Positions 1 to 30,307 of a stretch of 30,307 nt of DNA are shown here, piece after piece (within the stretch, counting starts at the first letter, position 1; each line of letters opens with the position of its first letter). The notes under the pieces were generated by a model. That model was not told where the DNA came from. It ran no database searches and saw only the letters and a list, made by a program, of their open reading frames with translations. The position numbers were made by a program, and so were the translations under genes. The stretch is from IMG/VR virus record IMGVR_UViG_638341084_000020; one strand, written 5' to 3'. The stretch comes from a virus (lineage: Duplodnaviria > Heunggongvirae > Uroviricota > Caudoviricetes).

Positions 1-97
1 AAATAATCTCGGTGTGAGATTCCTTACGTTTTCCAAGCCCCCCTTCCTAGCCTTAAATGGAAAGATACTTCTAATTATAGAATTTATATATCTTACC

Positions 98-672
98 CTA
101 CGGTAGGGCTGGCCATTCAATATCCGGTGCAGTTGATGTATCAACACGGTTCAGCAACACCCGATACTTTTTCCAGGCTTCCAGCAACAAGGTTTCTTCC
201 TCCGTTGCGATCTCCAGATCCACAGCATCCTGAAGCGGCGCAATATGCTCACTGGCTACCTGCATCAGGCTGTTTTTTGTTTCTTCCGCCTCCCGGATCC
301 GGAACAGTTTTTCTGCTTCCGTATCCTTCACCCAGGCTGTGCCGTTCCACTTCTGATATCCCCTCCCGGCGATAACCAGGTAACATTTTCCGGTAACGGA
401 CCGAGTTCAGAAATAAATAACGCGTCGCCGGAAGCCACGTCATAAACCGTTTTACCCCGATGATCTTCAACGAGATGCCACGATGCCTCATCACTGTTGA
501 AAACAGCCACGAAGCCTGCCGGAATATCTGGCGGTGCAATATCGATACTGTTTGCTGGCAGACCTGTATGAGGCGGAATATATGCGTCACCTTCACCAAT
601 AAATTCATTAGTTCCTGCCAGCAGATTATAAATTTTTATGGTCCGTGGTTGTTCACTCATTCTGAATGCCAT
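98..672 (-). pseudogene. tfa: Tail fibre assembly protein Tfa, split by an apparent -1 frameshift (N-terminal part 328..672, C-terminal part 98..331)
   Basis: Two adjacent minus-strand ORFs in different frames (114 aa and 77 aa). Together they total about 191 aa, the usual Tfa length. The first matches the Tfa N-terminus ([24 protein letters not shown]...) up to ...LSPGG, the second matches the Tfa C-terminus (...[16 protein letters not shown]...). The reading frame changes around 355..365. Confidence 0.65.
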
Positions 673-3587
673 TATGCAAGCCTCACAATGTAGTTAAATG
701 CGATGTTTTTGACAGTGTTTTCCGCGTTACCAGCAGCGTTAACGGTGATGGTGTGTCCATGTGAGCCAATCGCAACAGAGTGCGTATGAGCACCAATACC
801 GACAGTATGTGCGTGAGCACCTGCAGATGCAGCTGTGCCGCTGACACTATGAGTGTGCGCTCCTGCAGCACTTGTATTCACACTGGCCGCAGACACTACC
901 TTATGTACTGACCCATTTTGTGACCACTGGCTGACTGCTGATGCGCCTGTGACACTATGAGTATGGTTTCCGGCACTTGCGGCTGTACCGCTCACACTGT
1001 GCGTATGCGCCCCGGTGTTATTCGTGGATTTAGTGCCGTAATCAAACGACGATGTGGTTTTCGTCCCCAAATCCGTACTGGATGCACTGGCGCTGTGGGT
1101 GTGCGATTTAATGCCGTCCTGTTCCTGAGACAATACGGCCCGACCACTGGCAGGTTTGCCCTTAATCGTCCAGCCACGCATATCAGGGATCACGCCTGAC
1201 GGATAAGCGGTTGCAAGTTTCGGGTAAGCGGATTTGTCAAAAGTCTGCCCCTGCATCAGGGCATAACCAGACGGAACGGTATCTGATGGCCACGGGATTG
1301 GTGCGCCAGGCGGATAAAACTGCTCTGATGGTGTATAGAGTGAATAAACTGTACCGTCCGTTAACCCTTCCGGCTTATTAGCAGAATATGCTGGTGACGT
1401 ATGAATAGTCACGCTGGCATTACTGGTATAATCCCATTGAATATTTACACCAGTCGCATAATTTCCGATTGCAACGTAAATATCGTAAGTATCACCAGAT
1501 GTATTGACCCAGGCAAAATTTGTAAACCCTGTCGATGTGCGCTGCCATAAAGCACCAGTAATCCCCTTCGGATTACCATTACCTGCACGCAAAACAAGTT
1601 CAGATATACCTGCCTGTTGAGGTGACCCCACGTTAAATCCCGCGCCACCAATCAACGTAATTGAAACAACAGAACTCGCCTGTGGCATGGTTACCGTTGC
1701 TAATTTGAACCAACCAGCACCACCGCTGAATGACATTGTTGTTGAGTTAAGCGTACCAATATCTTTCGGCGTCAGTGTTATATCCGCTGAAAGCGCCTTA
1801 CCATTCACCTTACGGGCAGAAGGTACCCGACCATTCGCATTATCATTAGCTGCTTTCACTGCTTTCGGTGTCGCGGCAAGCGTTTCAGATGCGCTGTTGG
1901 TTGCACTACTGAGCTGGACAATTCCTTTTTGTGCTGTCGTAGCGTCCTGAGCAGTATATTTCCCGTTAGCAAGGTCATAGGCTGCCTTTACCGACTTTGG
2001 CGTTGCCGCCAGCATTTCAGATGTGCTGTTGGTCGCGCTGCTGAGCTGAACTATCCCTTTCTGTGCTGTCGTTGCATCCTGTGCGGTGTATTTCCCGTTA
2101 GCCAGCTCATACGCGGCCTTAACGGCTTTTGGCGTTGCCGCCAGTGACTCGGAAGTGCTGTTAGTCGCACTGCTGAGCTGTACTATCCCCTTTTTCGTCG
2201 TGCTCGCATCCTCAAGCGCCACGGCGGATGCAATATCCTCTGCCCGTTTTGCCGCTGTCTCGGCGCGCGTTGCCGCGGATTCCGCCGTACTTTTGCTCTG
2301 AGCTGCCGCCGTCGCACTGCCAGCTGCCTCTGTCGCCTTCGTGGATGCCGTCGTGGCGCTGCCCTTTGCTGCTGACGCCTGTCTGGTCGCCTCATCTTTT
2401 GAAGCAGACGCAGATGATGCCGATGACGCCGCCGAACTGGCGGACGATGCGGCAGCCGTTTTTGAGGATTCTGCGCTGGTTTCCGACGCTTTCGCGTTCG
2501 TCTCGGATGTCTTCGCTGCGGAAGCAGACCTCGCTGCTGCGCTGGCCTGTTCAGTGGCTTCGCCAGCCTTCGTTGTGGCTGTTGAAGCGGACGATGCGGC
2601 GCTTTCTGCCGATTTTCCGGCAGCGGTGGCACTGGCTGAGGCCTGCCCGGCACTTGTTGACGCGGCACTGGCAGACGACGCAGCCGCTGTTTTTGAGCCT
2701 GCCGCAGCTGAGGCGCTCTGTCCCGCTGCCGTCTCAGAAGACCTGGCGTTCGTCTCGGACGTTTTTGCCGCCTTCGCGGAATTTGCTGCCGCCGTTGCCG
2801 AGGAAGCTGCGCTACTGGCGCTCGAGGATGCGTTCGTTTCTGATGATTTTGCCGCCTCTTTTGAAGCCGACGCATCCCGGGCTGAGGTGGCAGCTTCTGA
2901 CGCTTTCGTGGTCGCGGTGGATGCAGAAGTGGCGGCTGATTGTTGTGACGCTGCAGCATTCGTTTCTGACGTTTTCGCGGCAGCGGCACTGGTAGCTGCC
3001 GCGCTTTTTGAGGACTCTGCAGCGGCAGCACTTTTTTCCGCTTCAGTGGCCTTTGTTGATGCCGTTCCTGCGCTGGAAGACGCTGACTGAGCCGACGAAG
3101 CGGCCTGTCCGGCTGACGTGCTGGCTGCACGTGCTGAATCTGCAGCATCAGTCGCATGGGTTGCCGCCTCACGGGCAGATGTGCCGGCATCACTGGCTGA
3201 CTTCTTCGCGGCTGCCGTGTTCTGTGCCACCACGGACGCGTTACGCGCCACCTCTTCCACCATCTGTTCAAAACGGCGCAGTGCCTCCGGACGGGCATCA
3301 TCCTCCGTCATGGCACCGAGAAAATCATTCAGCGTACCGGGTTGAGAATCTTCATACACGGTGATGGTCCCGGCATGTGACGGCGGGAATCCTTCCACCA
3401 ACAGAATAACGCTGTACTGCCCGTACTCAACGTCCATGCTGTAACGCCCGGCTTCATCCGGATTTTCTGAGGCCAGCGTGTTCACCACCACCGTGGTGCT
3501 GTTACGTTTTGCTTTCAGCTGGATTGTGCAGTTCTGTACCGGTTTTCCTGTGCCGTCTTTCAGTACACCTGAAATCTTTACTGCCAT
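672..3587 (-). CDS. stf: Side tail fibre protein Stf (972 aa from the ATG at 3587; track ORF begins 2 codons earlier at a GTG)
   Basis: N-terminus [26 protein letters not shown] and C-terminus ...[29 protein letters not shown] match lambda Stf as I recall it. Internal Ala/Ser-rich region, 44-aa tandem repeats and a His-rich GAHTHS repeat region near the C-terminus. GGGG-type ribosome-binding site precedes the ATG. Confidence 0.85.
1848..2192 (-). repeat. About 2.6 tandem copies of a 132-bp in-frame coding repeat inside stf (44-aa unit [44 protein letters not shown])
   Basis: Repeat copies begin at Stf track residues 468, 512 and 556 (period 44 aa = 132 bp); the third copy diverges after about 27 residues. 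Visible at DNA level as a near-identical 132-nt periodicity. Confidence 0.85.
2244..3221 (-). repeat. Low-complexity Ala/Ser/Thr-rich coding region of stf with reiterated short motifs ([19 protein letters not shown] and similar)
   Basis: Stf residues about 125-450 consist almost entirely of A, S, T, K, E, Q, G. The GC-rich DNA produces long spurious ORFs on both strands here. Confidence 0.7.
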
Positions 3588-3596
3588 ATTCACCCC

Positions 3597-3624
3597 ACAA
3601 AAAAGCCCGCCTGAACCGGCGGGC
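3597..3624 (-). terminator. Candidate intrinsic terminator between lom and stf
   Basis: On the minus strand: 7-bp GC stem GCCCGCC/GGCGGGC with a 6-nt loop, followed directly by a run of six T, located just after the lom stop and just before the stf ribosome-binding site. Confidence 0.55.
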
Positions 3625-3651
3625 TGTCATAACACTGTGTTACCTGGCTAA

Positions 3652-4251
3652 TCAGAACTTATAACCGACACCCACGATGAAACCGTCAGTGCGCCAGTCG
3701 CCACTGCCGGAGCCTTCATAAGCAATATCAATGGCCACGGATTCGGTCGGGTTAAACTGCACGCCAGCTCCCCACGCCAGAGACGTGTTGCTGTGGCGAC
3801 CGTCATCACTTCCGGTCAGCACGTCGTGCGTTTTCCCCTTGTTGTCAGTTACGCGGAGATAATCCCCGGAGAAAGTCGACACACGGCTGTAAGCCATACC
3901 CGCCATCGCATACGCGCTGAACCATTCATTCACGCGCACAGACGGCCCCACCATCACGCTGAACCAGCGGTTACGCACGGAATCTTCATGCCAGCGGGTA
4001 TCGCTGTAACGGGTAAGCTGGCGATTCTTGTCTCCTGCATAGCTGAATGACGTCACCAGCCCCAGTGTGTCCGTAAACTCATAACGGTATTTCACGTTAA
4101 TCCCGTTCAGATCATCACTGCCGGGAACGTTCGTCCGGGCATGAAGATACCCCGCGCTCAGCGTGGACTGATGTTCAGACGCCCATGCAGGCGCACCGGA
4201 TACGGCCAGACAAATGGCTGCGGACAAAATGGCGGCATAAAGTTTACGCAT
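3652..4251 (-). CDS. lom: Lom-like outer membrane protein (Ail/Lom family), 199 aa
   Basis: N-terminal signal peptide ([24 protein letters not shown]); C-terminal ...[23 protein letters not shown] characteristic of lambda Lom, ending in an aromatic residue; position between J and stf as in lambda. Confidence 0.85.
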
Positions 4252-4317
4252 AATTACCTCTCGCTTTTCTGCAATAAAAAAGGCGTCATTTCTGACGCCC
4301 GTTCTGGGTTATAAAAT

Positions 4318-7719
<3,402 letters not shown>

Positions 7720-7776
7720 TCACGCTCCATAAACGATAAAACCGCCCGGAGGCGGTTTCACATAAAACATTTTGCA

Positions 7777-8424
7777 TCAGCGACCAATCACCACAACCTG
7801 ACCACCATCCCCTTCGTCTGCCGTGCTGATCTCCTGAGAAACCACACGTGACCCCACGCGCATTTCACCGTACAGAACAGGCAGAACATTGCCCTGGGCA
7901 ACCATGTTATCCAGTGAGGAGAAATAGGTGTTCTGTTTGCCGTTATCTGTACTGGCTGCCGTGGGCGTCCTGGCTTTCGGTGCCAGCATCTGCGCCACTC
8001 CGCCCAGGATCATACTGGCCCCTGCCGCATACATGCCCGATACAGCCGCGGCCCCCAGCCAGCCCACAGGGTTCCACCATGCCACCGCAATCAGCGCCGC
8101 CCCAAGCACCACCTGAAACACACCGCCACTTTTAGCTCCCGCCAGACGCGGTACGATGTGGATCACGGCACCATTTGCCAGCGGCTCATTAAGACGGGCA
8201 GATAATTCGTTTTCGCCTGCATCACGCCCGGCAATGCGCACCTGATACCAGCCCTCATTCAGTTTCTGACGAAACACCGGGAGCTGTGTGGCCAGTGCCC
8301 GGATGGCTTCAGCCCCCGTTTTCACACGAAGGTCGATACGGCGACCAAATCGTTGCAAATCCCCGTAAAGGCAGATGCGTGCCATGCCCGGTGACGCCAG
8401 AGGGAGTGTGTGCGTCGCTGCCAT
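7777..8424 (-). CDS. I: Tail tip assembly protein I, 215 aa
   Basis: MAATHTLPLASPGMARICLYGDLQRFGRRIDLRVKTGAEAIRALATQLP... matches lambda I; overlaps the 3' end of K by about 100 nt in a different frame. Confidence 0.9.
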   Translation of the reverse strand: MAATHTLPLASPGMARICLYGDLQRFGRRIDLRVKTGAEAIRALATQLPVFRQKLNEGWYQVRIAGRDAGENELSARLNEPLANGAVIHIVPRLAGAKSGGVFQVVLGAALIAVAWWNPVGWLGAAAVSGMYAAGASMILGGVAQMLAPKARTPTAASTDNGKQNTYFSSLDNMVAQGNVLPVLYGEMRVGSRVVSQEISTADEGDGGQVVVIGR

Positions 8425-9065
8425 TTGTCGGTGTACCTCTCTCGTTTACTCAGTTGTTCAGGAATATGGTGCAGCAGCTCGCCGTCGCCACAGTAAATGG
8501 CGGCATGATTCGGCACCGATGAACCAAAACAGCACAGCAGCACATCGCCCGGCTGGGCCGCTGACAACGGCACCTGATACAACCCCGTTGCCTCCATATT
8601 ATCCAGATAGAGATTCTGGCCGTGACGCCACCAGTCATCCCCGCGATGAAAATCCGGCATCTCAATTCCCGCCAGATGGTAAGCGTCCCGGAACAGCGTG
8701 TAACAGTCCGTCACCCCGTGCTCAAAGCGCCGCCCGGTGAGATGCGGCACACAGCGGAATTTATGAATCGCCCCCCGGCAGACCAGCCACCACGGCAAAT
8801 CACTCTGCACCTGCAGCCGCCGGTCGGCCTCACTCAGCCAGGGCAGACCACCGGGGTGGCTGTGGACCAGCGCCACAATCTCTCCCTGCATTTCTGCACT
8901 CAGCCAGTCCTCCGGCGACATCCGGAAATACGCCTCCGGCTCACCAGAGATATTCACGCAGGGAAAATATCTTTCCCCCTCCGGTGTTCTCACCACGAAG
9001 CCGCACGACTCCGCTGGCGCACATCGCCGGGCGTGCGCCAGAATCGCTGATTCTGTCTCTGTCAT
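8322..9065 (-). CDS. K: Tail tip assembly protein K (JAB/MPN plus NlpC/P60 domains), 247 aa from the ATG
   Basis: MTETESAILAHARRCAPAESCGFVV...; HSHPGG (JAB-type metal motif) and a Cys-containing NlpC/P60-like region; ATG lies a few nt after the L stop. Track ORF starts 3 codons upstream at a GTG (9074). Confidence 0.85.
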   Translation of the reverse strand: MTETESAILAHARRCAPAESCGFVVRTPEGERYFPCVNISGEPEAYFRMSPEDWLSAEMQGEIVALVHSHPGGLPWLSEADRRLQVQSDLPWWLVCRGAIHKFRCVPHLTGRRFEHGVTDCYTLFRDAYHLAGIEMPDFHRGDDWWRHGQNLYLDNMEATGLYQVPLSAAQPGDVLLCCFGSSVPNHAAIYCGDGELLHHIPEQLSKRERYTDKWQRRTHSLWRHRAWHASAFTGICNDLVAVSTFV

Positions 9066-9070
9066 GGGAT

Positions 9071-9769
9071 TCACTGCGAAAGTTTGTTAATGGAAAGGAA
9101 GCCGCCAAAGTTGCCGACGTTATTGCGAAACTTACAGCCGCTCAGGCATTTGCTGCATTTATCCTTCGTGATATCGGACGTCGGCTGATCATATTCATCC
9201 GCGACCGCCGGACCGTGATAACCGCACTCGTCACCGCGATAGGTCCAGGTGCAGGTGTTGGCCAGCATGATGCGCCCCGGAAAAACGGCACCGTCCGTTT
9301 CCGTCGGCGTGGACAGTACAAAAGAGGCACTCACCGCGCTCAGTTCGCTGCACTGCTCGATGCGCCAGCGGCTGATCACCTCCTGCTCCGGATCGGCGTA
9401 ACTGTTTCCGTTGACGAAGTTCACCGCATCCAGAAAACGGGCGTAAACCTTACGCCGGACCACCGTTCCGCCGACCAGACTCTGCATATCTTCCGCCATC
9501 CCGGTGACCATACCGTACAGGTTAGAAACCGTCAGCGTGGGGCGCGTACTGGTGCCTTTGCCATTCAGTTCAAAACCGCTCCCCTGAATGGGATACGGCT
9601 GATACTGTCGCCCCTGCCAGGTGACCGGCTCACCTTTTTCGTTCTGCTCATTACAGAAAAAATAACGTTCTCCACCGACCTCTGTCAGGTCGATTTCCCA
9701 GAGCACCACGCTGGCCGACTGCTCCGCACGGGTGCATTCATTCAGTGTTTCCTGCCGGATATCCTGCAT
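9071..9769 (-). CDS. L: Tail tip protein L, 232 aa
   Basis: MQDIRQETLNECTRAEQSASVVLWEIDLTEVGGERYFFCNEQN... matches lambda L; same length; start overlaps the M stop. Confidence 0.92.
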   Translation of the reverse strand: MQDIRQETLNECTRAEQSASVVLWEIDLTEVGGERYFFCNEQNEKGEPVTWQGRQYQPYPIQGSGFELNGKGTSTRPTLTVSNLYGMVTGMAEDMQSLVGGTVVRRKVYARFLDAVNFVNGNSYADPEQEVISRWRIEQCSELSAVSASFVLSTPTETDGAVFPGRIMLANTCTWTYRGDECGYHGPAVADEYDQPTSDITKDKCSKCLSGCKFRNNVGNFGGFLSINKLSQ

Positions 9770-10098
9770 CAGTTCACCACCTGTTCAAACTCTGCGCTGA
9801 ACTCAACACGCAGCATACTGACCCGCGACGACCATTTTGCGCAGGTCACCTTTATCTGCCGCCACTCATAAGGCGGCGTCCACAGAAAGGATTTCCAGCC
9901 CCCGTGCTCTTCCAGAAACGACTCCAGTACCGTGGCCTCCTCACGGGGGACAGAAAGCGTCACGCTGTACGTTTTCAGGTTGGCATTCAGCCCGGCAGGC
10001 GCTCGCTGAGAATAGCCATCACCAAAGCGCACCTTTCTTACAGAAGGGACCGAAGCCACATCCATACCGGGTTTCACTTTCCAGCGGAAGGTCTTCAT
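9769..10098 (-). CDS. M: Tail tip protein M, 109 aa
   Basis: MKTFRWKVKPGMDVASVPSVRKVRFGDGYSQRAPAGLNANLKTYSVTLSVP... matches lambda M; start overlaps the H stop. Confidence 0.92.
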   Translation of the reverse strand: MKTFRWKVKPGMDVASVPSVRKVRFGDGYSQRAPAGLNANLKTYSVTLSVPREEATVLESFLEEHGGWKSFLWTPPYEWRQIKVTCAKWSSRVSMLRVEFSAEFEQVVN

Positions 10099-12656
10099 CG
10101 TCCACCTCCGGAGAACAGGCCACCATCACGCATCTGTGTCTGAATTTCATCACGGGCACCCTTGCGGGCCATGTCATACACCGCCTTCAGAGCAGCCGGA
10201 CCTATCTGCCCGTTCGTGCCGTCGTTGTTAATCACCACATGGTTATTCTGCTCAAACGTCCCGGACGCCTGCGACCGGCTGTCTGCCATGCTGCCCGGTG
10301 TACCGACATAACCGCCGGTGGCATAGCCGCGCATCAGCCGGTAAAGATTCCCCACGCCAATCCGGCTGGTTGCCTCCTTCGTGAAGACAAACTCACCACG
10401 GTGAACAATCCCCGCTGGCTCATATTTGCCGCCGGTTCCCGTAAATCCTCCGGTTGCAAAATGGAATTTCGCCGCAGCGGCCTGAATGGCTGTACCGCCT
10501 GACGCGGATGCGCCGCCACCAACAGCCCCGCCAATGGCGCTGCCGATACTCCCGACAATCCCCACCATTGCCTGCTTAAGCAGAATTTCTGTCATCATGG
10601 ACAGCACGGAACGGGTGAAGCTGCGCCAGTTCTGCTCACTGCCGGTCAGCATCGCCGCCATATTCTGTGCAATACCATCAAAGGTCTGCGTGGCAGCACT
10701 TTTAACCTGCGACATACTGTCCGTGGCGCTCTCTTCCCACTCACTCCAGCCGGACTTCAGGCCTGCCATCCAGCTCCCGCGAAGCTGGTCTTCAGCCGCC
10801 CAGGTCTTTTTCTGCTCTGACATGACGTTATTCAGCGCCAGCGGATTATCGCCATACTGTTCCTTCAGGCGCTGTTCCGTGGCTTCCCGTTCTGCCTGCC
10901 GGTCAGTCAGCCCCCGGCTTTTCGCATCAATGGCGGCCCGTTTTGCCCGTTGCTGCTGTGCGAATTTATCCGCCTGCTGCGCCAGCGCGTTCAGGCGCTC
11001 CTGATACGTAACCTTGTCGCCAAGTGCAGCCAGCTGGCGTTTGTACTCCAGCGTCTCATCTTTATGCGCCAGCAGGGATTTCTCCTGTGCAGACAGCTGG
11101 CGACGTTGCGCCGCCTCCTCCAGTACCGCGAACTGACTCTCCGCCTTCCACAAATCCCGGCGCTGCTGGCTGATTTTCTCATTTGCTCCGGCATGCTTCT
11201 CCAGCGTCCGGAGTTCAGCCTGAAGCGTCAGCAGGGCAGCATGAGCACTGTCTTCCTGACGATCGCCCGCAGACACCTTCACGCCGGACTGTTTCGGCTT
11301 TTTCAGCGTCGCTTCATAATCCTTTTTCGCCGCCGCCATCAGCGTGTTGTAATCCGCCTGCAGGATTTTCCCGTCTTTCAGTGCCTTGTTCAGTTCTTCC
11401 TGACGGGCGGTATATTTCTCCAGCGGCGTCTGCAGCCGTTCGTAAGCCTTCTGCGCCTCTTCGGTATATTTCAGCCGTGACGCTTCGGTATCGCTCTGCT
11501 GCTGCGCATTTTTGTCCTGTTGAGTCTGCTGCTCAGCCTTCTTTCGGGCGGCTTCAAGCGCAAGACGGGCCTTTTCACGATCATCCCAGTAACGCGCCCG
11601 CGCTTCATCGTTAACAAAATAATCATCCTTGCGCAGATTCCAGATGTCGTCTGCTTTCTTAAACGCAGCCTCTGCCTTAATCAGCATCTCCTGCGCGGTA
11701 TCAGGACGACCGATATCCAGCACCGCATCCCACATGGATTTGAATGCCCGCGCAGTCCTGTCTGCCCAGGTCTCCAGCGTGCCCATGTTCTCTTTCAGGC
11801 GGCGGATCTGGTCATCAAACCCTTTCGTTGCGGCCTCGTTCGCCGCCTGCAATGCCCCGGCTTCATCGCCGGAACGCTGCAACTGAGCAACATACGCAAT
11901 CTGCTCCGTCGTCACGTTATGGAACTGGCGTGCCATCGCCGTCAGCCCCGACGTCGGGTCTGTGGTCAGCTTCCCGAAGGCTTCAGCGACCTTGTCCACC
12001 TCCACGCCGGATGCAGAGGAGAAACGCGCCACACTCTGGCTGATGGACGCAATCTGAGCCTCACCGCTTACCCCCGCCTTAACCAGTGCGCTGAGTGACT
12101 CGCTGGTCTGGTTAAACGTCAGCCCTGCCGCCTGCCCGGCTCTGGACAGGACCAGCATACGATCTGCCGTCAGTCCCGCCTGATTGCCGGAAAGGACCAG
12201 CGTTTTGTTGAAATCGGACAGGGTTGAGTTGCCCTGATACCAGGCATACGCCAGCGCACCGGTCGCCACCGCCAGCGAGGTGGCCCCCACCATCGGCAGG
12301 GTGATCGCACCGGCAAGCCCCCTGAACATGGGGATCATCCCGCCGAAGGAGTCCTTCACCTGCCCCCCCTGTTGCAGCAGGATCAGCCACGGACTTTGCC
12401 CGCCTGCAAGCTGCGTGGCCACGTCGGTGAACTGTGCAGGCAGCATACGCATGGCGGCTTTATACTGCCCGACGGAAATCCCCGCTTTCTGTGCAGCCAG
12501 CGCCTGTCGGCTCAGCGACTGTTCAACGACTGCCGCTGTTTTTTTCGCATCACTTTCCGTACCGGAAAAATGACGCCTGACTCTGGCCATCTGCTCGTCA
12601 AATCTGGCCGCATCCAGACTCAAATCAACGACCAGATCGCCTACCGGTTCAGCCAT
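10095..12656 (-). CDS. H: Tail tape measure protein H, 853 aa
   Basis: Same length as lambda H; MAEPVGDLVVDLSLDAARFDEQMARVRRHF... and Gly-rich C-terminal region match lambda H. Confidence 0.95.
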   Translation of the reverse strand: MAEPVGDLVVDLSLDAARFDEQMARVRRHFSGTESDAKKTAAVVEQSLSRQALAAQKAGISVGQYKAAMRMLPAQFTDVATQLAGGQSPWLILLQQGGQVKDSFGGMIPMFRGLAGAITLPMVGATSLAVATGALAYAWYQGNSTLSDFNKTLVLSGNQAGLTADRMLVLSRAGQAAGLTFNQTSESLSALVKAGVSGEAQIASISQSVARFSSASGVEVDKVAEAFGKLTTDPTSGLTAMARQFHNVTTEQIAYVAQLQRSGDEAGALQAANEAATKGFDDQIRRLKENMGTLETWADRTARAFKSMWDAVLDIGRPDTAQEMLIKAEAAFKKADDIWNLRKDDYFVNDEARARYWDDREKARLALEAARKKAEQQTQQDKNAQQQSDTEASRLKYTEEAQKAYERLQTPLEKYTARQEELNKALKDGKILQADYNTLMAAAKKDYEATLKKPKQSGVKVSAGDRQEDSAHAALLTLQAELRTLEKHAGANEKISQQRRDLWKAESQFAVLEEAAQRRQLSAQEKSLLAHKDETLEYKRQLAALGDKVTYQERLNALAQQADKFAQQQRAKRAAIDAKSRGLTDRQAEREATEQRLKEQYGDNPLALNNVMSEQKKTWAAEDQLRGSWMAGLKSGWSEWEESATDSMSQVKSAATQTFDGIAQNMAAMLTGSEQNWRSFTRSVLSMMTEILLKQAMVGIVGSIGSAIGGAVGGGASASGGTAIQAAAAKFHFATGGFTGTGGKYEPAGIVHRGEFVFTKEATSRIGVGNLYRLMRGYATGGYVGTPGSMADSRSQASGTFEQNNHVVINNDGTNGQIGPAALKAVYDMARKGARDEIQTQMRDGGLFSGGGR

Positions 12657-13083
12657 ACCGGACTCCTCCTGCGATCCCTTCTGATACTGTCATCAGCATT
12701 ACGTCATCCTCCGTCATGTCCGCCACATCCGGGGAAGCGGGGATAACTTCATTCCCGTCCGGGCCAAAGCGGACACCTCCGGCAAGCCCTGCCGCTTTCT
12801 GCATCAGCACATCATCTTCAGGCTCTTCGTCAGCCTCGCGCCGGTTCAGCAGACTGAAATCCAGCGGATGCATATCCGGATCGCTGAAAAACAGGCTGAG
12901 CACGGTGTACGTCAGCCCGGAAAAGTGCATATCCAGCAGAACATCATGAAAATAATGGGTACTGTAAAAGCGGTGCCAGTCGGCATACTCCGTGGATGAC
13001 ATCCCGGCAAGCATGGCACGCCAGTCGGGTCGCCCCATCTCACGCGCCAGTTTCAGGGCAAAACTCAGCTCACCGTCGAACAC
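12649..13083 (-). CDS. T: T segment of the G-T tail assembly chaperone (expressed as a G-T fusion by -1 programmed frameshift; not an independent gene)
   Basis: ORF in the -1 frame relative to G, overlapping the G 3' end, matching lambda T; slippery heptamer at the end of G. Confidence 0.8.
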   Translation of the reverse strand: MFDGELSFALKLAREMGRPDWRAMLAGMSSTEYADWHRFYSTHYFHDVLLDMHFSGLTYTVLSLFFSDPDMHPLDFSLLNRREADEEPEDDVLMQKAAGLAGGVRFGPDGNEVIPASPDVADMTEDDVMLMTVSEGIAGGVRYG

Positions 13084-13487
13084 TTTCCCGCAGAAACAGG
13101 CTCTGCGGGCCCGGCGTCCTCTGTCTGTTCAGGGGCATTATTCACCACAAACTCATACATACCAGACAGCCGGTACACCACGTTTTCAGCATGAGAAATT
13201 GCCTCCGTGGGCCAGGTGGTAAGCACTTCCTGCTCAATCTGTTTAACGGCTTCATTCATGGACGGCATCTGCGTCTTCTGCGGATGGTTATGCCACAGGG
13301 ACATCGCCACCAGAAACGCGCCGGTTCTGATGGCGTCTTCCACAGTAAACTTCCGGTTGCTGTCTGACTCCGCCTGTTCTGCCTGCCGTTTCATCAGGGC
13401 GAGATGCTCAATGCGCTGCAGGGCTGACAGTTCAGAAAGCGTGACGGTCACACCGTTATGTTCAAATGATTCGGTTTTCAGGAACAT
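13065..13487 (-). CDS. G: Tail assembly chaperone G, 140 aa
   Basis: MFLKTESFEHNGVTVTLSELSALQRIEHLALMKRQAEQAESD... matches lambda G. Confidence 0.92.
   Translation of the reverse strand: MFLKTESFEHNGVTVTLSELSALQRIEHLALMKRQAEQAESDSNRKFTVEDAIRTGAFLVAMSLWHNHPQKTQMPSMNEAVKQIEQEVLTTWPTEAISHAENVVYRLSGMYEFVVNNAPEQTEDAGPAEPVSAGKCSTVS
13084..13090 (-). promoter_or_regulatory. Programmed -1 ribosomal frameshift slippery heptamer GGGAAAG (G to G-T)
   Basis: Minus-strand GGGAAAG (plus-strand CTTTCCC) at the codons for ...SAGK... near the end of G, exactly where lambda shifts frame to make gpG-T. Confidence 0.75.
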
Positions 13488-13502
13488 CGCTGACTCTCCG
13501 GA

Positions 13503-14243
13503 TTAACTGGCGGTGACGGTAATTTCTGCAACCGCAGCAAACTCACCATTACCGGATACAACCGGAATGTTGACCTTGCCTGCAGCAACGCCGTTCACGG
13601 TGATGGTCATACCACTGACCGACACGGTGGCTTTTGTTTTATCCGCAGACACCGCACGAAAGCTCTTGTCGGTTACGCCCTCCGGCTGGAAGGCCACGGT
13701 CAGCGTGGTGCTCTGCCCTTTCACCACCGAGGTGCTGGAAGGCGTCACGGTCATGCCGGTTGCCGCTGTTACCGTGCTGCGATCTTCTGCCATCGACGGA
13801 CGTCCCACATTGGTGACTTTCACCGTGCGGGTGATCACTTCCTTCGCCGTCACCGCCTTACCGATACTGCTGACCCAGCCACGGAACACATCGACCGTGC
13901 CGTTCGGGAAGCGGATTTTATAGGCACGGGTATCGCCTTCATTAAACCACGCCAGCAGCGCCTGCTGCCCCTGCTCTCCGGGCATCCACGCCAGCGTGAA
14001 GCTGGTATCTCCGGCAGATTTCTGCCCCTGCCCGGTCGCAGTCCAGTCTGCATCTTCATCATCGAGATAGCTGTCGTCATAGGACTCAGCGGTCAGTTCG
14101 CCGGGCGTCAGGTCTTTAACTTTTGCCAGACGCGACCAGTCAACGTCTGAAAGCGGATTCGCATAAGGGTCACCGCTCCCCTTATAAACCCACAGGGTGG
14201 TCCCGGCACCTTTCACCGGCATTGTAGGATTTGGTACAGGCAT
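13503..14243 (-). CDS. V: Major tail tube protein V, 246 aa (C-terminal Ig-like domain)
   Basis: [45 protein letters not shown]... matches lambda V. Track ORF extends 10 codons further upstream; start chosen by homology and spacing after U. Confidence 0.9.
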
Positions 14244-14250
14244 AGCGTCC

Positions 14251-14646
14251 TCACATTTCATAGGTAATGACATAAGTCAGATCGGCTGAACTCCACAGGC
14301 CCGCATCATCGTCGCGCCGGTAGTCATAGCCACTGGCCACCATACTGGTGATCAAATCTGACAGTGCCGGGATATCGCTCATCACCGGATAAATCCGGGA
14401 CTCCATCCACGCATCCAGCTCTGAATCCGGCACCTGAGCAGGCAGGAAAACTTCGATATGCAGCTCCGCCTGCCAGGTATCGCTGTCCAGCTCTTCGCCC
14501 GTGTATTCAGCGCCGGTGAGATAAACGGCAACTGCCGGAAAATCCGCCTCATCAAAAACAGCGGGGCGACCATCAAAAAACGTCGCCCCGGTGTCATGCT
14601 TCTCCAGTGCATCCAGTACGGCTGCACGGAGTTCAGTATGTTTCAT
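14251..14646 (-). CDS. U: Tail terminator protein U, 131 aa
   Basis: [51 protein letters not shown]... matches lambda U. Confidence 0.92.
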
Positions 14647-15221
14647 CGCTTTATTACCATCCTCAGTTGATGCTGCAGCGCATAGCCCAGCTCTTTCGGA
14701 AGACGTTCACGCCGTATCCGCTCAATATTTTGTTTAAACGCCGTGGTCAGCGGCACCGCCATCGGGATTTTCACCACATCAATGGGGTAACGGTTTTTCC
14801 CGGCCACACGCTGCATGACATGCCACCGGCCATTTTTCAGTTGCTGAATAAACGCGCCGGGAATACGACGGTTACCCACCACAAGCACGCTGCCGCCACC
14901 TTTCAGGGATGAACGCTGCCCCTTTTTACGACGCCTGCGGCGCGAAAGGACAACCCGCGCATTACCCAGCTTGATTACGGGCAAATCCCCCCGGTTAACT
15001 TTGATTCTGGCCTGCGGATTTTTGACCGTGGCCCTTTTCAGCCTGGCCCTTTCCTTTACCAGTTTCCGGCGTACCTTTGTCTCACGGGCAACCTGTGACG
15101 CCGACTGCGATATCGCGGATGAAGCAACGCGGTTAATGGCCATTGCGGCGGCACCAGGCACCGCCGTTTTGCTGATACGGCTGAGGTTTTCAACGGCCTG
15201 CTCAAGACCTTTTATGGCCAT
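14643..15221 (-). CDS. Z: Tail completion protein Z, 192 aa
   Basis: MAIKGLEQAVENLSRISKTAVPGAAAMAINRVASSAISQ... matches lambda Z; 4-nt overlap with U. Confidence 0.92.
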   Translation of the reverse strand: MAIKGLEQAVENLSRISKTAVPGAAAMAINRVASSAISQSASQVARETKVRRKLVKERARLKRATVKNPQARIKVNRGDLPVIKLGNARVVLSRRRRRKKGQRSSLKGGGSVLVVGNRRIPGAFIQQLKNGRWHVMQRVAGKNRYPIDVVKIPMAVPLTTAFKQNIERIRRERLPKELGYALQHQLRMVIKR

Positions 15222-15232
15222 ACATCCCCCTT

Positions 15233-15586
15233 TCAGCGGCGACGGTTAACGGCAGGCGGTACGCCCCGTCCAAGCCAGAGATGACAACTTCCGCCATCAT
15301 CCGGCGAAACCCGATCTACCCAGAAATTTTCCTCACCGATGGTCAGCGTGTCTCCACGCCGCAGCTGCCGCACCTCATCAGTCCGGACAAACAGGGACGG
15401 GCTGGAGCCTTCAACGCGCACGCCCTGTCCGGCATAGCTGATATTTTCAGGGTCATCAAAAACACCACGTATCACCGCACCTGACTGCTCACCGGATGTA
15501 ATGGTGGCTGACGTTCCCATGTACCCGCGTATCGTTTCATCGGCGCGGGCAATGGCAGCATCGAACAGGTTATCGAAATCAGCCAC
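15233..15586 (-). CDS. FII: Head-tail joining protein FII, 117 aa
   Basis: MADFDNLFDAAIARADETIRGYMGTSATITSGEQSGAVIRGVFDDPENISYAGQG... matches lambda FII. Confidence 0.92.
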   Translation of the reverse strand: MADFDNLFDAAIARADETIRGYMGTSATITSGEQSGAVIRGVFDDPENISYAGQGVRVEGSSPSLFVRTDEVRQLRRGDTLTIGEENFWVDRVSPDDGGSCHLWLGRGVPPAVNRRR

Positions 15587-15597
15587 AGCGCCTCCCG

Positions 15598-15996
15598 TTA
15601 TTGCATTCTGGCCAGGCCGCGCTCTGTCATTTCGGCTGCCACACCGGCAGAGACACGAAACGCCGTTCCCGGCAGCACAAATGCCACAGGTTCATCCCGC
15701 GTGGCGTGAAGTGCATCAGTATGCAGCTTCACCAGTGCCACGACCGTGACCAGTTCAGACGTATCCAGAATCACGGTATCCGGCTGCGCTGATCCCACCT
15801 CATTTTCATGTCCGGTCAGCACATTTTCCCGGCTGAGAGGGGTGTCCTGACCGGCAGTTTCATCCGTGTCATCAAGCTCCTCTTCCAGCTCTGCCACACG
15901 GAGCGCCAGTTCTTCTTTCGTCCCCGTCAGGCTGACATCACGGTTCAGTTGTTCACCCAGCGAGCGGAGACGGGCAATCAGTTCATCTTTCGTCAT
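15598..15996 (-). CDS. FI: DNA packaging protein FI, 132 aa
   Basis: MTKDELIARLRSLGEQLNRDVSLTGTKEELALRVAELEEELDDTDETAGQ... matches lambda FI; start is the 14th codon of the track ORF. Confidence 0.88.
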   Translation of the reverse strand: MTKDELIARLRSLGEQLNRDVSLTGTKEELALRVAELEEELDDTDETAGQDTPLSRENVLTGHENEVGSAQPDTVILDTSELVTVVALVKLHTDALHATRDEPVAFVLPGTAFRVSAGVAAEMTERGLARMQ

Positions 15997-16037
15997 GGAC
16001 TCCTCCACAGAGAAACAATGGCCCCGAAGGGCCATGA

Positions 16038-17099
16038 TTACGCCAGTTGTACGGACACGAACTCATCAGGGTCAGCCAGCAGCATCAGCGGTGCTGACTG
16101 AATCATGGTGAACTCACGCGCCGGATCGCCGGTGGTCACCCAGTTTTTCGGGTAACGGGCAGAGGCGTTAATGCCTTCGCGCTGTGCGTCCGCATCCTGA
16201 ATGCAGCCATAGGTGCGCAGACCGCGTGCCTGAGTGTTCCCCAGCACCATCGTGTTGTCCGGCAGGAAGTTCTTTTTGACGCCGTTTTCCACGTACTGTC
16301 CGGAATACACGACGATGGCCACATCGCCATACATCCCCTTATAGGACACCGCTTTACCTAGGTCTTTCACCGCTGTCTCCAGCTCGGAATTAGAGCCACG
16401 ACGGGTATCCAGCTTCTCCTTGACGGCTTTGAAGGAACGGAACAGCGCCCAGCCTTTCGGATCGAACACGATGATATTCACCACACCGCTGGCGTTCAGC
16501 GCGTAGGCTTCGATATCGTCGGTCGGGTCATACGTGGACTTGTCACGCTTGCTCCACTCCGTGCCGCCGGACTGCGTGATGTTATTCTCCTCACTGCGGC
16601 CCATATCCACCTCAACCGGATCGAAGGCTTCACCGGTCATGGTGTATTTGCCCTTAAGCACGGCAGAAACTGCCTGCATCTCTTCGACCTGAGCAATGGC
16701 CAGCTCTTCGTCACGCATGTTCTGCATGATGATGCGACGGCGGCGGTAAGCCGGGTCCGCCAGATTCTGCGGATCTTCATCCGGCAGGCGACGCAGGGTC
16801 ATCTGCGGATCTTCATCCGGCAGGCGACGCAGGGTCATCTGCGGATTCACTTCATGCTTCGGCTTGACATATCCCGGCGTAAATTCAGAGGTGGAGCCGC
16901 CACGGGAACGGATAACCTCACCGGAAACAATCGGCGAAACGTACAGCGCCATGTTTACCAGTCCCGGAATTTGTGAGAGATAGACTTTCTCCGTGGTGAA
17001 GGGATAGCTCTCACGGAAAAAGAGACGCAGAAACAGCGGATCAAACTTAAATTTCTGCTCATTTGCCGCCAGCAGTTGGGCGGTTGTGTACATCGACAT
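16038..17099 (-). CDS. E: Major capsid protein E, 353 aa, carrying an in-frame 12-aa tandem duplication relative to lambda E (341 aa)
   Basis: MSMYTTAQLLAANEQKFKFDPLFLRLFFRESYPFTTEKVYLSQIPGLVNMALYVSPIVSGEV... matches lambda E throughout, except that MTLRRLPDEDPQ occurs twice in tandem. Confidence 0.92.
   Translation of the reverse strand: MSMYTTAQLLAANEQKFKFDPLFLRLFFRESYPFTTEKVYLSQIPGLVNMALYVSPIVSGEVIRSRGGSTSEFTPGYVKPKHEVNPQMTLRRLPDEDPQMTLRRLPDEDPQNLADPAYRRRRIIMQNMRDEELAIAQVEEMQAVSAVLKGKYTMTGEAFDPVEVDMGRSEENNITQSGGTEWSKRDKSTYDPTDDIEAYALNASGVVNIIVFDPKGWALFRSFKAVKEKLDTRRGSNSELETAVKDLGKAVSYKGMYGDVAIVVYSGQYVENGVKKNFLPDNTMVLGNTQARGLRTYGCIQDADAQREGINASARYPKNWVTTGDPAREFTMIQSAPLMLLADPDEFVSVQLA
16767..16838 (-). 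repeat. Perfect 36-bp direct tandem duplication inside E (encodes MTLRRLPDEDPQ twice)
   Basis: Two identical adjacent 36-nt units (plus-strand unit ctgcggatcttcatccggcaggcgacgcagggtcat) corresponding to E track residues 97-108 and 109-120. Confidence 0.9.
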
Positions 17100-17154
17100 A
17101 AAAAAATCCCGTAAAAAAAGCCGCACAGGCGGCCTTTAGTGATGAAGGGTAAAG

Positions 17155-17487
17155 TTAAACGATGCTGATTGCCGTTCCGGCAAACGCGGTCCGTTTTTTC
17201 GTCTCGTCGCTGGCAGCCTCCGGCCAGAGCACATCCTCATAACGGAACGTGCCGGACTTGTAGAACGTCAGCGTGGTGCTGGTCTGGTCAGCAGCAACCG
17301 CAAGAATGCCAACGGCAGCACCGTCGGTGGTGCCATCCCACGCAACCAGCTTACGGCTGGAGGTGTCCAGCATCAGCGGGGTCATTGCAGGCGCTTTCGC
17401 ACTCAATCCGCCGGGCGCGGTTGCGGTATGAGCCGGGTCACTGTTGCCCTGCGGCTGGTAATGGGTAAAGGTTTCTTTGCTCGTCAT
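17155..17487 (-). CDS. D: Capsid decoration protein D, 110 aa
   Basis: [52 protein letters not shown]... matches lambda D; track ORF begins 2 codons upstream. Confidence 0.92.
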
Positions 17488-17496
17488 AAACATCCC

Positions 17497-18102
17497 TTAC
17501 ACTGGTGTGTTCAGCAAATCGTTAACGGCATCAGATGCCGGGTTACCTGCAGCCAGCGGTGCCGGTGCCCCCTGCATCAGACGATCCAGCGCAGTGTCAC
17601 TGCGCGCCTGTGCACTCTGTGGTGCTGCGGCCAGAATGCGGCGGGCCGTTTTCACGGTCATACCGGGGGTTTCTGCCAGCACGCGTGCCTGTTCTTCGCG
17701 TCCGTGAGCCTCCTCACAGTTGAGGATCCCCATAATGCGGCTGTTTTCTGCCGCAACCGCTGCGGTGATCTGCGCGTTCACGTCCGGCTGCGCCGCGCTG
17801 GCGTTCTCGCCCTCCGTCGCTGGCACCACGTCAGTAACGTCAGCCTGCGAAGCAGTGGCTGAAACAGTTGTTGATTGAGTCTCTTTGGTCATTCGCCCTC
17901 CTGAGAGACGGGATTTACGTGCATCCAGTGCATCACGCATGACGGTGATCGCATCGGTGCTGTTAACAAGTTCATCAGCCAGTCCGGCATCAATGGCCTC
18001 CTGACCGCTGTACACTGCAGCCTCGGTATCCAGCACAGCCTGCACGGACAGGCCGGTATATGCCGACACCTTCTGCGCAAACATCCGGCGGGTTGCGTCC
18101 AT
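17497..18102 (-). CDS. Nu3: Capsid scaffolding protein Nu3, 201 aa, nested in-frame in the 3' part of C
   Basis: Internal in-frame start at MDATRRMFAQKVSAYTGLSVQ...; the lambda Nu3 arrangement shares frame and stop with C. Confidence 0.6.
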   Translation of the reverse strand: MDATRRMFAQKVSAYTGLSVQAVLDTEAAVYSGQEAIDAGLADELVNSTDAITVMRDALDARKSRLSGGRMTKETQSTTVSATASQADVTDVVPATEGENASAAQPDVNAQITAAVAAENSRIMGILNCEEAHGREEQARVLAETPGMTVKTARRILAAAPQSAQARSDTALDRLMQGAPAPLAAGNPASDAVNDLLNTPV

Positions 18103-18796
18103 CCGGGACTGCAGTGTCTCCCGGACGTCATCCGGAAGATGGCTGTAGGGGTTGCCATCCACCTTATGGCTGCCGCTGTAAATCAGCGTGATTTCCACAC
18201 CCTGTTTCTCCAGCGCAGCACCGTAATTACTGTGAGCCATCATGACGCCGATGGAGCCTGTCCGGGCGGTCTGCGTGACCAGACGCCGGGAGGCGGCACT
18301 GGCAAGCAACTGACCTGCACTGCAGTTCATGTCGTTGGCAAGCGCCCATACCGGTTTTATGTCACGCACACGGGCGATGATGTCAGCGCAGTCAAATGCC
18401 CCCGCCACCATCCCGCCGGGCGTGTCCATATCGAGCAGAATGCCGTCCACCATCGGATCGCTGGCAGCCTGTTGCAGACGGGCGATAATGCCGTTGTAAC
18501 CGGTCATCCCCGAGTACGGCTGCAGCGCCCGCGTCCGGCTGACCAGCGTGCCGGACACCGGCAGCACGGCGATGCCGTTCATGACCTGATAACTGCGGGC
18601 CTGTCGTGGTCCGTCATCATCACCGGATAATGCCAGCGTCGCGAGTGCCTCCTGGGCAGTCAGGCTGTCGCCGGACACCGCATCCGTCAGGCGGCTGATC
18701 CCAAGCTGGCCTGCAAGCGCACAAAAGAAAACCCGCGCATAGGCGGGTTCAAGCATCAGCGGCTCATTAAAGGCCATGCTGGCAATATGCGGGAGA

Positions 18797-18816
<20 letters not shown>
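17497..18816 (-). CDS. C: Capsid assembly protease C, 439 aa, GTG start
   Basis: (M)TAELRNLPHIASMAFNEPLMLEPAYARVFFCALAGQ... matches lambda C; GTG start preceded by a strong AGGAGG ribosome-binding site and overlapping the last 20 nt of B, as in lambda. Track ORF extends further upstream inside B and is probably not the real start. Confidence 0.85.
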
Positions 18817-22497
<3,681 letters not shown>

Positions 22498-22523
<26 letters not shown>

Positions 22524-23043
22524 TCAGCAACCCCGGTATCAGTTCATCCAGCGCGGCTGCTTTGTTCATGGCTTTGATGATATCCCGTTTCAGGAAATCA
22601 ACATGTCGGTTTTCCAGTTCCGGAAAACGCCGCTGCACCGACAGGGGGAGCCCGTCGAGAATACTGGCAATTTCACCTGCGATCCGCGACAACACGAAAG
22701 TACAGAATGCGGTTTCCACCACTTCAGCGGAGTCTCTGGCATTCTTCAGTTCCTGTGCGTCGGCCTGCGCACGCGTAAGTCGATGGCGTTCGTACTCAAT
22801 AGTTCCTGGCTGGAGATCTGCCTCGCTGGCCTGCCGCAGTTCTTCAACCTCCCGGCGCAGCTTTTCGTTCTCAATTTCAGCATCCCTTTCGGCATACCAT
22901 TTTATGACGGCGGCAGAGTCATAAAGCACCTCATTACCCTTGCCACCGCCTCGCAGAACGGGCATTCCCTGTTCCTGCCAGTTCTGAATGGTACGGATAC
23001 TCGCACCGAAAATGTCAGCCAGCTGCTTTTTGTTGACTTCCAT
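22498..23043 (-). CDS. Nu1: Terminase small subunit Nu1, 181 aa
   Basis: MEVNKKQLADIFGASIRTIQNWQEQGMPVLRGGGKGNEVLYDSAAVIKWYAERDAEIENEKLRREVEEL... matches lambda Nu1; overlaps the A start by 26 nt as in lambda. Confidence 0.95.
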
Positions 23044-23059
23044 TGTTCATTCCACGGCC

Positions 23060-23265
23060 AAAAACAGAGAAAGGAAACGACAAAGGCCCAAAAGTTCGTT
23101 TTCAGCACCTGTCGTTTCCTTTCTTTTCAGGGGGTATTTTAAATAAAAACATTAAGTTACGACGAAGAAGAACGGAAACGCCTTAAACCGGAAAATTTTC
23201 ATAAATAGCGAAAACCCGCGAGGTCGCCGCCCCGTAACCTGTCGGATCGCCGGAAAGGACCCGCA
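23060..23265. other. cos: cos site: cosB (three GGAAACG/CGTTTCC R elements at about 23065-23185), cosN 12-nt cohesive end (plus-strand AGGTCGCCGCCC at about 23221..23232) and cosQ side (to about 23265)
   Basis: Reverse complement of the lambda cohesive end GGGCGGCGACCT is read directly, flanked on the Nu1 side by repeated GGAAACG-type elements and on the other side by sequence resembling the lambda right end. Confidence 0.85.
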
Positions 23266-23431
23266 AAATGATAATAATTATCATCTACATGTCACAACGT
23301 GCATCTACGCCATCAAACCACGTCAAATAATCAATTATGACGCAGGTATCGTATTAATTGATCCGCATCAACTTAACGTAAAAACAACTTCAGACAATAC
23401 AAATCAGCGACACTGAATACGGGGCAACCTC

Positions 23432-23626
23432 ATGTCAACGAAGAACAGAACCCGCAGAACAACAACCCGCAACATCCGCTTTCCTAACCAAATGATTGAA
23501 CAAATTAACATCGCTCTTGATCAAAAAGGGTCCGGGAATTTCTCAGCCTGGGTCATTGAAGCCTGCCGTCGGAGGCTAACGTCAGAAAAGAGAGCATATA
23601 CATCAATTAAAAGTGATGAAGAATGA
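23432..23626 (+). CDS. ylcI: Small ribbon-helix-helix-like protein, 64 aa (YlcI-like, DUF3950)
   Basis: MSTKNRTRRTTTRNIRFPNQMIEQINIALDQKGSGNFSAWVIEACRRRL...; basic N-terminus, then a beta-strand / helix / G-x-N turn / helix pattern typical of CopG/Arc/MetJ folds; I recall the 64-aa DLP12 YlcI as similar. Confidence 0.6.
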   Translation: MSTKNRTRRTTTRNIRFPNQMIEQINIALDQKGSGNFSAWVIEACRRRLTSEKRAYTSIKSDEE

Positions 23627-23790
23627 ACATCCCGCGTTCTTCCCTCCGAACAGGACGATATTGTAAATTCACTTAATTACGAGGGCATTGCAGTAATTGA
23701 GTTGCAGTTTTACCACTTTCCTGACAGTGACAGACTGCGTGTTGGCTCTGTCACAGGTTAAGTAGTTTGAATGATTAGCAGTTATGGTGA

Positions 23791-23997
23791 TCAGTCAACC
23801 ACCAGGGAATAATCCTTCATATTATTATCGTGCTTCACCAACGCTGCCTCAATTGCCCTGAATGCTTCCAGAGACACCTTATGTTCTATACATGCAATTA
23901 CAACATCAGGGTAACTCATAGAAATGGTGCTATTAAGCATATTTTTTACACGAATCAGATCCACGGAGGGATCATCAGCAGATTGTTCTTTATTCAT
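23791..23997 (-). CDS. ybcW: Small hypothetical protein, 68 aa (YbcW-like)
   Basis: ATG start with GGAG ribosome-binding site; [41 protein letters not shown]...; same size and position as the 68-aa ORF near the lambda right end and DLP12 ybcW, as recalled. Confidence 0.55.
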
Positions 23998-24282
23998 TTT
24001 GTCGCTCCATGCGCTTGCTCTTCATCTAGCGGTTAAAATATTACTTCAAATCTTTCTGTATGAAGATTTGAGCACGTTGGCCTTACATACATCTGTCGGT
24101 TGTATTTCCCTCCAGAATGCCAGCAGGACCGCACTTTGTTACACAACCAATACTATTAATTGAAAACATTCCTAATATTTGACATAAATCATCAACAAAA
24201 CACAAAGAGGTCAGACCAGATTGAAACGATAAAAACGATAATGCAAACTACGCGCCCTCGTATCACATGGAAGGTTTTACCA

Positions 24283-24693
24283 ATGGCTCAGGTTGCCATT
24301 TTTAAAGAAATATTCGATCAAGTGCGAAAAGATTTAAACTGTGAATTGTTTTATTCTGAACTAAAACGTCACAATGTCTCACATTATATTTACTATCTAG
24401 CCACAGATAATATTCACATTGTGTTAAAAAACGATAACGCTGTGTTAATAAAAGGACTTAAAAAGGTTGTAAATGTTAAATTCTCAAGAAATACGCATCT
24501 TATAGAAACGTCCTTTGATAGGTTGAAATCAAGAGAAATCACATTTCAGCAATACAGGGAAAATCTTGCTAAAGCAGGAGTTTTCCGATGGGTTACAAAT
24601 ATCCACGAACATAAAAGATATTACTATACCTTTGATAATTCATTACTATTTACTGAGAGCATTCAGAACACTACACAAATCTTTCCACGCTAA
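24283..24693 (+). CDS. ybcV: Hypothetical protein, 136 aa (YbcV-like, DUF1398)
   Basis: ATG at 24283 ([30 protein letters not shown]...) preceded by GGAAGG about 8 nt upstream. The track ORF (24160) starts at an upstream TTG; 24241 is another possible ATG. Function unknown. Confidence 0.55.
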
Positions 24694-24983
24694 ATCATAA
24701 CGTCCGGTTTCTTCCGTGTCAGCACCGGGGCGTTGGCATAATGCAATACGTGTACGCGCTAAACCCTGTGTGCATCGTTTTTAATTATTCCCGGACACTC
24801 CCGCAGAGAAGTTCCCCGTCAGGGCTGTGGACATAGTTAATCCGGGAATACAATGACGATTCATCGCACCTGACATACATTAATAAATATTAACAATATG
24901 AAATTTCAACTCATTGTTTAGGGTTTGTTTAATTTTCTACACATACGATTCTGCGAACTTCAAAAAGCATCGGGAATAACACC

Positions 24984-25277
24984 ATGAAAAAAATGCTACT
25001 CGCTACTGCGCTGGCCCTGCTTATTACAGGATGTGCTCAACAGACGTTTACTGTTCAAAACAAACAGACAGCAGTAGCACCAAAGGAAACCATCACCCAT
25101 CATTTCTTCGTTTCTGGAATTGGGCAGAAGAAAACTGTCGATGCAGCCAAAATTTGTGGCGGCGCAGAAAATGTTGTTAAAACAGAAACCCAGCAAACAT
25201 TCGTAAATGGATTGCTCGGTTTTATTACTTTAGGCATTTATACTCCGCTGGAAGCGCGTGTGTATTGCTCAAAATAA
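24984..25277 (+). CDS. bor: Bor lipoprotein (serum-resistance, Iss-like), 97 aa
   Basis: MKKMLLATALALLITGCAQQTFTVQNKQTAVAPKETITHHFFVSGIGQKKTVDAAKICGG..., near-identical to lambda Bor; lipobox LITGC; opposite strand to the late operon, as in lambda. Confidence 0.93.
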   Translation: MKKMLLATALALLITGCAQQTFTVQNKQTAVAPKETITHHFFVSGIGQKKTVDAAKICGGAENVVKTETQQTFVNGLLGFITLGIYTPLEARVYCSK

Positions 25278-25308
25278 TTGCATGAGTTGCCCATCGATAT
25301 GGTCAGCT

Positions 25309-25782
25309 CTATCTGCACTGCTCATTAATATACTTCTGGGTTCCTTCCAGTTGTTTTTGCATAGTGATCAGCCTCTCTCTGAGGGTGAAATAATCCCGTT
25401 CAGCGGTGTCTGCCAGTCGGGGGGAGGCTGCATTATCCACGCCGGAGGCCGTGGTGGCTTCACGCACTGACTGACAGACTGCTTTGATGTGCAACCGACG
25501 ACGACCAGCGGCAACATCATCACGCAGAGCATCATTTTCAGCTTTCGCATCAGCTAACTCCTTCGTGTATTTTGCATCGAGCGCAGCAACATCACGCTGA
25601 CGCATCTGCATGTCAGTAATTGCCGCGTTCGCTAGCTTCAGTTCTCTGGCATTTTTGTCGCGCTGGGCTTTGTAGGCGATTGCGTTATCACGGTAATGAT
25701 TGACCGCCCATGACAGGCTGACGATGATGCAGATAATCAGAGCGGATATAATCGCGGTTACTCTGCTCACTGTTGCCCCCAC
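25309..25782 (-). CDS. Rz: Spanin inner-membrane subunit Rz (i-spanin), 157 aa
   Basis: ...[59 protein letters not shown]... matches lambda Rz / DLP12 RzpD; N-terminal transmembrane segment plus coiled-coil region. Confidence 0.9.
25368..25550 (-). CDS. Rz1: Spanin outer-membrane lipoprotein subunit Rz1 (o-spanin), 60 aa, embedded in Rz in the +1 frame
   Basis: [60 protein letters not shown]; lipobox LVVVGC and proline-rich mature region, as in lambda Rz1. Confidence 0.88.
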
Positions 25783-26264
25783 AAACAGACTTCACGCTCA
25801 ATCTCACGACGAGTCATCAGGCCTTTCCATTGCTTACCGCCAGCGTATGTCCAGCGACGCAGCTGATCACATGCGCCTTTGATATCGCCCTGGTTTATTT
25901 TGCGAAGAAGCGTCGATGTTCTAAAATTGCCAGCACCCACATTGTAAACGAATGAGTAAAGAGCGCCGCGCGTTGTTTCCGGTATATCGACTTTGATATA
26001 CGGGTTAATTTGTCTGGCGACAGTGGCAAGGTCTTTATTCAAGAGTGCTTTGCATTCTGCTTTGGTATACGTTTTACCGAGCATGATGTCTTTTCCGGTG
26101 TGTCCGTGACATACAGTCCATACACCAACAATATCTTTGTATGGTATGTAGCTGACACCTTCCAGACCATCGTTACCACTTGGGCCAGTGATTAACACTG
26201 ATGCTATAGCAATTGCTCCGCCACCAATAGCAGCAGCAACGGCTTTTCGTAATGATGGAGGCAT
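25767..26264 (-). CDS. R: SAR endolysin R (phage-21-type T4-lysozyme-fold muramidase with N-terminal signal-anchor-release domain), 165 aa
   Basis: Gly/Ala-rich weakly hydrophobic N-terminal segment ([18 protein letters not shown]) followed by E35...D44...T50 spacing ([18 protein letters not shown]), the catalytic triad arrangement I recall for R21. Not the lambda transglycosylase R. Confidence 0.88.
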
Positions 26265-26479
26265 TATTCACCTCTCGCAGCCTTGCGCTTATCTTCTTTA
26301 ATCTTGAAATAAAGGTTTGTCAGGTACGTCAGCAGGCCAAATACCAGGCTACCCAGCACACCTATTGCTGCCCACTGTGAGGGAGTGACTTTATCGAGCA
26401 GCTGTAAAAACCAGTAACCGGCACTACCTGCTGAGGTGCCATAGGCGACTCCAGTTGTTAACTTATCCATGAATTTCAT
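26264..26479 (-). CDS. S: Pinholin / antiholin S (phage-21 S21 type), 71 aa with dual start (Met1 antiholin, Met4 holin)
   Basis: [71 protein letters not shown]; two transmembrane segments and a charged C-terminus; M-K-x-M dual-start motif. Track ORF extends 15 codons upstream. Confidence 0.85.
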
Positions 26480-27067
26480 AACCCCACCTCGCAGACAAAG
26501 CGGGTGTAAATTGAGGGAATACAACGTATCGCAAAAAAGCAGAAACGTAACTGACTCCGAGTCAGTGAATAACTCAGGTATTGAGTTATCAGCTAATATC
26601 GAGACTCAAAAAATGGAAAAACCAGCTCGACGGCGGGTTTAAGCTGTGTGACGAAGTAACCACTCTTAACAGCATAACCAATTTTTTACGTACGTAAACC
26701 ACTGAATGATATTTATGAGAATGCTACCGAGTGTTCAAAACATCACAACAAATACATAAGAAAACCTCAACAAATAACCAATAAATAATTTCCAGTGTTA
26801 TTTTTAGCCGGTTTAAATTAAACAGACGAATTATAGAACCACCATAAATAACAGCCATTAATATAAATTAGCTAATAGATTTATTTTTGTTCAAATAAGA
26901 GCCATAAATAGGTTTCGATAGAAAAAGTTCAGATAAAAATAGAGATCTACTTCACAAATTAAATGAGAAACTAAAACTTACATCTTGAAATAATCACATT
27001 GATTAGATGAATATTTATCGCGCAGTGACATCATTTTTTAATAATAGTTCAAAAAAAAGGGCTCACG

Positions 27068-28165
27068 ATGAAAAAATTAACAGTGGCAATTTCTGCTGTA
27101 GCTGCATCAGTACTGATGGCGATGTCTGCTCAGGCAGCTGAAATTTATAATAAAGACAGTAACAAGCTGGATCTGTACGGGAAAGTTAATGCCAAGCACT
27201 ACTTTTCCTCTAACGATGCAGATGATGGTGATACTACTTATGTTCGTCTGGGCTTCAAAGGCGAAACCCAAATCAACGATCAGCTGACTGGTTTCGGTCA
27301 GTGGGAATATGAATTCAAAGGCAACCGCGCTGAATCTCAAGGTTCCTCCAAAGACAAAACCCGTCTTGCATTTGCAGGCCTGAAATTCGGTGACTACGGC
27401 TCAATCGATTACGGCCGTAACTACGGTGTAGCATACGACATCGGTGCGTGGACTGACGTTCTGCCAGAATTCGGTGGCGATACCTGGACCCAAACAGATG
27501 TGTTCATGACTGGTCGCACCACTGGTGTTGCAACCTATCGTAACAACGACTTCTTTGGTCTGGTTGATGGTCTGAACTTTGCTGCTCAGTACCAAGGCAA
27601 AAACGATCGTAGCGATTTCGATAACTACACCGAAGGTAACGGTGATGGCTTCGGTTTCTCTGCTACCTATGAATACGAAGGATTCGGTATCGGTGCAACT
27701 TATGCGAAATCTGATCGTACCGACACTCAAGTTAATGCAGGGAAAGTTCTTCCTGAAGTATTTGCTTCCGGTAAAAATGCAGAAGTTTGGGCCGCAGGTC
27801 TGAAATATGACGCTAACAACATTTACCTGGCCACTACCTATTCTGAAACCCAGAATATGACTGTATTTGCTGATCACTTCGTTGCTAATAAAGCTCAAAA
27901 CTTCGAAGCTGTTGCACAATATCAGTTCGATTTCGGTCTGCGTCCGTCCGTTGCTTACCTGCAATCTAAAGGTAAGGATCTTGGAGTATGGGGCGATCAG
28001 GACTTAGTCAAATATGTTGATGTAGGTGCAACCTATTACTTCAACAAAAATATGTCTACTTTCGTTGATTACAAAATCAACCTGCTTGACAAAAATGACT
28101 TCACTAAAGCACTCGGTGTAAGCACTGATGACATCGTTGCTGTAGGTCTGGTTTACCAGTTCTAA
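27068..28165 (+). CDS. nmpC: Prophage-encoded general porin (OmpC/OmpF/PhoE superfamily; NmpC/Lc type), 365 aa, intact
   Basis: Signal peptide [23 protein letters not shown], then [24 protein letters not shown]...; C-terminal ...VAVGLVYQF (terminal Phe) typical of 16-strand porins; AAGGG ribosome-binding site; sits between Q and S on the opposite strand, as nmpC does in DLP12 and lc in PA-2. Gene symbol is by analogy and not certain. Confidence 0.85.
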
Positions 28166-28172
28166 TCTGATT

Positions 28173-28215
28173 ACGAAAAAGATATGTTGCGGGAGGCGTT
28201 GCCTCCCCAACATAT
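28173..28215 (-). terminator. Candidate intrinsic terminator downstream of Q (possible tR'-like late terminator)
   Basis: About 15-bp imperfect stem (ATATGTTGGGGAGGC ... GCCTCCCGCAACATAT) followed on the minus strand by CTTTTTCG; lies in the Q-to-porin gap. Confidence 0.4.
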
Positions 28216-28294
28216 AAGTGACTCCCTCAAGCCACTTCCTTTAGGAGCACAACCTTGCTTCTAACTATATAAACCTTCTGTTATATATTACCCT

Positions 28295-28330
28295 TTATTT
28301 TTGGGGGCGTTGCAACGCCCCATTTTTAAT
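28295..28330 (+). terminator. Candidate intrinsic terminator for the porin transcript
   Basis: Palindrome GGGGCG-TTGCAA-CGCCCC followed on the plus strand by ATTTTTAAT; about 135 nt after the porin stop. Confidence 0.4.
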
Positions 28331-28354
28331 AACTTTCAGTAAACAATTGGCATA

Positions 28355-28738
28355 TTAATTAGAGTTATTAACAACGATATCCATCTCTAATCGGATATCT
28401 AATGCCATTAACATCCCTTCAATTATGCCCTCAGCCTTCTGTAACCTTTTCCCGATATAACCATCAGAGCAGCAATGCTTACCTGCCAGTGACATGAATG
28501 TCATACCGACTACATAATAATCTACTAATAAATCGTGCAAATCGCTGTTGTTCTTTTTCAGACGGGCCATGCACCCGCAAATAATCATCGCGTCATCGTC
28601 ACAACATTGCGGGCGAGATTTTACTTTTGAAGGAATTAATCCCTTAAAACCGGCGGCAATGGACGACCAGGTCACATCTTCATGATTATTAGCCACCCAC
28701 GCTCCCCAACGTTCAAGAACCATCTGAATATCACGCAT
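28355..28738 (-). CDS. Q: Late-gene antitermination protein Q (phage-82 / DLP12 QuuD type), 127 aa
   Basis: [62 protein letters not shown]... matches the 127-aa DLP12 QuuD as recalled; Cys-rich zinc-binding region. Track ORF starts 5 codons upstream (28753). Confidence 0.85.
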
Positions 28739-28755
28739 TAACTTTCTCCACAAAA

Positions 28756-29751
28756 TCAGGCCAGCACACCAATCGCCAGTGCGCGATCGATAAAACGAAA
28801 TATCAGCTCCAGCTGGGAGCCATACTTCTCTTCAAATGCCACGGTATCCGCATGCAGTTCGTCGTGGTGTTTTCTGCACAAAGGCAGCACAAAAAGGTCA
28901 TGCGCTTTTGTACCCATTCCACCCTGACCATGGCCTATCAGATGATGCGGATCATCAGCTGGCTTTCCACAACATGCACACGGCTGTGTCTTAACCCTGC
29001 GCGTGTACTTTTCATTAACCCAGCGGCGACGTTTTGGGCGTAACATAAAAGACTCCGGCGACTCCGGATCCACTTTCAGCGCCAGCACCTTTTTCGCCTT
29101 ATCCTGGATGATGCTGGTGGCAGGAACCGAAGGCACAAGGTCACTTTCCCGGGTAACAGACGGCACAACAGGCTTCGGTAATCTCAGTGCCTTACGGGCT
29201 GCACTTTCCGGTAAGGCATCCGCCAGATCATTACGAATCAGCCACCAGCACAGTTCCGGCATTGTCACAACGTGACTGTCATCAAAACCGAGATCCCGAC
29301 GCACAACAGACAACACCCAGCGGGCACAGTTATCCGTTGCCATTGATTCCAGCCGTTCCGTGAACTGATCGCGCAGCTGGTTATCGCAGTGCCAGCACAG
29401 ACGGATTGCACCCGGAGCGTGTCGCATTGTGGTCATGTTCTCGCTGTGCCAGTCGGAATGAGGCCACTGGCAGCCTTTTTCACGAAGTAACCAGCTTTCA
29501 AGACATTCCACGCCACCAGCACGACGGATCACTGCCTCATTGCGGAACACGGCCCGAACGGCAGGATCATCCGCCAGCGGTTGTGATGCCGCCGGAACGG
29601 CACCACTGGCGAAAGATGAATAACGCTCCGGCTCAGGCTCCAGCAGGACACGCCCCTGCATAAACAGGGGCATCAGCTCTGAACCTGGCCTGAACAATAC
29701 GATCCCCATACGCGGGGCAATTTCAGGGGTCAGTAGTGCTCTCACGGTCAC
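28756..29751 (-). CDS. Cys/His-rich prophage protein, 331 aa (probably DUF968 / YdfU-like)
   Basis: Sits immediately upstream of Q as ydfU does upstream of quuQ in Qin; C-terminal [43 protein letters not shown] and an internal CWHCDNQ suggest metal-binding, possibly HNH-like; family assignment is from memory only. Confidence 0.55.
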
Positions 29752-29752
29752 C

Positions 29753-30307
29753 TCAATGAACGGTATCGAGCAGCTTTAACAGCTCAGGGAATCGGGATTC
29801 GAAGAAATGCGGCTGTGTCTCGCGCGGATTTGCGGGACTGGTGATGTTCTTGCCGAACATGCAACCTTTCGCTGTCAGCGACCAGAATTTTTTGATGTTG
29901 TTAATCGCTGTACGGCTGTATCGTTCGCGCTGCTCGACGATCCCCAGTTTCACCATCTAGTGATATGCCTGATTAGCCGTCAGGCGTATACCATACTGTT
30001 TCAGCAGTGCACTCAGTGACAGTGTCGGGCGACTTGAGCCATCGTGTGCATCAGCAGGAGCATCAATGGCATAGCGCGGTGCCAGATTCGGTAAGCCAAC
30101 AGCCTCCTGGAGTTTCTGACAGGCACCAAGCACTGAAGAGTTAGACAGGTTTAACTCCCGGCGCATAAAGTCCAGCAGGATCACGCCAGCCTGCATCTTG
30201 TCAGCAGCCTGTCCGGATAATTTTTCCGGTGCGCTGGTTACCATATCGAAAGTACGGATCACCTTCAGATGGAATGACGGGCTGATCCACATTGCATAGG
30301 CATACAC
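29753..30307 (-). pseudogene. Putative antirepressor-type regulatory protein (KilAC/Ant-like C-terminal region), 5' end outside the window, interrupted by a single in-frame TAG at 29957..29959
   Basis: ORFs 29957..30307 and 29753..29956 are in the same frame and separated only by one TAG; the downstream ORF begins at the ATG directly after the stop with no convincing ribosome-binding site; ...LLKQYGIRLTANQAYH * MVKLGIVEQRERYSRTAINNIKKFWSLTAKG reads like one continuous domain. Confidence 0.4.

Follow-up and report, generated by a model that had tools for sequence, protein, structure and literature searches.

The tfa-stf locus and its reading frames

The window analyzed here is a 30,307-nucleotide stretch of viral DNA (Caudoviricetes; IMG/VR record IMGVR_UViG_638341084_000020) that carries, near its beginning and on the minus strand, a tail fibre assembly gene (tfa) together with its cognate side tail fibre gene, stf (Table 1). 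The stf TAA and the tfa ATG share one base at window position 672 (TAATG), as in lambda orf-314/orf-194, and tfa lies directly downstream of the fibre gene on the same strand, as expected for this family.

Table 1. Positions, in the window, of the tfa and stf features and of the other genes and repeats described in the text
Feature	Position	Strand	Remarks
tfa, classed as a pseudogene (tail fibre assembly protein, lambda orf-194 type)	98..672	-	575 nt, versus 576 nt in the intact allele
ORF1	328..672	-	114 aa, ATG start; Tfa residues 1 to 104 (variable N-terminal domain included), then 10 out-of-frame residues and TGA
ORF2	98..331	-	77 aa, GTG start
C-terminal frame	98..358	-	Tfa residues 106 to 191, conserved helical part
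1-nt deletion site	359..360	.	Alignment to the intact allele and exact reconstruction
stf, cognate side tail fibre gene	672..3587 (or ..3593)	-	Intact; 971 to 973 aa; stop overlaps tfa ATG
Tandem repeat in stf	1879..2189	-	132-nt repeat, 2.4 copies, 82% matches
Repetitive section of stf	~2200..3300	-	Long, Ala/Ser rich
Major capsid gene	16038..17099	-	Lambda-E type
Tandem duplication in the major capsid gene	16766..16846		36 bp, perfect, 2.2 copies
Porin gene	27068..28165	+	Intact, 365 aa
KilA-N domain gene	29753..30307	-	
In-frame TGA in the KilA-N domain gene	29957..29959		

An earlier note on this DNA had read two abutting ORFs as the N- and C-terminal halves of a Tfa protein of about 190 aa. 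The ORF calls and their translations do place tfa in two abutting ORFs of different frames, and alignment to Tfa proteins bears the reading out: ORF1 matches lambda Tfa over residues 1 to 104 and diverges thereafter (E = 5e-78), while the frame read from position 358 matches residues 106 to 191 with 94% identity (E = 9e-59), and the allele of close relatives is 191 aa long. The C-terminal frame has its first start codon, a GTG (V115), at 331..329, where it overlaps with the ORF1 stop to form GTGA.

The second frame matches the Caudo_TAP profile (PF02413) with 122.7 bits (E = 1.4e-35), and the protein obtained by restoring the missing base matches it with 148.7 bits, against a cut-off of 22.1. 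This match spans residues 72 to 191, and the frameshift falls inside that span. No family was returned by a Pfam profile search with the 114-aa ORF1, whose identity rests on the direct alignment to lambda Tfa. The precomputed Pfam assignment of the ORF1 product is PF28596 (Caudo_TAP_N), which puts it in a separate family from the ORF2 product, assigned to Caudo_TAP. Instead of a single continuous ORF of about 190 aa in which the fibre-binding N-terminal part is fused to the conserved C-terminal one, the window holds ORFs of 114 and 77 aa. Because a 1-nt deletion at codon 105 splits the reading frame, we class the gene as a pseudogene; judged by its sequence, it belongs to the Caudo_TAP family as a pseudogene and not as a functional member.

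The upstream stf gene encodes a protein of 971 aa, compared with the 774 aa reported for lambda Stf, a difference of about 200 aa. Its long Ala/Ser-rich section gives rise to long spurious ORFs in other frames and strands, and the gene also contains a tandem repeat (Table 1). We considered whether stf is broken in two draft assemblies (L010 and L012), where it is annotated with breaks, and rejected this; the breaks are gene-calling differences, since the shared 3,672 nt align to the window free of gaps, with one mismatch in L010 and none in L012.

In the region next to the window (4580..7300 of locus L005), a gene for a recombinase of the resolvase/invertase family ends just before window position 1, facing tfa. 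Past this gene lie ydfK, ynaM, and a methyltransferase gene, followed by a 3' tfa remnant. When the surroundings of the recombinase were searched for the inverted repeats or crossover sites of an invertible fibre segment, none were found, and the only repeat, a direct one, was of the 3' end of tfa; there is therefore no sign of an invertible fibre segment.

A one-base deletion and its distribution

The change of frame had been placed by the earlier note at about 355..365, after LSPGG, and alignment with the intact allele, for which we used the 576-nt gene of strain 2011C-4251 as the reference, puts it within that interval, at 359/360. One A of the GAA codon 105 is gone from the minus strand (TT to T on the plus strand), which changes the intact GGGGAATATC to GGGGATATC in the window, directly after LSPGG. 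Removing one A from the 2011C-4251 allele reproduces the 575-nt tfa of the window exactly, with no other difference, and restoring the base yields the exact 191-aa allele of close relatives, a product identical to lambda Tfa (orf-194) at 184 of 191 positions (96%). The lost base lay within an AA dinucleotide rather than a long homopolymer. The stf protein accession, WP_000279113.1, is also annotated in strains with an intact tfa; because these strains share it and because tfa is otherwise identical, the deletion appears to be recent.

To map the distribution of the junction, a 71-nt probe across it was compared with the complete Escherichia coli genomes that hold the segment (n = 3,673; 6,366 places). 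Perfect matches occurred in two of them, FDAARGOS_1059 (Germany) and the O111:H2 strain 12A (UK), and in none of 38 phage records. These two are distinct strains: 12A carries IS2 in ompT, and the peptidase and porin accessions differ between them. We also examined ten more loci, from draft or read-derived assemblies of other projects (one of them a read-derived Logan assembly). All ten have the deleted junction, and their tfa is the same as that of the window, save for ambiguous N bases in two. The exact 114-aa product was found on 39 contigs, in 78 blocks of the collection, with source names that include DEC12A and E128010. The window itself represents a further strain, which differs from both complete genomes by 10 to 11 substitutions and a 36-bp duplication. 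RefSeq annotation already records the frameshift: in both complete genomes (NZ_CP066032 and NZ_CP077479), PGAP gives the identical sequence the label “tail fiber assembly protein, frameshifted.”

Among assembly errors, single-base indels are the most frequent, and the earlier note had allowed for either a real disruption of tfa at this site or a sequencing error in a gene that is truly intact. The chance of the latter now seems vanishingly small. The same deletion comes from different laboratories and countries in the two complete genomes and again in the ten assemblies, and close relatives sequenced by the same means have the intact allele. Because the junction recurs across independent assemblies and the lost base is not in a homopolymer run, we regard an artefact as excluded for practical purposes and the disruption as real.

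A Tfa that naturally ends near residue 114, which the earlier note had named as evidence that would count against a frameshift, was also considered and rejected. The intact 191-aa protein is present on at least 1000 contigs, and its cluster has 1,839 members, with listed sequences of 184 to 194 aa. In the cluster of the truncated product, nearly all of the listed sequences of 99 to 118 aa are described as “partial” by at least one source.

Prophage site, other lesions, and strain differences

The prophage is flanked by ompT/envY and tRNA-Arg; PGAP gives its genes the DLP12 names nohD, essD, rrrD, rzpD, quuD, and bor. The annotation shows a complete head and tail module. We also detected lesions outside tfa. 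The KilA-N domain gene at the end of the window contains an in-frame TGA (Table 1) and is annotated with an “internal stop” in related complete genomes, which makes it a second lesion in the prophage, and a frameshifted hypothetical gene is annotated in the same prophage. In FDAARGOS_1059 the int gene beside tRNA-Arg is split by the IS66-family element IS679 (L019 1613..5488, outside the window), and excision of the prophage has therefore probably been lost in that strain.

The major capsid gene of the window contains a perfect 36-bp tandem duplication that adds 12 residues in frame (PQMTLRRLPDED twice) to the lambda-E-type capsid protein. This duplication is missing from both complete genomes that carry the tfa deletion. 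Since the exact 353-aa protein is found on 6 draft contigs, the duplication is taken to be real and to mark a sublineage. Of the 10 to 11 substitutions between the window and the two complete genomes, five lie within the tape measure gene or close to it, at positions 10695, 10704, 10774, 11217 (tape measure gene), and 13480; at four of the five the window has A and the others have T. The intact porin gene is flanked by the antiterminator gene quuD and the lysis genes of the prophage. FDAARGOS_1059 and 12A have different accessions for its protein, and at 28098 the window differs from FDAARGOS_1059 by a substitution.

Consequences for the side fibre and comparison with known systems

Tfa-type chaperones are modular: the N-terminal domain is variable and binds the distal fibre, and the C-terminal domain, helical and conserved, serves trimerisation and assembly (PMC9608196; PMC7291167). 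The side fibre depends on both stf and tfa, and lom-stf-tfa is dispensable for plaque formation by lambda (PMC10695390); laboratory lambda is fibre-less owing to a frameshift in stf (PMC12617516).

We consider it very probable that the gene described here is a recent tfa pseudogene that arose by the loss of one A and was inherited within a small lineage of E. coli, O111:H2 strains among them. According to this proposal, codon 105 (GAA) would have lost the base in a prophage resembling lambda at the tRNA-Arg/ompT (DLP12) site, and the mutation would then have been passed down the lineage. Translation from the normal start would give 104 native residues and 10 wrong ones before a stop codon; since the frameshift is at codon 105 and the part that resembles Mu TfaU begins at residue 126, this primary product would lack the whole conserved C-terminal helical region. 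Without linkage between its N- and C-terminal parts, Tfa should leave the Stf side fibre unable to assemble, and any particles would be expected to resemble those of laboratory lambda, infectious via J and slower to adsorb. The earlier note had likewise suggested that the side fibre may not fold unless it is helped by a chaperone in trans, which is a reasonable expectation. The prophage, with its other lesions, is decaying anyway. The most likely outcome is thus a fibre-less phenotype that has no consequence for an already defective prophage, with the loss of the chaperone predicted from sequence.

The split in tfa is a true lineage-marking mutation that could mark the O111:H2-related clade. 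The side-fibre module of the DLP12-site prophage is probably non-functional in this lineage, as one of several lesions. The proposal calls for no new mechanism and describes ordinary prophage decay.

An alternative hypothesis is that the gene is dead and another Tfa encoded elsewhere in the genome acts in trans, so that fibres are still made. A DNA search of distant sensitivity in both complete genomes returned six places for the whole gene and two for the N-terminal half, which, beyond tfa itself, leaves five places similar to the whole gene and one similar to the N-terminal half. Lambda Tfa can replace T4 gp38, which points to some cross-function in the family. At 85% identity or more, however, tfa occupies a single place in each of these genomes, with no second copy, and the nearby remnant represents the 3' end alone, a 146-nt direct repeat (82% identity) of window positions ~120..265. 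The remnant corresponds to the part of the gene that follows the frameshift and would therefore not allow the lesion to be repaired by recombination. The N-terminal domain of these chaperones, moreover, is described as fibre specific (PMC9608196). We consider it unlikely that the loss is made good in this way.

Frameshifts that remove fibres appear readily, and structured media favour them (PMC2762979). It could be proposed that the deletion was selected because the slower adsorption that comes with loss of the side fibres helps a still-active phage in the structured gut or, as a variant of the same idea, that the allele encodes a working two-piece chaperone coupled through GTGA. Either version strikes us as distinctly improbable. 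If selection did act, nature would have repeated the lambda PaPa event, this time in the chaperone gene.

The two-piece arrangement deserves separate consideration. The break separates the N-terminal part from the conserved C-terminal one, lying some 20 residues ahead of the region that aligns to Mu TfaU, and V115, the GTG of ORF2, overlaps the stop of ORF1, so that two domain-sized polypeptides could in principle arise; the different precomputed Pfam families of the two products are consistent with such a division. ORF1 and a C-terminal fragment initiated separately at GTG 331 might then keep some chaperone activity between them. Against this, no Shine-Dalgarno-like sequence was found within the 18 nt before the GTG, the published model wants the binding domain covalently joined to the trimerising domain (PMC9608196), and the allele is confined to one small lineage, with no signal of selection for the arrangement. 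We rate residual activity of this kind as very unlikely.

A programmed -1 ribosomal frameshift that restores full-length Tfa was rejected as having a negligible chance of being correct. Passage from ORF1 to the C-terminal frame requires a -1 shift, and both frames are open over 79 nt (window 406..328), an overlap that could let such a shift join them; but a scan of 406..328 in every frame showed no slippery heptamer of the form X XXY YYZ. The two-frame arrangement is not conserved among relatives: it is present in 2 of the 3,673 genomes and in none of the 38 phage records, the gene being in a single frame in the other 3,671 genomes and in all 38 phage records, and because the allele differs from the intact one by the deletion alone, no recoding signal has co-evolved with it.

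A recent pseudogene thus remains the preferred reading, and among its closest known counterparts is lambda Tfa (orf-194, NP_040605.1). The repaired product is nearly identical to it (184/191), matches Caudo_TAP, and follows stf with the same one-base TAATG overlap. Here, in contrast, the absence of one base at codon 105 splits the ORF; in this prophage type the intact allele is 191 aa long rather than the 194 aa of lambda, and the 971-aa product of the upstream stf includes a long repeat region rich in Ala/Ser. The stf of lambda PaPa (orf-401/orf-314) is similar in that a frameshift struck a lambda-type stf-tfa module, with loss of the side fibres there and viability unaffected. In lambda PaPa, however, the fibre gene was hit and the mutation arose in laboratory stocks, whereas here the chaperone gene was hit in a natural prophage lineage.

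Cryptic prophages of E. coli K-12 offer another comparison, since their Tfa-family pseudogenes include tfaD/tfaX of DLP12. The prophage described here shares with DLP12 the site beside tRNA-Arg and ompT-envY, the gene names nohD, essD, rrrD, and quuD, and a 3' tfa remnant downstream. It still has a full head and tail module, and its tfa carries a single point lesion, which would set it apart from the cryptic K-12 prophages.

A further comparison is with the tail fibre assembly protein U (TfaU) of phage Mu (PDB 5YVQ). Residues 126 to 191 of the intact allele align to residues 112 to 174 of TfaU (E = 2.8e-9), and the two proteins are alike in their modular domain logic (PMC9608196). The likeness does not extend to the N-terminal domain, in which no sequence similarity is detectable; the Mu fibre binds LPS, and the lambda-type fibre binds OmpC (PMC12617516; PMC7291167).

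Follow-up and report, generated by a model that had tools for sequence, protein, structure and literature searches.

The major capsid gene E of a lambda-like prophage in Escherichia coli B171 (EPEC O111) contains a perfect, in-frame tandem duplication of 36 bp, a very rare allele that departs from the usual form of the gene. The evidence taken as a whole is probably best explained by a genuine and young slippage duplication, which is likely to have recurred, which most likely impairs the capsid, and which would constitute a reversible step in the decay of the prophage. The analysed stretch of 30,307 nucleotides (the window) corresponds to the B171 contig AAJX02000012.1, from which it differs at only four positions, all of them N in the B171 record and A in the window. 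The features that are central to the argument are the following:

16038-17099, minus strand: gene E, major capsid protein, 353 codons plus stop, the lambda gpE orthologue bearing the duplication
17100-17126, minus strand: upstream in-frame extension to a GTG at 17126, yielding a 362-aa ORF
16766-16801, gene on the minus strand: 36-bp unit, copy 1 on the plus strand (second in the coding direction), encoding MTLRRLPDEDPQ as residues 100-111 of the 353-aa protein (Tandem Repeats Finder and reading of the sequence)
16802-16837, minus strand: 36-bp unit, copy 2 on the plus strand (first in the coding direction), encoding MTLRRLPDEDPQ as residues 88-99
16838-16846, minus strand: partial third copy of 9 bp, TCTGCGGAT (coding strand ATCCGCAGA), from the 2.2 copies given by Tandem Repeats Finder
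16796-16818: novel 23-mer created at the junction of the duplication, diagnostic, absent from single-copy alleles

Tandem Repeats Finder describes the region 16766-16846 as a single array with a period of 36, 2.2 copies (2.25 perfect), 100% matches, 0 indels and a score of 162. The two full units lie head to tail with 0 bases between them, as both the program and the reading of the sequence show, and each of them opens with the same 9-mer that forms the partial third copy (16766-16774 and 16802-16810). The duplicated unit can be placed in any register within 10 positions, and the interval 16765-16838 that an earlier note on this DNA had assigned to a perfect in-frame 36-bp duplication in E was thus essentially right. 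The junction 23-mer occurs once in the window and in none of 100 shuffled sequences.

The lambda-type start of E is the ATG at 17099 (MSMYTT...), and the stop codon occupies 16038-16040. Lambda E and all homologues that were compared begin at MSMYTT, and the GTG at 17126 is probably not the real start, although the B171 annotation of the E product (EDX30203.1) is the 362-aa start variant. The product of 353 aa contains MTLRRLPDEDPQ twice, whereas lambda E has 341 aa, and the proposal of the earlier note that the exact 36-bp repeat accounts for the whole excess is borne out by the removal of one unit, after which the gene matches E of CP066032 exactly and lambda E at all but 2 nucleotides. Apart from the insert, the protein has the same sequence as the common lambdoid E allele. 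The doubled segment had also been recognized correctly, but its numbering as residues 97-108 and 109-120 is offset by 9 from that of standard gpE (88-99 and 100-111), because it was counted from the upstream GTG and not from the ATG.

By sequence, fold and gene context, the protein is a lambda gpE and a member of the Phage_cap_E family. It aligns with the solved structure of lambda gpE 7vi9 with E=1.7e-224, residues 1-353 against 1-341, with one gap of 12 residues, and it matches PF03864 (Phage_cap_E) with 241 bits (cutoff 22.9) over profile positions 1-328 of 329. The gene sits between those for the decoration protein D and FI in the order C-D-E-FI, as in lambda, and Pfam identifies HDPD upstream and Packaging_FI downstream.

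The duplicated allele is not confined to the B171 draft. Six contigs that belong to separate NCBI assemblies (among them GCA_005394625.1, GCA_015160495.1 and GCA_015160605.1) encode exactly this 353-aa protein, and with the 362-aa start variant of B171 the same duplicated allele is present in at least seven contigs from independent assemblies. Among the loci that were fetched, the junction was found in 4/4 carriers (L004-L007) and in 0/5 single-copy loci. Of these carriers, L005 matches the window without a single difference along 15.4 kb, and L006 departs from B171 and the window in two small patches. The earlier note had left room for an assembly artefact, which is excluded because the same allele recurs in so many independently assembled contigs. 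The window does stem from an older draft with ambiguous bases elsewhere, namely the four N's, and a sequencing or assembly error in a truly single-copy B171 genome could be imagined on that ground. However, the four N's lie in gene H, E is free of ambiguous bases, and the identical allele is found in at least six further contigs, which come from other assemblies and submitters and represent two backbones. In addition, assemblers tend to collapse perfect short tandem repeats and not to create them, so that such an error is extremely improbable.

The rarity of the allele was established with probes centred on the junction, since BLAST ranking is unfit for finding carriers: single-copy records score just as high, because their alignments are put together from two overlapping segments. 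A 40-nt probe centred on the junction, which is unable to seed on single-copy alleles, had 0 matches in 5,426 complete E. coli genomes, whereas a control 40-mer from nearby in E was found in 3,937 copies in 2,933 of the same genomes. The 40-nt probe likewise had 0 matches in 50,697 phage records, and the junction 23-mer was absent from the GTDB species representatives, IMG/VR and metagenome contigs. Thus, the doubled segment is not the usual form of lambda gpE and its homologues, a possibility that the earlier note had raised against its own proposal. In the literature searched, the allele has no earlier description, and the papers found on B171 prophages are silent on the locus; public databases already list the duplicated protein, with the unspecific name "major capsid protein".

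The duplication also appears to be recent, as the earlier note had supposed, since its two copies do not differ at all and prophages that are otherwise nearly the same have only one. The opposite polarity, with the doubled form as the ancestor and the 341-aa form derived from it by deletion, could appeal to the fact that, in mechanistic terms, tandem repeats lose a copy by deletion more readily than they gain one by duplication. It is nevertheless hardly conceivable, because all members of the lambda family and the distant members of Phage_cap_E show the single-copy spacing, the two copies are 100% identical in DNA, and the carriers are nested within near-identical single-copy backgrounds.

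The sequence of the single-copy gene suggests how the duplication could have arisen. The 9-bp partial third copy at the end of the array implies that the single-copy gene contains ATCCGCAGA at nt 254 and nt 290 of E, and this direct repeat, in frame and with a spacing of 36 bp, is indeed found there; the positions refer to the gene after one unit is taken out, a sequence that CP066032 carries as its actual single-copy allele. Both copies encode PQ dipeptides, which bracket the segment. Among direct repeats spaced by no more than 120 bp, this pair is the longest that E contains, and the duplication therefore fell at the best slippage substrate of the gene. Folded as single-stranded DNA, the interval forms two small hairpins with one of the 9-mers in each (z about -2.8; 2/200 shuffles fold as well), which might hint at pausing or misalignment. 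No non-coding element overlapping the repeat was found in Rfam.

In E. coli, duplications at microhomologies of 4-15 bp via template switching have been documented, including junctions that recurred independently (PMC1428787). The mutation described here bears every sequence hallmark of microhomology-mediated tandem duplication, and we infer slippage as its mechanism. During replication of the lambda-like prophage, the nascent strand would slip or switch template between the two ATCCGCAGA copies (encoding -PQ-), and the 36 bp between them would be copied again, head to tail and in frame. The product would be the capsid protein of 353 aa with residues 88-99 (MTLRRLPDEDPQ) doubled.

The duplication is found on two different backbones. 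Locus L004 (BGED01000109.1) has 518 differing positions against the window over about 21 kb and represents a distinct backbone; its E gene has three synonymous differences from that of the window, and yet it carries the identical duplication, again with both copies identical. Each backbone has its own single-copy siblings. Besides the duplication, L004 differs by 3 substitutions in 21 kb from AP042687 of the bovine strain OkiPb01714, and the window differs by 6 real substitutions in 30.3 kb from CP066032 (FDAARGOS_1059) and by 7 real substitutions in 30 kb from CP077479 (O111:H2 strain 12A), with E otherwise identical in both of the latter comparisons. Two independent events are the simplest account of two backbones that each have a single-copy twin, and these comparisons make it fairly likely that the duplication arose independently at least twice. 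The same event on two backbones would mark the site as a small mutational hotspot.

A single origin, followed by spread to the second backbone via a short patch of homologous recombination or gene conversion between co-resident lambdoid prophages, is a less probable alternative. E. coli genomes often hold several E-like genes, in up to 5 places per genome, the block of head genes is alike on both backbones (about 8 differences across window positions 15500-20000), the patchy differences of L006 are typical of such exchange, and a conversion patch of less than 405 bp that contained only the duplication would give the same pattern. Such a patch would, however, have to be confined to E nt 231-636, to carry no donor SNP and to make do with about 23-32 bp of homology on its left side. 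Furthermore, L004 is nearly identical to its own single-copy sibling, and the site is the one in E at which slippage is most to be expected, both of which argue for recurrence.

The position of the insertion in the capsid protein was derived from structure models. An AF2 model of a single-copy homologue has a TM of 0.83 to the gpE crystal structure 7sj5 and of 0.75-0.77 to lambda procapsid and capsid chains. In this model the E-loop has its last strand up to about residue 84, followed by an extended linker (residues 85-99) and, at residues 104-137, by the spine helix. The insertion is thereby placed in the linker of the HK97 fold that leads from the return strand of the E-loop into the spine helix. 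When the variant was modelled with AF2, the spine helix was retained at 116-149, as were, with lower confidence, the A-domain elements and the remainder of the fold. Residues 78-102 have a pLDDT below 50, a weak result, as low confidence at the insert is partly expected from an alignment without sequences covering it. The complete native motif remains beside both the E-loop strand and the spine helix in the 353-aa protein.

The linker is conserved in sequence and in length. Across 18 homologues, the most distant with 65% identity, the motif PxMxxRRLPDEDP is nearly invariant and has 0 indels. The spacing between E83 and M113 amounts to 30-32 residues in every one of 67 full-length family members with identities of 29-60%, and the central R-x-P/A-G/D-E motif is also kept. 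A comparable change of length at the linker was found in 0/18 close and 0/67 distant homologues. The window protein has 43 residues over the same span, outside the range typical of the family; by its sequence it is a member by descent, albeit an aberrant allele with regard to the fixed length of the linker.

The near-invariant sequence and the fixed length of the linker shift the evidence away from the view that the insertion is tolerated in a surface loop, and on the basis of conservation and modelling it is the somewhat likelier outcome that assembly, expansion or stabilization by gpD would be harmed. The strands of the E-loop belong to the gpD-binding beta-sheet (PMC5701804). A serious, though less likely, alternative is that the 12 residues simply loop out, that procapsid assembly, expansion and gpD binding persist, and that particles are still made, the variant being neutral or mildly altered in stability. 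The intact reading frame, the native motif on both sides of the insert, the retention of the spine helix and the rest of the fold in the variant model, and the integrity of all other morphogenesis genes in the window would fit a tolerated variant. The same applies to the occurrence of the allele in several non-identical strains on two backbones, as its persistence fits either a functional capsid or neutrality in the lysogen. On the other hand, no homologue, close or distant, varies comparably in length at this nearly invariant motif, and the site adjoins the E-loop, which joins the contacts with gpD and with neighbouring subunits (PMC5701804). Persistence in lysogens is, moreover, uninformative on the function of the virion.

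A capsid lesion would be invisible to selection until induction, because the late genes of lambda are silent in the lysogen. Selection for the lesion at the level of the host is not expected either, since a capsid defect spares no host from lysis. Persistence in a few related strains is to be expected of a young allele that is neutral. A capsid-impairing lesion that is unselected in the prophage state would thus represent an early step of prophage decay. Perfect tandem repeats are known to be unstable, and reverse slippage between the 36-bp copies could restore the single-copy gene, so that a population of lysogens may hold single-copy revertants.

A very different role is conceivable, albeit very improbable: the 353-aa gpE might act as a dominant-negative "capsid poison" that co-assembles with the capsid protein of a related lambdoid phage and spoils its shells. 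The protein would be made when the related phage, infecting or induced, trans-activates the resident late operon. The host would then gain an abortive-assembly defence, and the presence of the allele on two backbones would reflect selection and not only a mutational hotspot.

The impairment of E, if real, would concern a prophage whose other head and tail genes are intact in the window. The window is distinct from laboratory lambda: it shares about 99% identity with lambda along the genes for head and tail, and J, stf, tfa and the region upstream of Rz are divergent. The annotation of the near-identical prophages of CP066032 and CP077479 identifies the element as a full-length lambdoid prophage at the argU/DLP12 site; it includes intD, quuD, essD, rrrD, rzpD, bor, ybcV, ybcW and nohD, and the prophages adjoin ompT and envY. 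The morphogenesis genes have the same order as in lambda (Nu1-A-W-B-C-D-E-FI-FII-Z-U-V-G-T-H-M-L-K-I-J). In the window, all 22 morphogenesis genes from Nu1 to J have open reading frames and, except for the duplication in E, none differs from CP066032 by more than one amino acid. The four A/T differences in H were rejected as real mutations or stops, since the B171 record has N at these positions and H is open in the window. The tfa gene is frameshifted in the window, and this frameshift is common to its relatives. The side tail fibres of lambda are dispensable. Among the essential morphogenesis genes in the window, E with its duplication is the only one that is changed.

The integrase, excision, repressor and replication functions fall outside the window, and the B171 contig stops about 3 kb past locus L007. 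In both CP066032 and strain 12A, int has as neighbours a KilA-N gene interrupted by an internal stop and an HTH gene that is truncated. The int gene is split by IS679 in CP066032 and intact in strain 12A; the split integrase was rejected as a sign that the lineage was already defective, because the split is a peculiarity of FDAARGOS_1059 and is not to be presumed in B171.

Gene, fold and mutational mechanism are already familiar, and the finding leaves the current understanding unchanged. The allele bears on the question of whether the prophage at the DLP12 site of the EPEC prototype strain B171 still forms particles. With it, a lambda-like prophage that is otherwise complete may have taken its first disabling step towards decay, which reverse slippage could undo. 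The allele also provides a natural example of one microhomology-mediated duplication on two genetic backgrounds. For capsid biology, it is a ready-made test of whether the length-conserved linker between the E-loop and the spine helix of an HK97-fold protein accepts 12 extra residues. If the allele were fully functional, it would define a natural site in gpE that tolerates a 12-residue insertion and could be used for high-copy display on lambda, the head of which contains 415 copies of gpE (PMC10721106).

Three known systems are suited for comparison. With lambda gpE (341 aa; PDB 7vi9, 7via, 7vii, 7vik, 8k39, 8xou, 8xqb and 7sj5) the window protein shares the HK97 fold, but it has a second MTLRRLPDEDPQ and thus 12 extra residues, predicted to lie between the return strand of the E-loop and the spine helix. 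The cryptic prophage DLP12 of K-12 has the same integration site and the same set of regulatory and lysis genes as the near-identical prophages of CP066032 and CP077479. DLP12 in K-12 has lost its head and tail genes, whereas the window prophage retains a complete lambda-like morphogenesis region, in which the only visible changes are the duplication in E and the frameshift in tfa. Finally, the duplication resembles the microhomology-mediated tandem duplications of E. coli in that it likewise lacks a spacer, is bounded by a 9-bp repeat (inside the range of 4-15 bp) and has a junction that apparently recurs, and, as for the template-switch duplications, the distance between the repeats is short enough for a single replication fork. 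In contrast to duplications of the type described in PMC1428787, it occurs in natural isolates instead of under laboratory selection.

In silico folding of single-copy E, the major capsid gene with one 36-bp unit, was carried out on the following interval as single-stranded DNA:

Window 16757-16847 minus one unit (single-copy E nt 247-301), both strands: hairpin-forming interval.

Two small hairpins were obtained on either strand, each of them containing one of the 9-bp direct repeats, with folding energies of -10.3 and -11.1 kcal/mol (z about -2.8).

Three E-like proteins are far longer than 341 aa, namely P0016 (517 aa), P0017 (430 aa) and P0018 (423 aa). All three outscore a single copy of E, which implies that their internal repeats are larger. 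The record of P0016 bears the label Bacillus thuringiensis Sbt003, which suggests that it reflects lambda contamination or a misassembly.

It should be noted that the B171 annotation (EDX30203.1, 362 aa) places the start of E at an upstream GTG (window 17100-17126, minus strand), adding the residues MRLFLRDFF. This is probably a mis-called start codon, because E begins with MSMYTT in lambda and in all homologues. The earlier note counted from the upstream GTG, hence its residue numbering for E.

The duplication-bearing locus L006 (JADDTC010000112.1) is identical to B171 apart from two clusters of 6 and 13 substitutions, in window 13500-14000 and 19000-19500. Such a pattern suggests either that short stretches were exchanged by recombination with another lambdoid prophage or that the assembly is chimeric. 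Within gene H (minus strand), the window has A at positions 10695, 10704, 10774 and 11217, where the B171 contig AAJX02000012.1 has N; at the same four positions the window seems to differ from CP066032 by A/T changes, one of which gives H an apparent N628S substitution. The H reading frame is open in the window, and the B171 record has no called H gene.

The tail-fibre region of the window contains the following features:

98-672, minus strand: tfa (tail-fibre assembly gene), frameshifted, with four in-frame stops when the annotated span is translated.
132-330, minus strand: strong, full-length match to the IS009 family (Rfam RF02111; 224 bits), within tfa.
672-3587: side tail fibre gene, stf-like.
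1879-2189: tandem repeat within the side tail fibre gene, 132-bp period, 2.4 copies, 82% identity.

CP066032 and CP077479, whose prophages are near-identical to this one, share the tfa frameshift. The 132-bp repeat presumably encodes a structural module that recurs in the fibre.

The accessory (moron) genes bor, lom, ybcV, ybcW, ylcI and a porin gene are carried on the prophage (window 23432-28165; loci L002, L008 and L009 of related prophages):

27068-28165: porin gene, accessory (moron).

The integrase of the FDAARGOS_1059 prophage is interrupted by the IS66-family element IS679, and intD is intact in that of O111:H2 strain 12A; in both relatives a KilA-N gene carries an internal stop and a helix-turn-helix gene adjoining int is truncated. 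The prophage, at the tRNA-Arg (argU) site, corresponds to DLP12, the cryptic prophage of K-12, in full-length form.

Follow-up and report, generated by a model that had tools for sequence, protein, structure and literature searches.

In phage lambda, bor and lom are known as morons, that is, lysogenic-conversion genes that lie in the late region and have signals of their own. The Arc and Mnt proteins of phage P22 are encoded in the immI region, where they control ant, and Arc contacts bases through positions that include N11 and R13. Cassettes in which a repressor gene diverges from its operators are found in phage immunity regions and in the stl-str region of SaPI, and, to our knowledge, AlpA is generally given as the only regulator of satellites of the PICI and cf-PICI types. 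Closest to the present case are two prophages of Escherichia coli K-12, DLP12 with ylcI, ybcW and ybcV, and Qin with ynfO and ydfO. In DLP12 a PdhR site lies in the ybcV-ybcW intergenic region, and mutation of pdhR lowers ybcV mRNA 10.0-fold and ybcW mRNA 8.9-fold (PMC7660256). According to the literature, Hha binds and induces ybcW, and MotB of phage T4 raises ybcW and ybcV more than 1000-fold, MotB being linked there to altered H-NS-dependent repression. It should be kept in mind that all of these expression data come from the DLP12 and Qin prophages, which are other elements than the DNA studied here.

How does a lambda-like locus compare with these systems? The window, a stretch of 30,307 nucleotides from a Caudoviricetes virus (IMG/VR record IMGVR_UViG_638341084_000020), has three small ORFs between bor and cos, which are real and located as first described. 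They and their landmarks are as follows.

22498-23043, minus strand: Nu1, a neighbour.
23221-23232, minus strand: cosN cohesive-end sequence AGGTCGCCGCCC, read from the sequence; a landmark outside the genes.
23256-23262, minus strand: cosQ, at a position that agrees with the phage 434 annotation; a landmark outside the genes.
23311..23431, strand undefined: conserved non-coding stretch 5' of ylcI, holding the inverted repeat ATCAATTATGACG/CGTATTAATTGAT (23330-23362).
23432..23626, plus strand: 64-aa ORF, the ylcI homologue; DUF3950 (YlcI/YnfO), a predicted ribbon-helix-helix (RHH) DNA-binding protein.
23791..23997, minus strand: 68-aa ORF, the ybcW homologue (lambda p79); an acidic protein, in the same orientation as the late operon.
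24205..24221, minus strand: PdhR box ATCTGGTCTGACCTCTT, within the divergent ybcW/ybcV promoter region.
24283..24693, plus strand: 136-aa ORF, the ybcV homologue (lambda p78); a DUF1398 protein.
24750..24785, plus strand: terminator-like hairpin with T-run 3' of ybcV, from a pattern scan only.
24984-25277, plus strand: bor, a neighbour.

The late operon (lysis genes, Nu1 and A) is on the minus strand; thus the earlier note was correct in describing the 64-aa gene as pointing away from cos, against that operon. Its account of the other two genes as divergent agrees with their layout, in which 285 bp separate them, and the good starts that it saw correspond to Shine-Dalgarno-like sequences before all three ORFs: GGAG 7 nt 5' of ybcW, GGAAGG 8 nt 5' of ybcV, and a weaker GGGG 7 nt upstream of ylcI. 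An Rfam scan of 22800-25500 found no RNA families.

What we have here is the ylcI-ybcW-ybcV region already known from lambdoid phages, made of catalogued and ordinary genes. Its DNA is 98.5% identical to lambda 46436-48502, and DLP12 has the three genes with order and layout unchanged, so the conservation in lambda and DLP12 that the note had given is confirmed. In an E. coli prophage with 100% DNA identity, the NCBI names are ylcI (DUF3950, YlcI/YnfO family), ybcW and ybcV (DUF1398), and some part of the block is carried by 5114 of 5426 complete E. coli genomes. The word "uncharacterised", used for these genes before, holds in that no function has been established for any of them, but it was overstated, because there are named families (YlcI/YnfO DUF3950, YbcW, DUF1398), the 2HH8 structure and the published PdhR site (PMC7660256). 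Might one or more of the ORFs not be genes at all? The 64-aa ORF, which is lambda complement(48109..48303), is missing from the RefSeq lambda annotation, and the structure model of YbcW is of low confidence. Nevertheless such a reading is extremely improbable, since all three ORFs have codon-position bias, substitution patterns of coding sequence with dN/dS well below 1, matches to protein families in Pfam, NCBIfam or PHROG searches, and PGAP annotation.

The explanation that we favour, and regard as rather probable, is that these are independent accessory genes, YlcI being an RHH regulator and ybcW/ybcV a moron-type pair: three non-essential, independently assorting genes would occupy a variable slot that has the lysis cassette/bor on one side and the packaging genes on the other. 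The earlier note had instead proposed one regulatory or accessory module, and this idea, one form of which would be control of ybcW and ybcV by YlcI, finds no support because related phages carry each of the genes in the absence of the others. Phage 434 has ylcI alone of the three, PhiR63_1 has ylcI and ybcW without ybcV, HannyBb has only ybcW, and in Qin and ev099 ynfO is directly followed by ydfO, without ybcW. Moreover, ybcW is much rarer than ylcI (tblastn with YbcW finds only 40 phage records), and host regulators are already assigned to the ybcW/ybcV control region. Joint action of the three therefore seems quite unlikely to us, even though they are adjacent in lambda, in DLP12 and in the studied element, and K-12 RNA-seq lists ybcW and ylcI as convergent genes whose transcripts overlap. 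On the sequence comparisons, they are separate accessory genes.

The 64-aa product belongs to the YlcI family by Pfam PF13132 (71.4 bits, cutoff 25) and NCBIfam NF041551 (36.6 bits, threshold 30); it matches phrog_949, and PGAP names its gene ylcI. Within the K-12 YlcI (DLP12)/YnfO (Qin) family, one residue separates it from K-12 YlcI, whose gene has the same position beside a Nu1 homologue and the same orientation, and nothing material differs; the libraries searched assign neither a function nor a fold to this family. Codons 1-50 are under strong purifying selection against the Stx2a-phage copy (dS 0.90, dN 0.054, dN/dS 0.06), and lineages differ in their C-terminal tail, which has been replaced.

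Which fold does such a protein take? An RHH fold had been suggested for it from the sequence, and this stands in part. The AF2 model (pLDDT 77.5; 83-89 over residues 11-50) has an extended N-terminal segment before residue 19, a helix at 19-32, a loop at 33-36 in which N-F-S is invariant, and a helix at 37-62. This is the RHH layout, in which a short N-terminal strand is followed by helix A, a tight loop and helix B, all in a span of about 45 residues. DSSP assigns no strand in the model, as expected for a monomer. With few exceptions, the top Foldseek matches to the model, statistically weak as they are, belong to RHH proteins (NikR, Arc, ParD, MazE9, HicB, MatP, NikA and pCXC100 ParB). With hhalign against sequences of Arc, Arc+Mnt, NikR and CopG, residues 12-30 of YlcI fall on Arc 9-27 with N-I-R-F-P over N-L-R-W-P, at E=0.012 and a probability of only 3.6%, and the alignments to NikR and CopG keep this register, below significance. 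The invariant columns of the family are R16, F17, F37, S38, W40, V41 and C45, which agrees with a strand/core/helix-cap pattern. Statistical recognition of the fold was weak: no RHH Pfam model matches YlcI itself, a Pfam search with a lax threshold, run on 77 family members, gave scattered weak matches and no recurrent RHH family, one family member matches RHH_6 at E=0.092, a PDB sequence search with YlcI had no match, and a PDB profile search with the family matched solely a terminase HTH to which DUF3950 is fused in some proteins. YlcI is thus most likely, as judged from the model, an Arc/Mnt-like RHH protein, and RHH is the best available reading, with qualitative and not statistical support.

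The likeness to Arc and Mnt lies in small size, a basic N-terminal arm and the order helix, Gly/Ser loop, helix, with N14 and R16 of YlcI on N11 and R13 of Arc. It is below significance, no Pfam Arc model matches either, and whereas arc and mnt have their place in immI, ylcI stands beside cos. If the fold is right, a YlcI dimer would pair the strand of about residues 12-18 (T-R-N-I-R-F-P) into a two-stranded ribbon reading the major groove, the predicted DNA contacts being T12, N14 and R16 by alignment to Arc Q9/N11/R13, and the Arg/Thr-rich N-terminal arm would assist. The AF2 model was made as a monomer, and the intermolecular ribbon that defines RHH lies outside its view.

Hints of what DUF3950 proteins do come from phage satellites. 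Six of the eight diverse members examined are located in int-alpA-primase satellites, as the opposite-strand gene between alpA and the primase operon and divergent from that operon. Three GTG-N6-CAC boxes lie about 100, 77 and 30 bp 5' of the start codon, and the density of such boxes is 16.7 per kb beside the gene versus 0.11 per kb in the rest of these loci. In a comparison of two satellites with flanks 87-97% identical, the exchanged segment consists of exactly the boxes and the DUF3950 gene; the swapped-in cassette has a different palindrome set and encodes a 57-aa protein whose sole Pfam match is the CopG-type RHH_1 (full model length, E=0.05), and the AlpA Pfam score is equal in both satellites. 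This swap suggests that the satellite DUF3950 protein binds the GTG-N6-CAC boxes, and in this way speaks indirectly for the predicted DNA-binding RHH dimer. Like the divergent repressor/operator cassettes of immunity regions and SaPI stl-str, the gene stands beside a triple operator-like array and is exchanged with it as a unit, a resemblance known here from sequence alone; lambda-type ylcI differs in being placed in the late region, not an immunity region, and in missing the array. One may go further and suppose that DUF3950 proteins are element-specific RHH repressors of enterobacterial PICI/cf-PICI-type satellites, acting via triple GTG-N6-CAC operators in overlap with the divergent promoter of the replication operon, and that the lambdoid helper paralogue, antisense before the packaging genes, either bars stray transcription from the terminase operon in the lysogen or cross-talks with satellite regulation. 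As a whole, this proposal is unlikely.

For YlcI itself we prefer to say that it would be a sequence-specific transcriptional regulator of the promoters adjoining its own gene, because of the satellite position of its relatives, the boxes, and the exchange of boxes and gene as one cassette; it is probably a repressor. The fusions of DUF3950 to the DNA-binding HTH of Terminase_2 also speak for a regulator. Our best guess for its target in lambda would be the conserved 120 bp 5' of ylcI, facing cos and Nu1, and 23311..23431 is speculatively a candidate promoter/operator of ylcI. That stretch has one difference from Qin, against about 10 in the 78 cos-proximal bases. There are no GTG-N6-CAC boxes near lambda-type ylcI, and promoter scans of the region found sites no more numerous than in shuffled sequence. 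Although the YlcI cores of the lambda type and the Stx2a type are nearly identical, their gene contexts yield no common operator candidate: 9-11-mers are shared no more than in shuffles, and the two 9-mers that are common to both are arranged differently.

The neighbourhood of ylcI brings two other roles to mind. In Qin and ev099 a DUF1398 gene follows the DUF3950 gene by 57 bp on the same strand, the YlcI tail is the variable part of the protein and changes in type with the downstream neighbour, and many of the RHH proteins among its fold matches are antitoxins. Then, could a YlcI/YnfO protein and a DUF1398 protein make a type II toxin-antitoxin-like pair, in which the RHH protein is antitoxin and autorepressor and its C-terminal tail neutralises the downstream protein? 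Such a pair is very unlikely. The obligate adjacency and co-transcription that mark type II systems are lacking for ylcI and ybcV: phage 434, PhiR63_1, the Stx2a phages and all of the satellites have ylcI but no DUF1398 gene, and here ybcV is separated from ylcI by the opposite-strand gene ybcW and has its own PdhR-linked control region. Neither the recovery of ybcV in the form of an ASKA overexpression clone, which had a glycogen phenotype, nor the citation, in one paper, of YdfO overexpression as raising oxidative-stress resistance suggests a toxin, and PADLOC on the locus gave no significant or credible defence-system match.

The other role is that of a packaging accessory factor, which would bind near cos and modulate terminase binding, cos cleavage or termination. 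In favour of it, ylcI adjoins packaging genes in phages with unrelated terminases (Nu1/A in the lambda type; HNH-Terminase_2-TerL in the Stx2a type), and the DUF3950 fusions mentioned above join it to the DNA-binding HTH of Terminase_2. However, ylcI is antisense to the late transcript from which terminase is made, and should be poorly expressed during packaging; most family members belong to satellites, where they adjoin replication genes at a great distance from cos or a terminase gene; an HNH gene stands between ylcI and the terminase genes of Stx2a-type phages; and the region is reported to be dispensable for lytic growth. We give this role a slim chance. Among known packaging proteins, Rpp, the packaging-redirection protein of PICIs, was rejected as a relative, being a winged-HTH protein, and the Listeria TerI packaging-inhibition system is unrelated.

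As regards ybcW and ybcV, the comparison with morons is the more instructive. GC content is 30-39% over 23750-24800 versus 51-55% in the Nu1/A and Rz flanks. The PdhR box ATCTGGTCTGACCTCTT agrees letter for letter with the DLP12 site reported from gSELEX, and matches to the box appeared in 0 of 100 shuffled sequences. Thus ybcW and ybcV would be a divergent, AT-rich, moron-type pair with its own control region, to which, according to the published DLP12 work, the pyruvate sensor of the host, PdhR, binds and on which Hha/H-NS act; with such a control region they would be expressed from the prophage according to host physiology, like the neighbouring bor. The terminator-like site at 24750..24785 would fit ybcV as a self-contained transcription unit. 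Lambda p78 is non-essential by CRISPRi, and a table of the CRISPRi study lists p78 as well as p79 among genes that earlier literature calls non-essential. The pair shares with bor and lom the nature of AT-rich, dispensable inserts, with a putative control region of its own, a terminator-like site and, in the published DLP12 and Qin data, expression from cryptic prophages, and it sits beside bor. Unlike them, it has no known phenotype comparable to the serum resistance of Bor, and ybcW is co-oriented with the late operon and should also be made late.

YbcV is a DUF1398 protein by Pfam PF07166 (156.1 bits, threshold 22), and aligns over its full 136 residues with YdfO (PDB 2HH8, E=4e-71, about 80% identity), a structural-genomics NMR structure without attached function; against Qin ydfO its dN/dS is 0.21. 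An alternative TTG start at 24160 would give the 177-aa YbcV of RefSeq lambda, and is unlikely to be the true start; PGAP and K-12 use the 136-aa start. The PdhR box falls inside the 177-aa extension. The labels "head protein" and "putative envelope protein" given to YbcV in phage records have no supporting evidence in the records examined.

YbcW, 100% identical to lambda p79 and to DLP12 (K-12) YbcW, matches phrog_657 over residues 1-68 (E=7.5e-48), a full-length family match; a Pfam scan gave no family and a PDB sequence search no match. Against PhiR63_1 and HannyBb its dN/dS is 0.41-0.44, with all changes within the first 22 residues. AF2, with near-identical noisy copies as input homologues, gave a low-confidence three-helix model (pLDDT 64), and the fold search with this model was empty. 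A quite different view would be that ybcW matters mainly because a bacterial NADase (NIR/DUF4062) defence system senses its product, not for lysogen function. In a preprint (bioRxiv 10.64898/2026.09.04.749371), "lambdap79" occurs six times, together with "escape", "trigger", "expression of lambdap79" and "lambdap79 gene", which are word counts only; a related DUF4062 preprint names the phage portal as activator, and being sensed would not account for why the phage keeps ybcW. We consider this view doubtful.

The genes discussed here are ordinary ones, named y-genes that almost all E. coli genomes, and also lambda, possess. Still, complement 48109..48303, among the last unannotated ORFs of lambda, gains a plausible fold and role as a predicted small RHH DNA-binding regulator, and most of the diverse relatives of YlcI occupy a regulatory slot of phage satellites, beside operator-like arrays. 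If YlcI-type proteins were satellite repressors, a missing control element would be added to models of PICI silence, and why do helper phages keep a paralogue beside cos would become a question. The PdhR link of ybcW and ybcV, for its part, suggests a prophage that reads the metabolism of its host.

The lambdoid prophage in the window runs in the reverse sense to the standard lambda map, and its cos-bor interval holds exactly three ORFs, of 64, 68 and 136 aa, just where the earlier note had placed them. The orientations in that note were also right: the 64-aa gene points away from cos, opposite in sense to the late operon, and the other two diverge from each other across a gap of 285 bp.

Features of the cos-bor interval and its flanks (window positions)
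22498-23043, minus strand, Nu1, packaging gene (terminase A is also on the minus strand)
23221-23232, cohesive-end sequence
23256-23262, cosQ
23432-23626, plus strand, 64-aa ORF (ylcI)
23791-23997, minus strand, 68-aa ORF (ybcW)
24283-24693, plus strand, 136-aa ORF (ybcV)
24984-25277, plus strand, bor
25309-25782, minus strand, Rz, lysis gene
25767-26264, minus strand, SAR endolysin of P21/DLP12 type, lysis gene

The surrounding 2.2 kb share 98.5% identity with lambda 46436-48502 and 100% with a prophage of E. coli FDAARGOS_1059, in which ylcI, ybcW, ybcV and bor are annotated by the NCBI pipeline. DLP12 of K-12 has the matching order borD, ybcV, ybcW, ylcI, nohD, so the block is indeed conserved in lambda and DLP12. 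Among 5426 complete E. coli genomes, 5114 carry some part of this region. The lysis cassette (25309-26524) is of P21/DLP12 type, with the SAR endolysin RrrD and an EssD-like holin, not lambda S/R; therefore, the element is a lambda-DLP12-like mosaic and not lambda itself.

The 64-aa protein matches the DUF3950 (YlcI/YnfO) family, the 136-aa protein is DUF1398 and matches the NMR structure of YdfO (2HH8, E=4e-71), and the 68-aa protein has phrog_657 as its only family match. RefSeq lambda annotates p79 (ybcW) and p78 (ybcV), the latter as a 177-aa 'head protein' with a TTG start, and leaves the 64-aa ORF, complement(48109..48303), without annotation. Substitution patterns indicate that all three ORFs are genes. 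Codons 1-50 of ylcI give dS 0.90 and dN 0.054 against the copy in an Stx2a phage, in which the C-terminal tail is wholly replaced; dN/dS is 0.21 for ybcV against Qin ydfO, and 0.41-0.44 for ybcW against two 80%-identical copies, with all changes within residues 1-22. Protein databases also returned hundreds of near-identical hits on contigs of about 3.5 kb, and others labelled Staphylococcus aureus, Veillonella, Dovyalis caffra or 'Campylobacter phage CJLB-4' (phage record MW057783.1). These are evidently lambda DNA, probably from sequencing control DNA spanning the lambda right end, and such hits inflate the apparent size and host range of the families.

Do the three genes form one small regulatory or accessory module, as had been proposed? 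This is not supported, since they occur apart in related phages. Phage 434 has ylcI and then directly bor; in PhiR63_1, ylcI (unannotated) and ybcW are present and gnsB/ynfN/csp genes stand where ybcV would be; ybcW is the only one of the three in HannyBb; and in Stx2a-type phages and one E. coli prophage remnant, whose packaging module is HNH-Terminase_2-TerL, ylcI stands alone, divergent from HNH. Thus, what stays constant is ylcI, which lies antisense to the late operon immediately ahead of the packaging genes, irrespective of terminase type. Records of ybcW are few, 40 among phages, most of which are lambda itself. In Qin and ev099, which are without ybcW, ynfO is followed after 57 bp by the DUF1398 gene on the same strand, an arrangement that, together with the variable tail of YlcI, could recall an RHH antitoxin with a DUF1398 toxin; but adjacency of the two genes is not obligate, a point on which this explanation fails, and the published overexpression phenotypes of ybcV and YdfO (below) do not suggest a toxin.

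ybcW and ybcV lie in DNA of 30-39% GC, against 51-55% in the flanks, and a hairpin with a T-run follows ybcV. The 17-bp PdhR site reported between ybcV and ybcW of DLP12 (PMC7660256) has an exact copy at 24205-24221. For ybcV we prefer the 136-aa start to the 177-aa one because its ATG, which is preceded by GGAAGG, is where both the Pfam domain and the match to 2HH8 start, and because the extension (24160-24282), supported by neither match, would include the PdhR box. The TTG start and the name 'head protein' of p78 are thus probably an error which spread via phage annotations into PHROG 413. In a pdhR mutant, ybcV and ybcW mRNAs fall about ten-fold (PMC7660256); ybcW is bound and induced by Hha (PMC2408971); and T4 MotB, which is linked to altered H-NS-dependent repression, raises both more than 1000-fold (PMC7827196). 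In a CRISPRi study of lambda, p78 scored as dispensable and p79 (23791-23997) as essential, yet the same table gives p79 as non-essential in earlier literature (PMC10695390). Since the late transcript passes through p79 before Nu1, we infer that its score probably comes from a polar block of that transcript before Nu1/A. Published overexpression work offers weak hints: ybcV has been tied to a glycogen phenotype, and YdfO is cited as conferring resistance to oxidative stress. Taken together, the features of the two genes are consistent with moron-type accessory genes that, like bor, are under host control, and no biochemical function follows from them. The predicted model of YbcW is a low-confidence three-helix bundle, with which a fold search gave no match. 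A preprint of 2026 that deals with NADase defence (NIR/DUF4062) names 'lambdap79' six times, alongside 'escape' and 'expression of lambdap79'; a link of p79 to this defence domain is a lead only.

The ribbon-helix-helix (RHH) fold suggested for the 64-aa product is probably right, judging from a predicted model and alignments, even though RHH Pfam models do not match YlcI itself. The ColabFold model, built with 77 family members from many Enterobacterales, is monomeric, the dimer being a prediction; it has an extended N-terminal segment, a helix at 19-32, a four-residue loop and a helix at 37-62, with pLDDT 83-89 across residues 11-50. Foldseek against the PDB gave no significant match (best E 0.47), and its non-significant list is mostly RHH proteins: NikR, Arc, ParD, MazE9, HicB, MatP, NikA and pCXC100 ParB. 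By hhalign, in alignments below significance, YlcI 12-30 falls on Arc 9-27 with N-I-R-F-P over N-L-R-W-P, a register, kept with NikR and CopG, that puts N14 and R16 at the base-contacting positions of Arc. The invariant DUF3950 columns R16, F17, F37, S38, W40, V41 and C45 suit strand, core and helix-cap positions.

DUF3950 is a small family, with 141 representatives among 1.84 billion clusters, from Enterobacterales and one hit labelled Pasteurella multocida. Six of the eight diverse members whose contigs were examined belong to phage satellites, in which int, alpA and a primase or primase-helicase gene come in this order and capsid genes often come next; YlcI/YnfO is also listed for Enterobacter cf-PICIs in a recent survey (PMC13612085). 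In the satellites, the DUF3950 gene stands between alpA and the replication operon and is the one read from the other strand, diverging from that operon. Some satellites have DUF3950 fused to the DNA-binding HTH from the N-terminus of the Terminase_2 small subunit, as in proteins of 127-129 aa that fill this regulatory slot, with alpA on one side and the primase gene on the other (satellite loci L001, 4714-5103, and L002, 5717-6100). Such fusions and the position of ylcI could speak for a packaging-accessory role; the antisense orientation of the gene and its contexts in satellites make this a poor fit.

In the 200 bp before each DUF3950 gene of loci L013-L019, L001 and L002, three GTG-N6-CAC boxes precede the start codon by about 100, 77 and 30 bp (L015 4916-4983, for example). 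Their density is 16.7 per kb there and 0.11 per kb in the remainder of these loci (about 156-fold), and the central six bases are particular to each element. A conserved CGTCAA adjoins the middle box and, read in the sense of the divergent replication operon, is a -35-like TTGACG. The strongest argument for a regulatory role is a clean swap between two satellites, L015 (4893-5196) and L022 (4803-5031), whose flanks are 87-97% identical and whose AlpA Pfam scores are equal. The L015 segment consists of just the boxes and the DUF3950 coding sequence; L022 has instead other palindromes (CAATGTAGTACATTG; TTGTCAAC...GTTGACAA) and a 57-aa CopG-like protein, whose sole Pfam match is a weak full-length one to CopG-type RHH_1 (E=0.05). 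This looks like the exchange of an operator-plus-binding-protein, immunity-like cassette.

Near lambda-type ylcI there are no GTG-N6-CAC boxes, which is consistent with N14 in the lambda-type proteins against G14 in those of satellites, and no candidate site common to the lambda-type and Stx2a-type contexts was found. An inverted repeat at 23330-23362, upstream of ylcI, is suggestive only, as is the comparison with Qin, which shows one difference in the 121 bp upstream of ylcI and about ten in 78 cos-proximal bases. Two 9-mers, AAATAATCA and GTATTAATT, which flank this repeat and lie within 23326-23359, recur 8 bp apart and in swapped order downstream of ylcI in an Stx2a-type context (L006, about 3275-3310); their number is within chance for AT-rich DNA, though the clustering is odd. 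Just outside cosQ and directed into cos and Nu1, a 10-of-12 sigma-70-like site (23268-23295, minus strand; GTGACA, 16-nt spacer, TATCAT) overlaps the palindrome ATGATAATAATTATCAT; it may be a chance occurrence, as shuffled sequence contains promoter-like sites no less often than this region does. In K-12, ybcW and ylcI are listed among convergent gene pairs whose transcripts overlap in half or more of the RNA-seq samples analysed (PMC12288877), so transcription of ylcI from the cryptic prophage does occur.

ylcI, ybcW and ybcV are thus known, named and ubiquitous genes without assigned function, and only the satellite context of the DUF3950 family goes beyond routine annotation. From that context, and above all from the cassette swap, we infer that DUF3950 proteins would be sequence-specific transcriptional regulators, and by analogy YlcI should regulate promoters adjoining its own gene.

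Follow-up and report, generated by a model that had tools for sequence, protein, structure and literature searches.

A DLP12-family lambdoid prophage region with a Q21-family antiterminator, a porin gene and phage-21-type lysis genes beside lambda-like structural genes

The window, which is the whole 30,307-nucleotide stretch of DNA that was analysed, represents the late half of an intact DLP12-family lambdoid prophage encoded on the minus strand, and the feature under study is its late-control and lysis region; we put the probability of this reading at about 0.9. The late region combines a Q21-family antiterminator, a porin gene, a phage-21-type pinholin and a SAR endolysin, and is joined to lambda-like spanin, packaging, head and tail genes. 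In the phage direction, the order is Q, an intergenic region with a presumed late promoter, Q-loading site and terminator, the antisense porin gene, S, R, Rz/Rz1, bor, ybcV, ybcW, ylcI, cos, Nu1/A, and the head and tail genes. The late genes within the window (Q, Nu1, A, head, tail, J and side fibre) are all intact. This arrangement is ordinary and long known in E. coli DLP12-family prophages, and little about it is new. A preliminary description of this DNA had recognized a non-lambda Q/S/R set joined to lambda-type morphogenesis genes. That core stands, both as an observation and in its interpretation, but the phage-82 label given to Q, an exchange placed at Nu1/cos, the extent assigned to the module and the use of base composition as a marker do not.

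Late-control and lysis genes

The features of the region are listed below in the phage direction.

28355-28738, minus strand: Q, QuuD-type antiterminator of 127 aa, Q21 family (PF06530 and identity to QuuD)
28216-28354, minus strand: Q-porin intergenic region, with the presumed PR' and Q-loading site (from its position between Q and the first terminator)
28304-28321, plus strand: hairpin and T-run, candidate terminator of the porin transcript (scan and folding)
28176-28215, minus strand: candidate tR' intrinsic terminator, a 15-bp bulged hairpin followed by CUUUUU (RNA fold; putative function)
27068-28165, plus strand: intact OmpC/NmpC-type porin gene, 365 aa, antisense to the late operon, between Q and S (PF00267)
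26264-26479, minus strand: S, pinholin/antiholin with dual start, 71 aa from 26479 and 68 aa from 26470
25767-26264, minus strand: R, SAR endolysin, 165 aa, T4-lysozyme-like muramidase (PF00959)
25309-25770, minus strand: Rz, i-spanin, 153 aa, GTG start (PF03245)
25368-25550, minus strand: Rz1, o-spanin lipoprotein, inside Rz in another reading frame (PF06085)

Q matches the full PF06530 profile (positions 1-118 of 118) at 180.7 bits against a cut-off of 26, and its amino acid sequence is 98.4% identical to that of DLP12 QuuD. Its start is probably the ATG at 28738, as in quuD, rather than the listed TTG at 28753. In a published mapping of the families to Pfam, PF06530 corresponds to Q21, PF06323 to Q82 and PF03589 to Q-lambda (PMC9388147). 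Neither PF06323 nor PF03589 matched Q in the profile search. The Q82-like Q of wild-type phage 434 (OL657226), which was used as a stand-in for phage 82 and itself matches PF06323 at 306.8 bits, gave no blastp match to our Q (E>10). Comparison with the lambda Q protein returned only a chance 6-residue match. The earlier assignment of Q to the phage-82 type therefore gives way to the Q21 family. Q is 30% identical to Q21 over 125 aa (blastp, E 6e-13) and matches the Q21 structures PDB 6P18/6JNX in phmmer (E 2e-8). It is 35 aa shorter than Q21, and the ~25 C-terminal Q21 residues that are absent include the six that touch RNA polymerase in the Q21 structure. This limited identity and the missing contacts suggest that details of Q loading may differ from those of Q21. 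The NCBIfam search assigned Q, S, Rz and the DUF968 protein to no named family.

S matches the Pfam family ‘P21 holin S’ (PF04971, E 2e-35), the family of class II holins of the S21 type, and is 84.5% identical to S21 over 71 aa and 98.6% identical to EssD. Its dual start, M1-K2-F3-M4, is encoded by GAGGTGGGGTT followed by ATG AAA TTC ATG, and these start codons are preceded by GAGGTGGGG; phage 21 S is annotated likewise, with a 71-aa antiholin and a 68-aa holin. In the hydropathy profile, TMD2 (residues ~36-56) is strongly hydrophobic, and TMD1 (~8-26) is weakly hydrophobic and rich in Gly, Ala and Ser. R has the same sequence as RrrD (100% identity) and is very close to R21 (98.8%); it matches the structures of R21 (PDB 3HDE) and RrrD (PDB 4ZPU) over its full length (E 1e-111). 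The catalytic triad E35, D44 and T50 is present with the spacing E-8aa-D-5aa-T. Residues 8-27 form a Gly/Ala-rich N-terminal segment of moderate hydropathy that is identical to that of RrrD. This segment has the character of a signal-anchor-release sequence, and its release from the membrane is predicted. These data bear out the preliminary description of S as an S21 pinholin with dual start and of R as a SAR endolysin rather than the lambda transglycosylase. In protein comparisons, S had no match to lambda S, and R had only an 11-residue match (E 3) to the lambda R transglycosylase. Rz is 97.4% identical to lambda Rz, 99.3% to DLP12 RzpD and 94.8% to phage 21 Rz, and Rz1 is 96.7% identical to lambda Rz1 and 100% to DLP12 RzoD. 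Judged by their sequences, Rz and Rz1 likely constitute a two-component spanin pair.

The porin scores 521 bits against PF00267 and 527.8 bits against NCBIfam NF007841, the OmpC subfamily, which has a cut-off of 484. It is full length, and its N-terminal 23-residue segment fits a signal peptide. At the DNA level the gene is 93-99.6% identical to nmpC of K-12; the IS5 that interrupts nmpC there is absent here. Related phages annotate the counterpart as porin or OmpD. The porin is a lysogenic-conversion ‘moron’ and could alter the outer membrane of the lysogen; the annotation of this DNA should include an intact prophage porin. The preliminary description made no mention of the gene.

The intergenic region is 98-99% identical to those of K-12 DLP12 and PhiR29_1. 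Between Q and the hairpin, a sigma-70 consensus promoter scan found nothing, and neither a direct-repeat Q-binding element nor a sigma-dependent pause element was identified. The hand-picked hexamers TTGCAA and TAATAT, 19 nt apart, were considered as the late promoter and set aside: they are weak, K-12 has TTGAGA, and no promoter position is claimed. The candidate tR' hairpin and U-run lie 140 nt downstream of Q and are identical in K-12 DLP12 and PhiR29_1. The terminator scan missed this bulged hairpin (28215-28182), and folding confirmed it, with a free energy of -21.3 kcal/mol, a z score of -5.6 and none of 200 shuffles as stable. Rfam had no match in the Q-to-lysis region, and a tRNA scan found no tRNA in the region.

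A working scheme can be drawn by analogy, with the antitermination, pinholin and SAR steps taken over from studies of phage 21, lambda and DLP12. The porin and bor would act as conversion genes, each expressed in the lysogen from its own promoter. Q would load on RNA polymerase paused just past the late promoter and make it resistant to terminators, as in phage 21 and lambda. The modified polymerase would then pass tR' and the antisense porin gene into S, R and Rz/Rz1, and continue across cos to the morphogenesis genes. The SAR endolysin would be exported by Sec and held inactive, tethered to the inner membrane. The relative amounts of 71-aa antiholin and 68-aa holin would time pinholin triggering, which would depolarise the membrane and free the endolysin, and the spanins would next disrupt the outer membrane. 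Transcription of the late operon would have to run head-on across an intact porin gene that is expressed independently and has its candidate terminator in the presumed late-promoter region. For this reason the Q-modified polymerase could silence the porin by transcriptional collision at the lytic switch. Separately, a short QuuD-type Q that lacks the polymerase-contacting tail of Q21 could load differently from Q21. We regard the two proposals taken jointly as a long shot.

Junctions with lambda-like DNA

The features that define the junctions and the DNA between R and the packaging genes are as follows.

28773/28774, unstranded: recurrent mosaic joint, 35 nt upstream of the Q start, in the last DUF968 codons (end of matches)
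25769/25770, unstranded: onset of lambda homology at the R stop/Rz start overlap GTGA (no blastn match to lambda on the R side)
24984-25277, plus strand: bor lipoprotein gene, an antisense moron of the lambda-type allele (PF06291)
23233-24983, unstranded: AT-rich right end in common with lambda, holding ybcV, ybcW and ylcI
24160-24693, plus strand: ybcV/lambdap78
23791-23997, minus strand: ybcW/lambdap79
23432-23626, plus strand: ylcI, DUF3950
23221-23232, minus strand: cos cohesive end GGGCGGCGACCT, an exact match, with lambda 48502/1 at 23233/23232

Homology to lambda is unbroken from J through cos to the first codon of Rz (window 4760-25769), and none was found beyond. The window from 4760 to 23232 is 97.8% identical to lambda 18461-1 overall and mostly 99-100% identical between 9.3 and 23 kb, and identity to the lambda counterparts is mostly 94-100% for the head and tail genes, in agreement with the near-identity described earlier. 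On the other side of cos, window 23233-25769 is 98.2% identical to lambda 45967-48502 (blastn). The two blastn matches abut at cos (23233/23232), and the cos site is intact. Within 23233-24983, which has Pfam matches to PF07166 and PF13132, identity to lambda 46.7-48.5 kb is 97-100% in most 100-bp windows and 92-94% in the final ~150 bp beside cos. Bor is 96.9% identical to that of lambda, 91.8% to that of phage 21 and 89.7% to that of 434/434B, and its DNA is 98-100% identical to both lambda and K-12 DLP12. The exchange that had been placed at Nu1/cos is thus contradicted by lambda homology that continues through cos, ylcI, ybcW, ybcV, bor, Rz1 and Rz to 25769. The segment 25309-25770, which had been included in the non-lambda module, consists of Rz/Rz1 and is lambda-like at 97-99%.

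Q, S and R have no match to lambda DNA in blastn. The results that would have spoken against a non-lambda module, namely uniform lambda identity or best matches of Q, S and R to lambda Q, S105 and R, were not seen: at the protein level there was either no match or one with E>3. The block that is non-homologous to lambda extends from the exact R/Rz gene boundary to the window end, an instance of gene-boundary mosaicism. The DNA beyond 28773/28774 is also non-lambda and carries DUF968 and KilA-N genes. The matches of K-12 DLP12 and 434B stop at 28773, and most related phages begin matching at query position 1535, which is window position 28773. An exchange at the Q boundary, as proposed earlier, is partly borne out by a recurrent joint just upstream of Q, but the boundary with lambda homology is the R/Rz overlap (25769/25770).

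The structural genes have a GC content of 0.57, and the stretch at 23-28.5 kb has one of 0.37-0.49. The compositional shift noted in the preliminary description is real. However, about half of the AT-richer tract (23233-25277) is homologous to lambda, with a GC content of 0.396 compared with 0.400 in its counterpart at the lambda right end. Since lambda's own right end is equally AT-rich, base composition does not mark a junction here, and the AT-rich tract on the cos side is native lambda-type DNA rather than a sign of exchange.

Origin of the arrangement

K-12 DLP12 itself was used as the DLP12 reference; DLP-12 is also named Qsr (PMC5811629). Phage 434B was dropped as a stand-in, since its crossover inside Rz makes it misleading to the right of Rz. 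K-12 DLP12 matches window 28773-22216 at ~98% identity (individual matches 97.3-97.9%), with 90.8-100% in 250-bp windows and the lowest values between porin and S. The match then jumps from window 22216 to 526, after which comes the tail-fibre assembly gene tfaD. The window is therefore an undeleted member of the K-12 DLP12 (Qsr') lineage, and shows K-12 DLP12 as it was before the loss of head and tail genes and the splitting of nmpC by IS5. A 100% identical copy is found in E. coli O111:H2 12A beside tRNA-Arg (argU) with intD, between fimZ and the prophage, as in K-12. From this identical copy we infer integration at argU with intD for the prophage in the window, both of which lie outside the window. 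Among 5,426 complete E. coli genomes, 199 carry at least 80% of window 25200-30307.

A lambda phage might instead have picked up a phage-21/82 Q-S-R module in recent times, with exchange points at Q and at Nu1/cos, and so be comparable to the laboratory lambda qsr' recombinants. Such a graft would account for head and tail genes that are 99-100% identical to lambda over long stretches alongside non-lambda Q, S and R, and the annotation of phage 434B indicates that exchanges with DLP12 happen. It would not account for lambda identity that runs to the Rz start with no breakpoint at Nu1/cos, for a Q outside the Q82 family, for the non-lambda DUF968 and KilA-N genes upstream of Q, or for a J C-terminus and side tail fibre unlike those of lambda. 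Moreover, the identical prophage lies at argU with the DLP12 integrase, and the same Q-to-A' arrangement already exists in K-12 DLP12. We consider a recent graft very improbable. Because K-12 DLP12 has the same Q-to-A' stretch, the layout is the ancestral one of the DLP12 lineage. A graft of this kind, as a recent lambda x DLP12 recombinant, is largely refuted by the continuous lambda homology, the argU copy and the K-12 DLP12 layout.

Another view is that the prophage is cryptic and decaying, with a lysis cassette and porin that persist because they serve the host (through envelope maintenance, biofilm or vesicles) rather than phage lysis. A host-benefit role of the lysis cassette has reportedly been proposed for K-12 DLP12. 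The upstream KilA-N gene contains an in-frame TAG (amber) codon, marked ‘internal stop’ in RefSeq, which points in this direction, and a published report describes the lysis module of DLP12 in K-12 as conserved and transcribed (PMC7918800). However, the late genes from Q to J and the side fibre are all intact, as is cos, and a 99.5% identical sequence has been deposited as a phage genome with a named host. We find this explanation unlikely. The amber codon is a sign of some decay, and the prophage studied here may have lost part of its function. Our preferred reading remains an intact DLP12-family prophage of which the window holds the late half, and its structure is textbook lambdoid mosaicism with joints at gene boundaries.

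Comparison with known systems

Phage 21 (OL657228) shares S, R, Rz/Rz1 and bor with the window (91.8% DNA identity over window 24927-26480), and its Q also belongs to PF06530. However, its Q and promoter region have no DNA similarity to the window, and its DNA past bor is unlike that of the window. Between PR' and S, phage 21 carries two tRNA genes; in the window this place is taken by the antisense porin gene, and there is no tRNA.

Over the stretch that starts in J, takes in the head genes, Nu1, cos, lambdap79, lambdap78, bor and Rz1, and ends with Rz, lambda DNA is 97.8-98.2% identical to the window and has the same GC profile. Lambda differs in having a Q-lambda (PF03589), a class I holin S105/S107 and a transglycosylase R, and in having no porin gene. 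The J C-terminus, lom and stf regions also diverge.

The deposited phage PhiR29_1 (PV340556) agrees with window 20900-30307 at 99.5% identity, and its annotated genes follow the same order. It has Gln at the KilA-N amber codon of the window, and its tail region is ~97% identical, with gaps. Its relatives include PhiR26_1, mEp332, Turner, Kati and 434B, and many phages share window 28773-24927 or more.

The gene order and orientation of K-12 DLP12 are those of the window, quuD-nmpC-essD-rrrD-rzpD/rzoD-borD-ybcV-ybcW-ylcI-cos-nohD-aaaD'. It differs mainly by a deletion that starts inside gene A and reaches the tail-fibre assembly gene (roughly window 527-22215), leaving an A fragment joined directly to tfaD, and by IS5 in nmpC, which is intact in the window. 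Upstream of Q, K-12 DLP12 carries rusA and ylcG in place of the DUF968 and KilA-N genes of the window.

Lambda homology and base composition

The preliminary description saw a phage-21/82-type Q and lysis module grafted onto lambda-type morphogenesis genes. This observation is correct, but it is unremarkable lambdoid mosaicism that was already known, and the Q type and the breakpoints were misassigned. The long ORFs from ~300 to 30307 are all on the minus strand except a few antisense genes, and the Pfam families are unambiguous for every gene listed around the Q and lysis region.

Genes around Q and the lysis region assigned by Pfam, and the cos site, in phage direction (descending coordinates)
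30307-29753, minus strand, KilA-N gene
29751-28756, minus strand, DUF968/YdfU-family gene
28738-28355, minus strand, Q
27068-28165, plus (opposite) strand, porin gene
26479-26264, minus strand, S
26264-25767, minus strand, R
25770-25309, minus strand, Rz with embedded Rz1
24984-25277, plus strand (antisense), bor
24160-24693, plus strand (antisense), ybcV/lambdap78
23997-23791, minus strand, ybcW/lambdap79
23432-23626, plus strand (antisense), ylcI (DUF3950)
23232/23233, cos
23043-22498, minus strand, Nu1
below 22523, minus strand, A, then the head and tail genes

The head and tail proteins do come from genes of lambda type. The region 4760-23232 aligns to lambda 18461-1 at 97.8% identity, and most 250-bp windows at 9.3-23 kb are 99-100% identical to lambda. 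Q, S and R have no DNA match in the nucleotide alignment of the window with lambda, and their proteins bear no meaningful resemblance to those of lambda, as had been proposed. The reported decrease in G+C is also real (0.37-0.49 at 23-28.5 kb versus 0.57 in the structural genes). However, it does not mark an exchange at Nu1/cos. The region 23233-25769 matches lambda 48502-45967 at 98.2%, directly abutting the left-arm match at 23232, and the cohesive end, 12 bases long, occupies 23221-23232. Because lambda homology is uninterrupted across cos, the AT-rich DNA at 23.2-25.3 kb (G+C of 0.396, versus 0.400 in lambda) is lambda's own right end. Only the remaining half of the AT-rich tract, with R, S, the S-porin spacer (33% G+C), the porin gene and Q, is non-lambda.

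Several local departures from lambda were also observed. The ~150 bp adjoining the cos end (23233-23380) are 92-94% identical to lambda versus 99-100% to phage 434; on the cosQ side, they form a minor mosaic patch of their own. Amid DNA of 99-100% identity, the major capsid gene E is 86% identical to lambda in its 5' part (16808-17057) and the K/I region 71% (8058-8307); these two short patches resemble local mosaic replacements. In J, the final ~150 codons (4318-4760) gave no lambda match in the alignment, and the lom region matches in short patches only, at about 85-88%. The side tail fibre ORF (672-3593, 973 aa) matches lambda stf in patches only, at 79-89%. The host range is probably different from that of lambda. 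The sole Rfam match across the window, a full-model match to IS009 (RF02111, 224 bits), is at 132-330 on the minus strand, inside the tail-fibre assembly region.

Q, the lysis genes and their junctions

Q matches PF06530 with 180.7 bits across the entire profile. It is 98.4% identical to QuuD of DLP12, a cryptic prophage of E. coli K-12, and about 30% identical to Q21, whose structures it matches with an E-value of 2e-8. PF06530, PF06323 and PF03589 correspond to the Q21, Q82 and Q-lambda families, respectively (PMC9388147). The Q is thus of the Q21 family and not of the phage 82 type previously assigned. The Q of wild-type phage 434, annotated as Q82-like, matches PF06323, and protein comparison detected no similarity between it and the Q in the window.

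The assignments of S and R were borne out. S, a 71-residue PF04971 protein, begins with M-K-F-M after the ribosome-binding site GAGGTGGGG, consistent with a dual-start pinholin; it is 84.5% identical to S21 and 98.6% to EssD of DLP12. R shares 98.8% of its residues with R21 and 100% with RrrD, has full-length matches to the solved structures 3HDE and 4ZPU, and retains E35/D44/T50 and a Gly/Ala-rich N-terminal anchor, as expected of a SAR endolysin and not the lambda transglycosylase. Rz/Rz1 are 97% identical to their lambda counterparts and should not have been included in a non-lambda module at 25309-28753; the description of that interval correctly took in the non-lambda Q, S and R, but left the porin gene inside it unmentioned.

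The proposed Q-side joint exists, at 28773/28774, but the other joint is at R/Rz, where lambda homology ends at 25769/25770 in GTGA, the four bases in which the stop codon of R and the start codon of Rz overlap. Rz, Rz1 and the Rz-proximal 3' half of bor are 98-100% identical among lambda, phage 21, phage 434 and DLP12, and exchange has its natural homologous linker in this conserved stretch. Another recurrent joint is at 24927, just past the bor start codon, where homology is lost in phage 21 and 434 but continues in lambda and DLP12. On the Q side, the matches of K-12 DLP12 and of 434B, a phage whose annotation shows exchange with DLP12, end at 28773/28774, which falls within the final codons of the DUF968 gene, 35 nt ahead of the Q start. 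Since in the phage collection the matches of most relatives begin exactly there (query 1535), this is a recurrent mosaic joint.

The DNA past 28773/28774 is neither lambda nor K-12 DLP12. Directly upstream of Q, 28756-29751 (minus strand) encodes a 331-aa protein of the DUF968/YdfU family whose C-terminus has an HNH-like motif (PF06147; weak PF16784), whereas this slot holds NinI in lambda and rusA and ylcG in K-12 DLP12. The KilA-N gene contains an in-frame TAG (29957-29959, minus strand) at a Gln codon of its counterpart in the deposited Escherichia phage PhiR29_1. It represents a nonsense mutation or, alternatively, a suppressible amber, and may have a polar or inactivating effect; RefSeq labels the identical gene of E. 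coli O111:H2 strain 12A 'internal stop'.

The porin gene and late transcription

An intact gene for a 365-aa OmpC/NmpC-type porin (27068-28165, plus strand) is antisense within the late operon; in K-12, IS5 interrupts this gene (nmpC::IS5). It may have a lysogenic-conversion function and could be a site of collision with late transcription. In the Q-porin spacer, a bulged hairpin spans 28215-28182 and precedes CUUUUU; its fold energy is -21.3 kcal/mol (z -5.6), and it is identical in K-12 and PhiR29_1. A second hairpin (28304-28321), with a T-run on the plus strand, is a candidate terminator that would end the porin transcript ahead of Q. A promoter scan of the spacer located no late promoter, Q-binding element or pause element.

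By analogy with phage 21, lambda and DLP12, whose systems have been characterised, the region could work as follows. Within the 140-nt spacer between Q and the porin gene, Q would bind close to the late promoter and load onto promoter-proximally paused polymerase, which would then ignore terminators, the first being the hairpin at 28215-28182. Loading and readthrough have been described for Q21 (bioRxiv 651190). The transcript would cross the antisense porin gene before reaching S, R and Rz/Rz1. The SAR endolysin would be exported and kept inactive in the inner membrane until pinholin triggering collapses the membrane potential and releases it, and the spanins would afterwards breach the outer membrane. 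The porin gene and bor are antisense 'morons' that would be expressed in the lysogen.

Relation to DLP12

A recent graft of Q/S/R onto lambda is contradicted: lambda homology does not break at cos, the early-side DNA lying upstream of Q is non-lambda, DLP12 is arranged identically, and an identical copy has an argU/intD context. That copy, of 25200-30307, is in strain 12A, whose prophage is flanked by tRNA-Arg and intD and adjoins fimZ, the DLP12 site. At least 80% of this region is present in 199 of 5,426 complete E. coli genomes. A decaying cryptic element retained for host benefit is possible, as the TAG in the KilA-N gene would suggest; however, cos and every late gene are intact, and a deposited phage genome, PhiR29_1, is nearly identical (99.5% over 20900-30307). 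The capsid patch at 16808-17057 also differs from the strain 12A copy (90-96%).

The lambdoid mosaic of the window is of a familiar kind. Work of the 1970s and 1980s described lambda qsr' substitution phages and placed nmpC in the DLP12 prophage; at the corresponding position, phage PA-2 carries the related porin gene lc. DLP12 itself is long known as the 'Qsr' cryptic prophage (PMC5811629). Its gene order in K-12 is quuD, nmpC::IS5, essD, rrrD, rzpD/rzoD, borD, ybcV, ybcW, ylcI, nohD, aaaD' and tfaD, and it is 97-98% identical to 28773-22216, IS5 apart. The alignment then leaps from 22216, in terminase gene A, to 526-111, in the tail-fibre assembly gene (L006, the K-12 DLP12 sequence, 18660-18662). 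The leap defines the deletion that took all DLP12 head and tail genes. K-12 DLP12 is thus a prophage of the window's type after deletion from the interior of gene A to the tail-fibre assembly gene (~527-22215), with the lambda-like packaging region already part of DLP12.

Follow-up and report, generated by a model that had tools for sequence, protein, structure and literature searches.

The porin gene of this prophage most likely sits just upstream of the late promoter, between the late antiterminator gene Q and a homologue of the late promoter module pR', and so outside the late operon. Three comparisons place the porin upstream of the late start: the pR' module lies beyond the cargo in two viral contigs and in PhiR55_1, and the spacer between Q and the porin gene is found with the porin only. 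The locus is in all likelihood the lc/nmpC lysogenic-conversion cassette of a PA-2/DLP12-type lambdoid prophage, inserted between Q and the late promoter. Positions refer to the window, the whole stretch of 30,307 nucleotides that was analysed. An earlier note on this DNA had put the porin inside the late operon. That placement is not borne out: the pR' homologue is found at 26617..26699, downstream of the porin as read from Q, and two related viral contigs (L078 and L079) and PhiR55_1 concur.

The porin gene and its neighbours

The lc/nmpC porin gene (27068..28165, plus strand) is intact and encodes 365 amino acids. It matches Pfam Porin_1 (PF00267) with an E value of 1.8e-156, residues 29-365 covering profile positions 1-337 of 337, at 521 bits against a curated cut-off of 23.7. 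It also passes the NCBIfam cut-off for the OmpC subfamily (527.8 bits vs 484) and scores below both the PhoE and the OmpF equivalog cut-offs. The mature chains of OmpC and OmpK36 crystal structures align from residue 24 (AEIYNK) to the C-terminal YQF at residue 365 (E about 5e-136). Since this alignment begins at residue 24, the porin has a signal peptide of 23 residues (27068..27136, plus strand), and the PA-2 record (J02580) annotates an identical one. A Shine-Dalgarno sequence, AAGGG, is located at 27057..27061, 6 nt 5' of the ATG. The description of an intact OmpC-family porin with its own signal peptide and ribosome-binding site, made beforehand from the letters of the DNA, is thus confirmed. 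From the end-to-end alignment with solved OmpC chains, the protein is expected to be a 16-stranded β-barrel trimer forming a diffusion pore.

A protein search against NmpC and PA-2 Lc, proposed in the earlier note, gives 362 of 365 identical residues in each case. The gene is therefore the long-known phage porin lc/nmpC, intact here; this identity is already known and adds nothing new. All 78 related viral loci with a readable gene hold an intact porin ORF. Allele differences among related loci fall mostly within residues 181-360, with none in the first 40. Annotators of related phages name the gene OmpD or OmpC.

As had been noticed earlier, the porin lies between Q and the lysis genes, and all the genes flanking it are on the opposite strand. 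Q, of the QuuD type (28355..28738, minus strand), encodes 127 amino acids from its ATG, the program ORF starting at TTG 28753; its homologue in strain 12A is annotated quuD. It matches Pfam Phage_antitermQ (PF06530, E 1.2e-53) and, distantly, the Q21 crystal chains (E 2e-8). It is identical in 98 of 126 residues (78%) to Q of Sp5, a Stx2 phage of Sakai, with divergence confined to the C-terminal tail. On the other side is the lysis cassette (25309..26479), also on the minus strand. It comprises a phage-21-type pinholin S (26264..26479; Pfam Phage_holin_2_1, homologue annotated essD), a SAR endolysin R (25767..26264; Pfam Phage_lysozyme, homologue rrrD), Rz (25309..25770 as annotated in 12A, with the program ORF extending to GTG 25782; Pfam Phage_lysis, rzpD) and Rz1 (25368..25550). 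The AT-rich DNA of about 540 bp described ahead of the porin is there as well. This porin-S spacer (26525..27067, 543 bp) has a G+C content of 25-41%, against about 45-55% around it, with a dip to 25-29% just upstream of the porin, where nearby DNA is at about 50%; it holds just three short ORFs of 44-57 amino acids.

The Q-porin-S module is present in 36 phage records, and 2,395 of 5,426 complete E. coli genomes match at least 80% of the query. Window positions 26200-28800 are 100% identical to a prophage of E. coli O111:H2 12A, which is full-length, is located at argU/intD (the DLP12 site) and has a full set of head and tail genes. Like a moron, the porin gene has its own terminator, found by terminator scan, and a putative promoter, by identity to the documented K-12 allele. 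Its base composition diverges from that of its surroundings, and its presence at this site varies among related phages: in Stx phages Q abuts pR' with no insert, and in PhiR55_1 another gene takes its place.

A probable pR' module between porin and holin

The putative late promoter module is an 83-bp homologue, on the minus strand at 26617..26699, of the PR' module of Stx phages. It consists of a -35 hexamer TTTACG (26698..26693), a 16-nt spacer and a -10 hexamer TATGCT (26676..26671), with a predicted start at A26664. The conserved initial transcribed sequence AAGAGTGGTTAC, which is pause-like, follows, and then a hairpin and U-run ending near 26617, so that the first terminator would stand at about +48. 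Over 83 nt, the block shares 77% identity with the sequence that immediately follows Q in Stx phages. It has homologues in 362 phage records, and OP797663 annotates it as 'pR'' plus 'rho-independent terminator'. In strain Sakai the PR' start was mapped experimentally by dRNA-seq/Term-seq. The same hexamers are found there 258 nt before the end of the tR' hairpin, which equals the PR'-tR' distance given by those data, and the published Sakai coordinates of the two are both shifted by 142 nt. In phage 21 the pR'-terminator layout is the same and takes 85 bp. The window thus carries a sigma-70-type promoter sequence with an intrinsic terminator within about 50 nt, homologous to a mapped pR'.

The module is not immediately downstream of Q; it begins 1,656 bp past the Q stop, beyond the porin. 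As Q acts in trans, adjacency to Q is how these modules are usually placed and is not needed for function. The hexamers match the consensus at 8 of 12 positions, below the threshold of a generic promoter scan, and that scan found no site in either the porin-S or the Q-porin spacer. A relaxed scan (at least 8/12) gave six minus-strand sites, all outside the Q-porin spacer (28166..28354). The window allele has a mismatch in the stem of the first terminator, T at 26624, which is common to PA-2 and PhiR29_1; it folds into a weaker alternative hairpin, at -8.4 kcal/mol where the K-12 allele reaches -13.9 kcal/mol.

From the predicted start to the ATG of S there are about 185 nt. The rest of the predicted late leader (26480..26616, minus strand) has hairpins at 26590..26568 and 26566..26550 and a T-run near 26535, and folds at -21.9 kcal/mol (z -2.8). 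It is common to Shigella phage SfIV, where it precedes a different holin, and homology with other lysis cassettes has its boundary at about 26616. Phage 434B, carrying the Q, late promoter and lysis segment of DLP12, is propagated and forms plaques. This shows that the segment works as a whole and says nothing on where transcription starts.

A related-locus search with Q returned only Q genes 97-99% identical, all of them followed by the porin. Those loci cannot separate Q from its promoter; useful comparators were found in the phage collection instead. PhiR55_1 carries the same Q type (identical in the N-terminal half, 83% at the DNA level), then a different antisense cargo and then the pR' module, at 85.5% identity. 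In the viral contigs L078 and L079 the Sakai PR'-StxS-tRNA block comes after the porin cassette, and in these two and in L056 another lysis cassette directly follows the pR' module. In these comparisons the pR' module keeps its place downstream of whatever cargo comes after Q.

We considered that the late promoter might instead be next to Q, so that Q-modified transcripts would cross the whole porin gene in antisense before reaching S and cause transcriptional interference. In lambda-like phages pR' is normally directly after Q, as in the phage 21 annotation and in Sakai; a Q-strand hairpin and U-run at 28215..28182 could be read as tR'; and in phage IdasGreatGrand the DNA separating a related Q from an antisense lipocalin gene contains a promoter-like site and a terminator. 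However, the stretch 28166..28354 holds no minus-strand promoter-like site of at least 8/12, and the Q stop is just 33 bp away from the hairpin of the porin terminator. The Q-porin spacer was seen in no phage record that lacks the porin, and the porin cassette of P7, which comes without Q, has it too. Moreover, the homologue of the mapped Stx PR' is beyond the porin here and beyond the cargo in L078/L079 and PhiR55_1. We therefore find a promoter adjacent to Q very improbable. The hairpin at 28215..28182 was dropped as a tR' candidate, since porin-only occurrence and P7 assign the spacer to the porin cassette.

With pR' placed beyond the porin, late transcripts need not cross the porin gene. 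Q would act in trans on the module about 1.66 kb downstream of its stop codon and about 185 nt upstream of S, and Q-modified transcription would start downstream of the porin and run away from it. The statement that Q-modified transcripts must read through the porin in antisense is therefore not supported, the pR' homologue lying beyond the porin and the Q-porin spacer, part of the porin's 3'UTR, lacking a minus-strand promoter-like site of at least 8/12.

Transcription of the porin and its ends

The porin-proximal part of the porin-S spacer is supported as the site of the porin promoter. The region corresponding to PnmpC (26869..27067, plus strand) was assigned by homology to the K-12 and PA-2 alleles; together with the 3'UTR it is 97-98% identical to them. 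In K-12, PnmpC activity is lost on deleting -199..-1, and nmpC transcription was detected by 5'RACE, with a 'G' start whose coordinate is not given. CRP, OmpR, IHF and MprA sites have been reported for K-12 PnmpC, and the CRP site of the PA-2 record maps to 26939..26959 in the window. The probable hexamers here are TTGAAA (-35, 26985..26990) and GAATAT (-10, 27009..27014), with a start at about G27020. The earlier presumption that the spacer carries the porin promoter thus agrees with the K-12 deletion and 5'RACE, for the porin-proximal part and, in this prophage, by identity. The spacer would carry two divergent promoters, about 350 bp apart.

It has been reported that the DLP12 SRRz operon is under the control of Q, RpoE and Hha (Rueggeberg et al. 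2013, 2015, as cited in PMC7918800). Accordingly, the lysis genes could be driven mainly by the published 'essDp', an RpoE-type, Q-responsive promoter about 50 bp upstream of the porin start codon, with a minus-strand start near 27019 and an AT-rich leader of 540 nt. The forward primer of the '-121 to +650' fragment of PMC7918800 maps to 27140..27121, which with the fragment numbering places the essDp +1 near 27019; the reverse primer has no exact K-12 match. A GAACT...GTCAC motif is found near 27019 in our own reading of the sequence, and a lux reporter driven by the cloned fragment was responsive to pH and osmolarity (PMC7918800). However, this fragment also includes the pR' module at 26617..26699. 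It spans both promoters, and thus its reporter activity cannot tell essDp from pR'. The proposed start also coincides, in the opposite direction, with the probable porin start at about G27020. Finally, the essDp site is inside the porin cassette, and what is conserved with related Q genes next to other cargo is the pR' module. Although essDp and pR' are not mutually exclusive, we consider it quite improbable that essDp is the main promoter of the lysis genes.

At its other end, the porin gene is followed by a 3'UTR (28166..28330, plus strand) that corresponds to the region of the IpeX sRNA in K-12, folds into several stem-loops and has the porin terminator at its end. From stop codon to U-run it measures about 165 nt in the window, vs a reported 167 nt for IpeX, an sRNA that comes from the porin promoter, being part of the porin transcript, and represses the host porins OmpC and OmpF. 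It folds at -46 kcal/mol (z -5.8) and is about 97% identical to K-12 and PA-2. Rfam at gathering thresholds gave no family in this region, the sole match being IS009 at 132..330, and IpeX is seemingly absent from the Rfam set; the 3'UTR was therefore assigned by identity to K-12 and by the literature. The 3'UTR, or Q-porin spacer, was found only together with the porin (36 of 36 phage records). In phage P7 the nmpC homologue is followed by the same arrangement of stem-loops, the 3'UTR having travelled with the porin into P7. The intrinsic terminator of the porin/IpeX transcript (28304..28330, plus strand) reads GGGGCGTTGCAACGCCCC and then ATTTTT. It has a 7-bp stem with 6 G-C pairs and a T-run by terminator scan, is kept in K-12, PA-2 and P7, and its hairpin is only 33 bp from the Q stop.

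On the minus strand, a strong hairpin followed by CUUUUUCG (28182..28215) is a likely terminator of the early/Q transcript. Its plus-strand reading is the first stem-loop of the porin 3'UTR. It folds at -25.3 kcal/mol (z -5.5), and none of 200 shuffles folds as well. This hairpin and its U-run probably stop early/Q transcripts before the porin gene. An rrnB terminator placed between nmpC and quuD had no effect in K-12, from which the authors of that work concluded that transcription coming from quuD is already stopped by intrinsic terminators.

Lytic early transcripts could nevertheless pass Q and these terminators and cross the porin in antisense, shutting it off after induction. Q and the porin are convergent, and their likely terminators are interleaved, which would give the two 3' ends an overlap of about 140 nt. 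Early transcription in lambda resists terminators once modified by N. Against this, the annotation of the matching 12A prophage, which has an immunity region of the LexA-family/Cro type, lists no N-like antiterminator, and the Q-strand hairpin is strong (-25.3 kcal/mol). In K-12, transcription entering from quuD was below detection, as measured in a defective prophage without induction. A shut-off of the porin by early transcripts is thus rather unlikely. Some antisense transcripts could still cross the porin if the early operon is antiterminated in lytic growth.

The preferred reading, a cassette outside the late operon, would then work as follows. The porin cassette would be a self-contained unit, with its own host-regulated promoter in about 200 bp of porin-proximal spacer. 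It would encode a general-diffusion porin, an IpeX-like 3'UTR of about 165 nt lowering OmpC/OmpF and a strong intrinsic terminator, and the Q-strand hairpin at 28215..28182 would stop early transcripts before they enter the porin. Both the pR' module and the Q-side terminator are predicted to function in this prophage. The porin would be expressed in the lysogen from its host-regulated promoter, with the 3'UTR of IpeX type lowering OmpC and OmpF. Lysogenic conversion, which the earlier note had suggested, is the established reading for this gene and fits the near-identity to PA-2 Lc and the IpeX counterpart in the 3'UTR. The literature on PA-2 assigns Lc a role in receptor exclusion.

The proposed map and the closest known systems

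The useful part of this analysis is the corrected map. If the late promoter separates the porin from the holin gene, the late operon does not include the porin, which would then be expressed from its own promoter in the lysogen, with no collision with Q-modified polymerase. The map affects the annotation of such prophages and the interpretation of RNA-seq across the region. It also bears on K-12 work that sites the DLP12 lysis-gene promoter beside nmpC.

It is tempting to go further and propose that the junction between Q and pR' is a recurrent slot for antisense envelope-protein cargo, insulated from early and late transcription and expressed only in the lysogen. As a generalisation we hold this to be unlikely. 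Candidates for such a slot are the porin here, a lipoprotein in PhiR55_1 and possibly a lipocalin in IdasGreatGrand and lpxR in phage 434. On this proposal, the IpeX 3'UTR overlaps the Q transcript at its 3' end, and porin expression could thereby be linked to the dosage of Q, for which the lambda paQ antisense RNA is an analogue. If the proposal were true, the published DLP12 late promoter 'essDp' would be misplaced, and pR' would make a short, terminated, StxS-like leader RNA in a large share of E. coli genomes.

Among the closest known systems is phage PA-2 lc (GenBank J02580; Blasband, Marcotte and Schnaitman 1986). Its DNA is 98.3% identical and collinear with window positions 25577-28390 (2.8 kb), through Rz, R, S, the spacer, lc and the 3' region. 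Its Lc protein differs from the window porin at V59A, R99H and V154F (window residue first), and it has the same annotated CRP sites, pR' module and terminator allele. The DNA of the window comes from a prophage integrated at argU/DLP12 in an O111:H2-type strain; the PA-2 record covers only part of the PA-2 genome.

The DLP12 (qsr') prophage of K-12 has the same gene order, with quuD, nmpC on the opposite strand, essD, rrrD, rzpD, borD and ybcV, at the same integration site. DNA identity is about 97.4% over the ybcV-to-Q stretch (window 24001-28773), and the 362 of 365 identical residues of NmpC are counted with IS5 removed. The earlier statement that K-12 nmpC is disrupted by IS5 proved right: in the K-12 annotation b0553 is a pseudogene, interrupted by IS5B after codon 346, in a defective prophage, whereas the window gene is intact. 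The first late terminator of K-12 differs from that of the window by one stem base.

The host porins OmpC, OmpF and PhoE and Salmonella OmpD belong to the same Pfam family and align over their full length, OmpC and OmpK36 being the best structural relatives. Unlike them, the window porin is phage-borne.

The Stx phages (933W, Sakai Sp5 and Sp15) have a related Q (78%) and homologous -35, -10, initial transcribed sequence and first hairpin terminator, and they also carry cargo near Q. Their module and the end of Q overlap, and the cargo, tRNAs and stx, is downstream of PR' in sense and is thus expressed as a late product. Their long StxS leader is absent in the window and present in the variants L078 and L079. 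In the window, by contrast, the cargo is upstream of pR', antisense, and has its own host-regulated promoter, from which it would be expressed in the lysogen.

A porin locus of the lc/nmpC type

As the earlier note had described, an intact OmpC-family porin gene lies antisense between Q and the lysis genes. The open reading frame (27068..28165, plus strand) encodes 365 aa, matches the Pfam profile Porin_1 over its entire length (E 1.8e-156) and exceeds the NCBIfam cut-off for the OmpC subfamily. Its minus-strand neighbours are Q (PF06530, 28355..28738) and a phage-21-type pinholin gene (26264..26479), beyond which come the SAR endolysin and Rz/Rz1 genes, followed on the plus strand by bor and ybcV. 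The signal peptide and ribosome-binding site attributed to the gene were also found: the crystal chains of mature OmpC and OmpK36 align from residue 24 (AEIYNK) to the C-terminal YQF (E ~5e-136), consequently a 23-residue signal peptide is present, and AAGGG stands 6 nt ahead of the ATG. The 543-bp spacer at 26525..27067, with G+C down to 25-29%, contains three ORFs only, of 44-57 aa each.

Judged by its sequence, the locus is lc/nmpC, and the porin gene is a textbook case, already known. The phage PA-2 record J02580 (2,816 bp; Rz, R and lc) and window 25577..28390 are collinear and share 98.3% identity. The protein comparison called for in the earlier note gave 362/365 identical residues both with PA-2 Lc (3/365 differ) and with K-12 NmpC once IS5 is removed, which agrees with the identity proposed there and with a likely role in lysogenic conversion. 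The disruption of the K-12 copy named in that note also held, since the annotation gives nmpC as a pseudogene that IS5B splits, whereas the window copy is intact. From ybcV to Q, K-12 and window DNA are ~97.4% identical. OmpC is presumably the PA-2 receptor, and Lc would then protect lysogens by replacing OmpC.

E. coli O111:H2 strain 12A has, at intD/tRNA-Arg (the DLP12 site), a prophage that matches window 26200-28800 with 100% identity and whose head and tail genes form a full set. The Q-porin-S-R module was found in 36 phage records, including the isolated phages PhiR29_1 (99.7%) and 434B, and at least 80% of it is covered in 2,395 of 5,426 complete E. coli genomes. The porin ORF is intact in all 78 related viral loci where the gene could be read. 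Two allele classes (365 and 360 aa; loci L006-L084) share ~92% protein and 86-89% DNA identity, differing mostly in residues 181-360 and not at all in the first 40, with flanking Q, spacers and S 92-99% identical.

Elsewhere in the window, the major capsid protein ORF (16038..17126, minus strand) carries a perfect, in-frame 36-bp tandem duplication (16766..16846; 2.2 copies, 12 extra codons). The 12A prophage, 99.9% identical in other respects, lacks this duplication, and its best E. coli genome matches come as two pieces, spanning 95 bp only. Upstream of the DUF968 gene, a gene at 29753..30307 (minus strand) is split into two ORFs; its 12A counterpart is annotated as a pseudogene with a KilA-N domain and an internal stop. 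The only Rfam family matched in the window was IS009 (RF02111), full-length at 132..330 (minus strand; 224 bits, E 3e-55).

The porin cassette as a transcription unit

In K-12, nmpC is transcribed according to 5'RACE, from a 'G' start that agrees with an earlier report; PnmpC activity is lost on deleting -199..-1, and the promoter is activated by CRP and repressed by OmpR, IHF and MprA (PMC11677980). The CRP sites annotated in the PA-2 record map to window 26939..26959 and 26644..26664. The latter, site 1 of that 1986 record (CTGTGTGACGAAGTAACCACT), overlaps the predicted start and initial transcribed region of the late promoter pR', and may lie outside the porin promoter.

Past the stop codon, the porin transcript would carry a structured 3'UTR of ~165 nt (-46 kcal/mol, z -5.8), ended by a strong plus-strand terminator (28304..28321 plus a T-run). 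IpeX, a 167-nt sRNA that represses OmpC and OmpF, is part of the porin transcript and comes from the porin promoter (PMC12197685, PMC5069750); the 3'UTR corresponds to it. The P1-like phage P7 (L092 964..2312) has an nmpC homologue of ~74% DNA identity which keeps ~60 bp upstream, a window-like 3'UTR stem-loop layout and the terminator. Thus, the whole cassette is transferred together between phages of unrelated types. The P7 cassette has no Q beside it, and the Q-porin spacer is accompanied by the porin in 36 of 36 phage records; consequently, this spacer is part of the porin cassette rather than of Q.

The late promoter and the direction of late transcription

A distant search matched, in hundreds of Stx phages, Q together with a second piece equivalent to window 26617..26699, which there adjoins Q directly downstream. 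In the Sakai Stx2 prophage Sp5 this DNA carries TTTACG-16-TATCAT; counted from a start 7 nt past the -10, the hairpin GCCAGCC...GGCTGGCTTTTTT ends exactly 258 nt further on. Sakai PR' and tR' were mapped 258 nt apart by dRNA-seq and Term-seq (PMC7547250), both published coordinates being shifted by an identical 142 nt against the current RefSeq version. The same block is annotated in OP797663 as 'pR'' and 'rho-independent terminator'. The window Q and Sakai Q share 78% identity, diverging only in the C-terminal tail. The homologous block of the window (minus strand) has a -35 TTTACG (26698..26693), a -10 TATGCT (26676..26671), a predicted start at A26664, an initial transcribed region in which AAGAGTGGTTAC is conserved, and a putative first terminator, hairpin and U-run, ending near 26617. 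The hexamers match the consensus weakly.

The same order recurs elsewhere. In two related viral contigs (L078, L079), the porin cassette comes after Q, and only beyond it a block 87% identical to the Sakai PR'-StxS-tR'-tRNA region (L087 811-1557 against L078 7039-7782, three tRNA genes included). PhiR55_1 has a Q of the same type (N-terminal half identical, 83% DNA identity to the window), a different antisense gene and, beyond it, the pR' module at 85.5% identity. In L078, L079 and a third contig (L056), Q, porin and spacer are kept to ~26616, where a different lysis cassette begins; therefore the pR' module travels with Q and its cargo, not with S.

We propose that the porin cassette stands between Q and pR', and that the AT-rich spacer holds two divergent promoters ~350 bp apart, PnmpC toward the porin and pR' toward S. 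Late transcription would begin ~185 nt ahead of S, moving away from the porin. The earlier note placed the porin inside the late operon and held that Q-modified transcripts must cross it in antisense; with the cassette between Q and pR' and the late start downstream of the porin, such an obligatory crossing is not supported, and on this sequence evidence the proposed topology appears wrong. On the minus strand of the Q-porin spacer, a scan gave no promoter-like site, not even at 8/12, and the Q stop lies only 33 bp from the porin terminator hairpin.

A Q- and RpoE-dependent promoter, 'essDp', was reportedly proposed by Rueggeberg et al. (2013, 2015). Its start would fall near window 27019, judging by the primers and numbering of PMC7918800, and it may coexist with pR'. 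As those primers place it, the fragment cloned in PMC7918800 includes the pR' module too, and thus the two are not told apart. Antiterminated early transcripts could also cross the porin after induction, but the annotation of the matching 12A prophage lists no N-like gene. A strong Q-strand hairpin followed by CUUUUUCG (28215..28182; -25.3 kcal/mol, z -5.5) probably terminates the early transcript. In K-12, inserting a terminator in the nmpC-quuD interval changed nothing, and the authors of that work concluded that transcription arriving from the quuD side is already stopped by intrinsic terminators.

A possible cargo slot and the phage 21 module

Other antisense genes adjoin Q or the pR' module elsewhere: a 148-aa protein with a lipoprotein signal in PhiR55_1 (L093 2647..3093), a lipocalin-like lipoprotein in IdasGreatGrand (L086 1803..2327; PF08212, 1e-43), the lipid A deacylase LpxR in phage 434 (L001 6255..7214) and a 356-aa ORF in SfIV (L088 2348..3418), the pR' module beyond the cargo being shown, among these four, for PhiR55_1 only. 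This suggests that the Q-pR' junction may repeatedly receive envelope cargo in antisense orientation, which would be modestly new.

The stem of the first late terminator is polymorphic at 26624 (minus-strand T; G in K-12), related loci being split roughly half between GCTGG (window, PA-2, PhiR29_1) and GCGGG (K-12, 434B). The T breaks the canonical stem and leaves an alternative hairpin of -8.4 kcal/mol, against -13.9 for the K-12/434B stem, so that the effective tR' of the window allele is uncertain; isolated, propagated phages exist for both alleles. The module studied experimentally in phage 21 has the same layout as that of the window, with -35, Q-binding element, -10, start, pause element and a terminator at +2..+50, all within 85 bp.

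Follow-up and report, generated by a model that had tools for sequence, protein, structure and literature searches.

A premature amber codon interrupts a KilA-N domain gene in one Escherichia coli prophage lineage

Are two adjacent open reading frames (ORFs) separated by a single amber codon two small genes, or one gene cut in two? The question arises at one end of the 30,307-nucleotide stretch of DNA analyzed here (hereafter, the window), whose minus strand reads ...AAT CAG GCA TAT CAC TAG ATG GTG AAA CTG... The TAG (29957..29959, minus strand) is in frame with both ORFs, and the ATG of the second ORF adjoins it directly (TAGATG). Upstream of the stop, 29960..30307 (minus strand) holds 116 sense codons, which are codons 86 to 201 of a KilA-N domain gene that is cut by the window end. 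Downstream, 29753..29956 (minus strand) holds the last 67 codons of the same gene, including the ATG of its native Met204 and its native TGA (29753..29755). The sole Shine-Dalgarno-like element 5' of the 67-codon ORF is an AGG at -14 to -12, which is short and too distant to make a convincing ribosome-binding site. A first-pass annotation of the window had described two minus-strand ORFs in one frame, a lone TAG between them, and a second ORF poorly equipped for initiation; the sequence and translations agree with it on each count, and its coordinates were exact.

Together, the two ORFs make up the 3' two-thirds of an 810-nt gene of 269 codons, the first 85 of which lie beyond position 30307. 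The full-length sequence was therefore taken from a 100%-identical record (NZ_CP066032.1, locus I6I16_RS24920). The full-length protein belongs to Pfam KilA-N (PF04383), with 79.2 bits over residues 7-109 against a gathering score of 23.8 bits; in the window, the first 24 residues are the end of this domain and score 21.1-21.9 bits, just under the cut-off. PHROG 129, a 'transcriptional regulator' family, was matched over the full length, and the 67-residue segment matched both phrog_6486 and the C-terminal end of phrog_129. Pfam searches of the joined and full-length proteins at E-values up to 1 returned nothing besides KilA-N, and NCBIfam gave no match to the full-length protein. Searching the joined translation against the KilAC, Ant, Rha and Bro families, as the first-pass annotation had proposed, gave no Pfam match to any of them (KilAC/ANT, PF03374; Bro-N, PF02498; Rha, PF09669). 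PADLOC made no defence-system assignment, its one weak match being PDC-S22 (22 bits) over residues 72-108 in the KilA-N core. A sequence search of the PDB with the family profile returned chance-level matches only (E-value of at least 0.03), and the literature searched yielded no functional study of this KilA-N protein family, the mEp460 and cdtI phage proteins included.

To count as a functional antirepressor, a phage protein must bind and inactivate the repressor of the prophage while being under repression itself, for example by LexA. The earlier designation of the gene as a putative antirepressor stands in part: it encodes a KilA-N protein, and the word antirepressor reaches that protein by way of annotations given to distant homologues, not through a KilAC/ANT, Bro-N or Rha match. 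Judged by sequence, the term would be an annotation-level label only, borrowed from proteins that share the C-terminal module. A DNA-binding or regulatory role for the intact protein is putative.

If the TAG marked a natural gene boundary, homologues should end or begin there. All 27 close homologues (69-97% identity), drawn from genera that include Escherichia, Salmonella, Citrobacter, Enterobacter and Leclercia, read through the position, where they have mostly Q and at times M, K or L. Forty-nine of the last 67 positions are invariant among these 27, and the longest invariant stretch in the last 67 residues of the family is GKNITSP.NPRETQPHFFES; the most conserved block of the family, FWSLTAKGCMFGKNITSPANPRETQPHFFES, sits within the severed 67 codons. 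The Met204 codon is ATG in 9/9 aligned sequences. Four of four distant homologues, whose N-termini are Bro-N, Rha or unassigned, are likewise uninterrupted ORFs at the equivalent position. When the 67-residue ORF was searched with phmmer against 1.84 billion representative proteins, 633 matches were obtained. The best 150 of these were inspected, and 143 have residues upstream of the Met (at least 45 in 123 of them and at least 150 in 90), so that the segment is the C-terminal end of a longer protein in each of the 143. The joined translation had been said to read as one continuous domain, and these homologues, near and distant, agree with that statement, as does the AlphaFold model described below. 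A natural boundary between two proteins, which the first-pass annotation had named as one observation that would speak against it, was not found; the homologues examined were contiguous.

Among the best 150 representatives, the exceptions, whose first residue lies at the beginning of the segment or within it, have lengths of 51-87 residues. Three were read: one is an E. coli remnant whose tail is altered (P0177), one is corrupted by a frameshift (P0191) and one is a short fragment (P0204). In the best 150, just two begin within two residues of the Met, a remnant from E. coli and a partial match. We also considered whether phrog_6486 (78 residues, corresponding to residues 192-269) represents a natural small gene, and rejected this. 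The short representatives mostly start 3-44 residues upstream of the Met, and the four E. coli-like ones that were read are remnants or corrupted fragments. A distant protein of 76 residues (P0200), whose start lies about 13 residues before the Met, may exist as a stand-alone form.

The 67-residue ORF is recorded on 169 contigs, and was likewise considered as an independent gene and rejected, since most of its contexts carry other lesions and retain CAG. Ten contexts were examined, and in 7/10 the KilA-N gene keeps CAG and is damaged elsewhere, by 5' deletions or recombination junctions or by 1-bp indels, some of which may be long-read assembly errors. These seven contexts show that the KilA-N gene is lost repeatedly in prophages, with frameshift and deletion alleles that are independent of the TAG. 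At four loci of other prophages (L005, L007, L009 and L013; positions ~1360..1500 of each), unrelated genes (HTH_36, Phage_ASH/pRha and DUF2303) have taken the place of its 5' part, with junctions that differ, and C-terminal remnants are left next to DUF968. Breakpoints of mosaic recombination therefore fall inside the KilA-N gene.

The allele itself was compared with intact genes. In strain SF-166 (WP_001061411.1), the alignment has CAG, encoding Gln203 of the 269-residue protein, where the window has TAG, a difference of a single C-to-T transition; seven other loci also have CAG. With the glutamine restored, the protein is 100% identical to the proteins of phages mEp460 and cdtI, and at least 1,000 contigs encode exactly this sequence, as compared with 28 for the exact 201-residue truncated product. 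Allele counts were obtained from 5,426 complete E. coli genomes using 30-mers spanning the codon, with an exact match across it forced. Two TAG 30-mers each matched 2 of the 5,426 genomes, the same two in both cases (FDAARGOS_1059 and 12A, which carry the same prophage), and a third TAG 30-mer with flanks of the SF-166 type had no matches among them. The CAG 30-mer matched 1,604 genomes in 1,975 places. The TAG also occurs in three independent draft assemblies, whose identity to the window across 2 kb is 99.9% or higher. Because all TAG loci show at least this identity, they represent one prophage lineage. As read from these sequences, the stop is real, derived, recent and confined to that lineage.

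The mutation is already known to public annotation. In both complete TAG genomes, the Prokaryotic Genome Annotation Pipeline (PGAP) gives the gene pseudogene status, under the label 'KilA-N domain-containing protein, internal stop'. Our comparisons lead to the same designation: the in-frame stop lies in an ORF that is contiguous in homologues, near-identical alleles have a sense codon at the position, and the stop allele is rare and derived.

The window corresponds to the late half of a lambdoid prophage, and its genes lie mostly on the minus strand. Its content runs through tail fibre, J, tape measure, capsid, portal, terminase and lysis genes, followed by a plus-strand porin gene and Q. A 608-base query across the site matched 2,373 of the 5,426 complete E. 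coli genomes. In FDAARGOS_1059 and 12A, the prophage is integrated at the argU tRNA site, and the local gene order in both is Dam methylase, LexA-family regulator, RusA, KilA-N, DUF968, QuuD, porin and EssD/RrrD/RzpD. The downstream neighbour of the KilA-N gene, in the same transcription unit, is a DUF968/HNH-like gene (28756..29745, minus strand; Pfam DUF968, 264.9 bits; a CDS in PGAP), and next downstream is the quuD-like late-gene antiterminator Q (28355..28738, minus strand; Pfam Phage_antitermQ, 180.5 bits; quuD in PGAP). This position of Q places the KilA-N gene in the region equivalent to nin of lambda. The lambda nin region is dispensable for lytic growth. By analogy of position, between a Holliday-junction resolvase gene and Q, we infer that the KilA-N gene would be dispensable as well. 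Rho-dependent polarity of the nonsense codon on DUF968 and Q is possible.

Several other features of the prophage were recorded. Between Q and the lysis genes lies a gene for a 365-residue porin (27068..28165, plus strand), in the moron position occupied by nmpC in DLP12; the porin protein accession differs between FDAARGOS_1059 and 12A. The prophage further carries bor and a lom/ail-like gene. Within the major capsid gene, which is lambda gpE-like and lies on the minus strand, there is a perfect 36-bp tandem duplication at 16775..16846 (copies 16775-16810 and 16811-16846), yielding an in-frame 12-residue repeat in which PQMTLRRLPDED occurs twice; the FDAARGOS_1059 prophage has a single copy. 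At 132..330 (minus strand), the full Rfam IS009 model (RF02111) is matched at 224 bits, overlapping the region of the tail-fibre assembly gene (~98..672); in the near-identical record, PGAP calls this gene frameshifted.

The prophage bears lesions besides the TAG. In FDAARGOS_1059, the integrase gene is split by IS679, and the tail-fibre assembly gene and a small early ORF are frameshifted. The 12A prophage shares the TAG and the early-ORF frameshift, and has an intact integrase gene (intD) and a full set of structural genes. The TAG is present in both strains and the integrase is split in one only, and the nonsense mutation is therefore older than the IS insertion. With its intact integrase and complete structural genes, the 12A prophage appears only mildly decayed. 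The integrase split by IS679, an IS66-family element, occupies 43513..47388 of the FDAARGOS_1059 locus (L003), outside the window, and the intact intD occupies 5571..6734 of the 12A locus (L004).

We consider it highly probable that a dispensable prophage gene, for a regulator or DNA-binding protein, has simply lost its function through a nonsense mutation, the 67-codon ORF being the orphaned tail of the gene. A single C-to-T transition converted the Gln203 codon from CAG to amber TAG in a nin-equivalent accessory gene (in the order rusA, KilA-N, DUF968, Q). Translation would stop after residue 201 or 202, giving a product that retains the N-terminal KilA-N DNA-binding domain and a helical middle segment, and that loses the second half of the C-terminal domain together with the most conserved block of the family. 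The 67-codon ORF would be the severed tail, its ATG being the native Met204 codon with no ribosome-binding site of its own. The mutation is recent and confined to one prophage lineage that is accumulating other lesions, and would amount to ordinary decay of a dispensable gene.

What the truncation removes was judged from the AlphaFold model for an intact homologue with 98% identity (mean pLDDT of 75). The model predicts the KilA-N domain at residues 1-110, two long helices at 117-155, a disordered linker at 161-177 and a compact C-terminal domain at 180-264, in which the residues around 181-210 have a pLDDT of about 87. Q203 falls within a helix of the C-terminal domain (196-205). A Foldseek search of the PDB with the full model found nothing at E-values of 0.001 or below; the top match, which was not significant, was the APSES domain of Mbp1, and this is consistent with the KilA-N identity. 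Loss of the most conserved 67 residues, with truncation inside a predicted helix, points to loss of function, and the full-length function has most probably been lost. The first-pass annotation had offered a nonsense-inactivated regulator in a decaying prophage as one of two readings. That reading is supported by the intact CAG allele, by the counts of 2 versus 1,604 genomes, by the PGAP pseudogene call and by the further lesions.

Four alternatives to a loss-of-function mutation were weighed. It is improbable that the truncated 201-residue KilA-N protein is a functional, selected product, such as an altered or dominant-negative regulator that keeps the prophage quiescent. The KilA-N domain (7-109) and the helical segment (117-155) are untouched in this product and could keep some activity, and the TAG allele persists in several isolates of the lineage. 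However, the carriers are all near-identical, at 99.9% or above, so that clonal descent explains the persistence and there is no signal of selection. The C-terminal block that would be missing is, moreover, the most conserved part of the family, and only 2 of the 5,426 complete genomes have the allele.

Very improbable is a working split gene, in which ribosomes that end at the UAG reinitiate at the adjacent AUG and the fragments reassemble into a functional protein. The TAGATG adjacency is a geometry compatible with translational coupling, and some termination-reinitiation could occur. The ATG, though, is the ancestral Met204 codon, as the 9/9 aligned sequences attest, and the adjacency of stop and start is therefore accidental. 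The ATG also has no usable Shine-Dalgarno sequence, the split cuts through a predicted helix within a compact domain, and the best 150 representatives contain just the two entries noted above that begin within two residues of the site. Taking reinitiation at UAG-AUG and the lone KilA-N fragment together, there is a slim chance that the lineage has a naturally split or shortened regulator of altered activity, with an effect such as damped prophage induction.

Function through amber suppression or programmed read-through, the other reading in the first-pass annotation, is extremely improbable, and it found no support here. A suppressor of the supE type would restore the native glutamine exactly, and such alleles do occur in E. 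coli: the supE-type glnV allele (anticodon CTA) was present in 157 of the 5,426 genomes, as compared with 5,424 for a wild-type control 32-mer. Among the 30 matches listed, however, all were laboratory derivatives of K-12. Strong amber suppressors are rare in natural isolates. ARAGORN predicted no tRNA in the window, and in the whole prophage of FDAARGOS_1059 it predicted only the argU tRNA-Arg(tct) and no suppressor tRNA. The host check covered glnV/glnX in this TAG-carrying strain. Its four tRNA-Gln genes have anticodons ttg, ttg, ctg and ctg; both tRNA-Gln(CUG) genes, glnV and glnX, are wild type, and FDAARGOS_1059 therefore has no supE. The rarity and derived state of the TAG also argue against a conserved feature of the gene. 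Finally, a sequencing or assembly error, which a single-base difference from a very common allele might suggest, can be set aside, because two complete genomes and three drafts from different projects have the same base and the truncated product is on 28 contigs.

Read as a loss-of-function mutation, the amber codon matters little beyond annotation: the two ORFs of the window are one pseudogene and not two genes. The TAG marks one E. coli prophage lineage, that of O111:H2 strain 12A and its relatives, which has probably lost the function of an accessory gene located upstream of Q. A mildly useful by-product is the recognition of a widespread C-terminal module that is combined with KilA-N, Bro-N or Rha and has no Pfam family of its own. 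In the window, this module corresponds to 29753..30170 (minus strand; residues ~125-269), and it is common to proteins with these N-termini in phages of Proteobacteria and Firmicutes; solved structures gave no significant match to it.

The closest known counterparts are the PGAP pseudogenes I6I16_RS24920 of E. coli FDAARGOS_1059 (NZ_CP066032.1) and KP529_RS20180 of E. coli O111:H2 12A (NZ_CP077479.1), which are the same gene with the same TAG in the same argU prophage. The window is 99.96-99.98% identical to the two (over ~30 kb for FDAARGOS_1059 and ~16 kb compared for 12A), and it derives from a third, closely related genome, with about 10 substitutions relative to FDAARGOS_1059 and the extra 36-bp duplication in the capsid gene. 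Phages mEp460 (JQ182728.1) and cdtI (orf50, NC_009514.1) have the sense codon and an uninterrupted ORF of 269 residues, whereas the gene in the window is interrupted.

KilA of phage P1 is the founder of the KilA-N domain (PF04383). The N-terminal domain of the present protein is about 40% identical to it over residues 4-105, where the match ends; the C-terminal part is unrelated, and has no ANT/KilAC match in Pfam. BstA, a prophage-encoded abortive-infection defence protein, also has a KilA-N-like domain (PMC8585504). Our protein differs in that PADLOC found no match to BstA, and its gene lies in the region upstream of Q.

The C-terminal half has its relatives elsewhere. Pseudomonas phage F10 'Ant', Rha of phage Medea1 and gp25 of a Ruminococcus phage share the module (residues ~125-269) at 26-40% identity, and they have in common with the KilA-N protein the motif F(W/K)SLT.KG..GKN..SP.N.RE..PH. 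The N-terminal domains differ, being Bro-N in F10 'Ant', Phage_pRha in Medea1 Rha and Ruminococcus gp25, and KilA-N here. For the shared module, the antirepressor activity of proteins of the F10 'Ant' type is a matter of annotation. Paenibacillus phage Pagassa has the same C-terminal module behind an unassigned N-terminus.
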